Assembly (NCBI GenBank): GCA_040878265.1
Contig: JBBDMP010000004.1
Location: 1 to 44,317 of the forward strand
Source of the DNA: Gaiellales bacterium
GTDB lineage: Bacteria > Actinomycetota > Thermoleophilia > Gaiellales > Gaiellaceae
Length of the DNA: 44,317 nucleotides
Direction: 5' to 3'
Part shown: positions 1 through 44,317 of the stretch, piece after piece
Numbering within the stretch: the stretch's first letter is position 1
Layout: every line of letters begins with the position of its first letter
The notes under the pieces: model-generated
What the model was told of the DNA's origin: nothing
Seen by the model: only the letters and a program-made list of their open reading frames with translations
Databases searched by the model: none
Position numbers and translations under genes: made by a program

Positions 1-143
1 CGCGGGAGGACCTGTTCAACCTGCGCTTTCAGGCAGCCACGGGCGCGCTCGACAACACCGCGCGCTTGGGGCTCGTGAAGCGTGACATCGCCCGGATTCT
101 GACTGTCAAGCACGAGCGGGAAAACCAGCTGGAGCGAAGGTAG
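1..143 (+). CDS. rpmC: 50S ribosomal protein L29, C-terminal fragment (gene begins upstream of the window)
   Basis: Open from the window edge (codon phase from nt 3) to TAG 141-143. Translates to [46 protein letters not shown], an L29-type C-terminus. Sits directly upstream of S17 as in S10 operons. Confidence 0.85.
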
Positions 144-146
144 GGA

Positions 147-1082
147 ATGGCTAGACCACGCAAGAAGCAAGAAGAAGTCGAGCCTCAGGCGGAGGCCCCG
201 GCCGACGAGCCGGAGGTGCCGGCCGAGGAGCCCGCAGCGGAGGAGAAGCCGAAGAAGCGGGCGCCGCGGAAGAAGAAGGCCGAAGAGCCGGTCGCCGACG
301 CGGCTGCCGAAGAAGCTACCGAAGCGCCTCCGGCCGAGAAGCCGAAGCGGGCCCCGCGCAAAAAGAAGGCAGAGGAGCCGGTAGCAGAAGAGCCCCTGGC
401 TGAGGAGCCCGCCCCAGTCGAGGAGCCGGTGGCCGAGCCGGTCGCAGAAGAGCCCGCTACCGACGAGCCCGCCCCTGTAGAGGAGCCGGTGGCCGAGCCG
501 GTCGCAGAAGAGCCCGTGGCAGAGGAGCCCGCCCCCGAGCCGGTTGCAGAGGAAGCGCCTGCTGAGGAGCCGGCGGAGGAAGCTGAGCCGCCCGCCGAAG
601 AGCCGGTGGCCGAAGCGCCCGCCGAGGAGCCGGTCGCGGAAGCGCCCGCCGAAGAGCCGGTGGCCGAAGCGCCCGCCGAGGAGCCGGTGGCTGAAGCGCC
701 CGCCGAGGTCGCGCCCGGCAAGCCGAAGAAAAAGCGGCTCCCGCGTTCGCAGCGCCGCCGCCGCACGAAGCCCACCCGTGGCGGCACGGGTGTTCGCAAG
801 CCGATCACGCGTCTCCCCAACCCGGAGAAGGTGCGCAGCAACCGCAAGGAGCGCCGCGGAATCGTCGTCTCAGCCGCGATGGACAAGACGATCGTCGTGC
901 GCGTCGACACACTCAAGGCTCATTCGGTCTACAAGAAGGTTGTTCGCCGCTCGAAGAGGCTCCACGCCCACGACGAGCAGAACGCGGCCAAGGCAGGCGA
1001 CGTCGTCCGCATCGTCGAGACCCGCCCAGTGTCGAAGACCAAGACCTGGCGCCTCGCCGAGGTGCTCGAGGAAGCGAAGTAA
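147..1082 (+). CDS. rpsQ: 30S ribosomal protein S17 with a ~228-aa low-complexity N-terminal extension
   Basis: ATG 147 lies 4 nt after the L29 stop. The last ~83 aa ([82 protein letters not shown]) are canonical S17. They are preceded in the same frame, with no stop, by Pro/Glu/Ala/Lys repeats with high GC3. An internal GTG at 831 (GGAG 3 nt upstream) could also give a canonical-length S17. Confidence 0.85.
402..540. repeat. 60-bp tandem repeat (~2.3 copies) inside the S17 extension
   Basis: Segments 421-480 and 481-540 share their first 36 nt exactly (aggagccggtggccgagccggtcgcagaagagcccg). 402-420 matches the unit tail. The repeat is codon-aligned and encodes [18 protein letters not shown]-type units. 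Confidence 0.85.
594..716. repeat. 27-bp tandem repeat (4 full copies plus a partial one) inside the S17 extension
   Basis: The unit gccga(a/g)gagccggt(g/c)gc(c/g/t)gaagcgccc occurs at 594-620, 621-647, 648-674 and 675-701, with a partial copy at 702-716. It is codon-aligned and encodes (AEEPVAEAP)n. Confidence 0.9.
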
Positions 1083-1089
1083 CGAACGA

Positions 1090-1458
1090 ATGGTCCAGCA
1101 GGAATCCCGACTCCGCGTCGCCGACAACACGGGAGCCCGCGAGCTCCTTTGCATCCGCGTGCTCGGCGGCTCGAACCGCCGCTATGCGCGCGTGGGCGAC
1201 GTCATCGTCGGGACGGTCAAGGCCGCGACTCCGCAGGGCACGATCAAGAAGGGCGAGGTCGTGAAGGCGGTCGTCGTCCGCACGAGAAAGCCCTTCGGCC
1301 GCGACGACGGGACGAGCATCGCCTTCGACGAGAACGCGGCTGTGATCATCGACAACCAGAACAACCCGCGCGGCACCCGCATCTTCGGGCCGGTCGCGCG
1401 TGAGCTCAGGGAGAAAAACTTCATGAAGATCGTGTCCCTCGCGCCGGAGGTCCTTTGA
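1090..1458 (+). CDS. rplN: 50S ribosomal protein L14
   Basis: ATG 1090, in frame with the tail of track ORF 544..1458. [27 protein letters not shown]...[12 protein letters not shown] is canonical L14. First gene of the spc operon. Confidence 0.95.
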
Positions 1459-1829
1459 TGGCCCAGGGAATGAAGATCCGCAAGGGCGACATGGTGCAGG
1501 TTCTCTCCGGCAAGGACCGGGGCAAGCAGGGTCGCGTCATCGAGGCGGACCCGCGCAAGCGACGCGTGCTGGTCGAGAATCTCAACCTGGTCAAGCGGCA
1601 CCGCAAGCCCCGCCCCTTGAAGGACTCGAGCCGTATGGGCCAGACGCAGATCCAGCCGGGCGGCGTGATCGACCTGACGGCTCCGCTGCCGGTCTCGAAC
1701 GTGATGATCGTCTGCCCGACGTGCAACCGGGCGACGCGCGTGGGCTACGAGTTCCGCGAGTCGAAGGAACGCCGGGTCAAGGTCCGCGTCTGCAAGCGCG
1801 CCGACTGCGGGGAGATTCTGGACCGGTAA
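1458..1829 (+). CDS. rplX: 50S ribosomal protein L24 (Cys4 variant)
   Basis: ATG 1458 overlaps the L14 stop (TGATG); the track ORF starts 3 nt earlier at a TTG. The KOW motif KGDMVQVLSGKDRGKQGRV is present, and spc operon order fits. The C-terminal part carries CPTC...CKRADC. Confidence 0.93.
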   Translation: MAQGMKIRKGDMVQVLSGKDRGKQGRVIEADPRKRRVLVENLNLVKRHRKPRPLKDSSRMGQTQIQPGGVIDLTAPLPVSNVMIVCPTCNRATRVGYEFRESKERRVKVRVCKRADCGEILDR

Positions 1830-2447
1830 ATGGCTGAGACGAAGACAAAACCGAAGACGAAGGCCAAGCCGAAGCCCAAGAAGGCGCAGGCCGACGGGTA
1901 CTCCCCGCGGCTCAAGGACCGCTTCGACAGCGAGGTCCGCGATTTGCTGCGTGAGCGGTTCGGCTACGGCTCCGTGATGCAGGTCCCCCGCGTCGCCAAG
2001 ATCACGCTCAACATGGGCGTGGGGGAGGCGAAGACGAACGCTCGCGTTCTCGACAAGGCAATCGACGAGCTGACGCTGATCGCAGGCCAGCGGGCCCAAA
2101 TCACGCGCGCGAAGAAGTCGATCGCCAGCTTCAAGATCCGCGAGGGGATGCCCATCGGCGCCAAGGTGACGCTGCGCGGCGCCCGCATGTGGGAGTTCCT
2201 CGACCGACTCGTGTCGATCGCGCTCCCGCGCATCCGGGACTTCCGCGGCCTCGCGCCCGAGAGCTTCGACGGACGCGGCAACTACTCGCTTGGAGTGCGC
2301 GAGCAGATCATCTTCGCCGAGATCGACTACGACGACATCGACGAGGTCCGCGGCCTCGACGTGACCATCACGACGACTGCGAAATCGGATGAGGAGGCGC
2401 TGGCGCTCTTGCGCGAGCTCGGCCTCCCCTTCCGCTCGGAGCAATAG
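1830..2447 (+). CDS. rplE: 50S ribosomal protein L5 with a Lys-rich N-terminal extension
   Basis: ATG immediately follows the L24 [44 protein letters not shown]... is canonical L5. It is preceded by [22 protein letters not shown]. Confidence 0.95.
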
Positions 2448-2458
2448 GAGGGTACTGA

Positions 2459-2644
2459 GTGGCGAAGAAGAGCTTGATCGCGAAAGCAGCGCGGCCGGCG
2501 AAGTTCAAGACCCGGGCCTACCGGCGTTGCAACCGCTGCGGCCGCCCGCGCGCCGTCTATCGCAAGTTCGGCCTCTGCCGGATCTGCCTGCGCGAGCTGG
2601 CCCACGAGGGCGCCGTCCCGGGCATGACGAAAGCGAGCTGGTAG
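2459..2644 (+). CDS. rpsN: 30S ribosomal protein S14, type Z (zinc-ribbon form, 61 aa)
   Basis: GTG start with TAGGAGG 8 nt upstream. [61 protein letters not shown] carries CxxC...CxxC. Confidence 0.95.
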
Positions 2645-2646
2645 CC

Positions 2647-3042
2647 ATGCACACGGACCCCATCGCCGACATGCTGACCCGGATCCGGAACGCCAACCGG
2701 GCTCTGCACGAGACGGCCTCGATGCCGAGCTCCCGGCTGCGCATCGAGATCGCCCGCCTCCTCAAGGAGGAGGGCTACGTCAAGGACTACCGTGTCGAGA
2801 AGGGCGAGTCGTTCGATACCCTCGTCGTCGAGCTCAAGTTCGGCAAGAACCGCGAGCGGGTGATCACCGACCTGAAGCGGGTCTCGAAGCCGGGTCGGCG
2901 GGTGTACGCGGGCAAGGACCGTCTTCCCCGCGTCCTCGGCGGCATGGGGACGGCGATCATGTCGACCTCCAACGGGCTCGTCACGAGCCGCACCGCCCAG
3001 GAGCAGGGCGTCGGCGGCGAGGTTGTTTGCTTCGTCTGGTAG
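2647..3042 (+). CDS. rpsH: 30S ribosomal protein S8
   Basis: ATG 2647 (Met87 of track ORF 2389..3042). [22 protein letters not shown]... is canonical S8. Confidence 0.95.
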
Positions 3043-3046
3043 CGCA

Positions 3047-3580
3047 ATGAGCCGTATCGGAAAGAGACCCATCGAGATTCCCGCAGGCGTCACCGTCTCG
3101 CTCTCGCCTGGGCTCGTGACGATCAACGGCCCGCTCGGTGAGCTGCAGGGGCCGATCCCGCGGCGGATCGACATCCAGCAGGCGGATGCCGAGCTCGTGC
3201 TCAAGCGCCCCACGGAGCGCGGCGAGGACCGGGCCCTGCACGGGCTCGCGCGCACGCTCGTCGCGAACATGGTCGAGGGCGTCACGAAGGGCTTCGAGAA
3301 GCGACTCGAGATCCAGGGGGTCGGCTACCGGGCCGCGCTGCGCGGTACCGATCTGGAGCTCAACGTCGGCTTCTCGCATTCCGTGGTGAAGAAGCCGCCT
3401 CAGGGCATCACGTTCGAGGTTCCCGCGCCGAACTCGGTCGTCGTCAAGGGCATCGACAAGCAGATGGTTGGCCAGGTTGCGGCTGAGGTGCGCGCCGTGC
3501 GGCCGCCGGAGCCCTACAAGGGCAAGGGCATCCGCTACGAGGGCGAGCACGTCCGCCGCAAGGTCGGAAAGCGCGCCTAA
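3047..3580 (+). CDS. rplF: 50S ribosomal protein L6
   Basis: ATG 3047 (Met9 of track ORF 3023..3580). [17 protein letters not shown]...[20 protein letters not shown] is canonical L6. Confidence 0.95.
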
Positions 3581-3936
3581 TGCCGACGCTGACCGTCAGA
3601 GAAGCCCGCTCCCGGCGCCACAAGCGCGTTCGCCGGAAGATCGTCGGTTCGACCGAGCGGCCGCGCCTGGTCGTGTTCCGCTCCAACCGCGGGATTTCGG
3701 CCCAACTCGTCGACGACGCGGGGCGGACGACACTCGCTTCCGCCGGCCACGGCCAGCTGAAGAAAGGGTTCAAGGGCACGAAGACGGAGCAGGCGGCCGA
3801 GGTCGGCAAGCTCCTCTCCGCTAGCGCGAAGAGCGCCGGCATCGAGACGGTCGTCTTCGACCGGGCCGGGTACCTGTTCCACGGGCGCGTGAAGGCGCTC
3901 GCCGATGCCGCACGCGAAGGAGGTCTGAAGTTTTGA
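3580..3936 (+). CDS. rplR: 50S ribosomal protein L18
   Basis: TAATG overlap with the L6 stop. [34 protein letters not shown]...[25 protein letters not shown] is canonical L18. Confidence 0.95.
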
Positions 3937-4517
3937 GCACCGTCGAGCGCCAAGCTGAGCGCAACTTCGAGCGCGAGTCCCGCGAGCTCAAGGAGCGCGT
4001 CGTCGAGATCAACCGCGTCGCCAAGGTCGTCAAGGGCGGTCGACGCTTCTCGTTCACGGCTCTCGTCGTGATCGGGGACGAGGTCGACCGTGTCGGTGTC
4101 GGTTACGGCAAGGCGCGCGAGGTCCCGCTCGCGATCTCCAAGGCCGTCGACGACGCGAAGAAGAACATCTTCGAGGTGCCGAAGAAGGGCACGACGATCA
4201 CGCACGAGGTGCTCGGTCGCTCGGACGCCTCCCGCGTGCTGCTCCGCCCGGCGAGCGAGGGGACGGGCGTCATCGCCGGCGGCGGGGTGCGGGCCGTGCT
4301 CGAGCTGGCTGGCATCCGCGACATCCTCGCCAAGAGTTTGGGCAACCCGAACCCGGTCAACCTCCTGAAGGCCACGGTCAACGGGCTGAAGCAGCTCCGT
4401 CGCCCCGAGGAGGTCGCCCGCATCCGCGGGAAGGCGGTCAACGAGATCCTGTTCCCGCGCGCGAGGACCGAAGAGAAGAAGACGAATGGCGAAGCTGAGG
4501 ATCACCCAAACCCGTAG
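3933..4517 (+). CDS. rpsE: 30S ribosomal protein S5
   Basis: TTG start overlapping the L18 stop. [29 protein letters not shown]...[19 protein letters not shown] is canonical S5, with a short extra C-terminal tail. Confidence 0.93.
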
Positions 4518-4665
4518 CCAGATCGGGCAGACGGCCAAGCACCGCGGCACGCTGCGCGCTCTCGGCCTGGGCAAGATCGGCCGCACGGTTGAGCGGGAGG
4601 AGACCCCGGACACGCTGGGTATGCTCAGAAAAGTCCGCCACCTCGTCCGGATCGAAGAGAACTAA
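4486..4665 (+). CDS. rpmD: 50S ribosomal protein L30 (59 aa; below the ORF-track length cutoff)
   Basis: Translated by hand from ATG 4486 to TAA 4663-4665: [59 protein letters not shown], an L30 signature. Lies at the expected S5-L30-L15 position. Overlaps the S5 3' end by 32 nt and its stop overlaps the L15 ATG. Confidence 0.88.
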
Positions 4666-5330
4666 TGCCTGAGAAGCTCAACCTCTCGACGCTGCAGCCT
4701 GCGCAGAAGCGCCGCCCGCGCAAGCGGGTCGGACGCGGCCTGGGCTCGGGCAAGGGACGTTATTCCGGACGCGGGATCAAGGGCCAGAAGTCCCGCTCGG
4801 GCTCGCACTCGATGCGCCCCGGCTTCGAGGGCGGCCAGATGCCGATCTACATGCGCGTGGGCAAGCTTCGCGGCGCGAACAAGCGCAAGTCGATGCCGAT
4901 CGGCCCGCACCGGACGGAGACTGTGCCGGTCAACGTGCGTGACCTCGAGCGCGTCTTCGAGGACGGCGCCGAGGTAACCCTCGAGGCGCTGGTCGAGAAG
5001 GGCCTGATCAAGAACACGCGAATCGACGTGAAGATCCTCGGCCACGGCGAGCTGAAGAAGAAGCTCACTGTGACCGCGCACGGGTTTTCCAAGTCGGCGG
5101 GCGAGAAGATCGAGGCGGCCGGCGGCAGCGTCACCGCGCTCCGCCCCCCGCGAGAGATCAAGAAGAAGCGCCGCCGCAAGGCGAAGCCCGCAGTCGAGGA
5201 AGAGCCGGAGACGGAGGAAGGGCCCGAAGGCGAGGGAGGGCCCAAGTCCGAAGCGCCCGAGAGTGAAGAGACCGCGGCGGAGGTGGCTGAGGAGTCCTCG
5301 CCCGAATCCGCTCAGGATTCGGGCGAATAA
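4665..5330 (+). CDS. rplO: 50S ribosomal protein L15 with an acidic C-terminal tail
   Basis: [40 protein letters not shown] is the canonical L15 N-terminus. About 65 extra C-terminal residues are rich in Glu/Pro/Ser. Confidence 0.93.
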
Positions 5331-6583
5331 TGTTCTCCTGGCTCGCGAATGCGTGGCGGGTCCCCGAGATCCGTCGCCGCGTCCTCTTCACGGCGATGAT
5401 CCTCGGGATCTACCGGCTCGGGGTCTGGATTCCGACCCCGGGTGTCGATCCGGAAGCGATCGAGCAGTACTTCAGCGGCCAGGGCGGCACCATCCTCGGC
5501 CTGCTCAACATCTTCTCGGGCGGCGCGCTCTCCCAGTTCGCGCTCTTCGCGCTCGGGATCATGCCCTACGTCACGGCCTCGATCATCCTCCAGCTGATGA
5601 CGGTCGTCATCCCGCGGCTCGAGCAGCTGCAGAAGGAAGGCGAGTCGGGCTACGCGAAGATCAACCAGTACACCCGCTATTTGGCTGTCGCGCTGTCCGC
5701 GCTACAGGCGATGGGGTACTCGTACCTCTTCAACCGCCAGGGGGCGCTCGAGCTGAACGGCGGGCGCTTCGTCCTCATCGTCATCTCGCTGACCGCCGCG
5801 ACGACGCTCCTCATGTGGATGGGCGAGCTGATCACGAAGCGGGGCATCGGCAACGGCATCTCGCTCCTCATCTTCGCGTCGATTCTGGCCAGCCTTCCCG
5901 GCGGGATCCGAGCCTGGTACGAGGGCGGCCCCTTCGAGCGCGTCATGTTCCCGCTCATCGCGATCGCGATCATCGTCGCCGTCGTCTTCGTCCAGGAGGG
6001 ACAGCGGAAAATTCCGATCCAGTACGCGAAGCGGATGGTGGGGCGGCGGATGACCTCGGGCGGCTCGACCTACATGCCCCTGCGCGTGAACATGGCCGGG
6101 GTGATCCCGATCATCTTCGCGGCCGCGATCATGGCCTTCCCGCCGACGACCGCGCAGTTCTTCCCGCAGACGCAGACCTTTATCAACGAGCACTTCCTGC
6201 CAACGGACTTGACCTACATGCTGATGCAGGGCTTCCTCATCGTGATCTTCACGTACTTCTACACCGCGGTCCAGTTCAATCCGGTCGACCAGGCGGACAA
6301 CCTCCGCAAGTACGGGGGCTACGTTCCCGGGATCCGGCCCGGGCCCCCGACGGCGCAGTACCTCGACCGCGTGCTGACGAGGCTGACCCTGCCCGGATCG
6401 CTCTACCTCGCCCTCGTTGCGACGTTGCCGACTCTCTTCATCCGCTACGGCGGCTTCTCGCAGGCGACGTCTGCGGCGCTCGGCGGCACGTCGATCCTCA
6501 TCGTGGTGGGCGTCGCGCTCGACACCATGCGCCAGATGGAGTCGCAGATGATGATGCGCCATTACGAGGGCTTCCTGAAGTAG
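5330..6583 (+). CDS. secY: Preprotein translocase subunit SecY
   Basis: 417 aa, multi-pass membrane protein. Contains IFALGIMPYVTASIILQL...GESGYAKINQYTRYL. TAATG overlap with L15, in the spc operon position. Confidence 0.95.
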   Translation: MFSWLANAWRVPEIRRRVLFTAMILGIYRLGVWIPTPGVDPEAIEQYFSGQGGTILGLLNIFSGGALSQFALFALGIMPYVTASIILQLMTVVIPRLEQLQKEGESGYAKINQYTRYLAVALSALQAMGYSYLFNRQGALELNGGRFVLIVISLTAATTLLMWMGELITKRGIGNGISLLIFASILASLPGGIRAWYEGGPFERVMFPLIAIAIIVAVVFVQEGQRKIPIQYAKRMVGRRMTSGGSTYMPLRVNMAGVIPIIFAAAIMAFPPTTAQFFPQTQTFINEHFLPTDLTYMLMQGFLIVIFTYFYTAVQFNPVDQADNLRKYGGYVPGIRPGPPTAQYLDRVLTRLTLPGSLYLALVATLPTLFIRYGGFSQATSAALGGTSILIVVGVALDTMRQMESQMMMRHYEGFLK

Positions 6584-6588
6584 CGGTC

Positions 6589-7155
6589 GTGCCCCTCGAC
6601 ATCGTGATTCTCGGCCCTCCCGGGGCCGGCAAGGGGACCCAGGCGGAACGCATCGTTTCCGAGACGGGCCTCCCGCATATCAACACCGGTGATCTGCTCC
6701 GCGCGGAGATTGAGGCCGGTACCGAGCTCGGAAGAAACGTCGAGGCCATTCTGGCCCGCGGCGATCTCGTCTCGGATGACATCGTGATCGAGCTCGTGCG
6801 GAAGCGTCTCCAGGACCCCGACACGAGCGAGGGCTTCGTCCTCGAGGGCTTTCCCCGCACCCTCGCCCAGGCGGAAGCGCTCGACGCGATGCTCGCGGAG
6901 CTCGACCGCGAGTTGTCCGTCGTCCTCCACTTCCAGCTGCCCGAAGACATCGCGCTCGAGCGGCTTCGCCTGCGCGGCCGCACCGACGATAACCCCGAAA
7001 CGATCAGGCACCGGATGAACGTCCAGCGCGTGCCTGATGAAGTCATCGAGTACTACCGGGCCCGGGGGATCCTCGTCGGGGTCCATGCCGACCGCTCTGT
7101 CGACGAGGTGTTTGCCGAGGTCCAGGACGTCCTCGAGACGGCGGCCGCCAGATGA
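6589..7155 (+). CDS. adk: Adenylate kinase (short form, no zinc lid)
   Basis: GTG 6589, in frame with the tail of track ORF 5263..7155. P-loop ILGPPGAGKGTQ is present. The upstream part of that 630-aa ORF overlaps secY out of frame and is rejected. Confidence 0.9.
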   Translation: MPLDIVILGPPGAGKGTQAERIVSETGLPHINTGDLLRAEIEAGTELGRNVEAILARGDLVSDDIVIELVRKRLQDPDTSEGFVLEGFPRTLAQAEALDAMLAELDRELSVVLHFQLPEDIALERLRLRGRTDDNPETIRHRMNVQRVPDEVIEYYRARGILVGVHADRSVDEVFAEVQDVLETAAAR

Positions 7156-7916
7156 TTGTCAGGAAGTCGCACGACGAGATCGAGACGATGGCGCGCGCGG
7201 GGCGGGTGGTCGTGGACACGCTCGCGCTTCTGCGTGAGCGGATCCGTCCCGGCGTCACGACGAAGGAGTTGGACGAGGCGGCCGAGGAGTACATCCGCTC
7301 CCAGGGAGGAGTCCCGACGTTCAAGGGTTATCACGGCTTCCCCGCTTCGATCTGCACGTCGCCGAACTCGATGGTCGTCCACGGCATCCCGGGCTCCTAC
7401 CGGCTGGACGAGGGGGACCTCATGTCGATCGACGTGGGCGTGACCCTCGACGGCCTCGTGGCCGACTCGGCCTACACCTTTTCGGTGGGCGAGATCGACG
7501 CCGGGGCCCAGCGGCTGCTCGACGTCGCCCAGGCGGCCCTCGATGCGGGCATCGCCGAGGCCCAGGCGGGCAAGCACATCGGCGACATCTCGGCCGCCGT
7601 GCAGCGGACTACCGAGGAGGCGGGGTTCTCGGTCGTGCGCTCGCTCGTCGGTCACGGCGTCGGGCGCTCGATGCACGAGGAGCCGCAGATCCCGAACTTC
7701 GGCCAGCCGGGGGGCGGCCCGGAGCTGGCGCCCGGGATGACGCTCGCTATCGAGCCGATGATCAACGCGGGAGGCCCGGGCGTGTGGGTGGCCGACGATC
7801 GGTGGTCGATCTCGACCGAGGACGGCTCCCTCTCGGCCCACTTCGAGCACACCGTTGCGGTCACCGAAACGGGCCCGAGAATCCTGACGAACGCACAGGT
7901 CCCTCTGGTACGATGA
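7152..7916 (+). CDS. map: Type I methionine aminopeptidase
   Basis: ATGA overlap with adk. Metal-ligand context [12 protein letters not shown]...[11 protein letters not shown]...AIEPM...EHTV matches MetAP. Confidence 0.93.
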
Positions 7917-7965
7917 ACGGTCGCGGCTGGGCCGGGCATCGCCGTGGCGCGCCGCTATTTCTCTG

Positions 7966-8079
7966 ATGAAGGTACGAGCGTCAGTCAAACCGATGTGCGA
8001 CCGCTGCCGTGTGATCAAGCGGCACGGTCGCGTGCTGGTCATCTGCACGAATCCGCGGCACAAGCAGCGGCAGGGCTAG
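7966..8079 (+). CDS. rpmJ: 50S ribosomal protein L36 (37 aa; below the ORF-track cutoff)
   Basis: Translated by hand: [37 protein letters not shown], a canonical zinc-ribbon L36. Immediately upstream of S13. Confidence 0.92.
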
Positions 8080-8104
8080 GAAAGCTAGGAAAGGAACAAG
8101 GAAC

Positions 8105-8488
8105 TTGGCACGAATCGCAGGCGTCAATCTTCCGCGCGAGAAGCGGCTCGAGATCGGGCTTACCTACATCTACGGGATCGGCCCTTCGACGGCTCGCCGC
8201 ATCTGCGCCGAGCTCGGATTTTCCCTGGACGAGAAAGTCCGCGATCTGACGGACGCGGAGATCACCAAGCTCAGGAACTTCATCGATGGGAATCTCCAGG
8301 TGGAGGGCGACCTCCGCCGAGAGCGCTCGCAGTCGATCAAGCGCCTCCAGGAGATCGGCGCCTACCGCGGAGTCCGGCATCGTCGCGGCCTGCCCGTGAA
8401 CGGCCAGCGGACGAAGACGAACGGCCGTACCCGGAAGGGTCCGAAGAAGACGGTCGGCCGCGGCAAGAAGGCGCCGCAAAAGACGTAA
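8105..8488 (+). CDS. rpsM: 30S ribosomal protein S13
   Basis: TTG start preceded by [37 protein letters not shown] is canonical S13. Confidence 0.95.
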
Positions 8489-8491
8489 CGC

Positions 8492-8896
8492 ATGGCGCCT
8501 CCTAGAAGACAAGCAACGAAGGGCCGCACGCGCCGCCGCGTGAAGAAGAACATCGCCATCGGGCAGGCGCACATCAAGACGTCGTTCAACAACACGATCG
8601 TCACCCTCACCGACAAGGAAGGCGCCGTGATCGTCTGGGAGAGCGCCGGCTCGGCCGGCTTCAAGGGGTCGCGCAAGTCGACGCCGTTCGCCGCGCAGGT
8701 GACGGCGGACTCGGCCGCGCGCAAGGGCATGGAGCACGGCCTCCAGAAGGTCGAGGTGTTCGTGAAGGGTCCCGGCTCCGGGCGCGAGACCGCCATTCGC
8801 TCCCTCCAGGCCGCCGGCCTCGAGGTGCTGAGCGTGCGCGATGTCACGCCGCAGGCGCATAACGGCGTCCGCCAGAAGAAAAGGCGGAGGGTCTAG
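8492..8896 (+). CDS. rpsK: 30S ribosomal protein S11
   Basis: [46 protein letters not shown] is canonical S11. Confidence 0.95.
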
Positions 8897-9516
8897 TGGC
8901 CCGAAGCATCGGCCCGAAGTGCAAGCTCTGCCGCCGCGAGGGCATGAAGCTCTTCCTGAAGGGCGAGCGCTGCCTGACGGAGAAGTGCGCCGTCGAGCGG
9001 CGCAGCTATCCGCCCGGCGAGCACGGCCGCGGGCGCATCAAGCAGTCCGAGTACCTGCTGCAGCTGCGCGAGAAGCAGAAGGCGCGCCGCTACTACGGGA
9101 TCCTCGAGAAGCAGTTTCGCAACTACTACGAGAAGGCCGCCAAGGCCTCGGGCATCACGGGCGAGGCCCTCCTGCGCATGCTGGAGACGCGGCTGGACAA
9201 CGTCGTCTACCGGCTCGGCTTCGCGGCCTCGCGCGCGCAGGCTCGTCAGCTGATCCGCCACGGCCACTTCCAGGTCAACGGCCGCCGGGTGAACATTCCG
9301 AGCTACCAGGTGCGGCCGAACGACATCGTGTCGCTCAAGCCGGGCAGCTCGGTCGAGCCCGTCGTCCGCGACGCGACCGACCTGACCGCGTCCGTGGCGC
9401 CCTGGCTGCAGGCCGACCACGAGAACCTCACCGGCAAGGTGCTCAAGTGGCCCGAGCGCGAGGAGATCGACACGCCGGTGCAAGAGCAGCTCATCGTCGA
9501 GCTCTATTCGAAGTAA
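8896..9516 (+). CDS. rpsD: 30S ribosomal protein S4
   Basis: GTG overlaps the S11 stop. [26 protein letters not shown]...[16 protein letters not shown] is canonical S4. Confidence 0.95.
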
Positions 9517-9532
9517 GGAAAGAAGGGATTTG

Positions 9533-10489
9533 ATGGCAACGAGATCGCTGATGGAGTTCCAGATGCCGAGGATCACGCACGAGGAGGTCACGGAGGAGCG
9601 TGGCGTCTTCACGATCGAGCCCCTCGACCGTGGCTTCGGCTACACCTTCGGGAACTCGCTTCGCCGCGTGCTGCTCTCCTCGCTGGAGGGCGCGGCGGTC
9701 ACCTCGATCAAGATCGAGGGCGTGGCTCACGAGTTCACGACCCTGAAGGGCGTGCGCGAGGACGTCACGGACATCCTCCTCAACCTCAAGAACCTCATCT
9801 GCCGGCTGCACGGCGAGTCGCCCGAGATCGAGGTGCGGCTCGACAAGCGCGGCCCTGGCGGCGTGACGGCAGCCGACATCGAGGCGCCGGCCGACCTCGA
9901 GATCCTCAACCCGGACCTCGAGATCGCCAACCTCTCGGACAAGGGCCGGCTCGAGCTGACGCTGACGATCGGCCGCGGCCGGGGGTACGTGCCGGCGGAG
10001 CTGAACCGCGGGCCCGAGCACACGATCGGCGTTATCCCGATCGACTCGATCTTCTCGCCCGTGCGGCGGGTCGCGTACGAGGTCGAGGCCGCCCGCGTCG
10101 GCCAGCGCACCGACTACGACAAGCTCACGCTCGACGTCACGACGGACGGGTCGCTGTCGCCGCGCGACTCGATCGGCCAGGCGGCGGAGATCCTCATCCG
10201 CCAGCTGGCGATCTTCACCGACCTCGACCGCATCGAGGGCTTCGGCGAGGCTGCCGAGGCTGAGGCCGAAGCGCCGCAGGCCCACGGGATGGAGAACTTC
10301 CCGATCGAGGAGCTCGAGCTCGGCGTCCGGAGCTACAACTGTCTCAAGCGGGTCGGGATCGAGACGATTGGCGACCTCGTGTCGAAGACGGAGAACGAGC
10401 TTGCCGCCATCCCGAACTTCGGCAAGAAGTCGATCGAGGAAGTCAGCGAGACGCTCGCGGCGCACGGGCTGACCCTCCGCGAGGAATAG
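9533..10489 (+). CDS. rpoA: DNA-directed RNA polymerase alpha subunit
   Basis: ATG 9533; the track ORF starts at a TTG 3 nt earlier. FTIEPLDRGFGYTFGNSLRRVLLSSLEGAAVTSIKIEGV plus a C-terminal domain with ELELGVRSYNCLKRVGIETIGDL. Confidence 0.95.
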   Translation: MATRSLMEFQMPRITHEEVTEERGVFTIEPLDRGFGYTFGNSLRRVLLSSLEGAAVTSIKIEGVAHEFTTLKGVREDVTDILLNLKNLICRLHGESPEIEVRLDKRGPGGVTAADIEAPADLEILNPDLEIANLSDKGRLELTLTIGRGRGYVPAELNRGPEHTIGVIPIDSIFSPVRRVAYEVEAARVGQRTDYDKLTLDVTTDGSLSPRDSIGQAAEILIRQLAIFTDLDRIEGFGEAAEAEAEAPQAHGMENFPIEELELGVRSYNCLKRVGIETIGDLVSKTENELAAIPNFGKKSIEEVSETLAAHGLTLREE

Positions 10490-10492
10490 CGC

Positions 10493-10891
10493 GTGCGTCA
10501 CCGCAAGACCGGCAGGAAGCTCGGGCGCGACTCCGCCCACCGCAAGGCGCTCTACGCCAATCTCGCGGTGGCTGTGATCGAGCACGGACGCATCCGGACT
10601 ACGGAGGCCAAGGCGAAGGAGGCGCGGCCGCTCGTCGAGGAGCTCGTCACGCTCGGCAAGCGAGGCGATCTCGCCGCGCACCGCCAGGCTGTGAGCGTCA
10701 TGCGTTCCAAGGGCGCGGCCCACGCGCTCTTCAGCGACGTGGCGCCTCGCTTCGCCGACCGGCCCGGCGGCTACACCCGCATCGTCAAGATCGGCCCGCG
10801 CCAGGGCGATGCGGCCCGGATGGTTTACCTCGAGTTCGTCGACTACGTTCCCGAGCGGGTTCCAGGCCCCATCGCAGCCGCTTCGATGTAG
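10493..10891 (+). CDS. rplQ: 50S ribosomal protein L17
   Basis: [25 protein letters not shown]...[24 protein letters not shown] is canonical L17. Confidence 0.95.
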
Positions 10892-10965
10892 CGGCCCCAG
10901 CGCGATCTCCCAGCCCTCGTCGAAACCGGGGCGCTTCTCGGGCAGGAACCTGATCAACGCTTACC

Positions 10966-11671
10966 ATGAGTGTTGTCAAGCTGACGCTCGCATACGACGG
11001 CACGGGCTTCTCGGGGTGGGCCGCCCAGCCGGGTCTCAGGACCGTCGAGAGCGAGCTCCGGGCCGCGCTCGACGGCCTCTACGAGCGTTGGAACGCGCTC
11101 TCTGTCGCGGGCCGCACCGACGCCGGTGTCCACGCACGAGGGCAGGTGGCCAGCTTCTCTGCGGACGGCGGGCCACCGACCGGGCACGCCGCTCTGGCGC
11201 TGAATCAGATCGTCGCCGCCGACCTCTCGGTCGTTGCCGCGGAGGTCGCGCCGGACGGGTTCGACGCACGCTTCTCGGCGCGATCGCGCTCGTATCGCTA
11301 CCGGATCTGGCGCCGGCCGACGCCTTCGCCTTTCGAACACCGGCGCTCGCTCTGGTATCCCCGCCCCCTGGACGAGGAACAGCTGCAAGAGGCGGCCGCC
11401 CTCCTCGTCGGCGAGCGCGATTTCCGCGCCTTCACTCCCACGGAGACGGAGCACGAATCCTTCGTACGCAACGTCTCGGCCGCCGCCTGGGATCGGACCG
11501 AGAATGCGCTCGAGTTCACCGTGACGGCAGACCGTTTCCTGCGCCACATGGTGCGGACACTGGTCGGTACGATGATCGAATTGGAGCCCGCGGCCATCGA
11601 GCGGCTCCTCGAGGGGCGACCGCGTGAGGAGGCCGGCTCCACCGCCCCGCCCTGGGGGCTCTATCTCGAAC

Positions 11672-11685
<14 letters not shown>
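10966..11685 (+). CDS. truA: tRNA pseudouridine(38-40) synthase TruA
   Basis: [16 protein letters not shown]...[15 protein letters not shown] contains the catalytic-Asp motif. Conserved position after rplQ. Confidence 0.9.
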
Positions 11686-15533
<3,848 letters not shown>

Positions 15534-15627
15534 GAGAGGAAGAGCGGTAGGCCGTGCGGCCCGTAAGGATAGGACGCGCGGCCCATGACCCAGCCGAGCG
15601 GGGGGCGGATAATCCGGCGCGGGAACC

Positions 15628-15939
15628 GTGCGCGTGGAGCCTCCTCTCATCGACCGTGTCCGTGCCTTGCTCGACTGGAGCTCGAAGGACCCCCGCGGGC
15701 CGAAGGTCGAGGAGCTGGAGCATACGCTGACGGACGGCTATGCAGCGGCCCTCGCCCTCGAGGGTGAATGTCTGCGCATCGGCAGGCAGATGGACGAGTT
15801 CTGGGGGAGCCGAGCCGAGTCCACCCAGCTTCGTGGCCGGCTGCGCGAAAGAGAGGAAGAGCTCTCGCGACTGCGGGACCTGTTGGCCGTTTTGCGCCGC
15901 CGCACCGAGACGGCACGCGCCCTCGCAGCTGGTAATTAG
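15628..15939 (+). CDS. Hypothetical protein, predicted coiled coil
   Basis: 103-aa ORF with a GTG start, good GC3 and a heptad-like Arg/Glu/Leu-rich C-terminal half. No family recognised. Confidence 0.5.
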   Translation: MRVEPPLIDRVRALLDWSSKDPRGPKVEELEHTLTDGYAAALALEGECLRIGRQMDEFWGSRAESTQLRGRLREREEELSRLRDLLAVLRRRTETARALAAGN

Positions 15940-16628
15940 ACGATCCCGCTCCGGACCGCGTAGACCGCGGCCTGGATGCGGTTGTCGATCTGCAGCTTCA
16001 TGAGGATGTTCGAGATGTGGTTCTTGACCGTCTTCGGGCTGATGAAGAGCTCACTGGCGATCTGCGCGTTGTCCTTCCCGTTGGCGATCAGCTTGAGCAC
16101 TTCGATCTCGCGGTCCGAGAGCTCGGCGCGGATCGTCTCGGCCGCGTCGGCGTGCGAGGTCTGAGAGCGGAGCCGCTGGAGCACCTTGGCTGCGATCTGC
16201 GGGGAGATGAGCGATTCGCCGGCGGCCGCCGCGATGATCCCGGCGACGAGGTCATGGATTGACGAGTCCTTGAGCAGGTAGCCGCACGCGCCCGCGAGAA
16301 CGGCGTTCATCACGTCGTCGTCGTCGGCGGAGATCGTTAGGACGACGACCCGCGCGAGGGGAGCGACGGCGGCGAGCTGCCGCGTCGTGTCCACGCCGGA
16401 GATCCCCGGCATGTTCAGGTCCATGATGACGACGTCCGGCGCCAGCTCGCTTACGAGCCGGAGCGCGTCGCGCCCGTTCGCGGCTTCGCCTATGACCTGG
16501 ACGCCCTGCTCCTCGAGCAGGTTCTGCAGGCCCGTGCGAAAGAGGTCGTGGTCGTCCACGATCACGACCCGAATGTCGCCGAGCTCCTTGCGAGCGTGCC
16601 GCTCCCCGGCCGCGGTCGACCCGCTCAC
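15936..16628 (-). CDS. NarL/LuxR-family response regulator (canonical receiver plus LuxR HTH)
   Basis: Receiver motifs VVIVDDHDLFR, PDVVIMDLNMPG, VVVLT and GYLLKD are present. The C-terminal part LSDREIEVLKLIANGKDNAQIASELFISPKTVKNHISNILMKL is a LuxR HTH. The AGGGAG sequence fits GTG 16628 (6-nt spacer) better than the track start at 16634. Confidence 0.88.
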   Translation of the reverse strand: MSGSTAAGERHARKELGDIRVVIVDDHDLFRTGLQNLLEEQGVQVIGEAANGRDALRLVSELAPDVVIMDLNMPGISGVDTTRQLAAVAPLARVVVLTISADDDDVMNAVLAGACGYLLKDSSIHDLVAGIIAAAAGESLISPQIAAKVLQRLRSQTSHADAAETIRAELSDREIEVLKLIANGKDNAQIASELFISPKTVKNHISNILMKLQIDNRIQAAVYAVRSGIV

Positions 16629-16686
16629 GATCACCTCCCTGGCTGAGCCGGTGGCCGAAAGTGTAGTGCGAAACCGCTACTACTAG

Positions 16687-17724
16687 CTAGTGAAGCGTGA
16701 TCGTCACGGTGCGTCGCCCCCACGTAATGGCCTGCGCGCAGGACGGGAACCAAAGGTCGATCGTGGCGCCGATGACCGCCGATCCGGTGTCGGCCGCGAA
16801 GCCTTCGCCGTAGCCCGGGATCGTCATGCGCGTGCCCAGCGGGATGACGGAGGGATCGACGGCGACGACACCCCAGCCGACCGGAATTCCAGTTGCTGTG
16901 GTACCTCGTAGGCAGTACCCGGTGGACGAGACCGTCAGCACCTGGCCGCCCTGCGCGGGCGCAGCGGGGGGCGCCGCTGGGGGCGGCGAAGCAATCGTCG
17001 TGCCGCTTCCACCGCTCGAGACCGTCTCCGAGGAGGCCGCAGCCGCCTGGGACGTGAGCTCCGTGATTTGGCCGCTGTTTAGGTCGCGGCGCCGGGCGAG
17101 CGCGGTGAGATAGCCGGCCCGCTCGGTCCGGGCGGCAGAGAGCGATGCGCGGGCCGCCCGCGCGTCGGCCAGGTTGCGGCCGAGCTCGGCCCGCCGGGCC
17201 CGAAGGTCGCGCAGAGCCGCTTTCAACGTGCGCCGTGCCCGGAAGAGCTGCGAGACGATCCCGCGGTCTTGGCGCGCCGTTCGGTCGAGGCCCTCGAAGG
17301 TGGAGATGACCGCGTCGAGTGAGGCCGACCCGAGCAGGACGGCGAGTGGATCGGGCTCCCCCGCGATGTAGAGGGCGCGAAGCCGCGCCTCGAGTCGACG
17401 TTCAGCCTCGGCGAGGTCTTTTCGTGCCCGAGTCAGCTGCCGACGCTCGCTCGCCTCCCGCTCGGCCAGCGCTGCGGCACGCCGCTCCAGGGCCACCACC
17501 CCCTGCTCAGCGCGCGCCAGACGGCTCTCGAGCGCGTAGAGCTCGAGAAGCACCCGGTGCGACCTCGACTCGAGTGATGCGTTCTCCGCGCGGAGCGCCT
17601 CGGCGTCCGAGAGCAGGGTTGCGGGGTCGTCCGCCCGCGCCGCTGCGCCGAGCGCGAGCGCGCCCAGCGCGGCCAGGCCGGCGGCCGCAAGGCGAGCCGC
17701 GCGCCACTGCCGACTGGCTCCCAC
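16687..17724 (-). CDS. Secreted coiled-coil protein with a C-terminal 3D domain (MltA/YuiC-like putative peptidoglycan lytic enzyme)
   Basis: N-terminal signal or anchor (AAAGLAALGALALGAAARA), a long Arg/Ala/Glu/Leu coiled coil and a Pro/Ala linker. The C-terminus is GYCLRGTTATGIPVGWGVVAVDPSVIPLGTRMTIPGYGEGFAADTGSAVIGATIDLWF, carrying the three conserved Asp residues. Confidence 0.8.
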   Translation of the reverse strand: MGASRQWRAARLAAAGLAALGALALGAAARADDPATLLSDAEALRAENASLESRSHRVLLELYALESRLARAEQGVVALERRAAALAEREASERRQLTRARKDLAEAERRLEARLRALYIAGEPDPLAVLLGSASLDAVISTFEGLDRTARQDRGIVSQLFRARRTLKAALRDLRARRAELGRNLADARAARASLSAARTERAGYLTALARRRDLNSGQITELTSQAAAASSETVSSGGSGTTIASPPPAAPPAAPAQGGQVLTVSSTGYCLRGTTATGIPVGWGVVAVDPSVIPLGTRMTIPGYGEGFAADTGSAVIGATIDLWFPSCAQAITWGRRTVTITLH

Positions 17725-17847
17725 GAGCCCGGCACCCTAGCAGGGTGCTGAGAAGGTGCGTTTGCGCGCCGTCGAGAAGCCCTGTTAGCATCGCCGCTTC
17801 GTGTTGGCGCCGGGCCCAGCCGTAGCGCCCCAGCGGCACCCTAGGTC

Positions 17848-18945
17848 GTGATTCACCCGACAAAACGAACATCCGTCGTTTTCCTGGCCGCGTTGGCGGT
17901 CGCTCTCGGCCTCACCGGCGGTGCGGGCTCGTCTCCCTCGGTCGGCACCAAGGAGGCGGAGGCCCAGCAGATCATCGGGCAGATCAACGCGCTCGACGCT
18001 GAGCTCGGGGTGGCGATCGAGGCTTATAACGCGGCTCAGGTGCGCCTCGACCAGATCGAGGCCGAGCAACGGGTGAACGAGCGCCGCCTGCGAATTGCGA
18101 AGCGCAATCTCAGGCGCGCCCAGGCCAACCTCTCCGAGCGGCTCGTGGCCCTGTACAGGACCGGCGAGCAGAGCGCCATCGAGGTGATCCTCGGCGCAAC
18201 GACGCTCGACGAGCTGCTCGATCGCGCCGACGCGGTGGAGCGGATTTCCGAGCAGGACGCGCGCATCGTGCGCGAGGTGCGCGCCTTCCGGACGGAAGTG
18301 AAGCGGCGGGAGGTCGAGCTCCGCAAGGCGCGCGCTCAGCAGGCCGACCTCGTCGCCCAGCGTGCCGCCCACCGCGCCCAGATCGAGGCCCAAATGGCGG
18401 AGCGCGAGCGCCTCCTTTCCTCCGTGCGGGACGAGATCGCACGCATCCAGGCTGCGGAACGGCGTCGCCAGGAGCAGCTCGCCCAGGAGGCGGAGAACCG
18501 CCTCGGCTCGTCCGGCGGCGAAAGCAGCGGGGCGGTCTCGAACGGCGCGGGCTTCATCGAGTCGACCTTCGGGGGTGGGAGCCCGCCGCCGGCGCAATAT
18601 GGAGGCGTCGTCGGCATTGCCATGCAATACCTCGGTGTCCCCTATCGTTGGGGTGGGTCCTCGCCGAGCACGGGCTTCGACTGCTCCGGGTTCATCATGT
18701 ACGTGTACGCGAAGGTCGGCGTCTCTCTGCCGCACAACGCGGCGATGCAGTACGGCTACGGAAGCCCCGTTTCCTACGCGGACCTTGCGCCCGGCGACCT
18801 CGTCTTTTTCAACGGGCTCGGGCACAACGGGATCTACATCGGCGGCGGCCAGTTCATCCACTCGCCGCACACGGGCGACGTGGTCAAGATCTCCTCGATG
18901 AGCGGCTGGTACTCGTCGACGTTCGTCGGCGGCCGGCGCCTCTAG
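17848..18945 (+). CDS. Secreted coiled-coil NlpC/P60 peptidoglycan endopeptidase (RipA-like architecture)
   Basis: Signal peptide, a ~200-aa coiled coil, then the NlpC/P60 core YRWGGSSPSTGFDCSGFIMYVY...GHNGIYIGGGQFIHSPHTGDVV with a Cys/His catalytic pair. Confidence 0.88.
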   Translation: MIHPTKRTSVVFLAALAVALGLTGGAGSSPSVGTKEAEAQQIIGQINALDAELGVAIEAYNAAQVRLDQIEAEQRVNERRLRIAKRNLRRAQANLSERLVALYRTGEQSAIEVILGATTLDELLDRADAVERISEQDARIVREVRAFRTEVKRREVELRKARAQQADLVAQRAAHRAQIEAQMAERERLLSSVRDEIARIQAAERRRQEQLAQEAENRLGSSGGESSGAVSNGAGFIESTFGGGSPPPAQYGGVVGIAMQYLGVPYRWGGSSPSTGFDCSGFIMYVYAKVGVSLPHNAAMQYGYGSPVSYADLAPGDLVFFNGLGHNGIYIGGGQFIHSPHTGDVVKISSMSGWYSSTFVGGRRL

Positions 18946-19051
18946 CGCCCGAGCACCCTTCCGCATGCGGACAATCCGTTGAAACTCGGAAAGGGTTGTG
19001 CTCCCGAACGCAGAATTCATGCACCCCTCCGCTACGCTACGAAGGCGGCTC

Positions 19052-19888
19052 ATGCGCACGATCTGGAACGGATCCATCAACTTTGGCCTCGTCAACATCC
19101 CTGTTGGCCTGGCCGTCGCGCAACAGCGCAAGGATGTCGCCTTCCGCACTCTTCACCGGGAGTGCGGAACGCCGATCAAGCAGAAGCGCTACTGCCCCTT
19201 CCATGAGCGGGACGTCGAGGCTGACGAGCTCGTCAAGGGCTGGGAGTTCACGAAGGGCCAGTTCGTCCTCGTCGAGGAGTCCGACCTGGAAGCGGTCGCG
19301 CTCCAGCGCTCGCAGTCGGTCGACATCGTCCGCTTCGTCAAGGTGGAGGAGGTCGACCCGATCTACTTCGACCGTACGTACTACCTCGTCCCGGCCGAGC
19401 CGAACGCGCAGCGGCGGCCCTACGTGCTCCTCCTCCGCGCCATGCAGGAAGCCGGCATGGGGGCGATCGGGAAGTTCGTCCTCTGGGGCAAGGAGAACCT
19501 CTGCCTCATCCGCCCGCTCGGCGACTCACTGGCGCTCGAGACGCTCTACTACGCCGAGGACATTCGTCCCCGCAAGGAGATCGACGAGCTCGTGAGCGAG
19601 ACAGACGTCCAGGACGCCGAGCTCGGGATGGCGCGGCAGCTCGTCGAGAGCCTTGTCGGCGAGTACGACCCGAACGACTACGCGAACGAGTACCGCAACG
19701 AGCTGAAGGCGATGCTCGAAGCGAAGCTCGCCGGCGAGGAGATCACGCGGCCCGAGCCGGTCGCGGTCGCCCAAGTCGTCGACCTCATGGACGCGCTGCG
19801 CCAGAGCGTCGCCCAAGCGTCGAAGGAAAAGACCCCGGCGAAGCGGAAGAAGGCCCCCGCCAAGCGGCGGGCCTCTGCGAAGAGCTAG
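19052..19888 (+). CDS. ku: Non-homologous end-joining protein Ku
   Basis: ATG 19052 (Met19 of the track ORF). MRTIWNGSINFGLVNIPVGLAVAQQRKDVAFRTLH...YYLVPAEPN is canonical bacterial Ku. The Lys-rich C-terminal tail is KEKTPAKRKKAPAKRRASAKS. Confidence 0.9.
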   Translation: MRTIWNGSINFGLVNIPVGLAVAQQRKDVAFRTLHRECGTPIKQKRYCPFHERDVEADELVKGWEFTKGQFVLVEESDLEAVALQRSQSVDIVRFVKVEEVDPIYFDRTYYLVPAEPNAQRRPYVLLLRAMQEAGMGAIGKFVLWGKENLCLIRPLGDSLALETLYYAEDIRPRKEIDELVSETDVQDAELGMARQLVESLVGEYDPNDYANEYRNELKAMLEAKLAGEEITRPEPVAVAQVVDLMDALRQSVAQASKEKTPAKRKKAPAKRRASAKS

Positions 19889-19891
19889 CGG

Positions 19892-20074
19892 CTAAGCCGC
19901 GGCACTTCCGGCCGCGCCCGTGGCCGCAGACGCCTTCAGGTGAGCCTCGAACAGGCTCCTGTCGATCTTCCCCTGGTAGATCGGGATGGCTTCCGCGAGG
20001 CAGAGGCGAATGACCTCCTCGCGCTCGATCCCGAGCTCCTTCGACAGCTCTTCAGGCGTCAGGTGATTCGGCAC
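19892..20074 (-). CDS. Small hypothetical protein (60 aa), possibly helix-turn-helix
   Basis: GTG start with GGAAAGGA 7 nt upstream and high GC3. LTPEELSKELGIEREEVIRLCL resembles an HTH. Its 3' end lies 3 nt from the ku stop (convergent). Confidence 0.55.
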   Translation of the reverse strand: MPNHLTPEELSKELGIEREEVIRLCLAEAIPIYQGKIDRSLFEAHLKASAATGAAGSAAA

Positions 20075-20187
20075 GCGCTCTCCTTTCCCAGGCCGTAAAA
20101 AAGCCCGTCCTCGGCGCTCCGAGGCGGGCTAGTTTCGTCCTTCGTATTTGCGACGGAGCTCAAGCGCTCCGCCCTCCTTCCCGGTCC

Positions 20188-21063
20188 ATGGGCACAGGAT
20201 ACGGTTCGGCCGTGGCTCTGGCAACGCTCCTTCGGGGATTCGAGGTGCGGACCGAAGAGGTCGCGGGCGTGCGGACGCGCTGGTACCTCGCCGGGGAGGG
20301 GGATCCCCTCGTCGTCGTGCACGGGCTCGGCGGGGCGGCGGTCAACTTCACGGAGCTCGGTCCTCTCCTAGCACGCCGGCGGCGGGTGCTCATTCCCGAT
20401 TTGCCGGGCCACGGGGGCACCTCGCCTCTCGGGCGCGTCGACGGCCTCGGCTCCTATGCCGAGCACGTCGCCGCGGTGGCCGCGGCCGAGGGGATGCTTC
20501 CGGCTGACGTGCTGGGCTACTCGATGGGTGGGGTCGTCGCGCTACGGCTCGCCGTCGCCCGCCCCGCCGACGTCCGCGCGCTCGCACTCGTCTCCGCGGC
20601 CGGAATCGTCTCGACGACGAGACGCGCGGAGATCTGGATCGCCGCCGCGGTGGCGCTACGGCCCGCGCGGATCATGGCCCGCTTTCGCGACGTGTTCGCT
20701 CGCCGGCCGCGGCTTCGTTTTCTTCCTTTCGGCGTCTGGGGCGCGGACGACCCGCCCTCGCTCTCGTCCGAGGCTGTCCACGGCTTTCTCGCCGGCCATC
20801 CCCAGCACACTGACGTGGGCAGCGCAGGCCGAGCGCTTCTCCGGGATGACCCTCGCGGCGACCTGGACCGGGTCGGCTGCCCCGTCCTGCTGCTCTGGGG
20901 AGCGCGCGACCGGCTCGTGCCGCTCGAGGACGGCTTCGAGTACGCACGCCGCCTGCGCGCTCCGATTCGTACCGTTGCGGGGGCCGGCCACCTCGTCGTC
21001 GGCGAGCAGCCGGAAGCCTGCGCGGCGATCATCGAGGACTTCCTTGGGAGCGTTCGCGCCTGA
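20188..21063 (+). CDS. Alpha/beta-fold hydrolase
   Basis: HGLGGAAVNF (oxyanion region), nucleophile elbow GYSMGG and a late GAGHLV His motif. 291 aa. Confidence 0.85.
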   Translation: MGTGYGSAVALATLLRGFEVRTEEVAGVRTRWYLAGEGDPLVVVHGLGGAAVNFTELGPLLARRRRVLIPDLPGHGGTSPLGRVDGLGSYAEHVAAVAAAEGMLPADVLGYSMGGVVALRLAVARPADVRALALVSAAGIVSTTRRAEIWIAAAVALRPARIMARFRDVFARRPRLRFLPFGVWGADDPPSLSSEAVHGFLAGHPQHTDVGSAGRALLRDDPRGDLDRVGCPVLLLWGARDRLVPLEDGFEYARRLRAPIRTVAGAGHLVVGEQPEACAAIIEDFLGSVRA

Positions 21064-21079
21064 GCTACCCTATGGCCTT

Positions 21080-21153
21080 CGGGGTGTAGCGCAGCCTGGT
21101 AGCGCGCGCCGTTCGGGTCGGCGAGGTCCCCGGTTCGAATCCGGGCACCCCGA
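21080..21153 (+). tRNA. tRNA-Pro (anticodon CGG)
   Basis: 74-nt cloverleaf folded by hand. Acceptor CGGGGTG/CACCCCG, D-arm GCGC/GCGC, anticodon arm CGCCG-TTCGGGT-CGGCG, T-arm CCCGG-TTCGAAT-CCGGG, discriminator A. CCA is not encoded. Confidence 0.92.
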
Positions 21154-21158
21154 TTTGT

Positions 21159-21185
21159 CATGGGGGAACCCCTGGTTCCCCCATG
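21159..21185. terminator. Perfect 12-bp hairpin between tRNA-Pro and the convergent LVIVD gene (possible bidirectional terminator)
   Basis: CATGGGGGAACC-cct-GGTTCCCCCATG. There is no clear U-tract on either strand, so function is uncertain. Confidence 0.4.
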
Positions 21186-21206
21186 AGCCCCCTCCTCAAG
21201 TCCTTT

Positions 21207-22667
21207 CTACTGGTCGGTTCGCTCCAGGATCCAGAGTCCCGTGTTCATGTCGCTCGCGTAGCCGTAGCCGGTTTCCTCGTCGGTGACGATGCCCCAGACC
21301 TGCGGCATCTGCGACAGGACGCCGCGCTGCGCCGGCTTGACAGGGTTCTGGCCGGCCGGCGGGACGAAGAAAGCCACCTCGTGCGGTCTCGTCGGGTCGC
21401 TGGCGTCGACGACTCGGACGCCGTCCGAGTACCAGGAGATCCACACGTCCTCACCGACGAGCCAGTTGTTGTGGATCGTGTAGTCGCCGGATCCCGTCGG
21501 GCCGCCCGTGATCGAGTTCGGCGTCCGGAACTCGCCGATCTGTCGAGGCGCTGCCAGGTTCGAGTAGTCCCACACCCGCATGTAGCCGTTGCCTCCCTCG
21601 ATGCCCGGACCGGAGTTCTTGCAGAAGTCCTCGTCCGCGCTGAAGAGGAGCTTGCGCTCGTCGTCGTACATCGAGGAATGGGCATCCCCATCGGCATTCG
21701 CCGGGAACACCGCGCGACCTCGGAAGACCGGATTGGTGGGGCTCGTGACGTCGATGGCCACGTAGCCGCTGTCCCAGTAGGCGATGAAGGCGAGCTTGCC
21801 GTCGAGCGACGGCTCGATCCCGTGGCCGTAGACGCCGTCGGCGTCGCAGCCCTGGCCTGCCGCCGGCTGGAGGCCGCGGCTGAGGAAGCCCCAGTGCGAC
21901 TTGAGCTTGGGCATGGTCGGGTTCGTGATGTCGATCAGCCGGAACGGGCCACGCCCGGCCCTGTCCTCCCGGCCGGAGGGGGAGCTCGAGTCGGGCTCCT
22001 CCGCGGTCGGGTCAGTGGCGTAGGCGAAGGTCTTGCCCAGGTCGGAACGGTGCTCGATCTCGAACTCGTGCAATCCGCGCGTGCAGCAGCCGAAGCTCAG
22101 GAAGCCCAGCTTCTTCGGCTCCCGCGGATTGTTGACGTTCCAGAGCATGAGCCCGCGCGGGATCGAGCTGTCGAACCGCGAGCCGCCGCAGACCTGGATC
22201 CCGGCCGCGGCGATGTCCTTGCCCGCCCACGCTCCGAACCGAGCGGTATAGACGACAACGTCCTCGGCCGACGTCCCGGGTGGGTTGACAAGACGCGAGA
22301 CCATTCGCGGATTCTCCGGGTCGCGGGCGTCGACAACCGCGACGCCGTTCTTCGGGTCAGAGGGGCAGAAACGGGTCTTGCTCCCGCTGGACCAGTCCGT
22401 GAAGCCCCAGTGGCCGACGTAGGCGTAGCCCTCGTGCTCCCAGACGTCGGCGTTGAAGCCGCGGCCGCCGAGGTCCGTGTGGCCGACGACCCGCATGTTC
22501 TTCATCTCCGCGGCTTTCTGGCCGCCCGAGTAGGTCTTGTTCATCTGCTGCAGGAAGTGCCTCTCGTCCTTCAAGAGCTCGCTCCTGTTCGTAGGAGCGG
22601 TGAAGGCGATGGCCGCGAGCGCGAGCGCCGCGGAGGCGGCGACCGCGGCAGTCCAGAACTTCCGCAT
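21207..22667 (-). CDS. Secreted LVIVD-repeat (beta-propeller) protein
   Basis: Signal peptide MRKFWTAAVAASAALALAAIAF. Recurrent h-x-h-h-D-h-s-x-P-x-x-P units (AVVDARDPENP, LWNVNNPREP, RLIDITNPTMP, VAIDVTSPTNP, VRVVDASDPTRP). The opposite-strand 551-aa ORF is Arg/Val/Asp-biased and is rejected. Confidence 0.8.
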   Translation of the reverse strand: MRKFWTAAVAASAALALAAIAFTAPTNRSELLKDERHFLQQMNKTYSGGQKAAEMKNMRVVGHTDLGGRGFNADVWEHEGYAYVGHWGFTDWSSGSKTRFCPSDPKNGVAVVDARDPENPRMVSRLVNPPGTSAEDVVVYTARFGAWAGKDIAAAGIQVCGGSRFDSSIPRGLMLWNVNNPREPKKLGFLSFGCCTRGLHEFEIEHRSDLGKTFAYATDPTAEEPDSSSPSGREDRAGRGPFRLIDITNPTMPKLKSHWGFLSRGLQPAAGQGCDADGVYGHGIEPSLDGKLAFIAYWDSGYVAIDVTSPTNPVFRGRAVFPANADGDAHSSMYDDERKLLFSADEDFCKNSGPGIEGGNGYMRVWDYSNLAAPRQIGEFRTPNSITGGPTGSGDYTIHNNWLVGEDVWISWYSDGVRVVDASDPTRPHEVAFFVPPAGQNPVKPAQRGVLSQMPQVWGIVTDEETGYGYASDMNTGLWILERTDQ

Positions 22668-22847
22668 GCTGTTCCCCCTCCCTCTCCGCTGATGGTGCGC
22701 GGCAATTCTTCAGCACGGCGCCATAGGTTTCAAGGGCACGAGAGGGGCGCCGTCGCGAGACGCGAAAGAGATTTCCCTGCTCACGCGGGGAAACTAGTCA
22801 GAAGCATAGTTGCCGTGCGTCCCCTCCGTGGCCGATGATAAGTTCCA

Positions 22848-23063
22848 GTGGACGCGATCTTGCCCAGTCTCCTGAAAACCCCTTACGAGGAGCCGGAGAT
22901 CCTCGACTTCGGCTCGATTGCGGACCATACGTTCCTGCGCTGCGGGGGGACCGGCGTGAACGGCGGGGGACATACGCCTCCAAAGGACTTCCCGTATCCG
23001 CCCGCCTACCACCTCGACAAGTTCGGGGAGTGCTCAGCTCTAGCGCTGGCCGTCTCGCCCTGA
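22848..23063 (+). CDS. Putative RiPP precursor with a lasso-type leader and an atypical 42-aa core (module 1)
   Basis: GTG start; the in-frame stop TAA at 22839-22841 prevents any longer N-terminus. Residues 13-29, YEEPEILDFGSIADHTF, match the Y-x2-P-x-L-x3-G-x5-T-x lasso leader motif. They also align with the module-2 precursor leader YEKPEVKDYGDLRELTA. First gene of the exporter/B1/C/K/B2 operon. No obvious Shine-Dalgarno sequence. Confidence 0.6.
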   Translation: MDAILPSLLKTPYEEPEILDFGSIADHTFLRCGGTGVNGGGHTPPKDFPYPPAYHLDKFGECSALALAVSP

Positions 23064-24082
23064 GCGGGAGCGCTGCGCCAGGGCCGGGGGTCGACCAGCG
23101 AGAAGCTCTCGCCGAGCGCGCGGACTCCCGGGCGCCGGTCGTCGAGGTTCGTTCCGTCTTGCGGCGCTTCGGTCGTACGATCGCGCTGAACGATGTCTCC
23201 CTCGACCTCGCGGCGGGGGAGATCCATGCGCTGCTCGGTCCGAACGGGGCGGGGAAGACGACCCTACTTCGCATCCTGACGGGACTCGTGCACCCCAACG
23301 CGGGCACTGCGCGCGTCATGGGCTTCGACGCCGTCGCGAGTCCCCGAGCCCTGCGCCAGCGACTCGGGCTCGTCCCTTCGGGCGACCGTTCCTTCTACCT
23401 GCGCATCTCCGGACTCGAGAACCTGGTGTTCTTCGCGCGCCTCTACGGCATGAGGCGACGAGCAGCGGTCGCCCGCTCGAACGAGGTGCTCGAGGAGGTG
23501 GGCCTGCTCGAGGCTGCCCGCACCCGCGTCGGGCTCTACTCCCACGGAATGCAGAAGCGCCTTGCCGTCGCGCGCGCACTCTTGCCGCATCCGGCAGTGC
23601 TGGTGCTCGACGAGCCGACGCACGACCTTGATCCCCGCGCGGCGCGCGCGATCAGAGAGCTCGTCCGGGAGCTTGCCTCCTGCGGAGCCGCCGCCATCTG
23701 GGCGACGCAGCGGATCGAGGAGATCCGCGGCTTCGCGGACACCGTAACCCTTCTGCACCGCGGTGAGGTGCGCTTCAACGGCGGCGTCCCGGATCTGCTT
23801 GCCCACTCGATCCCGCGGCGCTACCTCCTCCGCGTCCGGAACGGTTCCTTCTCGGGCCGCCCGGCGGAGGCCGCCCTCAATACGGCTCTCGCCGGAGTAG
23901 GCACGATCGCCGACGCCGGCGAGAGCTCCGAGCACTATCTGCTTCAGCTCCAGCACGGTGTCATTCTCGGCGACGCGCTCAAACGCCTGACTGAGGCTAC
24001 TTTCCAGATCCTCACCTGTAGCGAGGAACGGTCGGAGCTCGAGGAGGCATTTCTTGCGCTCACGCCGGAGGGCTCCCAGTGA
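23030..24082 (+). CDS. ABC transporter ATP-binding protein
   Basis: Walker A GPNGAGKTT, signature-like SHGMQKRLAVA, Walker B VLVLDEPT. The start is uncertain. GTG 23030 is the nearest upstream canonical start before the conserved VEVRSVLRRFG strand. The track start at 22835 overlaps the precursor ORF and is unlikely. Confidence 0.85.
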   Translation: MLSSSAGRLALSGSAAPGPGVDQREALAERADSRAPVVEVRSVLRRFGRTIALNDVSLDLAAGEIHALLGPNGAGKTTLLRILTGLVHPNAGTARVMGFDAVASPRALRQRLGLVPSGDRSFYLRISGLENLVFFARLYGMRRRAAVARSNEVLEEVGLLEAARTRVGLYSHGMQKRLAVARALLPHPAVLVLDEPTHDLDPRAARAIRELVRELASCGAAAIWATQRIEEIRGFADTVTLLHRGEVRFNGGVPDLLAHSIPRRYLLRVRNGSFSGRPAEAALNTALAGVGTIADAGESSEHYLLQLQHGVILGDALKRLTEATFQILTCSEERSELEEAFLALTPEGSQ

Positions 24083-24936
24083 GCACTTTCGTCGAGCCGC
24101 TGCCCAGCCGTCTTGCGGTCCTCGTCGAGGACCTACGCAAGCTCCCGGCTTTTCTCCGCCGGGACTTCCTCGTCGCCTTGAGCTATCGGACGGCGTTCAT
24201 CTCCGACGCACTCGGTCTGTTCTTCGGCGCCTTCATCTTCTACTTCGTCGGCCTCATGGTCGATCCGACCAAGATCCCGACCTACGGAGACACCCGCGCG
24301 ACGTACATGGAGTTCGTTGCCATCGGTCTCGCGCTCGGTGTTTTCCTCCAGATCGGGCTCGGCCGGGTGGCGGCGGTCATGAACCGCGAGCAGCTCATGG
24401 GGACGCTCGAATCGCTGGTGGTCACGCCGACAGCCACCGCCACGATCCAGATCGGGTCGGTGGTCTACGACCTCATCTACATCCCGATACGGACGGCACT
24501 CTTCCTCCTCGCCATCGACGTCGGCTTCGGTCTCCACTTCCAGGCGGACGGCATTCTGCCGGCCGCCGTCATGCTTCTCTTCTTCATCCCCTTCGTGTGG
24601 GGGTTGGGCCTTGCTGCCGCGGGTGCCATGCTCACCTTCCGCCGCGGGGCGGGCGCGTTCGGACTAGGGATCGGTTTCCTGACGCTCGGATCGGGCGCAT
24701 ACTTCCCGCTCGAGCTCCTGCCCGGCTGGGTCCAGGACGTCTCCGTCGTCAACCCGATCACAGTCGCGATCGAGGGAATGCGTGAGACGCTGATCGGCGG
24801 CGTCGGCTGGTCCGGCGTCGCTACCGACCTGCTCGTGCTCGCGCCACTCTCGCTCTTCTCGCTCGTCGCCGGGGTCTTCATATTCCGGCTCGCTCAGTGG
24901 CGAGAGCGCCGTCAGGGGACCCTAGGGCTCTACTAG
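24079..24936 (+). CDS. ABC-2 type transporter permease
   Basis: 285 aa with about 6 hydrophobic segments. GTGA overlap with the ATPase stop. Confidence 0.85.
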   Translation: MSTFVEPLPSRLAVLVEDLRKLPAFLRRDFLVALSYRTAFISDALGLFFGAFIFYFVGLMVDPTKIPTYGDTRATYMEFVAIGLALGVFLQIGLGRVAAVMNREQLMGTLESLVVTPTATATIQIGSVVYDLIYIPIRTALFLLAIDVGFGLHFQADGILPAAVMLLFFIPFVWGLGLAAAGAMLTFRRGAGAFGLGIGFLTLGSGAYFPLELLPGWVQDVSVVNPITVAIEGMRETLIGGVGWSGVATDLLVLAPLSLFSLVAGVFIFRLAQWRERRQGTLGLY

Positions 24937-24940
24937 AGCG

Positions 24941-25210
24941 ATGGAGGTCACGGGCATCCAGAGGAACGGGGACGTCGCCTACCGCGAGCTCGCGTCTGGA
25001 GAGGGTGGCGTGCTGCTTCACCTCGGGACCGGCCAGTACTACGGCGTCAACCGCCTCGGCGCGGTCATCTGGAGCCTGCTCGACGGGGAGCGCACGGGGG
25101 ACGGAGTGGTCGCTGAGCTGCGGGCGCGTGTGGAAGACCCTCCACCGACGTTCATGGCGGACGTCGAGCGCTTTTTGGACGGGATGCGCCAACGTGCCCT
25201 CATCCGTTAG
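24941..25210 (+). CDS. PqqD-family protein (lasso B1 / leader-recognition element), module 1
   Basis: 89 aa. GGVLLHLGTGQYYGVNRLGAVIWSLLDGERT...VVAELRARV...FMADVERFLDGMRQRALI is a typical PqqD/RRE pattern. Confidence 0.85.
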   Translation: MEVTGIQRNGDVAYRELASGEGGVLLHLGTGQYYGVNRLGAVIWSLLDGERTGDGVVAELRARVEDPPPTFMADVERFLDGMRQRALIR

Positions 25211-25224
25211 GCAGCGGCGCCGCC

Positions 25225-27018
25225 GTGGGAGCCTTCGCCGCCGTCGCCTTCCGCTCGCGGCCTCCTGATTCAGAGGTCGTCACGCGGATGCTGGCTGCGG
25301 CCCCGCATCGGGGCGCCAGTGCGGAGGTCGTGTCGTGCGGCGACGCCGTCCTCGGCGTGAGCGGGAGTGTCGAGCTCGAGAATGCCTGGCTCGGACGGGA
25401 CAACGGCGTCGCAGCGGCGTTCGTGGGGAATCTCGACAACCGCGCCGAGCTCGCTGCTGAACTCGGCGCACCTCGGGATCACGGCCACGACGACCCTGCG
25501 AAGCTCGTGATCGCCGCGTACCGGCGGTGGGGAGAAGGCTTCCCCGCCCGGCTGCGCGGGAGCTTCAGTGGGGCCGTCGTCGACGAAAATGAGCTCGTCG
25601 CCTTCCGCGACCAGCTCGGCTTCGAGACGCTCTTCTACCGGGACGAGGAAACCGCGTTCCTCGCCGCGACGGAAGCGAAGCAGGTCGTCGCCGGAGCCGG
25701 CATTCCCCGTCGCCCCGAACTCGACGCGCTCCCGGGCATCTTCTATGGGCGTCTGCAGCCCGACCAGACGGCCCTCGAGGGCGTATACCGCTTTCCGATG
25801 GCATCGACCGCGCGAGTTGGCGCGGGGCGGCGGGCGTCCTTCCACCGTTACTGGGATCCGAGGGCGCTACTCGAGACAGCCCGGGTCTCGGACGACGAGG
25901 CACGCGAGCGGCTCGTGAAGCTGCTCGAGCGGGCGGTCGCCCGGACCGTGACGGGGAACGATGGCATCTCCCTAAGCGGCGGCGTTGATTCGCCAGCGGT
26001 GGCGGCGTTCGCCGTTTCGCCGCACATGCGGCTGGCGGGCCGGCCCCCGCTTGCCGTTTCGGCCGTCTACCCCGATCTACCGAACGTGAACGAGCTCTCG
26101 CACATCGAGGCGGTCGCGGACCTGCTCGGCCTCCCACTCCACACATACGTTCCTCATGCGAGACCGCTCGACGACGTCGCCTACTGGGTTGACGTTCTCG
26201 ACGGACCGGTCGACGTCCTCTCCGTCCCTGAGGTCGCGGAGAGCTACCGGGTGGCGCGCGCGGCGGGTGTCAGCACGGTCCTCACCGGCGAGCTCGCCGA
26301 GTACGTCTACGCGATCCGCCAGCACCTTCCCGGCCACCTGCTTCTGCACGGTCGCTGGCGGGCCTTTGCCCGCTGGGTCGACCAGGAGCGCAGCCGGGGC
26401 AGCTCTTGGCGCCGCATCGCCCGAACGCTCGCCCCCTCCGTCACCCCGTCCTTGCTCGCGACGGCGTACGTCCGCCTGCTCAAGCGCGACAACAGGCCCC
26501 TTCCCGTCTGGGTCGACCCCGCCCAAGTCGGGGGTCTCGGAAACCGGCTCGACCTGCGACGCCCGGCGCGTCGCCGGTGGAGCGAGTCGCAGCTCGACTC
26601 ATTCGGCGGCGGCGCCTCGATCAGCGTCGAGGCAGATGCGCTCTGTGCGGCGCTCTGCGGCGTGCGGGTGCGCCGGCCCCTGGCCGACATCGATCTCTGG
26701 GAGTTCTTCCTCAGCCTTCCGGCCGAGCGGAAGTTTCCCGACTCGGCGCCGAAGAGCCTCGTCCGCCAGGTCCTGCGTGGGCGGATCCCGGACACTGTGC
26801 TCGACCGGCGCGACCAGACCGTCTTCGACGACCACTACCTCGCCGCCGCCGACTATCCGGCCCTACGGCGGTGGATCCTCGACTCCGAGTACCGGCTCGA
26901 GGGAGTGGACTACAAGGTCCTCGCCGAGCGCCTGAACCGCGAGGAGATGGACGTGCACGAGCTTTCGTGGGCAAACGACCTCGCGCGGATCCACGCGTTC
27001 GTGAGCCTATGGGCGTAG
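25225..27018 (+). CDS. Asparagine-synthetase-like lasso cyclase (C), module 1
   Basis: PP-loop ISLSGGVDSPAVAAF. The N-terminus MGAFAAV lacks the glutaminase Cys2, as in lasso cyclases. 597 aa. Confidence 0.88.
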   Translation: MGAFAAVAFRSRPPDSEVVTRMLAAAPHRGASAEVVSCGDAVLGVSGSVELENAWLGRDNGVAAAFVGNLDNRAELAAELGAPRDHGHDDPAKLVIAAYRRWGEGFPARLRGSFSGAVVDENELVAFRDQLGFETLFYRDEETAFLAATEAKQVVAGAGIPRRPELDALPGIFYGRLQPDQTALEGVYRFPMASTARVGAGRRASFHRYWDPRALLETARVSDDEARERLVKLLERAVARTVTGNDGISLSGGVDSPAVAAFAVSPHMRLAGRPPLAVSAVYPDLPNVNELSHIEAVADLLGLPLHTYVPHARPLDDVAYWVDVLDGPVDVLSVPEVAESYRVARAAGVSTVLTGELAEYVYAIRQHLPGHLLLHGRWRAFARWVDQERSRGSSWRRIARTLAPSVTPSLLATAYVRLLKRDNRPLPVWVDPAQVGGLGNRLDLRRPARRRWSESQLDSFGGGASISVEADALCAALCGVRVRRPLADIDLWEFFLSLPAERKFPDSAPKSLVRQVLRGRIPDTVLDRRDQTVFDDHYLAAADYPALRRWILDSEYRLEGVDYKVLAERLNREEMDVHELSWANDLARIHAFVSLWA

Positions 27019-27923
27019 GCGGAGCGGTCAGCGGCGGAACGTGCTTCGGCTTCGAGGTCCGCTCTCCGCTTCCATTCAATTACCTTCGCGGCGGTGCCGG
27101 CGAGCCGCTCGCGATCCGGGAGCCCTCCAACGTGGCGGAGGTCACAAGGGATGACCTCGTCATCGAGTGGACGCCTACCCCGGAGCTCCCCTTCCACGCC
27201 CGGCTCTACTCGCATGAGGCCCTCTTCCGTCTCTGGATCGACGGTGCCGGGTGGTTCGAGGTCGATCCCGAGGCACGGGCGATCTCGCTGCCCGAGACGG
27301 ACAACCCGGTGCGGCGTGAGGAGCGCCTCTGGGGGATTCCGGCGATCCTCTGCTTCCTGTGGCGAGGCGACCTACCCCTCCACGCCGCCTCGGTGGAGGT
27401 CGATGGCGGCGCAATCCTCCTCTGCGCGCCGCGAACTTTCGGGAAGACCACCTTGGCCGCCGCATTCGTCCATCAGGGCTTTCGACTCCTCAGCGAGGAC
27501 GTGAGCTGTGTGCGCCTGAACGCCACGCCGAGCGTAATCCCAGGTCCTGCCATGCTGCGCCTCCGCCGGGACATAGCGGAGCGGCTGGACATTCCTCGTG
27601 CGCATCGCGTGGGAGAGCCAGACGACCGCATGCACCTCGCGCTCGACCCGGCGCAGCGGGGGAACTGCGATCCCATCCCGATCCGCGCTGTCGTCTTCCT
27701 CCGGGACGGAGACGACGAGGTCGCTCTGGAAGGTGCGCGGGCGTCTGACGCGATCCGCGATCTGTGGTCGCTCAGCTTCCGGCTCCCTTCTGACGCCGAC
27801 CGCGCTCGCTGCTTCGCCGGTGTGACAGACCTGGTAAATGCCGCGCCCGTGTGGAACCTTTCGTATCCGCGCCGCATCCACGCGTTGCGTGCCGCCGTAG
27901 AGAGAATTATCACCGATGCCTAA
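27009..27923 (+). CDS. HPr-kinase-like P-loop protein (putative precursor Ser kinase), module 1
   Basis: ATG 27009, in frame with the tail of track ORF 26406..27923. LHAASVEVDGGAILLCAPRTFGKTTLAAAFVHQGFRLLSEDVSCV mirrors the HPrK/P core H-G-x-L-V...G-x-S-G-x-G-K-S...L-x-x-D-D. Overlaps the C stop by 10 nt. Confidence 0.75.
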   Translation: MGVGGAVSGGTCFGFEVRSPLPFNYLRGGAGEPLAIREPSNVAEVTRDDLVIEWTPTPELPFHARLYSHEALFRLWIDGAGWFEVDPEARAISLPETDNPVRREERLWGIPAILCFLWRGDLPLHAASVEVDGGAILLCAPRTFGKTTLAAAFVHQGFRLLSEDVSCVRLNATPSVIPGPAMLRLRRDIAERLDIPRAHRVGEPDDRMHLALDPAQRGNCDPIPIRAVVFLRDGDDEVALEGARASDAIRDLWSLSFRLPSDADRARCFAGVTDLVNAAPVWNLSYPRRIHALRAAVERIITDA

Positions 27924-28329
27924 CGCCGCCACCCGTCCGCTTAGCCTTCCGGCGAAGGTCGAGCTCGCCCTGCGCATCTGGACGACCTTCCTCGTTGTCC
28001 AGGGCGGCATCCGCCGCCAGCCCTTGCCTGACTTCGTCGCGCAGCTGGGCGGCTCAGGACGCCAGCTGCGCGAGAGTCACTCGCCCGCGCAGCTGAGCCG
28101 GGCTGTCTACAAGAGCCTTCGGATCGGGAGTCGGCGACCGAAGTGTCTCGTCAATTCGCTTGTCCTCTTCCACTTGCTGCGGACCCAGGGCGATCCCGCC
28201 GAGCTCGTCATCGGCCTGCCCGAGGAGCCTGCCGACCACTTCGCGCATGCCTGGGTCGAAGTCGAGGGCGTCGACGTCGGTCCGCCACCGGGCCGAAACG
28301 GCCACCGCGAGCTCGCCCGCTTCCGCTGA
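27916..28329 (+). CDS. Transglutaminase-like Cys protease (lasso B2 leader peptidase), module 1
   Basis: 137 aa. PKCLVNSLVLFHLL (catalytic Cys) ... DHFAHAWVEVEGVDV (His) is a typical lasso B2 core. Confidence 0.88.
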   Translation: MPNAATRPLSLPAKVELALRIWTTFLVVQGGIRRQPLPDFVAQLGGSGRQLRESHSPAQLSRAVYKSLRIGSRRPKCLVNSLVLFHLLRTQGDPAELVIGLPEEPADHFAHAWVEVEGVDVGPPPGRNGHRELARFR

Positions 28330-29411
28330 TGACGAGCGCGAGCTACGCGGCCGAGGAGGTGTTGGGAAGCGACGACATCTGGACGGGCGTCGGGCGGGTG
28401 ATCGACCGGGCTCCCAGCCTGGCGCACCTGCGCAGGCACCGGCTTCACCTTCTCGCCGCCCACAGATGGCGCTCGCTCGGGCGGCCGCTCCCGCCCGAGC
28501 TCGCGGACGACGAGCGGCGTGCCGCCATGGCGGCACTTGCTGTGCCCATCCTGCTCGAGCGGGTGCGAGCGGGCTGCGACGATCCCGTCATCGTCTTCAA
28601 GGGCCCTGAGGTCGCGGCGCGCTATCCAAACCCCGCACTGCGCGATTTCGTCGATCTCGACATCCTCGTCCCCGATGCCGCTCAGGCGCAACGGTCTCTC
28701 ATCGAAGCCGGCTTCCGTGAGTTCGGCGATCCGGAGCTGTACGTCGACATCCATCATCTGCGCCCGCTCTTCTCGGCCCCCCTGCAGCTGCGGGTCGAGG
28801 TGCACAGCGCGCCCAAGTGGCTCGACGAGCTCGAGCCGCCGCCGGCCAGCGAGCTCTTCTCCGGGGCTGTTCCGAGCGCGACCGGCGTTGAAGGGATCCT
28901 GGCGCTCCCGCCGGCTCAGCACGCGGTCGTCCTGGCCGTGCACTCCTGGGCCCACGAGCCGCTTGCGCGCCTCGGCCACCTGGTCGACATCGCGGCGATT
29001 TTGGACGGCACCGATCGCAACGCGGCGGCCGAGATCGCAGGCGCCTGGGGCGTGCGCAGTCTCTGGGACACGACGCTCGACGTCGCCGACGCGGTCTTCC
29101 TGGGCAGGCGCGGGCGAGCGGGCGTCCTCAACGTCTGGGCGCGCCATCTCCGCGCGGCGCGCGAGCGGACGGTGTTCGAGCATCACGTCGAGCGCTGGAT
29201 GTCGGGGTTCTGGGCCCTCCCGGCGGGCAAGGCGGCCCGGCAGACGGCAGAGGAACTCTGGTGGGATATCAGGCCCACCCCGGGAGAGTCGTGGCGGCGA
29301 AAGCTCTCCCGCACGGGACGGGCCTTCCGCGACGCGTTCGTCCCGCGCTCGGAACACGACCGGGCGCTCGGCCCCGAAGCGTCCCGCCGTCGCGACCGCC
29401 CGTCCGTCTGA
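28329..29411 (+). CDS. Uncharacterised nucleotidyltransferase-family protein (type found in kinase-containing lasso clusters)
   Basis: ATG 28329 with a TGATG overlap. VIVFKGPEVAARYPNPALRDFVDLDILVPDAAQAQ carries the h-K-G...R-x-x-x-D-h-D-h-L-V polymerase-beta-like NTase motif. Confidence 0.75.
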   Translation: MTSASYAAEEVLGSDDIWTGVGRVIDRAPSLAHLRRHRLHLLAAHRWRSLGRPLPPELADDERRAAMAALAVPILLERVRAGCDDPVIVFKGPEVAARYPNPALRDFVDLDILVPDAAQAQRSLIEAGFREFGDPELYVDIHHLRPLFSAPLQLRVEVHSAPKWLDELEPPPASELFSGAVPSATGVEGILALPPAQHAVVLAVHSWAHEPLARLGHLVDIAAILDGTDRNAAAEIAGAWGVRSLWDTTLDVADAVFLGRRGRAGVLNVWARHLRAARERTVFEHHVERWMSGFWALPAGKAARQTAEELWWDIRPTPGESWRRKLSRTGRAFRDAFVPRSEHDRALGPEASRRRDRPSV

Positions 29412-29519
29412 GCCGACCGGGCGCGCGCCCGAGAATCGACCTAGCCGTTCGGACAGGACGGGTTCAGAATCGCAGGCCCGCCCTCGTCCTCGCACGGCGA
29501 CGGCGATAAGGTTGCCTGA

Positions 29520-30236
29520 GTGCAGCGGAAGCGTGAACTGATGCGATCCAAGGACCCGGGACGGGCAAGCGGCGTGGAGCCCCAGGAGCTTTCCGTTACG
29601 GTTCTCGCGGCCGACGACATCCGCGGCCGTCGCGCGGAGTCGATCCTCGCGGCGGGCGGTCTCCGCTCCAGGGGGCGGGCGGCGCGTCCGGAGGGTCTTC
29701 TCGACGACGAGCGCAGCTTGGAGATCCGGGCGATCGTCGTCGTCGCCGAGGAGTTCGATGCCGAAGTCGGGGGCTGGTTTCGCGCGCTGCGCCAAAGGCT
29801 TCCGGCCGCCGCGCTCGTCTGCGTCATTGGATCGCTCACGCCGCGCGTCGTCCGCGACGCGCTCGCGAGCGGGGCCGATGGCCTCCTCCTCGAGCAAGAC
29901 GCCGAGGCGGGTCTCGGCCCTGCCGTACGAGCGGCTTGCGCAGGCCAGATCACCCTTCCCCGCGAGCTCGGCCGGGATCTGGCCGCACCGAGGCTCTCCT
30001 CGCGCGAGAAGCAGGTCCTCGGCATGGTCGTCATGGGCTTTACGAACGGCGAGATCGCGCGAAAGCTGTACCTGGCGGAGAGTACCGTCAAGAGCCACCT
30101 CTCCTCCTCGTTCGCCAAGCTCGGCGTGCGTTCTCGCAACGAGGCGACCGCCCTCATCCTCGACCCAGAGCGTGGCCTCGGGACGGGTATCCTGGCCATC
30201 TCCGAAGGTGGGGAGCGCCTTGGGCCGGGCAGCTGA
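29520..30236 (+). CDS. LuxR-family transcriptional regulator with a degenerate receiver-like N-terminal domain
   Basis: The C-terminal part LSSREKQVLGMVVMGFTNGEIARKLYLAESTVKSHLSSSFAKLGV is a LuxR HTH. The N-terminal domain keeps LAADD. It lacks the h-h-M-D-L acceptor Asp (IVVVAEEFD) and has Glu where the conserved Lys sits (GLLLE). GTG 29520 or ATG 29541 may be the start. Confidence 0.8.
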   Translation: MQRKRELMRSKDPGRASGVEPQELSVTVLAADDIRGRRAESILAAGGLRSRGRAARPEGLLDDERSLEIRAIVVVAEEFDAEVGGWFRALRQRLPAAALVCVIGSLTPRVVRDALASGADGLLLEQDAEAGLGPAVRAACAGQITLPRELGRDLAAPRLSSREKQVLGMVVMGFTNGEIARKLYLAESTVKSHLSSSFAKLGVRSRNEATALILDPERGLGTGILAISEGGERLGPGS

Positions 30237-30276
30237 GCCGGCGTCGGCGATAATTCCAGGGGAGGTTTTCGTACGG

Positions 30277-30600
30277 ATGGAGGAAGCGACCGTGCCCGGA
30301 ACCGGCGACGAATCCCTTCTTGCCGCCACCGTGCGGGTGCCCGAGCACGTCGTTTACCGCGCGTTCGTCAAGGAGACTGTCGTTCTGAACCTGCAGACCG
30401 GCAAGTATCACGGCCTCAACCCGACCGGCGGCCGGATGCTCGAGGTTCTGACCAAGGCCGAGAACATCGGCGAGGCAACGGCCAAGCTCGCCTCGGAGTA
30501 CGGTCAGCGCCAGGGCGAGATCGAGCGTGATGTGTTGGCCTTGTGCAAGGACCTGATCGAGCGCGGGCTCATCGAGCTCCATTCCGGTGCCGACCGGTAG
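30277..30600 (+). CDS. PqqD-family protein (lasso B1 / RRE), module 2
   Basis: ATG 30277 (Met174 of track ORF 29758..30600) with GGGGAGG 10 nt upstream. VVLNLQTGKYHGLNPTGGRMLEVLTKAENIGEATAKLASEY...DVLALCKDLIERGLIE is a PqqD pattern. Confidence 0.85.
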   Translation: MEEATVPGTGDESLLAATVRVPEHVVYRAFVKETVVLNLQTGKYHGLNPTGGRMLEVLTKAENIGEATAKLASEYGQRQGEIERDVLALCKDLIERGLIELHSGADR

Positions 30601-31564
30601 GCAGGCCCGGCGCACGGGGCTCAAACGCGGCTACGCGTTCGGACTCGAGCTATCGGCCCGCGTGCCCATCCCAGTCGCAGCGGCGAACGGCCGCGGCAGC
30701 GGCAGGGCGACCACGTGGGAGCTCGTCACCGACGTCGAATTGGCGTCGACGTGGAACGCGAAGGAAGCCGTCTCGCTGCTCGACCGCAGGCACCTGAGCG
30801 GCCGCCCCATGCTCGCGATCGACCACCACGAGGCGCTCGGGTACCGCCTCGCGGCTCCCGGCTTCGGGCGCCACATCGTGTCCGGCGACGGCCAGACGGT
30901 CCGGTCTGTCCTCCCGAACGTGGCGCCGTGGCGCTGGCAGCGGCTGCTCTTCGCCCAGGTCCTTCCGCTGGCTGCGAATCTCCAAGGCCTGGAAGTGCTC
31001 CACGCTAGCGCGGTGGAACTGGACGGCCACGCGCACGCTTTCGTAGCACCGGCGGGCACGGGCAAGACGTCCGTCGCCGCCCACCTCATCGCGAGCGGCG
31101 CGTCTTTCGTCACCGACGACGCCCTCGCCGTCGAGACGACCGATGCCGCAGCGCTGGTGCATTCCGGCGCGGGCGTCACGAGCATCGATCGCAGCGAGCT
31201 TCGTGCGATGACCCGGGAAGGCCGCGAGCGGTTAGGTGAGATTCTCGGGCGGAGCGACTTCAAGGTCCAGGTCGCCGTCGAGCCGGTGCCGCAGGCGCTT
31301 CCGCTCGAGCGCGTCTTCTTCCTCGAGCGCGATGCATCGGCCGAACGGGTGGAGATCGAGGAACACCGGTCGCCCGATCCCGCCCTGCTGCTCTCCAGCA
31401 CGTTCATCTGGTATCTCCGCAGTCCGCAGCGCCTGCTTCGGCACCTCGACGCCTGCGCGCGACTCGCACGCACGGCCCGCGTCTTCCACGTTCGGATCCC
31501 GGCTTCCAGCCCGGCCCGCGCGGTCGCCTCCGAGATCGAGCACCACATTCGAGGGGATCGATGA
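30587..31564 (+). CDS. HPr-kinase-like P-loop protein (putative precursor Ser kinase), module 2
   Basis: LHASAVELDGHAHAFVAPAGTGKTSVAAHLIASGASFVTDDALAV matches the HPrK/P core and the module-1 paralogue. Overlaps the B1 stop by 14 nt. Confidence 0.75.
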   Translation: MPTGRQARRTGLKRGYAFGLELSARVPIPVAAANGRGSGRATTWELVTDVELASTWNAKEAVSLLDRRHLSGRPMLAIDHHEALGYRLAAPGFGRHIVSGDGQTVRSVLPNVAPWRWQRLLFAQVLPLAANLQGLEVLHASAVELDGHAHAFVAPAGTGKTSVAAHLIASGASFVTDDALAVETTDAAALVHSGAGVTSIDRSELRAMTREGRERLGEILGRSDFKVQVAVEPVPQALPLERVFFLERDASAERVEIEEHRSPDPALLLSSTFIWYLRSPQRLLRHLDACARLARTARVFHVRIPASSPARAVASEIEHHIRGDR

Positions 31565-32019
31565 ACCGTCCCACGGCGATCAGTCCCCCGTCGGCCGCCG
31601 CACGGGAGGCGTGGAGGCGACGCTTGCCCGCGTCGCGCAAGCTCGCCCTGGCGAGGGAGATCCTGGTGACGTACCCGCGTGTGCGGTGGTGGCTCCGGCA
31701 CAAGGAGCTCCCCGCGGTGATCGCGGCACTCCGCGCGGGTGATCGTCCGGCGGAACAGCCGAACGGCGACCAGATTCTGATGGGCATCCGGCTCGGCCGT
31801 GTCGTCCGGCGGACGCTCGGTGTGCTGCCCGCCGACTCGCGCTGCCTCGTGCGCTCGCTCGTCCTGACGTCGCTGCTCGCGCAGCGCGGCATCGACTCGA
31901 AGCTCGTGATCGGTGTGAAGGCGGAGCACAGCTTCGAGGCGCACGCTTGGGTCGAGTGCGCCGGAGTCCCCCTGTTGCCCCCCGGCGAGGAGGACTACGG
32001 GCGGCTCGTGGAGTTGTGA
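31561..32019 (+). CDS. Transglutaminase-like Cys protease (lasso B2), module 2
   Basis: ATGA overlap with the kinase gene. SRCLVRSLVLTSLL ... FEAHAWVECAGVPL provides the Cys/His core. Confidence 0.88.
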   Translation: MNRPTAISPPSAAAREAWRRRLPASRKLALAREILVTYPRVRWWLRHKELPAVIAALRAGDRPAEQPNGDQILMGIRLGRVVRRTLGVLPADSRCLVRSLVLTSLLAQRGIDSKLVIGVKAEHSFEAHAWVECAGVPLLPPGEEDYGRLVEL

Positions 32020-33947
32020 TGGCCGTCGGAACCGCCGTCTATCCCGTACTTGCAGGCGTCTTCGACCCGACGGCGACCTTCGACTTCGACGGGTCGCGCG
32101 CCGTGCTGGGCGGCGTTCTCGAGCGCGAAGGAGACGGCGACGCCGTCGCGGCGGGGCAACTCGCCGCCGTCCGTACGCCTGCACGGGGCCGCCGTACCTC
32201 GGACGAGCGGTTCCTTTGCCTGCTCGCCGGCCGCATCTACAACCTGGGCGAGCTCGCCGGGTCGAGTCGAGCCGAAGACCCCGAGGTGGTCCTGGCGAGA
32301 CTCTGGGGGGAGCGCGGAGACGCTTTCCTCGGACAGCTTTCGGGTTCGTTCGCGTTCGCGCTGTGGGACCGGGAGGAGCGGCGCGGCGTGATCGTGCAGG
32401 ATCAGGTCGCCGCCAGGTCGGTCTATTACTGCACGTCTGGATCTCGCCTCTTCTTCGCCTCCGACATCCGTCCGCTGCTCGCGGTGCTGCCGACACGCCC
32501 GGCCCCGGATACCGTCTCGGTCGTCCACTGGCTCGCCAACAGCCCGCCCCCGGGGCAGCGGACGATGTACGAGGGCATCGAGCGTCTCGGACCGGGCTAC
32601 ATGCTCGAGTTGCGCGACGGACGATGGGCACGACGTCGCTACTGGGAGCCGCGGTACCGGACGCCTGTCCGCCGTTCGCATGGCGAAGTGAGCGAGGAGC
32701 TCTGGACGGTCGTGTCCAAGGCGGTAGGTGCGCGGCTGGCCGCCGGCGGCTCGATCGGCATCGTCATGAGCGGCGGTGTCGACTCTTCGACCGTTGCGAC
32801 CGCGGCGATGGAGGCGCGCAACGGGCTTCCGGCGCCGCGCGGCTACTCGGCGGTCTTCCCGGACGAGCCGAAGATGGACGAGTCCCTCCGGATCCAGGCG
32901 CTCGCCGAGGGGATCGGCCTGCCGAGCACTCAGATGGAGGTCGAGCCCGGCGGCCTCGTGGCGCTCCTGCTCGAGTACGTCGCCCGCTGGGACCTTCCGC
33001 TGTCCGGGCCCGGCTATCTGCTCGAGCAACCGTTGCTCGCGCGCGCGGCTGCAGACGGGGTCGACGCTCTTCTCGACGGGCAGGGCGGCGACGAGGCGTT
33101 CGGCCACGCGCCCTACCTCCTGGCGGACCGGATCCGCCACGGCAGGCTGATCTCGAGCATCCGGCTGGCGCGCCGCTTCCCGCTCGTCTTCGAACGAACG
33201 CCGTGGAAGGTCTCGCTGCAGATCTGGAAGCTGTTCGGCCTGAAGGGAGCGGTCCCGTACGGGATCCACAACGCGGTTCGCGCGCGCCGCGGCGCGGAGC
33301 ACCACGCGCCGAAGCTGCTTACGGGGGAGAGCGGACGCCTCTATTTCGAGTCGGACGACCCCTGGGCCTGGAAGGCCGTGGAGAGCGGTCCGTTGTGGTG
33401 GCGCTACAAGCTGAGCACGCTGACGAAGATTCGCGAAGACGTGGGGCTCGGCGAGTACCTCCGGCACCGGGCGGCGATGGCCGGGCTGGAGGCGCGGCCG
33501 CCGCTGCTCGATCTCGACCTGGTGGAGTTCGCGCTCGGCGTCCCTCCCGCCCTCGAGTTCGATCAAGCCGCCGACCGGCCCCTGATCCGTGAGGGCATGC
33601 GCGGGCGCGCTCCCGACTATGTGAGGCTCTGGCGGGAGAAGAGCAACCTCGGGCCGTTCTACCACGAGACGCTCTCGGGCCATGATCTCGAAGTCATTCG
33701 CGACGTGCTCGGAGCGGAGGACGCCGAGATTCGCGCCTTCGTCCGTCCCGAGATCATTCGTGACCTCGTCGAGCAGGTCCCGCGGGTCGGAGAGCCCGGC
33801 TGGCTGAAGTGGGGGACGACGCTGTTCTGCCTATTCAGCGGCGAGTGCTGGCTTCGCCAGCAATCCGATCCCTCGTTCGCGCAGCGCCTGCGCGAGACGG
33901 CCGACCTCACGAGGCCTCGAGCTCGCGTGCACCACGCTCCGGTATGA
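32019..33947 (+). CDS. Asparagine-synthetase-like lasso cyclase (C), module 2
   Basis: ATG 32019 overlaps the B2 TGA (GTGATGG). PP-loop IVMSGGVDSSTVATAA is present, with no N-terminal Cys2. 642 aa. Confidence 0.88.
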   Translation: MAVGTAVYPVLAGVFDPTATFDFDGSRAVLGGVLEREGDGDAVAAGQLAAVRTPARGRRTSDERFLCLLAGRIYNLGELAGSSRAEDPEVVLARLWGERGDAFLGQLSGSFAFALWDREERRGVIVQDQVAARSVYYCTSGSRLFFASDIRPLLAVLPTRPAPDTVSVVHWLANSPPPGQRTMYEGIERLGPGYMLELRDGRWARRRYWEPRYRTPVRRSHGEVSEELWTVVSKAVGARLAAGGSIGIVMSGGVDSSTVATAAMEARNGLPAPRGYSAVFPDEPKMDESLRIQALAEGIGLPSTQMEVEPGGLVALLLEYVARWDLPLSGPGYLLEQPLLARAAADGVDALLDGQGGDEAFGHAPYLLADRIRHGRLISSIRLARRFPLVFERTPWKVSLQIWKLFGLKGAVPYGIHNAVRARRGAEHHAPKLLTGESGRLYFESDDPWAWKAVESGPLWWRYKLSTLTKIREDVGLGEYLRHRAAMAGLEARPPLLDLDLVEFALGVPPALEFDQAADRPLIREGMRGRAPDYVRLWREKSNLGPFYHETLSGHDLEVIRDVLGAEDAEIRAFVRPEIIRDLVEQVPRVGEPGWLKWGTTLFCLFSGECWLRQQSDPSFAQRLRETADLTRPRARVHHAPV

Positions 33948-33991
33948 GCCCTGAGGACATCCGACCTTTCTCGTACCGACCTTTTTCCGCC

Positions 33992-34020
33992 TTGTCTTCG
34001 CGCTGCACCGCGAGTAGCCT
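33992..34020 (+). promoter_or_regulatory. Candidate sigma-70-type promoter for the module-2 precursor
   Basis: TTGTCT (33992-33997), a 17-nt spacer, then TAGCCT (34015-34020, TANNNT form). It lies in the relatively AT-richer 107-nt gap after the cyclase gene, about 35 nt upstream of the precursor ATG. Confidence 0.35.
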
Positions 34021-34055
34021 CGATCGGGAAGGAAACTGCGACCAAGGAGACTTCG

Positions 34056-34208
34056 ATGGAAGAGCGCAAGGACGTAGCGCCCGCGTACGAGAAGCCGGAG
34101 GTCAAGGACTATGGCGATCTGCGCGAGCTGACTGCGACTCAGGCGACGGGGACGCAGACGGACGTGCCGAAGGGAACCCCGGTTCCGCCGTTCACGATCT
34201 TCTCGTAG
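34056..34208 (+). CDS. Lasso peptide precursor (50 aa; below the ORF-track cutoff), module 2
   Basis: Translated by hand from ATG 34056, which has AAGGAG 6 nt upstream. Sequence: MEERKDVAPAYEKPEVKDYGDLRELTA-TQATGTQTDVPKGTPVPPFTIFS. The leader matches Y-x2-P-x-L-x3-G-x5-T-x. The core has Asp at position 9 and a C-terminal Ser. A strong terminator follows. Confidence 0.85.
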   Translation: MEERKDVAPAYEKPEVKDYGDLRELTATQATGTQTDVPKGTPVPPFTIFS

Positions 34209-34230
34209 CCGTCGGTCGCCAAGCGATTCT

Positions 34231-34264
34231 CGAGACCCGGCCTGCGAGCCGGGTCTCGCGTTTT
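34231..34264 (+). terminator. Rho-independent terminator after the module-2 precursor
   Basis: 11-bp perfect stem CGAGACCCGGC/GCCGGGTCTCG with loop CTGCGA, followed by GCGTTTT. Confidence 0.8.
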
Positions 34265-34331
34265 CCGGCTCTACCAGTCTGTTCGTCTCGAGGTCATACT
34301 GGAAGGTAGGAGCTTTGGCTCCGAGTGCTCG

Positions 34332-35132
34332 ATGGGCGGCGACGACCTCACGTTGAAAGTCTGGCGGCTCCACCCGAACGGGTGCCGCATCATCCCGGCC
34401 GAGAGGACGCTCCAGGGCACGGCGAATCGAGATGCCCTCCGCTGGTGCGGCCCCTTCACGCATGCGAATGCAGCAGGCTGGTGGCTGTACCCCCCGGTCG
34501 ACGTCGACATCGTCTGGCGGGGTGGCCGCGAGTTCGAGCACACGCAGCTGTCGCCGTACGATGACGCCGACAGTCACCTCATCCGCTTCCTCGCAGAGGG
34601 AATGGATGGTGTGACACCCGGAGAGTGGCTGCCGCCGGGAGGCCGGACGAAGTTCAGCTGGGGCCTGGTCGAGGAGGGGGTCGTCCAGATCTGGACCGGC
34701 TGCATCTTCCAGATGCCACCCGGATGGGGGCTGCATCTGCGGAGTCCGATCAACTTTCCGCCCGCAGCGTTCCACGTAATGGAGGCGATCATCGAGGCGG
34801 ACTGGCTGCAGTACGACATCTGGCTGAACCTCGCGTTCGACCGGCCGAACGAACCGGTACAGATCCGGAGGGACGGCCCGCACCCGATCGCCCAGCTCGT
34901 GCCCGTCACGCCCTCGAGCTACGACCGAGCCTGGCAGCTCGACAGCGAGCTCGTGAATCGCAACACTCCGGAGGCCAGCCGCGTCTTCGAATACTTCGTC
35001 GAGTACAACCAGAAGAAGTTTGCGAGCGGCGGGAAGCAGCTGCGGTCGCTCGAGGACCCCGCGCAGCGCAAGGACTCGGCGACCTACCACCGTGAGCGCA
35101 AGCGCCGTCGAGCCGAGGTCCGGGGCGAGTGA
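34332..35132 (+). CDS. Uncharacterised protein, paralogue A (no family assigned with confidence)
   Basis: 266 aa with high GC3. Shares the blocks C-x-P-x3-AN-x-AGW-x-L...W-x-GG, PPGW-x-L...P-x-N-x-P and E-x-DW with the ORF at 36158..36991. Translationally coupled (GTGA) to the GNAT gene. Confidence 0.7.
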   Translation: MGGDDLTLKVWRLHPNGCRIIPAERTLQGTANRDALRWCGPFTHANAAGWWLYPPVDVDIVWRGGREFEHTQLSPYDDADSHLIRFLAEGMDGVTPGEWLPPGGRTKFSWGLVEEGVVQIWTGCIFQMPPGWGLHLRSPINFPPAAFHVMEAIIEADWLQYDIWLNLAFDRPNEPVQIRRDGPHPIAQLVPVTPSSYDRAWQLDSELVNRNTPEASRVFEYFVEYNQKKFASGGKQLRSLEDPAQRKDSATYHRERKRRRAEVRGE

Positions 35133-36148
35133 CGCCGATCCGGCCGGCACGCGACGAGGACGCGGCGAGCGTCGCCGCCCTCGTGAACGAGATCACCGCC
35201 GACTGGTTCGCCTGGGCGCCGATCACCGCGGATGACCTGCTCGACCGGTGGCGCTCACCTCGAGTCGACCGGCAGGACTTCGTCGTCGCCGAAGGCTCGA
35301 TCCTCGGCTATGCCTCGGTGACCGCGGCGGACCCGGGACGGACGCGCCTCTGGGCCGAGCTCCGGGCCATTTCCGGCGAGGACGAGAGCCGCGTCTCCGC
35401 GAGCCTCCTCGCCGCGATCGAGGCTCGGGCACGAGAGCTGGCCGCTCGGGCTGATCCGGGGGCGCGCGTCGTGCTCCGCACGCAGGTTGCCGAGGTGCAG
35501 GCGCAGCTGGGGCGGCTGCTCGCCGAAGCCGGTTACGCGGTCGTGCGCCACGCCGAAAACGCCGTCCGGTCGCTCGAGCCGCCGCCGCCCCCGCCCTCGT
35601 GGCCGCCGGGGATAACTCCTCGCCGCTTCCGGACGGGCGAGGAGCGGACGATCTGGGAGCTGGCGATGGACGCGCTCGCGAGCAGCTGGGACTTCGTGCG
35701 CGAGCCCTTTCCCTCCTGGCTAGCGTCGCAAGTCGAGAGCCCCGCTTTCGACCCGGAGCTCTGGTTTGTCGCCGAGCGCGACGGCGACATCGCCGGCGTT
35801 CTCTACTGCCGCAACCATCCGTCCGATCCGGAGGTCGCCTGGCTCGACGTCCTCGCCGTCCGCCCTGAATGGCGGCGACGGCGGCTCGGCACCGCGCTCA
35901 CGCAGGAGGCGCTACGCGAGTTCCATCGGCGGGGCAAACGCCGGGCCGGGGTCGGTATCGATCCCGACAACCCCACCGGAGTTGCCCGGTTGCTGGCAAA
36001 GCTCGACTTCGAGATCGTTCAGCGCTTCTCGACCTTCGAGAAGGAGCTCCGGCCCGGGCGGCCCGCAGCCCGGCTGCTCGGACGTTCCGCCCGAAACGCC
36101 GGGCAGGCCTGGCGGCGCCTCGTTTCGGGAGCGACCCGAGCGCACTAG
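35129..36148 (+). CDS. Tandem-GNAT N-acetyltransferase (MshD-like two-domain architecture)
   Basis: The C-terminal GNAT has acetyl-CoA motif A, LDVLAVRPEWRRRRLGTALTQEAL. The N-terminal half (IRPARDEDAASVAALVNEI...) is a second, more degenerate GNAT fold. 339 aa. Confidence 0.8.
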   Translation: MTPIRPARDEDAASVAALVNEITADWFAWAPITADDLLDRWRSPRVDRQDFVVAEGSILGYASVTAADPGRTRLWAELRAISGEDESRVSASLLAAIEARARELAARADPGARVVLRTQVAEVQAQLGRLLAEAGYAVVRHAENAVRSLEPPPPPPSWPPGITPRRFRTGEERTIWELAMDALASSWDFVREPFPSWLASQVESPAFDPELWFVAERDGDIAGVLYCRNHPSDPEVAWLDVLAVRPEWRRRRLGTALTQEALREFHRRGKRRAGVGIDPDNPTGVARLLAKLDFEIVQRFSTFEKELRPGRPAARLLGRSARNAGQAWRRLVSGATRAH

Positions 36149-36157
36149 ACTCGGACA

Positions 36158-36991
36158 ATGGCGCCGAACCGGAAGAAAAAGAGCCCCTCCCAGCCCGTTG
36201 CAGCGCCGCAGGAGGCCGAAACGCTCCAGCTCGTGGCCCTGCACGTCTCGCCTCCGCCCGAGGCGATCGTCGAGCCTGCTCCACGGTGGCGGGACTGGAT
36301 CAACGAGATGGACGAGCGCTGGGCGAACCGCTGCCTGCCCCTGCTCGTTGCGAACGAGGCCGGCTGGGTCCTGCGCACCCCGTACGCCTTCGAGGCGATC
36401 TGGGACGGCGGGGCGGCTGCGGAGGCCGTCGACGTCGTCTTCGACGACGCGTCCGTTCCGACCCCCAAGCCTGTCGAGAGCCATTTCGGCTACGGGATCC
36501 TCACCTGGGTCGTCCCCTACCTCTTCCGGACCCCGCCCGGCTGGAATCTGCTCGCCCGTGGCCCTGCCAACTGGCCCAAGGACGGCATCTGCGCGCTCGA
36601 GGGCCTCGTGGAGACCGACTGGTCGGTCGCGACGTTCACGATGAACTGGAAGCTGACGAGGCCGGGACACCCCGTTCGCTTCGAGGCGGGCGAGCCGTAC
36701 TGCATGATCGTCCCGCAGCGCCGCGGCAACCTCGAGCTCTTCCGCCCCGTCTACCGCGACTTCGAGCGAGAACCCGAGATGCGTAAGGGGACGAAGGCCT
36801 GGTCGGAAAGTCGCCACGATGCGCAGGTGCGGAAGTTCTTGGCCGCGTATTCGCGCGAGTACGAGGGCGAGCGGAGCTCGTGGGAGAGCCATTACTTCCG
36901 GGGTACGGCTCCCGACGGAACCGCCGCGCCCGCTCATCAGACGCACATCCGTCTCGCTCCCTTCGAGCGCGAGACGGAGGCGACCAGCTAG
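36158..36991 (+). CDS. Uncharacterised protein, paralogue B
   Basis: 277 aa, with the same conserved blocks as 34332..35132 (NRCLPLLVANEAGWVL...IWDGG; RTPPGWNLLARGPANWP; LVETDW). The stop overlaps the stop of the convergent methyltransferase gene by 4 nt (CTAG). Confidence 0.7.
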   Translation: MAPNRKKKSPSQPVAAPQEAETLQLVALHVSPPPEAIVEPAPRWRDWINEMDERWANRCLPLLVANEAGWVLRTPYAFEAIWDGGAAAEAVDVVFDDASVPTPKPVESHFGYGILTWVVPYLFRTPPGWNLLARGPANWPKDGICALEGLVETDWSVATFTMNWKLTRPGHPVRFEAGEPYCMIVPQRRGNLELFRPVYRDFEREPEMRKGTKAWSESRHDAQVRKFLAAYSREYEGERSSWESHYFRGTAPDGTAAPAHQTHIRLAPFERETEATS

Positions 36992-37975
36992 AGAGCGTGC
37001 GGCAGGCGTTCCTCCGGGAACACGTCGACCCATTCCCAAAACGCCTCGAGAGCCCGCCAGTAGTCGTAGGCGTCCGCGTAGCGGGGCTCGCGCCGCAGCA
37101 CCTCGAGGAGGAGGGCGCAGTTGGCCCGCGCCCGCGGCTCGTCCTGCGAGCTTTCGAGGCTCTCCTCGAGGGCCTGGAGGAAGAAGTCGTCCCCACGGAG
37201 CCACGCGAGCGAGTAGGCGTTCCCGTCCACGGTCCTCGCCGCCGTGCTCGCCTCCTCGCTCTTGAAGAGGAAGACGCTGTAGGGAAAGACGACGTGGTAG
37301 AGGGGGGAGAAGCCGCGGGCGTTCAGAACTCGGCGGCCGATGCGGGCCCTGGGAGTGGCGGAAGAAGTCGTCGATCGCGACGACGCCCCCGTCGACGACG
37401 CGGTCGTAGAGGTGCTCGAGCGCGCAGGCGACCGAGCCGAAGAGGTCGGCGTCGATGTGGAGGAAGCAGAAGCGCCGCTCCGGCTCGAGCGCTGGGAGCA
37501 CGTCCTCGAAGAAGCCCTGCACCGGCTCGACCGTGTCGGCGACTCCGTGGAGTGCGGTGGCGAGCCAGAACGACCGCAGCAGATCCTCCCCGCCGCCGCT
37601 CGCCGGCCCGTACTCCGCGGCCGTGAAGTACGGGTTGTCCTTGTGCGGGTCCGGCGGAGGCAGGCCGCGGAAGCTGTCGACGCTCACGACCTTCTTGTCG
37701 AGGCCGTCTTTCTTCGCCAGGAGGGCGAGGAAGAGGGACATGCCGCCCATCCCGACGCCGGTCTCGATGACGTCGCCGGGAAGCTGAGCGCAACGCTCCC
37801 GAAGGACGCGGGCGTAGAGCCAGTTGCCCCACGGGTATGGCGGGAACATGCTGATCGGTCTCACCGCCTCGATCAGGCCGCCGACGTCGCCCGGGAAGCC
37901 CTCCTGTCGAAAGACGCCGAACGGAAAGGTCGCGAGCCTACGCTTGTCGACGATCGTGTGCGCTGCCGCGTCCAT
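36988..37975 (-). pseudogene. TylF/MycF-like SAM-dependent methyltransferase with an apparent frameshift near 37342-37352
   Basis: From ATG 37975, frame A gives ...VIETGVGMGGMSLFLA...FLHIDADLFGS...VVAIDDFFRHSQGP, then degenerates into low-GC3 Arg/Pro sequence. Shifted by one nt, frame B continues with high GC3 as RIGRRVLNARGFSPLYHVVFPYSVFLFKSEE... to TAG at 36988. The switch sits at a GGGCCCTGGG run. Confidence 0.65.
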
Positions 37976-38042
37976 CGGTCTCTTGAGTGAACCGGCCGAG
38001 GAGCGCTCCGTCAAGAACGATCCAAGGGCCGGGACGTGAACG

Positions 38043-39119
38043 CTAGAGGCTGCGCGCCGAGGGCTCGGAGACCGCCATCCGCGCTCCGCCCTGCTCCAGC
38101 GACGAATCGACAGCCTCGACCATTCGGACGACGTCGAGACCGAGCTCACGGCTCGAGCGAGGGGTATCCCCGGTACGGACGGAGTTGCAGAAGTCCGCCA
38201 TCTCGAGGCCCAGCGGCTCCGCGACGTCGACGCGCGGCGAGACGATGTCGCCGGTGCGGTAGCCCAACCGGAACTCGCCGAAGCTCTCGGGGTTCTTCAG
38301 CGTCACGCCGGAGTCGAAGACGCGCACGGGCTCGTTGCTGACGTCGTCGTAGACGACCATCTTCCGCGATCCGATGACGGTCGTTCGGCGAAGCTTGCTC
38401 GGCGCGAGCCAGGAGAGCTCGACGTGGGCGATCGTTCCGGTCGCGAACTCGAGGTTGATGAACGCGACGTCGGGAGTATCGGGAAGGATGCACCCCCGGC
38501 TCACTGCGCTCGCGTAGGCAGGCGTCTCGTCCAGCCAGTAGCGGAGGATGGAGAAGTCGTGCGGGCCCAGGTCCCAGATCACGCTCACGTCGGGTTGATG
38601 GAGGCCGAGGTTAACTCTGCTGGTCGAGATGGAGTAGATCTCGCCGAGCTCGTCCGCGGTGATGAGGTCGCGAATGAGGTTCACCGGGGGGCTGTAGAGG
38701 AACGTGTGGCCCGGCATGATCACGAGGTCGTGCTCCTCTGCCAGCTCGATCAGGCGGAGCGCCTCCTCCGCGGAAGCGGCAAGCGGCTTCTCGACGAAGA
38801 CGTGCTTTCCGGCCCGCAGCGCGGCGGCGGCGAGCTCGTAGTGGGAGGAAACCGGTGTCGCGATCGCCACTGCGTCTGTCCGCGGGTCGGCGAGGACATC
38901 GTCGAAAGAGGTCGTCGTCGCGATGGCCGGATAGCGTCGGCTGACCGCGGCGAGCGTCTCGGGGCGAAGGTCGCACGCCCAGGAGACCTCGGCATCGGGG
39001 ACTTCGTGGAGGTTGCGGACGAGATTCGGGCCCCAGTAGCCGAGTCCGACGACGGCCACGCGAACCGTCTCCGGCCCGCCGCGGCCGTTCTGCGTAGGGC
39101 GGCCGTTCACGCCGGCCAT
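38043..39119 (-). CDS. Gfo/Idh/MocA-family NAD(P)-dependent sugar oxidoreductase
   Basis: ATG 39119 (Met180 of the track ORF) forms an ATGA overlap with the upstream gene. Rossmann motif VAVVGLGYWGPNLVRNL and the EKP motif VFVEKPLA are present. Confidence 0.85.
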   Translation of the reverse strand: MAGVNGRPTQNGRGGPETVRVAVVGLGYWGPNLVRNLHEVPDAEVSWACDLRPETLAAVSRRYPAIATTTSFDDVLADPRTDAVAIATPVSSHYELAAAALRAGKHVFVEKPLAASAEEALRLIELAEEHDLVIMPGHTFLYSPPVNLIRDLITADELGEIYSISTSRVNLGLHQPDVSVIWDLGPHDFSILRYWLDETPAYASAVSRGCILPDTPDVAFINLEFATGTIAHVELSWLAPSKLRRTTVIGSRKMVVYDDVSNEPVRVFDSGVTLKNPESFGEFRLGYRTGDIVSPRVDVAEPLGLEMADFCNSVRTGDTPRSSRELGLDVVRMVEAVDSSLEQGGARMAVSEPSARSL

Positions 39120-40765
39120 CAGATGGTCCCCGATCGCTGCCGGAGCAGCTGGAAGGGTGTGCGGCAGAGAAGCTGGAAATCCAGGCCGAGCGACCAGCCG
39201 CGCGCGTAAGCGACGTCCATGTCGAGCGCCTCGCCGAACGACGAATGGGCGCGGGCGGTCACCTGCCAAAGGCCGGTAAGGCCGGCGGGCACGAGGAAGC
39301 GCTCGTGATGATGGGGGGCGAAGCCGTCCACCTCGTACGGGATGCACGGACGCGGGCCGACGAGAGACATGTCGCCGCGGAGGACGTTGATCAGCTGCGG
39401 AAGCTCGTCGAGGCTTGTCCTGCGCAGCCAGCGTCCGACACGCGTAATCGCTTCGCCGCGATCGAGCTTGTAGAGGCCGTTGGCGTTTGGGGCTGTGCTC
39501 GACGTGAGGATGGTCTTGATGTACTCGCGGTGGGGCGCGTCGTCGGTGTCCAGCCTCATCGTCCGGAACTTCAAGGCCGTGAACTCGCGCATGTTCATTC
39601 CGAGTCGCGTCTGGCGGAAGAAGACAGGTCCCGGAGAGTCCCGCTTGATCCGCCACGCGATGTAGGCGAACAACGGCGCAGTGACGATCAGGCCCACGGT
39701 CGCCCCGAGCACGTCGATGCTGCGTTTGAGCAAGCGCGACGAGCGGGAAAGCTTGGCCGGGGGGAGGCCGATGAGCGGCAGACCTTCGACCGTGTGCACG
39801 CCGACCTTCGGCCCGACGATGTCGAACAGGCGGGGCACGATGTCTACCTGAACTCCGAGATCCCTGAGCGAGCGAATCAGGGCGAGATACTCCTCAGGCG
39901 TCTGCTTCGAAAAGGCGATGATCACCCGCTCGACGTCCAGGAGGCGCACGATCTCCGGCAGCTCGTCAGGCCCTCCTAGGAGCGTAAGGTGGCCGAGATC
40001 CTCGCGCCGTTCCTTGGGCTCCGAGTCGATCAGGCCGACCAGGTTGATGCCGTACTCGGGATGCTGGAGGAGCTTGCGGGCGACGAGCTGCCCAACGTCG
40101 CCCGCGCCCACGATCACGGCGTTCTGGAGATAGGCGACGCTTCGCCGACAGACCCCCCGGGCGACAGCCCGTCCGGTGGCCACCAGTGCGATTGCAACGA
40201 TCCAGAAGACCGCGAGCCGTGGCGCGTTCGGCTCGGCGAGCCCGCTTAGCCAAGCTCCAAGAAAGACGATCCAGACGCCGGCGGAGACGACGTGGAACAC
40301 ACCCATGATCTCGTGGACCGTCGAGTGGTCGGTGCGCTCCTCGTCCCGCTCGTACAGCCCGTAGAGCTTGGCCGCGACGATCCAGATCGGCAGGGTCGCG
40401 CAGAAGATCGCGAACTCGACCACCGGGCTGACGTAGTCGACCGCAGCGCCGCTGCCCCCGAGTACGAGTGCCGTGACGACGAACGCAAGCGAGAGCCCGA
40501 CAACGTCGGCGAGGAGGAGCATTCGGCGCATGAGCCAGCCGCGCCGGCCGAACTTTCCGCGCGCCTGCCGTCGCTCGATGATCTCGCGCGTGCGAGCGTC
40601 GACCCGCGACAAGACAGGGTTGGCGGCGGCCAAGGCGGCCGTACGCTCAACCGTGCTCAGCGTCCTCTCCCGTCCGAGAACGTCATCTGCCAGCCATCCG
40701 CTGTCTCCCGTCTCCCCAATGCAAGGGCGACCCCGCCCCTTCCCTGAGTTGCTTGGGGTAGACAC
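39119..40765 (-). CDS. Polyprenyl-phosphate glycosyl-1-phosphate transferase (WbaP/WcaJ-like bacterial sugar transferase)
   Basis: N-terminal TM segments, a central Rossmann-like domain ([12 protein letters not shown]) and a C-terminal catalytic domain. The catalytic domain reads [24 protein letters not shown]...[22 protein letters not shown]. The start is uncertain: GC3 is lower in the first ~40 codons. Confidence 0.85.
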
Positions 40766-40828
40766 TGAAGCAAACGAGTCGGCCGCGAAAGGCCAGAGGA
40801 GGAAAACTCTCCTCGCGGCGGGTAGACG

Positions 40829-41515
40829 CTAGCCCTTCGGGGGGGAGCCCGCAGAATCACCGGCTGCGGACCGCCGGCTCAGCTCCCGAGTGAACCCTCG
40901 CCGCTCGCCGAGCAGATCGTTGTCCCGCGTCGTGTAGTAGCTGGCCTGCGCCTCGTCTTGGGGCTGCGCCTCGATCTGATCCAGGAGTGGCATCGTCTGC
41001 TCGAAGAGCGTCCACGCGTAGGCGAGCGCGCGGTTGTAGACGTCGCGGACTTCGTCCAGCTCCGGGTAGATCGAGTACTCGAGTTGGGCCACGATCGGGC
41101 CGTCGTCGATGCCGGGCGTGACTTCGTGGATCGTCACACCGTGCTTGCCCTCTTCGTTCTTGAGCGCCCAGTTGATCGGCGAGACGCCGCGATAGCGCGG
41201 AAGCGGGGAGTTGTGGATATTGAGAATGCGCCCACATCTCTCAATGAACCACTCAGCGAGAATCCGGTCGTAGAAGACCGAAAGGGCGAGATCGACCGTC
41301 CAGCTTCCCGTCCGTACCTCCTCCACGTCGCGGTAGTCACCCGATTCGGCGTACGGGACGCGTTTCTCTTTCGCCCAGGCGATAAGGGAATCGGTCCAGT
41401 CGGGCTCGGGAACGACCGGTACCACCTGCTTGAGCTCGAAGACGGAGCTCTTGCGAAACCACTCGCCGATGCGGATCGCGAGGGTTCCCTTGCCGAGAAG
41501 GACGACGCTCTTCAC
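40829..41515 (-). CDS. Formyltransferase-family protein (candidate sugar N-formyltransferase)
   Basis: GTG 41515, 10 nt after the DegT stop. ILNIHNSPLPRYRGVSPINWAL plus GIDDGPI supply the Asn/His/Asp formyltransferase signature. Confidence 0.75.
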   Translation of the reverse strand: MKSVVLLGKGTLAIRIGEWFRKSSVFELKQVVPVVPEPDWTDSLIAWAKEKRVPYAESGDYRDVEEVRTGSWTVDLALSVFYDRILAEWFIERCGRILNIHNSPLPRYRGVSPINWALKNEEGKHGVTIHEVTPGIDDGPIVAQLEYSIYPELDEVRDVYNRALAYAWTLFEQTMPLLDQIEAQPQDEAQASYYTTRDNDLLGERRGFTRELSRRSAAGDSAGSPPKG

Positions 41516-41525
41516 GACGCGAGAT

Positions 41526-42656
41526 TCAGGCGAAATAGTCCGCCACGGCCTCGACCACGGTCTCGAGCTGCGTCCGTGTGATGCCGGGAAAGATCGGTAG
41601 GGAGAGGCTTTCGCGCGAGACCGCTTCGGCCACGGGAAACTCCCCTTCCCGACATCCGAGCCAGGCATAGGCCGCGGTGAGATGAGGCGGCTTCGGGTAG
41701 TGGCGACCCGTGGCGACACGCCGCTCCGCGAGGAAGTCGGCGAGCGACTCGGGATCCCCTGTTCGGATCACGAATAGGTGCCACACGTGGGAACTGCCCG
41801 GGGCGACCTGTGGAAGCCGCAGGTCGCCGACTCCCCCGAGTGCCTCGAGATAGAACGCAGCCGCTGCGCGACGCTGAGCGTTCCACTCGTCGAGGAGGGG
41901 CAACTTGTGCAGCAGGACGATCGCCTGAATCGTGTCGAGCCTGGCCGTGTAGCCCTCGACTGCGTGCTCGTATTTCGAGATCTGGCCGTGCTCGCGGAGT
42001 GCTCGCATCCGGTTGGCGAGCTCTTCGTCGTCGGTCACGAGCGCGCCCGCGTCTCCCATGGCGCCGAGATTTTTCGCGGGATAGAAACTGAAGGCTCCTG
42101 CGAGCCCGGCAGCTCCGGCGCGAAGGCCATCACGCTTCGCGCCGTGGGTCTGACACGCGTCCTCGATGATGGAAAGGCCGAGCGTGGCGGCGACCTCGAC
42201 GAGCGCCTGCATGTCCGCCATCTGCCCGTATACGTGCACTGGGAGGAGGAAACGTGTGCGCGACGTGACCGCCTCGCGTGCGGCCTCCGGATCGAGGTTG
42301 TAGTCACTCTCCGTCACGTCGGCGACGATGGGCTTCCCACCTGCCTGCGTGACGGCTTCGAAGGTCGCCACGAAAGTATTGGCGGGGACGATCGCCTCGT
42401 CGCCCTTCTCGAGTCCGGCTGCGAGTAGCCCCAGACGGAGCGCGTCAAGCCCACTGGCGAGTCCAACGCAGTACCGCGTGCCGCAGTAGTCGGCGAACGC
42501 CTGCTCGAATTGGGCCACCTGCGGACCGTTCGTGAACGCGCCGCTGTCGATCAGGAGACTCCACTCTTCGATGAGCTCCGACCGAAGCTCGTGGTGGATC
42601 GAGCCGAGATCGAGGAAGGGGACGACGCTGGAAGTCACGTGGTGAGTAGTTCGCAT
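41526..42656 (-). CDS. DegT/DnrJ/EryC1/StrS-family PLP-dependent sugar aminotransferase
   Basis: ATG 42656 (Met44 of the track ORF). FLDLGSIHHELRSELIEEW...IVPANTF...FSFYPAKNLGAMGDAGAL contains the PLP-binding Lys. Confidence 0.88.
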   Translation of the reverse strand: MRTTHHVTSSVVPFLDLGSIHHELRSELIEEWSLLIDSGAFTNGPQVAQFEQAFADYCGTRYCVGLASGLDALRLGLLAAGLEKGDEAIVPANTFVATFEAVTQAGGKPIVADVTESDYNLDPEAAREAVTSRTRFLLPVHVYGQMADMQALVEVAATLGLSIIEDACQTHGAKRDGLRAGAAGLAGAFSFYPAKNLGAMGDAGALVTDDEELANRMRALREHGQISKYEHAVEGYTARLDTIQAIVLLHKLPLLDEWNAQRRAAAAFYLEALGGVGDLRLPQVAPGSSHVWHLFVIRTGDPESLADFLAERRVATGRHYPKPPHLTAAYAWLGCREGEFPVAEAVSRESLSLPIFPGITRTQLETVVEAVADYFA

Positions 42657-42688
42657 CTCCCGAAGAGTAGGAGGCGCGGGGGGCTGCA

Positions 42689-43105
42689 GTGCAGGTGACG
42701 CTCTCGTCAGGCCAAAGACTCTCCGAAGGGCCAGCCCCAGAGAAGAGGCGGGCAAGCACGAACGGGCTTGTATCGGTGCGGGCAAAGCGTCACGATGTGC
42801 GAACTGTGCTGCGGCCCGGTGGTACCAGGAAAGAGGAACGCCGTGCTCAGAGCTCGTCCGAGCCGCCGGCGTGGCTCGCCGATGCTGCCCGCCGCACGCA
42901 GGCGCGACTCGATCGGGTGACTGCGCGCCTTGGCGGAGGGGGGTCAGGGGAAGATGATAGGGAAGGGCTCAGCGAGGAGGAGCAGAGCGAGCGCTGGCGG
43001 GAGCAGGAGGCCGCCTTCGAGCGCAAATGGGGCCACTACTACAAGCCGCTCGTGTTCTTCGTCATCCTCTGGCTCGTCCTCATGGGGCTTTGGGATCGGC
43101 TGTAG
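42689..43105 (+). CDS. Hypothetical protein with a C-terminal transmembrane helix (start uncertain)
   Basis: High GC3 toward the 3' end, which reads ERKWGHYYKPLVFFVILWLVLMGLWDRL. An in-frame GTG at 42917 would give a 62-aa product. Confidence 0.4.
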   Translation: MQVTLSSGQRLSEGPAPEKRRASTNGLVSVRAKRHDVRTVLRPGGTRKEERRAQSSSEPPAWLADAARRTQARLDRVTARLGGGGSGEDDREGLSEEEQSERWREQEAAFERKWGHYYKPLVFFVILWLVLMGLWDRL

Positions 43106-43149
43106 CGCAACTCGCGGCACGACCCGCATATCCTCACGTTTGGTCCCAA

Positions 43150-44172
43150 ATGAGAACAACGCCTGATCCCGATCACAACGATGCGCGCGCGCTCGGGCGA
43201 CCCGAGGTGAGCGTTCTCGTCGCAGTTCGAAACCGACGATCAGAGCTCGTGCAGCTGCTCGATCGCCTGGCTGACCAAACGTTTCCCAAGAACCGATTCG
43301 AAGTTGTGATCGCCGATGACGGCTCCGACGAGGAGGACATCGGAGGCGCAGCCCGCGAACGTGGGGACGATCGGATCCGAGTGTTGCAAGGGCCGCCCCT
43401 CAACGCCTACTCCGCCCTCAATCGTGCGGCCGCCGCCGCCCGTGGCGATGTCCTCGCGATCTGCGACTCAGACTGCCAGCCCGAGCCCGAATGGATCGAG
43501 GCTGGAATTGCCGCGCTAAGAGGAGCCGACGTGGTCGGAGGCAGGATCGAGTTCATCCTGCCCGAGCGCCCCACAATTTGGACGTACTTGACGATGGAGA
43601 CTTTCCTCGACCACGAGGAAGCCATTCGATTGGGGAAGCTTTTGGGAGGAAATCTTTTCGTGAAGGCGACAGTGTTCAGAGAGGTCGGCGGATTTGACGA
43701 CTCTCTTCCGAGCGGGGGCGACGGCACCTTCGGTCGGCGCTGCCATGAGCTCGGGAAGCGTGTCTTCTACTGTCCGACGGCTGTGGTTGGGCACCCAAGC
43801 TTGAACGACTTTCAGTCGTTCAGGAGGAAGGTATGGCGGGTCTTCCGGTCGTCCGCGATGCGAAAGACGAAGGCGGGTAACCCTCCGCGGTACATGCTTC
43901 AGTTTTTCCTGACACCGGGACTGGGGATGATCCGATGGCGAAGAACTCGCGGCCTCTCTCCTTGGCTCGACCGCCGGCGGCTGCGGGAACTGGGCGCCAG
44001 ACCATCGCGGTGGGACTGCGTTGCCGCGTTTCCGGGGATTTACGTCGTGCTACCGGCTGTCGCGGCGGCGGCCTGCCTTAGAGGCGTCTGGTACGTGGAT
44101 CGGAGATATTTCCTGCCGCGTTTCCTGCGAAGACGCCTGCGGGCGGCCCGAGTCACCGAAGCCAACGGGTAG
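43150..44172 (+). CDS. Family-2 glycosyltransferase
   Basis: ATG 43150 (Met42 of the track ORF). VSVLVAVRNRRSELVQLLDRLADQTFPKNRFEVVIADDGSDE and ICDSDCQP (DxD) are present. Confidence 0.85.
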   Translation: MRTTPDPDHNDARALGRPEVSVLVAVRNRRSELVQLLDRLADQTFPKNRFEVVIADDGSDEEDIGGAARERGDDRIRVLQGPPLNAYSALNRAAAAARGDVLAICDSDCQPEPEWIEAGIAALRGADVVGGRIEFILPERPTIWTYLTMETFLDHEEAIRLGKLLGGNLFVKATVFREVGGFDDSLPSGGDGTFGRRCHELGKRVFYCPTAVVGHPSLNDFQSFRRKVWRVFRSSAMRKTKAGNPPRYMLQFFLTPGLGMIRWRRTRGLSPWLDRRRLRELGARPSRWDCVAAFPGIYVVLPAVAAAACLRGVWYVDRRYFLPRFLRRRLRAARVTEANG

Positions 44173-44188
44173 ACGGCAGATCCCGCTC

Positions 44189-44317
44189 TCAGGGCGTCGC
44201 CGAATCTCGCGCAGTCGTCGGAGCCGAGGCGTTGATGACGCGATCGAAAACGTCCGCGAGCTGGCGCGCCAGCTCGCGGTAGTCGAAGCGCTGCAGGACG
44301 TCCGGGCTCGGCGTGGG
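44189..44317 (-). CDS. C-terminal fragment of an unidentified protein (gene continues beyond the window)
   Basis: The minus strand is open from the window edge to TGA (complement of 44189-44191). It reads PTPSPDVLQRFDYRELARQLADVFDRVINASAPTTARDSATP with good GC3. Too short to assign. Confidence 0.45.
   Translation of the reverse strand, partial: PTPSPDVLQRFDYRELARQLADVFDRVINASAPTTARDSATP

Follow-up and report, generated by a model that had tools for sequence, protein, structure and literature searches.

Phosphorylated lasso peptide clusters of the paeninodin type are represented by those that carry the kinases PadeK, ThcoK and SyanK (reviewed in PMC8498205). In the pseudomycoidin cluster of Bacillus pseudomycoides, the kinase PsmK is accompanied by the nucleotidyltransferase (NTase) PsmN (PMC8498205), and the bsf cluster of Bradymonas sediminis encodes BsfK and BsfN, of which BsfK phosphorylates Ser3 of the ring (PMC10368454). 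Albusnodin-type clusters combine lasso genes with a GNAT acetyltransferase (PMC8498205). Popov et al. 2026 described a pair of adjacent RiPP clusters, dependent on a RiPP recognition element (RRE) and equipped with kinase and NTase genes, inside a polysaccharide biosynthesis locus (PMC13381572).

Here we analysed a 44 kb stretch of DNA (the window) from an uncultured soil actinobacterium of the Gaiellaceae, in which two lasso modules lie back to back (Table 1). We consider it probable that the locus is a composite of two anciently diverged, kinase-tailored lasso-type RiPP clusters that would yield two products, with module 2 using the exporter of module 1 and the single NTase. Families were assigned by Pfam and NCBIfam profile searches. 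These placed the B1, B2, C, kinase and NTase ORFs where the initial annotation had put them, and together with GC3 frame analysis and an ORF integrity check they confirmed all of its 14 named genes as intact, on the plus strand and at essentially unchanged coordinates. Each module has a full split-B enzyme set, with a PqqD-type B1, a Cys/His B2 and an Asn-synthetase-like C, plus a HPr-kinase-fold P-loop protein. Exporter and NTase occur once within the window, in module 1, and the LuxR gene once, in module 2, as first described. The overlaps and gaps were also reproduced when recomputed, the junctions in gene order being -34, -4, +4, +14, -10, -8 and -1 nt in module 1 (the last between the stop of B2a and the start codon of the NTase) and -14, -4 and -1 nt in module 2. 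The DNA beside GFO_IDH_MocA and Bac_transf genes carries different lasso sets in different genomes.

Table 1. Features of the two modules and of the genes downstream, with positions counted from the first nucleotide of the window.
Feature	Position	Strand	Supporting observation
A1, type-a precursor, 71 aa from GTG, start uncertain	22848-23063	+	GC3 0.81; family of 70 distinct cores
ABC ATPase, DrrA-like	23030-24082	+	PF00005 (ABC_tran) 104 bits
ABC-2 permease	24079-24936	+	PF01061 (ABC2_membrane) 58 bits
B1a, PqqD-type RiPP recognition element	24941-25210	+	PF05402 61 bits
Ca, Asn-synthetase-like, putative cyclase	25225-27018	+	PF00733 85 bits, plus GATase_7 match
Ka, HPrK/PEPCK-fold P-loop kinase	27009-27923	+	motifs His125, GKT 145-147, E163-D164
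B2a, transglutaminase-like Cys protease	27916-28329	+	NF033537 (lasso_biosyn_B2) 53.7 bits, cutoff 33
NTP_transf_5 nucleotidyltransferase, sole copy in window	28329-29411	+	PF14907 80.6 bits, cutoff 31.2
LuxR/GerE-type regulator, orthologous to type-b regulators	29520-30236	+	PF00196 62 bits
B1b, PqqD-type RiPP recognition element	30277-30600	+	PF05402 55.4 bits, cutoff 23.4
Kb, HPrK-like kinase	30587-31564	+	motifs His, GTGKTS, TDD
B2b, transglutaminase-like Cys protease	31561-32019	+	NF033537 70.8 bits, cutoff 33
Cb, Asn-synthetase-like lasso cyclase	32019-33947	+	PF00733 134 bits, plus GATase_7 match
A2, type-b precursor, 50 aa	34056-34208	+	NF033521 (lasso_leader_L3) 22.7 bits, cutoff 19
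Terminator-like hairpin after A2	34231-34258	+	11-bp stem, z = -3.09
DUF6065	34332-35132	+	Pfam match
Two-domain GNAT	35129-36148	+	Pfam match
Second DUF6065	36158-36991	+	Pfam match

Profile matches and the precursor pattern mark module 2 as a canonical paeninodin-like lasso set of a DUF6065-associated type-b subtype. All the components of a split-B lasso cluster, namely B1, B2, C and a precursor, were found, and a lariat topology is predicted. B2b carries SRCLVRS...AHAWVE, and Cb begins MAVGT.. and has an SGGVDS PP-loop without Cys2. Against the lasso-specific profile NF033530, B1b scored 43.8 bits (cutoff 70), and Cb scored 170 bits against the curated lasso cyclase profile NF033535 (cutoff 525). 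The A2 leader of 27 aa contains YEKPEV and ends ..LT-A, with Thr at -2. It is followed by a predicted core of 23 aa (TQATGTQTD-VPKGTPVPPFTIFS, encoded at 34137-34205) with a predicted 9-residue Thr1-Asp9 ring, one Lys and a C-terminal Ser (..TIFS). In the alignment of type-b precursors, Thr stands at +15 from Tyr in 30/30 and Asp9 is present in 28/30, and the cores end ..FS. A2 is preceded by the Shine-Dalgarno sequence AAGGAG. Of the promoter and terminator of its own once proposed for A2, the terminator found support in a G+C-rich, terminator-like hairpin followed by GCGUUUUCC, which a consensus terminator scan missed because the T run is short; the promoter found none, as a promoter scan gave no sigma-70-like site upstream of A2.

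Module 2 shares with the paeninodin-type clusters the split B1/B2, the Asn-synthetase-like cyclase, the HPrK-homologous kinase, an ABC exporter and a Ser-ending precursor, and fits them at all the sequence-level criteria (PMC8498205). It differs from them in its host, an uncultured Gaiellaceae actinobacterium as against the Bacillota and Proteobacteria of the characterised clusters, in its gene order, in the attached LuxR and DUF6065/GNAT genes, and in its exporter, which would be of the ABC-2 two-gene type and encoded in the neighbouring cluster. Module 2 probably extends past 34264 to include, as accessory genes, the DUF6065-GNAT-DUF6065 trio that ends at 36991. The same DUF6065/GNAT genes flank the type-b sets of L125, L129 and L093, and the integrity check that included these downstream genes found 17/17 ORFs intact. 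Among these genes, an AF2 model gave a weak dUTPase-like fold match. A GNAT gene adjoins the lasso genes in albusnodin-type clusters as well (PMC8498205), and the A2 core has one Lys; the likeness is one of gene content, and the GNAT of the window differs in being two-domain and MshD-like, with DUF6065 genes on both sides. Some A2 relatives have no Lys at all, although L129 is likewise without a GNAT. From homology we infer that, in a module controlled by the LuxR-type regulator, B1b would bind the YEKPEV motif of A2, Kb would phosphorylate the still linear precursor at its C-terminal Ser, B2b would cut after Thr-Ala, and Cb would close the Thr1-Asp9 macrolactam around the tail. The NTase, and possibly also the DUF6065 and GNAT proteins, may then decorate the product.

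Module 1 is, by gene content, a complete stand-alone type-a cluster, predicted to be translationally coupled as one operon. Start codon analysis placed the ABC ATPase start most likely at the GTG at 23030, which gives its 34-nt overlap with A1. For comparison we used 153 related loci, namely 73 of type b and 80 of type a, the latter having the same gene set and coming from a scan of species-representative genomes. The order A-abc-perm-B1-C-K-B2-NT recurs in L048, where it is identical to that of module 1, and in L006. B1a scored 40.6 bits against NF033530, under the cutoff, and Ca, with an SGGVDS PP-loop and no Cys2, scored 125 bits against NF033535 (cutoff 525); that Ca and Cb both fall so far short of this cutoff counts against the preferred reading. 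The PP-loop is kept in 70/77 ORFs of the type-a C family, the other 7 being fragments, and the Cys...HxW motif in 72/72 members of the B2 family; this conservation suggests that some cleavage and some carboxylate activation are kept up in type a. Like the pseudomycoidin and bsf clusters, module 1 and the majority of type-a and type-b loci have a kinase and an NTase beside the lasso core genes. The likeness to pseudomycoidin is by gene content, with the NTP_transf_5 protein as a candidate counterpart of PsmN. A word-index search in which 8000 candidates were scored returned at least 736 homologues of the NTase and at least 917 of Ka.

The Pfam scan of window ORFs found no ABC transporter beyond the module 1 pair. 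An adjacent ABC pair is present in 19/19 informative type-b loci, and the type-b subtype closest to module 2 has a distinct pair between luxR and B1 (33-38% and 26-30% identity to the window pair). The window is without that pair, and its luxR and B1b are only 40 nt apart. The ABC ATPase and permease of the window group with type a, the permease as sister to those of L006 and L048. The NTase could be of type-a or type-b origin: neighbour joining gave a placement with type-b NTases, while HMM scores tied (465 vs 457). Since the pair of its own subtype is missing and no second exporter lies within the 44 kb, it is plausible that module 2 shares the exporter of module 1, in one direction, and most likely it uses both this exporter and the single NTase. 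The modules had earlier been suggested to be interdependent. Dependence of module 2 on the module 1 exporter is indeed plausible, but the converse found no support: the type-a architecture, as in L048 and L006, is self-sufficient and most stand-alone type-a clusters have no adjoining LuxR gene, so there is no sign that module 1 relies on module 2. That self-sufficiency is also consistent with the two modules being mere neighbours in a variable region by a polysaccharide locus, with no sharing; the product of module 2 would then leave through an unlinked transporter or stay intracellular, and the NTase would serve module 1 only. The variation of the lasso set beside the GFO_IDH_MocA/Bac_transf genes points the same way, as does the frequent absence of an NTase from the DUF6065-associated subtype (L129, L119), from which it follows that module 2 may not need one. 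However, the retention of the ABC pair beside the lasso genes in every informative type-b locus argues against this reading, as does the spacing of just 108 nt, on the same strand, between the NTase and luxR, and we regard it as possible, though clearly less probable than sharing.

The A1 leader (..YEEPEILDFGSIADHTF) carries YxxPx[LIV] and Thr at -2. Throughout type a, Thr and Phe stand at +15 and +16 from Tyr (69/69 members), H-T-F is invariant and Thr is at -2. The predicted core of 42 aa (LRCGGTGVNGGGHTPPKDFPYPPAYHLDKFGECSALALAVSP, encoded at 22935-23060) opens with LRCGGTGVN.., has neither Asp nor Glu at positions 7-9, and reaches its first acidic residue at position 18. When Asp/Glu at core position 7, 8 or 9 was taken as the ring-acceptor criterion (PMC12480086), 53 of the 70 type-a cores of related loci, A1 included, had no acceptor. 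Scanning 1.84 billion representative proteins added 25 further small A1 homologues, of which the same was true. A1 gave no match to NF033521 at E<=0.01. At the level of sequence, A1 is not a canonical lasso substrate, and the type-a precursors are a widespread peptide family outside the normal lasso ring rule; as they have no acceptor at 7-9, the structure of their products is not predictable from that rule. Exceptions with canonical cores are L055 (Gly1-Asp8) and a DNPGxGD group (Asp7).

The type-a cores share the C-terminal block K...D-K-F-x-E-x-S, through which the peptide could be cross-linked, by a lactam from the N-terminus to the distal Glu or from Lys to Asp/Glu, if module 1 belonged to a RiPP class of its own, other than lasso, in which B1, B2, C and K are reused; alternatively, its product could be linear and phosphorylated. 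Besides the missing acceptors, this reading draws on the presence of E-x-S in 58/70 cores, 55 of them with a Lys 12-14 residues upstream, on the variable length of the segment after H-T-F, on the L052 core, which has no acidic residue at all, and on the family-wide conservation of the B2a and Ca catalytic motifs. There is already one non-lasso class, the linear polyphosphorylated peptides or LPPs, whose pathways employ HPrK-like kinases and RREs (PMC13381572). Nevertheless, the Tyr-to-Thr distance of 15, the same as in type b, points to normal B2 cleavage, and the canonical cores just named also speak against a non-lasso class. Because Gly and Asp are so common that a Gly-x7-Asp pair can always be found, a canonical ring may also lie hidden downstream of a second cleavage. 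We know of no Asn-synthetase-like cyclase reported to use a Lys amine or to form very large rings. On this balance we hold a non-lasso class to be possible but less probable, and on the preferred, lasso-type reading A1 would be processed by the B1, B2, C and K of its own module.

In their sequences the two kinases matched the HPrK superfamily weakly, Ka through TIGR04352 (1.4e-14) and Kb through Hpr_kinase_C (4e-4). From the PDB, a Ka-family profile retrieved HPrK structures and no others, the Ka and Kb families aligned over 271 columns (hhalign probability 98.9%), and an AF2 model built for Ka (pLDDT 93.6) matched PEPCK and HPrK/P folds. His125, FGKTT and ED of Ka, and His, GTGKTS and DD of Kb, agree with the motif list of lasso kinases, His / GxxGxGK[ST] / DD (PMC10368454). 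Unlike in bsf, there is no conserved Ser3 in the precursors of the window. Ser is terminal in A2, where it is the predicted phosphorylation site, and penultimate in A1, which ends ..AVSP. More than 60 of the 70 type-a cores end in Ser or Ser-Pro, the commonest endings being SP (22), PS (15), GS (7), AS (5) and VS (4).

It is very unlikely that one of the modules is a decaying remnant of a once functional cluster. The lost ABC pair of module 2, the uncertain start of A1 and the want of a strong Shine-Dalgarno sequence before it would fit such decay, but all ORFs are intact, with GC3 of 0.80-0.89 throughout except for the ABC ATPase, whose long ORF has 0.76. In addition, neither module has lost its Cys/His, PP-loop or P-loop motifs, Ka agrees with an alignment of 32 members at all the invariant columns, and A2 has its good Shine-Dalgarno sequence and hairpin. 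A recent tandem duplication followed by rearrangement, to which the presence of four enzyme families twice each within 11 kb might point, was rejected as next to impossible, since the paralogues are only 26-36% identical (B1 26%, C 28%, K 29%, B2 36%), whereas the stand-alone clusters found in other uncultured genomes hold orthologues that reach 40-81%.

The initial annotation had likewise argued against duplication from the differing gene orders, which we confirmed, and from a moderate similarity judged by eye. Module 2 is 57-59% (B1), 41-48% (K), 45-54% (B2), 37-39% (C) and 54-63% (LuxR) identical to the single-module loci L002 and L004, B1b is 57-64% identical to type-b B1 proteins, and orthology extends to L125, L129 and L089. 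Type-a and type-b clusters occur separately elsewhere in Gaiellaceae and in other uncultured soil bacteria. A search for the two-module arrangement in relatives found both sets together in 0/153 loci, save for the partial case of L008/L011. Thus, by these identities, two separately widespread and anciently diverged cluster families are juxtaposed here.

Such a juxtaposition recalls the pair of Popov et al. 2026, in which two clusters of this kind also lie side by side in a polysaccharide locus, the leader motif [Y/W]xxPx[L/V/I] is common to both, and one must likewise ask how the two pathways are kept from mutual interference (PMC13381572). It differs from that pair in having B2 and C in both modules and no SpI-like peptidase, and in offering a single exporter and a single NTase for both. 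A scan of 27 ORFs lying from 14.3 to 42.8 kb gave no signal-peptidase family match. Assignment to the LPP class was rejected, as B2 and C occur in each module and no SpI-like (SipW-type) leader peptidase was found among those ORFs. The RRE-binding halves of the two leaders are nearly identical (Y-E-x-P-x-V/I-x-D-Y/F-G), and cross-talk at the level of B1 may therefore occur. The protease-proximal halves differ consistently, with S-I-x-x-H-T-F in type a and D-L-x-E-L-T-x in type b, and the cross-processed product once considered for this locus accordingly found no support. As YxxP is common to the two leaders, discrimination between them, if there is any, must sit in the protease-proximal half, and the locus would make two distinct products, one from each precursor.

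G+C content at third codon positions, together with a check of ORF integrity, revealed 17 intact genes on the plus strand between 22848 and 36991 of the window, which is chromosomal DNA with a G+C content of about 68%. The initial annotation had described two adjacent lasso-peptide modules here. Profile searches placed all ORFs of both modules in the families it had proposed, thereby confirming that the two modules are present with intact genes. In what follows, A is the precursor, B1 the PqqD-type RRE, B2 the Cys protease, C the Asn-synthetase-like protein and K the HPrK-like kinase, with a and b marking modules 1 and 2 and the cluster types to which they belong; A1 and A2 are the two precursors and L-numbers are related loci from other genomes. 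B2a as well as B2b scored above the curated NCBIfam cutoff in the profile search, and A2 above the cutoff of the lasso-leader model. Ca and Cb possess SGGVDS, lack Cys2, and reached 125 and 170 bits, respectively, on the curated lasso-cyclase model, for which the cutoff is 525. Neighbouring genes within a module overlap or almost touch, and the likeliest start codon of the ABC ATPase is GTG 23030, within the 3' end of A1. A2 is preceded by the Shine-Dalgarno sequence AAGGAG and followed by a strong hairpin; a scan for sigma-70 promoters 5' of A2 or A1, uninformative for a high-G+C actinobacterium, gave none beyond chance. The closest homologues were all from MAGs of uncultured Gaiellaceae or other Thermoleophilia, and identical proteins were found on one other contig only, a 14-kb Logan assembly of run SRR27977662.

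Features of the lasso region and its flanks
Feature	Position	Strand	Content or remarks
Core chromosome	1-20000		Ribosomal-protein operon with secY, map, rpoA; then truA, HAD hydrolase, NAD-dependent DNA ligase (ligA); further on S13 D-Ala-D-Ala carboxypeptidase, response regulator, 3D-domain protein, NlpC/P60 protein, Ku
tRNA-Pro(CGG)	21079-21154		1.7 kb 5' of A1
Module 1 (type a)	22848-29411	+	A1 (small precursor), ABC ATPase, ABC-2 permease, PqqD B1a, Asn-synthetase-like Ca, P-loop Ka, lasso B2 B2a, NTP_transf_5 NTase
A1 core	22935-23060	+
Module 2 (type b)	29520-34264	+	LuxR/GerE regulator, PqqD B1b, Kb, B2b, Cb, precursor A2
DUF6065, two-domain GNAT, DUF6065	34332-36991	+	Tightly packed trio directly 3' of A2
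ORF, 80 aa	36988-37230	-	High GC3 or gene-called; between DUF6065 genes and sugar locus
ORF, 216 aa	37340-37990	+	High GC3 or gene-called; between DUF6065 genes and sugar locus
Sugar/polysaccharide locus	38043-42785	-	GFO_IDH_MocA, Bac_transf, formyltransferase, DegT aminotransferase; borders lasso region

Comparison of the paralogue pairs of the two modules revealed 26% identity for B1, 28% for C, 29% for K and 36% for B2. Relatives whose contigs carry an NTase homologue possess a single lasso set in the type-b layout LuxR-B1-K-B2-A-C, convergent with the ABC ATPase, permease and NTase genes, and the proteins of these sets are 37-63% identical (orthologous) to module 2 and 27-35% to module 1. 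The low identity between paralogues, together with orthologues residing in single-type clusters, upholds the earlier argument against a recent duplication. An alignment scan with the Ka family, restricted to one genome per species, yielded 80 type-a loci, which were annotated using the window proteins. Their hosts, at least 80 species-level MAGs, belong to Gaiellaceae, other Actinomycetota, Gemmatimonadota and Chloroflexota. The recurrent type-a cluster stands alone as (A)-abc-perm-B1-C-K-B2, with or without the NTase, and the gene order of L048 is exactly that of module 1. A similar scan of metagenomes with the Kb family yielded 73 type-b loci. In none of the 80 type-a and 73 type-b loci did the two types lie side by side, with the partial exception of L008/L011 (Gaiellaceae MAG, JBOHAD010000001.1, ~13.2-17.7 kb), in which an additional B2, an NTase and a Kb-like gene come after a type-a set. 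Since side-by-side types were missing from both sets of loci apart from this partial case, we interpret the window arrangement as a rare case of two fused cluster families, each common alone. L008/L011, another multi-module locus, also harbours a third kind of precursor (..YESPTLMVLGSLYELTLGCDKTLGTSDGFTFQGQAIVCSSTT), after which come a PqqD gene and a gene for a short Asn-synthase (415 aa).

The junction seen in the window was absent from L162 and L163, the closest Ka/NTase relatives, the arrangements of which differ. L162 (JGI 3300051852) encodes the second-closest full-length relative of Ka (75% identity) and carries, at 271-5699, two Ka-like kinase genes around an ABC pair with an NTase after them. 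It is more evidence for frequent reshuffling of such cluster parts.

From the single sequences, assignment of Ka and Kb as kinases was weak. PDB searches with Ka, NTase or DUF6065 alone returned no match, and HPrK was reached only by the Ka family profile. This profile, built from 32 homologues, matched HPrK/P structures only. The Ka and Kb families aligned over 271 columns with a probability of 98.9%, and the AF2 model of Ka (pLDDT 93.6) resembles PEP carboxykinase and HPrK/P, which have one common P-loop fold. Family profile, family alignment and predicted fold thus all support the kinase assignment. Both proteins also retain the motifs listed for lasso kinases (PMC10368454), namely His, GK[TS] and an acidic pair.

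Among 30 distinct type-b precursors the leader reads Y-E-x-P-x-V/I-x-D-Y/F-G-D-L-x-E/D-L-T-x, where the Thr at +15 from Tyr is invariant. The next nine-residue segment closes with Asp in 28 of the 30, core position 1 is occupied by Gly, Ala, Ser, Thr or Gln, and ..FS or ..TFS(xx) forms the C-terminus. A2 is accordingly predicted to consist of a 27-residue leader and the 23-residue core TQATGTQTD-VPKGTPVPPFTIFS with a Thr1-Asp9 ring, a prediction that fits the general lasso rule (PMC12480086). Paeninodin-type kinases require a C-terminal Ser, such as that on which A2 ends (PMC8498205). In its sequence features, module 2 is a textbook kinase-tailored lasso cluster.

The ABC ATPase and permease of the window cluster with those of type-a loci, with L006 and L048 as sisters (paired HMM scores 586 vs 479 and 485 vs 409, respectively). 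The NTase lies among type-b NTases in the NJ tree and its HMM scores tie (465 vs 457); with tree and scores in disagreement, it was assigned to neither type. The LuxR protein is an orthologue of type-b regulators, and LuxR is absent beside most type-a loci. In each of the 19 type-b loci whose flanks were long enough, an ABC pair adjoins the lasso genes. Module 2 belongs to a subtype having the precursor after C, a core of the form ..TD-VP.GTP..F.IFS and attached DUF6065 genes. The loci closest to it (L125, L129, L119, L122, L093 and L089) carry a different ABC pair directly 5' of B1, 33-38% and 26-30% identical to the window pair. The luxR-B1b gap in the window is 40 nt, and no second ABC transporter was found in its 44 kb. 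Since relatives carry the ABC pair 5' of B1 and the window does not, module 2 has lost its own exporter, and it may reasonably be inferred to use that of module 1. Nothing points to dependence of module 1 on module 2, its architecture matching a complete stand-alone one. The functional interdependence proposed earlier is therefore plausible as sharing of parts, but between two independent families and, if at all, in one direction.

DUF6065 and GNAT genes also flank the type-b sets of L125, L129 and L093, and the DUF6065-GNAT-DUF6065 trio probably belongs to module 2. The genes ascribed to this module hold, but its end probably lies at 36991 rather than at 34264. DUF6065 is a large family: a word-index search (7034 candidates scored) gave 3646 matches to it, and no solved relative was found by sequence. 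The AF2 model (pLDDT 78) matches dUTPase/dCTP-deaminase barrels weakly (E ~1e-3), and no function was assigned. Neither ORF between the trio and the sugar locus matched Pfam or NCBIfam; small unannotated genes occupy the same position in relatives. Neighbours of the GFO_IDH_MocA/Bac_transf type likewise flank lasso sets in relatives (a JGI contig; L008). A genomic island at the tRNA-Pro was considered and rejected, as the rest of the window holds no repeat of the tRNA of at least 14 nt and G+C stays flat across the gene.

The type-a precursors depart from the canonical pattern. We collected 70 distinct precursors from the loci and 25 more by scanning 1.84 billion representative proteins. Their leader reads Y/F-E-x-P-x-V/I-x-D-Y/F-G-S-I-x-x-H-T-F, and because its Tyr-to-Thr spacing equals that of type b, B2 cleavage after Thr-Phe is argued to be normal. 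The cores comprise 16-47 residues, with a variable first residue and an N-terminal segment of variable length, and 53 of the 70 precursors lack Asp/Glu at core positions 7-9, the site of the ring acceptor. In the A1 core, LRCGGTGVNGGGHTPPKDFPYPPAYHLDKFGECSALALAVSP, the first acid is at position 18. A block D-K-F-x-E-x-S-[H/C]-P lies near the C-terminus, which is mostly Ser or Ser-Pro. E-x-S is present in 58 of 70 precursors, and Lys precedes its Glu by 12-14 residues in 55 of these 58 cores and by 15 in the window (survey of L006-L088 and further precursor homologues P0361-P0389, plus the window). The subgroup of the window shows PPKD-x8-9-DKFGECS, after a variable-length spacer that follows x-R-C. 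The Cys/His motif of B2a is retained in 72 of 72 homologues and the PP-loop of Ca in all full-length ones, so the enzymes are maintained. A search for a hidden canonical ring, with Gly, Ala, Ser or Cys placed 7-9 residues before the conserved Asp/Glu, gave no evidence for one: such candidates always turn up, with no conserved cleavage motif resembling the Thr at the second-last leader position ahead of them.

Canonical-looking members do exist, namely a DNPGxGD group (Asp7) and L055 (Gly1-Asp8); the L055 cores indicate that the type-a enzyme family also includes ordinary-looking lasso substrates. L055 encodes two tandem short precursors with type-a leaders (13440-13723, minus strand), with cores GKPGHRYD-HGVFPASVP and GQPGHRYD-HGIFPASA. 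The precursor of L052 (Gaiellaceae MAG SMAG_U187, 818-991) has a core, TRAGGNCQSPNLGPIFNQYSCTSFSS, with zero Asp/Glu and adjoins an apparently complete B1-C-K-B2 set; its NQYSC corresponds to QEYSC in the relative L064.

The type-a pattern could reflect a cross-link of an unconventional kind, a second round of processing, or a block recognised by the kinase or NTase. Tentatively, and with the odds against it, module 1 may represent a widespread undescribed RiPP family in which B1, B2, C and a kinase act on long Cys-containing cores, mostly without a 7-9 acceptor, with Lys-x(7-10)-Asp-Lys-Phe-x-Glu-x-Ser as determinant; the Asn-synthetase-like enzyme would form a non-lasso cross-link and the exporter would be shared with the coexisting canonical lasso pathway. 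Candidates for such a cross-link are a macrolactam from the N-terminus to the distal Glu, or a Lys-to-Asp/Glu isopeptide.

The leaders of A1 and A2 have the RRE-binding half in common, and their differences are confined to the region near the cleavage site. Thus, B1 may cross-bind. The protease-proximal halves, distinct between the families and invariant within each, favour two separate products, the first of the two outcomes offered in the initial annotation, and make the other, one cross-processed product, unlikely. Overall, non-duplication and plausible sharing survive from that interpretation, with independence of the modules, one-way dependence, extent and cross-processing corrected. In Bacilli, capsular polysaccharide loci harbour paeninodin-like lasso and LPP clusters next to each other, which raised the question of how two RRE-dependent pathways escape interference when their leaders are alike (PMC13381572); the window parallels these loci in having two adjacent RRE pathways in a polysaccharide setting. 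Interference or sharing between RRE pathways has been opened to experiment only recently (PMC13381572).

The literature searched contained nothing on lasso peptides of Gaiellaceae/Thermoleophilia or on DUF6065. To our knowledge, the characterised lasso peptides with kinase and NTase tailoring all come from Bacillota and Proteobacteria. Such clusters are known; what is new is the single-exporter fusion and, above all, the non-canonical type-a precursors. Both families are common in uncultured soil Thermoleophilia, a new host lineage, and a locus that pairs both with one exporter and one NTase offers a direct test of how two RRE-dependent pathways whose leader-binding motifs are nearly identical escape interference or share parts. 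Lasso-mining tools expect Asp/Glu at core positions 7-9 and would probably reject most type-a precursors. Should the products of type a prove not to be classical lassos, the chemistry of lasso cyclase homologues would be wider than is known now.

Follow-up and report, generated by a model that had tools for sequence, protein, structure and literature searches.

The analysed window, a stretch of 44,317 nucleotides of contig JBBDMP010000004.1 from a Gaiellales bacterium (assembly GCA_040878265.1), contains a small precursor peptide gene, A1. It is followed by the genes for an ABC transporter ATPase, an ABC-2 type permease, B1, C, an HprK-like kinase, B2 and a nucleotidyltransferase, in this order (Table 1). 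A1 is the first gene of this eight-gene, translationally coupled operon, which is compact (6.6 kb). The probable start of the ATPase gene, at 23030, lies within A1, so that the two genes share 34 nt, and the identical overlap was present in the gene calls of the loci L002 and L008. The ATG of the kinase gene at 27009 overlaps the stop codon of C1, and that of the nucleotidyltransferase gene overlaps the stop codon of B2 (TGATG). A canonical-looking, kinase-associated lasso module is located 1.2 kb downstream of the A1 operon. Between them, the A1 operon and this downstream module have a single recognised B1 gene.

Table 1. Positions of the genes of the A1 operon and of elements within the A1 precursor (window coordinates).
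Feature	Position	Strand	Basis or remark
A1 precursor peptide gene, 71 aa	22848..23063	+	GTG start, stop 23061-23063; translation, homologues
Leader motif Y13-E-E-P-E-I-L-D-F-G-S-I-A-D-H-T28-F29	22884..22934	+	Alignment of homologues
Core, 42 aa, LRCGGTGVNGGGHTPPKDFPYPPAYHLDKFGECSALALAVSP	22935..23060	+	Sequence after Thr28-Phe29
Cys32 codon	22941..22943	+	Predicted disulfide partner of Cys62 (23031-23033)
Lys46 codon (AAG)	22983..22985	+	Conserved Lys, 11 residues upstream of Asp57
D57-K-F-G-E61-C-S63 (D-x-F-x-E-x-S signature)	23016..23036	+	Candidate isopeptide acceptor(s), candidate phospho-Ser
ABC transporter ATPase	23030..24082	+	Pfam ABC_tran; probable GTG start, uncertain
ABC-2 type permease	24079..24936	+	Pfam ABC2_membrane, E 1.2e-15
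B1, PqqD-like RiPP recognition element	24941..25210	+	Pfam PqqD, E 1.3e-16
C1, Asn-synthetase-like, lasso-cyclase-type, 597 aa	25225..27018	+	Pfam Asn_synthase, GATase_7
HprK-related kinase	27009..27923	+	NCBIfam HprK_rel_A, E 1.3e-14, below cut-off
B2, transglutaminase-like leader peptidase	27916..28329	+	Pfam Transglut_core3
Nucleotidyltransferase NTP_transf_5, accessory	28329..29411	+	Pfam NTP_transf_5

According to the Pfam and NCBIfam models B1, B2 and C are all encoded alongside A1, with their catalytic motifs kept. B1 matched the NCBIfam models of lasso PqqD chaperones below their cut-offs. B2 scored 53.7 bits with lasso_biosyn_B2 of NCBIfam (cut-off 33), and its Cys77 and His111 are invariant. 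In C1 the PP-loop SLSGGVDS at residue 251 is intact and the N-terminal Cys is absent. This cyclase is 28% identical to C2, the canonical-looking second cyclase in the window, and 35-60% identity was found for the C1 orthologues in related loci. A sequence search of the PDB with C1 yielded only distant matches of the Asn-synthetase type, and the same search with the kinase yielded none. The kinase residues H122, G142-K143-T144, D161 and D185 are conserved to at least 95% in 40 sequences. Of the 32 genome loci 4 contain the nucleotidyltransferase, as do L061, L062 and L063, which are close relatives of the window. A signal-peptidase domain was not detected among the operon genes scanned.

The 71-residue translation of A1 from its GTG codon is VDAILPSLLKTPYEEPEILDFGSIADHTFLRCGGTGVNGGGHTPPKDFPYPPAYHLDKFGECSALALAVSP. 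Either the GTG at 22848 or a later codon may serve as the start, since a scan for promoters and terminators between 22600 and 23250 left the + strand blank. The G+C content of the three codon positions (0.65/0.48/0.82) is coding-like. No Pfam or NCBIfam model matched the A1 peptide; its homologues were found with E values of 1e-17 to 1e-24. The peptide gene including its core is, as judged at the codon level, under purifying selection: in close pairs 237 synonymous stand against 97 non-synonymous codon changes. An AF2 model of A1 calculated with the alignment was of little information (pLDDT 63.6); it showed only a weak hairpin around DKFGE.

The ORF had been described before from the DNA sequence of the window alone, and the observations of this original prediction were borne out apart from small errors in the coordinates of two G-runs. 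Both runs are indeed present in A1, at 22944-22949 (6 G) and 22965-22969 (5 G) instead of 22943-22949 and 22965-22971. The frameshift suspected there was not found, and the relative P0005 contains the identical 19-residue stretch RCGGTGVNGGGHTPPKDFP spanning both runs. A lack of conservation in syntenic loci had also been considered; in these loci the ORF is conserved. A1 is no chance ORF and no decayed copy but a real member of a conserved family.

A word-indexed search with the A1 profile gave 301 matches, and an exhaustive search gave 294 clusters (50% identity, E ≤ 1e-3). The approximately 300 relatives are peptides without names encoded in metagenome-assembled genomes of Actinomycetota, Chloroflexota, Gemmatimonadota and Gammaproteobacteria. 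A scan of genome contigs with a six-sequence alignment, which amounted to one narrow pattern, confirmed no relatives; repeated with a 70-sequence alignment, it delivered 32 loci. At least 32 species-level genomes of four phyla, all of uncultured organisms, hold the family. The peptide gene is nearly always accompanied by genes for PqqD/B1, an HprK-like kinase, an ABC-2 exporter, the B2 protease and an Asn-synthetase-like cyclase of divergent sequence. Among the 32 genome loci the cyclase was present in 30, the kinase in 30, B2 in 28 and B1 in 27. A second cyclase, DUF6065 and GNAT were not detected in these loci, for which up to 10 kb of flanking DNA was fetched per side. In L062 a LuxR orthologue lies at the contig end, and module 2 might follow. 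The papers searched contained no description of an A1-type family and none of the motif strings GSIADHTF, DKFGECS and similar ones. Apparently, this large family of peptide-antibiotic-like precursors, which belongs to uncultured bacteria of soils, is undescribed.

The leader of A1 follows the lasso pattern, as had been predicted. Its residues 13-29 and YEKPEVKDYGDLRELTA, the leader in module 2 (A2, 34056-34208), have Y, E, P, E, D, G and T in common when aligned, and the spacing Y-x2-P-x-I-x3-G-x5-T-x is exactly kept, with Y13, P16, I18, G22 and a Thr (T28) at position -2. Across the family the leader is near-invariant (YExPxIxDFGSIADHTF). Among 70 diverse homologues no exchange occurs at P16, G22, I24, A25 or T28, and conservation at D20, S23, H27 and F29 is 90% or higher. 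Of the two precursors A1 and A2, only A2 was matched by the lasso leader models of NCBIfam. From this sequence the motif is predicted to be the binding site of B1 (RRE) and the cleavage site of B2, with the cut after Phe29.

The core that would be released by this cut has the properties stated in the original prediction. It comprises 42 residues, begins with Leu30 and ends with Ser-Pro; Cys32 and Cys62 are 30 residues apart. Core positions 7-9 are Gly, Val and Asn (Asn38, AAC at 22959-22961), so A1 lacks the Asp or Glu acceptor of lasso peptides in this place. Residue 1 is not one of the small residues Gly, Ala, Ser or Cys found in lasso cores. Leu1 also occurs in citrulassin. Since, in addition, metanodin has Asn1 (PMC12670498), a small first residue taken alone is a soft criterion. 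The length of the A1 core lies outside the known range, with a maximum of 33 residues (pandonodin) and rings of 7-9 residues (PMC13352647).

The family cores are 25-43 residues long, with a mode of 28-29. Near the C-terminus, 265 of 299 unique cores contain the strict signature D-x-F-x-E-x-S, and D57, E61 and S63 are invariant in the 70-sequence alignment A3. Asp is the anchor acid in 259 of these 265 cores, and the gap to the Glu is 3 residues in 246. In all 265 a Lys precedes the anchor acid by 6-13 residues, versus 141 ± 8 (maximum 162) in shuffled cores. The distance from this Lys to the acid has a standard deviation of only 1.17, whereas that from the N-terminus to the acid ranges from 14 to 55 (standard deviation 5.3). 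An acid at core positions 7-9 is depleted (58 of 265 cores versus 95 ± 7.5 in shuffles); P0066, for example, has no acid at all ahead of the invariant Asp. Core position 1 is occupied by 19 residue types, most commonly T, Q, D, S, A, L and I. The final residue is Ser in 159 and Pro in 55 of the 265 cores, and the near-invariant Ser of E-x-S is internal, 2-12 residues from the C-terminal end. A canonical-looking member (L026/L028, ASHGSSIDFQRLPAPSF) occurs in the same kind of cluster.

The number of Cys residues is even in 261 of the 265 cores. In the 106 cores with a Cys on the N-terminal side of the Lys, the whole-core count is even in 105, and the count after the Lys is odd in 100. Because of this parity the N-terminal arm seems to be part of a disulfide-bonded product. 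In the sub-family to which A1 belongs the Cys at core position 3 matches in number the Cys of E-C-S, and we infer a Cys32-Cys62 disulfide for the A1 product.

Three readings of this precursor had been offered: a novel topology or chemistry produced by lasso-type enzymes, an extended leader, and an inactivated precursor beside an intact operon. The leading explanation is the first one, because a conserved family occurs with B1, B2 and C, the usual acceptor is missing and the element Lys...D-x-F-x-E-x-S is invariant. With slightly more than even confidence we regard A1 as a functional precursor of an uncharacterised family of lasso-derived RiPPs that would be matured by a mechanism with a non-canonical lactam. 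B1 would bind the YxxPxI...G leader, and B2 would cut after Thr28-Phe29. The kinase would act while the precursor is linear and phosphorylate its conserved Ser63. The substrates of lasso kinases are linear precursors, and these enzymes contain an H-K-D-D motif (PMC9266682). In the family of linear polyphosphorylated peptides (LPP) an internal Ser is the target of an HprK-like kinase (PMC13381572). Since core positions 7-9 offer no Asp or Glu, the cyclase could not form an N-terminal ring of 7-9 residues; it would adenylate the invariant Asp57 (or Glu61) and close a non-canonical lactam. The best-fitting amine partner would be the side chain of Lys46, which is favoured because its distance to the acid is fixed, while the N-terminus lies at widely varying distances and residue 1 is variable. 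The Cys32-Cys62 disulfide would tie the N-terminal arm to the tail, and the ABC-2 pump would export the product. As best we can infer from the sequences, this product would be a macrolactam on Asp57 or Glu61, most likely formed from Lys46, with a disulfide and phospho-Ser63.

More tentatively, and with clearly less than even confidence, we propose that this lasso-cyclase homologue has switched its nucleophile to the side chain of the invariant Lys, which would be joined to the invariant Asp or Glu 8-15 residues downstream. In this case a side-chain-to-side-chain ring would have an N-terminal arm that stays free and a tail on the C-terminal side. This tail may thread, with an arm-to-tail disulfide as lock in the Cys-containing sub-families, and the internal phospho-Ser would adjoin the ring. 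This would constitute a new topological class of RiPPs produced by lasso enzymes, with a wide distribution among uncultured Actinomycetota and Chloroflexota of soils. To our knowledge, all characterised lasso cyclases use the alpha-amine, which counts against the Lys lactam, as does the canonical look of the family member L026/L028. The only Lys isopeptide known from a lasso peptide occurs in lariocidin B, where it is the work of a clostripain-like peptidase instead of the cyclase (PMC11451635). Moreover, target binding or kinase recognition, and not cross-linking, could be the reason why Lys, Asp, Glu and Ser are invariant.

An alpha-amine ring can be retained if the invariant acid itself is the acceptor. 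B2 would then cut after Phe29 and Leu30 would be joined to Asp57 or Glu61, giving a ring of 28 or 32 residues in A1 with the disulfide beside the isopeptide bond. We consider this a possible but rather improbable outcome. It employs the sole nucleophile known for lasso cyclases, and in L026 the sequence that immediately follows the HT[FY] site is compatible with an alpha-amine ring. In addition, the two-Cys members of the A1 sub-family place core residue 3 next to the residue following the invariant Glu, and the N-terminus is probably close to E-x-S. However, one orthologous enzyme family would have to close rings of 14-55 residues from the 19 residue types at position 1, and characterised cyclases tolerate even a one-residue change of ring size poorly (PMC13352647). 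The absolutely conserved, distance-constrained Lys would also be left without an explanation. With an extended leader, a second cut, after or instead of that of B2, would occur just past the conserved Lys. The next residue would become residue 1, and its ring onto the invariant Asp would give a paeninodin-like lasso of about 20 residues with a Ser-rich tail. In 179 of 265 cores the Asp lies 8 or 9 residues from the Lys, and in 123 the Lys is followed by Ser or Gly, so that the commonest sub-families, which speak here against a Lys lactam, would also fit a canonical ring after such a cut. The sequences QTPGxGTK|S..., TTPGGxxK|GC... and DNPGKGDK|S... would yield 8-9-membered rings with tails of 11-12 residues that commonly end in Ser, and the GTK sub-family has Thr at -2. 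Nevertheless, an extended leader is unlikely. In the sub-family of the window Asp follows the Lys and the rings would have 8-11 members (11 in A1, DFPYPPAYHLD). The residue ahead of the Lys is more often Pro, Asp or Gly than Thr, and the canonical Thr(-2) spacing suggests cleavage after HTF. The Cys count is even only if the upstream part is kept, the disulfide of the CxxxCH sub-family would span the proposed ring, and a second protease is not conserved in the loci. No single alternative cleavage offset was found that restored a canonical ring family-wide. The ring GGHTPPKD on Asp47, contained in the original prediction, did not hold up either: it is unconserved, and many relatives have Gly, Ser or Asn behind the Lys.

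It is very unlikely that no macrocycle is formed at all. The product would then be a linear or disulfide-only phosphopeptide, perhaps glycosylated and LPP-like, and D-x-F-x-E-x-S would be the motif that the kinase recognises. The cyclase homologue would have another role, for instance as a scaffold or in amidation. The precedent is LPP, a linear polyphosphorylated peptide made with an HprK-like kinase, an RRE and a leader of the lasso type (PMC13381572), and in our loci the kinase is linked to the peptide as tightly as the cyclase (30 of 32 each). LPP clusters, however, contain an SpI peptidase and neither cyclase nor B2, whereas here the cyclase with its intact PP-loop is found in 30 and B2 in 28 of the 32 loci; C1 also lacks the N-terminal Cys needed for glutamine-dependent amidation. 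Practically negligible is the probability of a decayed precursor, whether a D9N pseudogene, a frameshift artefact of the G-runs or a chance ORF before the ABC gene. The missing acid at core 7-9, the single transition that separates Asn38 from Asp, the two G-runs in the core and the lack of a Pfam or NCBIfam match would be compatible with it. Against it stand about 300 relatives with the same core signature, the family-wide depletion of acids at 7-9, the identity of P0005 over the G-runs and the excess of synonymous changes. The reading as a D9N-inactivated precursor was rejected because Asn38 belongs to a 7-residue indel stretch missing from the close relatives P0003 and P0004, because the core is under purifying selection, and because 32 species-level genomes have this operon type and showed no second cyclase, DUF6065 or GNAT gene in the flanks of up to 10 kb per side.

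Lasso mining works with rules that demand a small first residue of the core together with an acid at positions 7-9. The A1 family has the full lasso machinery and a textbook leader and fails these rules; mining tools would probably skip it. The product of the family probably has a new cross-link or shape. Whether Lys-linked ring, giant lariat or two-step-processed lasso, it would widen the known repertoire of lasso cyclases. The window allows a natural comparison of the A1 operon with the nearby canonical-looking lasso module.

The actinobacterial-type leader and even numbers of Cys residues, which suggest ring-tail or tail-tail disulfides, are common to the A1 family and a group made up of the disulfide-containing class I actinobacterial lasso peptides sviceucin, siamycin and aborycin and of pandonodin, the longest lasso peptide known. 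In contrast to A1, with its longer core of 42 residues and no acceptor, sviceucin, siamycin, aborycin and pandonodin form alpha-amine rings of 7-9 residues. Lasso peptides of the paeninodin/pseudomycoidin type, from Bacillota and some Proteobacteria, share with the A1 family the leader YxxPxL...T-x, split B1 and B2 proteins, an Asn-synthetase-like cyclase, an HprK-like kinase with H-K-D-D, NTP_transf_5 and a transporter. In A1 the kinase motif consists of H122, K143, D161 and D185, with the HprK_rel_A match below the curated cut-off, and in both types the linear precursor is the expected substrate of the kinase. The cores differ. Those of the paeninodin type, of about 20-23 residues, begin with a small residue, have their Asp at position 8 or 9 and carry the Ser strictly at the C-terminus, whereas the A1 family has 25-43 residues, a variable residue 1, usually no acid at 7-9 and the internal Lys...D-x-F-x-E-x-S; A1 itself ends with Ser-Pro.

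A long core, of 45 residues, with an internal phospho-Ser has been reported for LPP (Popov et al. 2026, PMC13381572). Like the A1 operon, LPP clusters often adjoin a canonical lasso cluster and polysaccharide genes (PMC13381572). However, they occur in Bacillota, lack cyclase and B2 and encode an SpI-type signal peptidase and an MsbA-like pump, and the LPP leader is YxxPxVLxHQxIxFETxxS (PMC13381572). The A1 family keeps C and B2, is found in Actinomycetota, Chloroflexota and other phyla, and the A1 operon does not show the LPP combination of an SpI peptidase without cyclase and B2. The 'unprecedented ring' of metanodin was discarded as a parallel; it is an ordinary ring with Asn1 from a proteobacterial cluster with fused B protein (PMC12670498). 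In lariocidin B ('class V') Lys2 is joined to the C-terminal carboxylate in a reaction that depends on the clostripain-like peptidase LrcF, in addition to the normal Ser1-Asp8 ring (PMC11451635). Such a peptidase is absent from the A1 operon, but the Lys side-chain isopeptide of lariocidin B is a precedent for the link proposed here for A1.

The open reading frame of the precursor A1 encodes 71 residues, with the leader VDAILPSLLKTPYEEPEILDFGSIADHTF followed by the core LRCGGTGVNGGGHTPPKDFPYPPAYHLDKFGECSALALAVSP. Its G+C content at the three codon positions (0.65/0.48/0.82, in a window of 68% G+C) is typical of a real gene. Translation confirmed the original description. The identities with the leader MEERKDVAPAYEKPEVKDYGDLRELTATQATGTQTDVPKGTPVPPFTIFS of A2, the module-2 precursor, are correct (7 of 17 residues are in common), and the 42-residue core starts with Leu, reads G-V-N at positions 7-9 (Asn38, AAC, 22959-22961), contains two Cys 30 residues apart and ends with Ser-Pro. 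Solely the coordinates of the G-runs had to be corrected, to 22944-22949 and 22965-22969. A frameshift in these runs is excluded, since the relative P0005 has an identical RCGGTGVNGGGHTPPKDFP and the family is conserved.

The gene map was derived from Pfam and NCBIfam scans, with start codons taken from the sequence. The module-1 genes overlap or abut and thus form one translationally coupled operon. Catalytic residues are kept in the Asn-synthetase-like cyclase C1 (PP-loop SLSGGVDS), the kinase (H122/K143/D161/D185) and the transglutaminase-like leader peptidase B2 (Cys77/His111). The ABC ATPase probably starts with GTG at 23030, in another frame within the A1 codons for G-E-C-S...SP. Nucleotide conservation in this 34-nt overlap (23030-23063) could therefore partly also serve translational coupling; gene calls at two other loci (L002 and L008) show the identical overlap. 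A 486-residue, secreted-looking protein with LVIVD repeats is encoded divergently from A1, and within the 180 bp that separate the two genes the single sigma-70-like promoter match is directed to this gene, not to A1.

Genes of the two modules and their surroundings
Feature	Position	Strand	Remark
LVIVD-repeat protein	21207-22667	-	divergent from A1
A1 precursor	22848-23063	+	module 1
ABC ATPase	~23030-24082		module 1
ABC-2 permease	24079-24936		module 1
PqqD/B1	24941-25210		module 1
Asn-synthetase-like cyclase C1	25225-27018		module 1
HprK-related kinase	27009-27923		module 1
B2	27916-28329		module 1
NTP_transf_5	28329-29411		module 1
LuxR	29520-30236		3' of NTP_transf_5
HprK-like kinase	30587-31564		module 2 (30587-36991)
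B2	31561-32019		module 2
Cyclase C2	31947-33947		module 2
A2 precursor	34056-34208		module 2
DUF6065			module 2
GNAT			module 2
DUF6065			module 2
80-aa ORF	36988-37230	-	directly after second DUF6065 gene
Polysaccharide-type genes	38043-44172		

Beyond the LuxR gene lies a second, canonical-looking kinase-associated lasso module. Its precursor A2, which passes NCBIfam lasso_leader_L3, would have the core TQATGTQTD... ending in Ser. C1 and C2 share 28% identity and the two kinases 27%. No PqqD/B1 gene was found for module 2, and the lone B1, a PqqD-like RRE, may therefore serve both A1 and A2. The 80-aa ORF has a strong coding signature (third-position G+C 0.91) and no Pfam match; it might be a divergent RRE of module 2. 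Polysaccharide-type genes flank both modules and encode a GFO/IDH/MocA oxidoreductase, a Bac_transf sugar transferase, a formyltransferase, a DegT aminotransferase and a GT2 glycosyltransferase.

A single-sequence search with A1 revealed five relatives (E 1e-17 to 1e-24) and a profile search 301; when 1.84 billion representatives were searched exhaustively with an HMM, 294 clusters reached E<=1e-3. None of these relatives bears a name, and Pfam and NCBIfam gave no match to A1. Contigs with close relatives have the same order of peptide, ABC, ABC-2, PqqD and cyclase genes, and locus L062 carries a complete eight-gene operon 48-65% identical to that of the window. There, an oxidoreductase and a sugar transferase (67-72% identical to those of the window) adjoin the nucleotidyltransferase. 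The same gene set accompanies the peptide in 20 metagenome loci and in 32 species-representative genomes, all of them MAGs, from Gaiellaceae, Solirubrobacteraceae, Acidimicrobiia, Chloroflexota, Gemmatimonadota, Wenzhouxiangella and Steroidobacteraceae. A C1-type cyclase was found in 30 of the 32 genome loci, an HprK-like kinase in 30, B2 in 28, B1 in 27 and the ABC ATPase in 24. The content is constant while the order is shuffled, a hallmark of a functional unit. A second cyclase, DUF6065 and GNAT were absent from these loci within flanks of up to 10 kb per side; the module-1-type unit is therefore independent of module 2. In three long-read MFD MAGs (L036, L037, L045) the cyclase and ABC genes appeared as multiple tblastn fragments in different frames, which looks like homopolymer indel errors of the assembly rather than true pseudogenes.

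Close pairs of peptide genes differ by 237 synonymous versus 97 non-synonymous codon changes (9:1, 14:2 and 7:0 in single pairs). Asn38 lies within a 7-residue insertion missing from the relatives P0003 and P0004. This synonymous excess, the indel position and the conservation of the small ORF beside the ABC/B1/C operon led us to reject the suggestion that A1 is an inactivated D9N copy.

Across the family the leader hardly varies and reads M-x-Y-E-x-P-x-[IV]-x-D-[FY]-G-S-I-A-[DE]-H-T-F. Its lasso spacing is exactly canonical, so that binding by B1 and cleavage by B2 after HTF are predicted. In ordinary lasso families the core is hypervariable; in the A1 family it is not. The signature [D]-x-[F/Y/W/H]-x-E-x-S was found near the C-terminus of 265 of 299 unique cores, with Asp as the first acid in 259 and three residues between it and Glu in 246 of the 265. 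All 265 have a Lys 6-13 residues N-terminal of this acid (8-11 residues in 242), compared to 141 ± 8 shuffled cores (maximum 162). The Lys-to-Asp distance has a standard deviation of 1.17, whereas the distance from the N-terminus to Asp ranges from 14 to 55, with insertions between about core position 5 and Lys. Position 1 is occupied by 19 different residues and is followed by [T/R/N]-[P/C/T]-G. Of the 265, 58 have an acid at positions 7-9, a deficit against the 95 ± 7.5 predicted from composition, and 261 have an even number of Cys. The 48 cores of the window's sub-family show the consecutive blocks x-R-C-(5-17 aa)-P-K, D-x(6-9)-D and K-F-G-E-C-S-tail; the A1 core is among the longest of the family.

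Another sub-family (L043 10001-10141, P0090, P0095) carries K-G-C-x3-C-H-L-D (TTPGGxxKGCxxNCHLDSFTENS...), which places CxxxCH between the conserved Lys and Asp. The two Cys might form a local disulfide, or the motif might bind a metal jointly with His, Asp and Glu. The divergent P0198, P0205, P0261 and P0147 have long extensions with 6-10 Cys C-terminal of E-x-S (for example ...DKCCEYSGHTSGIDQCCCEACNIPGCPNPTCGGNVSC); evidently, the signature module can be fused to knottin-like tails.

A conserved family, a linked lasso enzyme set and a core without a canonical acceptor support a novel product of lasso-type enzymes. Judged from sequence, B1 would bind the A1 leader and the kinase would, by analogy, phosphorylate the conserved Ser63 of the still linear precursor. 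Lasso kinases use linear precursors as substrates (PMC9266682), and the HprK-like kinase of linear polyphosphorylated peptides (LPP) phosphorylates an internal Ser (PMC13381572). B2 would cleave after Phe29, C1 would adenylate Asp57 or Glu61 and form a lactam, and after formation of a Cys32-Cys62 disulfide the product would be exported by the ABC-2 pump. We tentatively favor the side chain of Lys46 as the amine, because it is invariant and constrained in its distance to an invariant acid, while the N-terminal distance and residue 1 vary; a Lys-linked ring is nevertheless somewhat less than an even chance. To our knowledge, all characterized lasso cyclases use the alpha-amine, which counts against it; a giant lariat closed through that amine is unlikely. 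Also against Lys, the sole lasso peptide known to carry a Lys isopeptide owes this bond to a peptidase (PMC11451635), and one family member, encoded at two loci (L026 905-997, L028 2001-2093), combines the family leader, in which HAY replaces HTF, with a short core that looks canonical, ASHGSSIDFQRLPAPSF (Ala1-Asp8), and lacks Lys and the signature module with its E-x-S. The C1-type cyclase, kinase, B1 and B2 at these loci are as in other family clusters, and this form may be ancestral or reverted.

No fixed cleavage offset yields a canonical ring family-wide. The GGHTPPKD ring on Asp47 considered originally is unconserved, since Gly, Ser or Asn follows Lys in many members. An extended leader, with a second cut after Lys and then a canonical ring, fits the commonest sub-families, where rings of 8-9 residues starting with Ser or Gly would result, but it does not work for the window's own. 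Moreover, among 106 cores with Cys upstream of Lys the whole-core Cys count is even in 105 and the post-Lys count odd in 100, so the N-terminal arm seems part of the oxidized product. This weakened reading is quite improbable, and a product with no ring at all is very unlikely.

In its workings, module 1 resembles a kinase-associated, paeninodin-type lasso pathway. A June 2026 review gives 7-9 residues for lasso rings and 33 for the longest peptide of this class (PMC13352647); A1 misses three defining precursor features, the acceptor at 7-9, a small residue 1 and the core length. No description of the A1 family was found in the searchable literature (subscription-only papers were outside its scope). 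As in LPP, a lasso-type leader is reused and, presumably, an internal Ser phosphorylated, but LPP clusters lack the C and B2 genes that A1-type clusters have. The polysaccharide genes recall the capsule-locus embedding of paeninodin and LPP clusters. If confirmed, a Lys-linked or otherwise non-lasso topology could be more than a variant of known lasso-type systems.

Follow-up and report, generated by a model that had tools for sequence, protein, structure and literature searches.

The stretch of DNA analysed here (the window, 44,317 nucleotides) carries on its forward strand a set of lasso-type biosynthesis genes that ends with a gene for a short precursor peptide. The regulator, the enzymes and the precursor are arranged as follows:

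29520-30236, + strand: LuxR/GerE-type regulator, upstream of B1
30277-30600, + strand: B1, PqqD-like leader-recognition protein (Pfam PqqD, E 6e-14; start codon chosen)
30587-31564, + strand: HPrK-like kinase (K), with Walker A GTGKT at residue 157 and FVTDD at residue 177
31561-32019, + strand: B2, transglutaminase-like leader peptidase (NF033537, Transglut_core3; Cys95, His128)
32019-33947, + strand: C, Asn-synthetase-like lasso cyclase (Pfam Asn_synthase, E 1e-38; SGGVDS at residue 251)
34044-34049, + strand: Shine-Dalgarno sequence AAGGAG, read in the sequence, 6 nucleotides 5' of the ATG
34056-34208, + strand: precursor (A) gene, 50 codons, product MEERKDVAPAYEKPEVKDYGDLRELTATQATGTQTDVPKGTPVPPFTIFS, stop codon at 34206-34208
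34056-34136, + strand: leader peptide, residues 1-27 (MEERKDVAPAYEKPEVKDYGDLRELTA), delimited by alignment and NF033521
34137-34205, + strand: core peptide, 23 residues (TQATGTQTDVPKGTPVPPFTIFS), with Thr1 at 34137-34139, Asp9 at 34161-34163 and Ser23 at 34203-34205

An earlier reading of the locus, made from the sequence only and referred to below as the sequence-only reading, had proposed a 50-residue ORF from the ATG at 34056 preceded by AAGGAG. The translation obtained here is identical to the one given then, and the Shine-Dalgarno sequence was located where expected; GGAG or AGGAGG also precedes the start codons of homologous precursors. The gene starts 108 nucleotides after C on the same strand, so that the adjacent B1 (RRE), B2 peptidase and ATP-dependent cyclase C expected of a lasso locus are found directly upstream of it. 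The NCBIfam lasso PqqD models match B1 under their cut-offs, B2 reaches 70.8 bits against NF033537 (cut-off 33), and C matches NF033535 with an E of 7.5e-50, but far below the cut-off of that model (170 vs 525). A second lasso-type module (C, B2, NTP_transf_5 and ABC transporter; module 1, the precursor belonging to module 2) lies at 22835-29411. It includes a second precursor-like ORF at 22842-23063 (+ strand), which has a lasso-type leader (YEEPEILDFGSIADHTF) and a core without Asp or Glu at positions 7-9, and which overlaps the 5' part of a long ABC ORF in another frame.

To place the cluster among its relatives, one genome per species was scanned with the leader; this gave 80 loci, all from Solirubrobacterales, Thermoleophilia or 'Actinomycetes' MAGs. 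With the window's proteins as tblastn queries, nearly all 80 showed the order ABC-ABC-B1-(K-B2 or B2-K)-C-A, and B1-K-B2-C-A or B1-B2-K-C-A was also found on metagenome contigs. The sequence-only reading had remarked that the precursor is the last gene rather than the first. The position is as described, but it is no oddity: about 80 related genomes share this gene order, and precursor-last is therefore normal for the clade. Closest to the window are L005 and three JGI contigs, L085 among them, which combine the order B1-K-B2-C-A with a core of the DVPxG type. No lasso gene occurs within 10 kb of the near-identical precursors at L001-L003 (10001-10156 in L001) and L087 (10001-10138), which resemble orphan or distal copies of the precursor.

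Most other loci encode a nearly identical leader (..DYGDLQELTA) joined to a core of the form ACLGG(S/T)GGD..., which has a C-terminal Cys and Pro as its last residue. This sister family, with ACLGG(S/T)GGD...GPSNPAAGCKSNP cores, comprises about 73 Solirubrobacterales loci (L008, L010-L084 except L009; genes near 10001-10190). It resembles the window in its leader, which is nearly the same, in its promoter box, in the position-9 Asp register (Ala1-Asp9 in ACLGG cores) and in its gene set (ABC, ABC, B1, B2, K, C, A, LuxR). In contrast to the window's core, ACLGG cores contain Cys2 and a C-terminal Cys, which could possibly form a disulfide, and end in Pro instead of Ser. Their loci also differ in their neighbours: DUF6065 is absent from them, and no NTP_transf_5 orthologue was found in them.

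A search of 5.8 billion proteins with the precursor returned 84 homologous peptides of about 50 residues (53-92% identity, best E 5e-23), nearly all from soil or sediment metagenomes and none of them named. In the alignment of 85, residues Y11, P14, D18, G20, L25, T26, D36 and P38 are invariant, and G32, V37, G40, T41, P44, F46, F49 and S50 are nearly so. NF033521, the curated NCBIfam model 'lasso RiPP family leader peptide-containing protein' (lasso_leader_L3), covers only the leader; it matches residues 11-27 of the precursor (model positions 1-17) with 22.7 bits against a cut-off of 19, and was the only NCBIfam precursor model to match. The lasso leader motif YxxPxLx3Gx5Tx is recognizable in the same region, with Y11, P14, V16, G20 and T26-A27 present and T26 penultimate in the leader. 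The proposal that the ORF encodes a lasso precursor is thus borne out by a leader motif conserved in 85 homologues, by the NF033521 match, and by B1, the HPrK-like kinase, B2 and C directly upstream. The precursor is a member of an uncharacterised lasso family of uncultured soil actinobacteria, and the system is of a known kind.

Two described systems allow a closer comparison. Paeninodin from Paenibacillus dendritiformis and pseudomycoidin from Bacillus pseudomycoides are, like the peptide of the window, encoded with a split B1/B2, an Asn-synthetase-like cyclase and an HPrK-like kinase. Their rings, Ala1-Asp9 in paeninodin and Ala1-Glu9 in pseudomycoidin (PMC6993621, PMC8498205), are nine-residue rings closed on Asp/Glu9, as predicted for the window's core. 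In both, the C-terminal Ser is the phosphorylation site, and the window's core also ends in Ser; the nucleotidyltransferase PsmN encoded near pseudomycoidin likewise has a parallel in an uncharacterised nucleotidyltransferase of the window. The window differs from both systems in its host, a Thermoleophilia-like actinobacterium and not a member of Bacillota, and in having Thr rather than Ala as residue 1. Its precursor gene comes last, behind a box-bearing promoter of its own, and clusters of its type have a LuxR-type regulator and DUF6065 as constant partners. Finally, the window's kinase matches HPrK models weakly, and the window's core is not expected to resemble theirs in sequence. With this locus, the range of kinase-associated lasso peptides would reach past Bacillota and Proteobacteria.

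The C-terminal Ser of paeninodin and of pseudomycoidin receives its phosphate from an HPrK homologue. With paeninodin this occurs on the linear peptide, while with pseudomycoidin phosphorylation is followed by addition of a hexose by PsmN; the DD pair is essential in the pseudomycoidin kinase PsmK (PMC8498205, PMC6993621). The last residue of the window's precursor is Ser50 (core Ser23). Cores of the DVPxG type carry a terminal Ser in 71 of 82 cases and are exactly 23 residues long in 63 of the 82. Together with the Walker A and FVTDD motifs kept by the kinase, the frequency of the terminal Ser fits the earlier suggestion that this residue suits an HPrK-like kinase as substrate. An orthologue of the kinase is present in nearly all related loci. 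Against Pfam Hpr_kinase_C, however, the kinase scores 20.5 bits, under the gathering score of 33.3, and HprK-related NCBIfam models match it weakly (E ~1e-4). Searches of PDB sequences with the kinase and with DUF6065 found no relative. ACLGG-type sister clusters retain the kinase, yet 66 of their 73 cores end in Pro, and the kinase clade is therefore not strictly dependent on a terminal Ser. Given the weak HPrK match and these clusters that have the kinase and lack the terminal Ser, we regard phosphorylation of Ser23 by the HPrK-like kinase as a reasonable inference and not as a demonstration.

Further genes lie on either side of the cluster:

28143-29411, + strand: NTP_transf_5 nucleotidyltransferase (Pfam E 2.7e-22), at the end of module 1; the true start of the gene is probably near 28330
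34332-35132, + strand: DUF6065 protein, neighbour of the DVPxG-type precursor
35129-36148, + strand: GNAT protein, between the two DUF6065 genes
36158-36991, + strand: second DUF6065 protein (paralogue), downstream of the GNAT gene

Orthologues of the NTP_transf_5 protein, 45-48% identical, adjoin DVPxG-type precursors in L004, L005 and L085, and genes assigned to NTP_transf_5 by Pfam annotation only also flank precursors on two JGI contigs. This placement beside Ser-terminated precursors in relatives suggests that the nucleotidyltransferase at the end of module 1 may serve the Ser-terminated peptide of module 2. DUF6065 flanks the precursor in the window, L005, L007, L085, L086 and two JGI contigs. 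Its AF2 model (pLDDT 94.7) has a beta-barrel core resembling trimeric dUTPases, with Foldseek E values of 6e-5 to 1e-3 and a TM score of 0.36 by query length. The GNAT protein was considered as an acetylase of Lys12, a role that found no support: it is missing from related loci, and it resembles two-domain MshD-type enzymes weakly.

We consider it likely that the gene at 34056-34208 encodes the precursor (A) of a split-B lasso cluster from an uncultured Thermoleophilia/Solirubrobacterales-like actinobacterium, matured along the following lines and expressed from its own promoter. B1 (PqqD-like) would bind the leader motif YxxPxVxDYGxLxELT, and B2 would cut after Thr26-Ala27. C would then close a nine-residue macrolactam between the alpha-amine of Thr28 (core Thr1) and the Asp36 (core Asp9) side chain. 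The 14-residue tail VPKGTPVPPFTIFS is predicted to thread this ring and is probably held there by Phe19 and Phe22, the candidate plugs named in the sequence-only reading, each of which is conserved in 77 of 85 homologues. Phosphorylation of Ser23 by the HPrK-like kinase would probably take place on the linear precursor, as with PadeK and PsmK, and the NTP_transf_5 enzyme and DUF6065 proteins may tailor the peptide further. At the level of expression, the precursor's own promoter (-35 at 33992-33997, -10 at 34015-34020) would drive its transcription, with the T-rich box abutting that promoter as the most likely site of the cluster's LuxR-type activator. The hairpin at 34231-34258 would end or attenuate transcription, resulting in a short, abundant message.

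The points that run against the lasso and kinase reading are the weak kinase match, the low cyclase score, the orphan precursors, and the ACLGG clusters with a kinase and no terminal Ser. Some of these bear on the possibility that lasso-type enzymes process the peptide to a product that is branched-cyclic and unthreaded, or that is remodelled by DUF6065 and NTP_transf_5. A cyclase scoring far below the curated lasso-cyclase level is consistent with such a product, as are the DUF6065 genes flanking the DVPxG core type, a tail that is unusually conserved and Pro-rich, and the neighbouring module, whose precursor core breaks the lasso rules. The core of the window, on the other hand, has all the sequence features of a lasso peptide (Thr(-2), Asp9, a 14-residue tail and two conserved Phe), and its ring size and terminal Ser equal those of paeninodin and pseudomycoidin. 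A product of this non-classical kind is unlikely, and we retain the threaded peptide with a nine-residue ring.

The sequences around the precursor gene were analysed for the expression signals proposed earlier. The following elements were found:

33961-33973, + strand: distal copy of the T-rich box, CCGACCTTTCTCG, read in the sequence
33974-33991, + strand: proximal box, TACCGACCTTTTTCCGCC, which abuts the -35 hexamer; candidate activator site (family consensus CTAGTACGTTTTTCCACC)
33992-33997, + strand: -35 hexamer TTGTCT, its TTG invariant in 77 aligned sites
34015-34020, + strand: -10 hexamer TAGCCT (TAnnnT type), with a 17-nucleotide spacer from the -35
34231-34264, + strand: terminator or attenuator hairpin (11-bp stem, 6-nucleotide loop, CG, TTTT)

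The TTGTCT-17-TAGCCT pair is thus present where the sequence-only reading had placed it. Both hexamers are weak sigma-70 matches, and a generic consensus scanner called neither a promoter nor a terminator at the precursor; because of this negative result, the signals were judged against relatives. Of 85 distinct regions preceding related precursor genes, 78 have the arrangement TTGnnn-16..18-TAnnnT, compared with 1.6% of control regions (190-nucleotide windows drawn at random from these loci). Immediately upstream of the -35, the relatives share a conserved box, TACGTTTTTCCACC, sometimes with a second copy about 15-17 nucleotides further upstream (L001, L004, L007, L012, L013, L029, L040, L041, L045, L050, L076 and L085). 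The window carries both copies. With a matrix for the box plus -35 built from 77 other loci, the window being left out, positions 33974-33997 score 20.8 bits, and the next best site on both strands of the 44 kb scores 1.0. With a matrix for the box only, 94 matches fall in the 200 nucleotides before precursor genes, and the remainder of the 3.18 Mb contains 25. Across the family, the T-rich box abuts the precursor -35 in about 78 genomes (loci L004-L085).

Homologues of the LuxR-type regulator, with identities of 48-71% over 41-181 residues, occur in 80 of the related loci, and this protein is a candidate binder of the box. In ACLGG-type clusters the regulator gene is found downstream of A; clusters of the DVPxG type have it upstream of the ABC genes. 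Together, the data point to a precursor promoter that is dedicated, conserved and probably activator-dependent. The conserved box and the co-conserved LuxR regulator are possible handles to activate silent clusters. Five loci have strong extra copies of the box on the opposite strand, about 6.4 kb upstream of the precursor (minus strand; L012 3588, L013 3649, L041 3594, L044 3551 and L047 909), which may mark a divergent promoter of the same regulon.

Downstream of the stop codon, the hairpin described earlier as an 11-bp stem followed by a T-tract was found at 34231-34264, its T-tract consisting of only 4 T. The arms are CGAGACCCGGC (34231-34241) and GCCGGGTCTCG (34248-34258), separated by the 6-nucleotide loop, and TTTT is at 34261-34264. 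Its folding energy corresponds to an MFE z of -3.1, and 0 of 200 shuffled sequences fold as well. In the related loci, z for the 80 nucleotides that follow the stop codon averages -2.9 and is below -2 in 56 of 85; control segments taken from within the C gene average 0.06, and 4 of 85 have z < -2. The post-stop hairpin is a family feature, and L001 carries one of 13 bp. The stems in the window (34233-34240), L001 and L006 share AGACCCGG, so that sequence is kept beyond mere structure. The earlier claim that the precursor has its own expression signals is strengthened by this conservation of promoter architecture and post-stop hairpins across 85 related loci, and it is the comparative evidence that makes both signals credible.

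It could also be that the precursor has no independent promoter and is co-transcribed with B1-K-B2-C, the box having another function such as RNA processing or repressor binding. The precursor gene is indeed co-oriented with C and begins just 108 nucleotides after it, both hexamers match the sigma-70 consensus poorly, and the scanner found nothing. Yet the TTG and TAnnnT elements keep a spacing of 16-18 nucleotides in 78 of 85 divergent loci while the sequence of the spacer is free, and fixed spacing combined with free spacer sequence is the signature of a promoter and not of an RNA element. Moreover, the orphan precursor in L001, far from any C gene, keeps the architecture of box, -35 and -10. 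Co-transcription as the sole source of the message is accordingly quite unlikely, and transcription from the precursor's own promoter is the reading that we prefer.

Cleavage after Thr26-Ala27 had been proposed from the leader motif. T26 is invariant in the 85-homologue alignment, which places cleavage after residue 27 and makes Thr28 the first residue of the core. Counted from there, Asp36 (core Asp9) is the sole acidic residue in the core and is invariant, and it supplies the Asp or Glu at position 7, 8 or 9 that is the rule for lasso cores. The register was compared over 155 distinct cores, which comprise both core types and metagenome peptides and were counted from the residue after Thr(-2)-x. 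An acidic residue (Asp or Glu) is at position 9 in 153 of them, at position 7 in 1 and at position 8 in 0; Gly5 is present in 144. With T26 invariant and position 9 acidic in 153 of 155 cores, the ring register Thr1-Asp9 with cleavage after Ala27, favoured by the sequence-only reading as well, is well supported. For an uncharacterised lasso family of uncultured soil Thermoleophilia, both the precursor and its ring are thereby assigned with good support.

The same precursor could in principle be cleaved after Thr28-Gln29, an alternative raised earlier that would give a seven-residue ring from Ala1 (Ala30) to Asp7 (Asp36). Thr28-Gln29-Ala30 resembles a Thr(-2) site, Ala is common as residue 1 of lasso peptides, and seven-residue rings exist. 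The invariant Thr, however, is T26, whereas Thr28 is variable: position 28 in the 85 homologues is T in 52, A in 17, G in 4, S, Q and V in 3 each, I in 2 and R in 1 (T, A, G or S in 76 of 85), and Ala is found there in the wider family. An acidic position 7 in the family register is seen in just the one core of 155. Position 30 is occupied by 16 residue types in the 85 homologues, with Pro in 13, and in a large-scale survey Pro was the sole residue never found at lasso core position 1 (PMC13632552). A core starting at Ala30 therefore fails, and the Ala1-Asp7 ring is effectively excluded in favour of Thr1-Asp9.

The sequence-only reading had further described Thr as uncommon at position 1. For lasso peptides generally this stands, and to our knowledge no characterised lasso peptide has Thr at core position 1; within the precursor family, by contrast, Thr1 is the majority residue (49 of 82 cores). 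The occasional Q, V, I or R at this position suggests that the cyclase may be tolerant of the residue there, and Thr as the usual ring-forming N-terminus of a family bears on cyclase tolerance at position 1. Taking these features together, it is possible, though doubtful, that the clusters constitute a distinct actinobacterial lasso subclass. Such a subclass would have a cyclase that naturally accepts the beta-branched Thr1 (occasionally Gln, Val, Ile or Arg), a phosphorylated C-terminal Ser extended by NTP_transf_5, a dUTPase-like DUF6065 acting in tailoring or immunity, and a LuxR-type activator at the TACGTTTTTCC box.

Comparison of the precursor with three relatives for which DNA was at hand gave pN/pS values of 0.16-0.49 at a pS of ~0.45, and the GC3 of the ORF is 0.84; 34056-34208 is a real gene under purifying selection. 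That the ORF arose by chance in GC-rich intergenic DNA, as its mere 50 codons and the longer spurious ORFs overlapping it on both strands might suggest, is refuted by the 84 homologues, the purifying selection, the kept synteny and the match to a curated model, and the overlapping 439-residue minus-strand ORF has no Pfam match.

DNA runs containing the stretch come only from soil and sediment metagenomes, and no RNA-seq run was found to contain it. No Rfam family matches within 33800-34450. None of the sources searched gives a name for the core family, (T/A)xxxGxxTDVPxGTPVPPFSIFS, and literature searches by DUF6065, Solirubrobacter, Thr1, and core and leader strings found no description of the precursor family. 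The exact 50-residue protein is recorded without a name in the gene-call collection for the source contig; the PGAP model NF033521 would supply one for the precursor.
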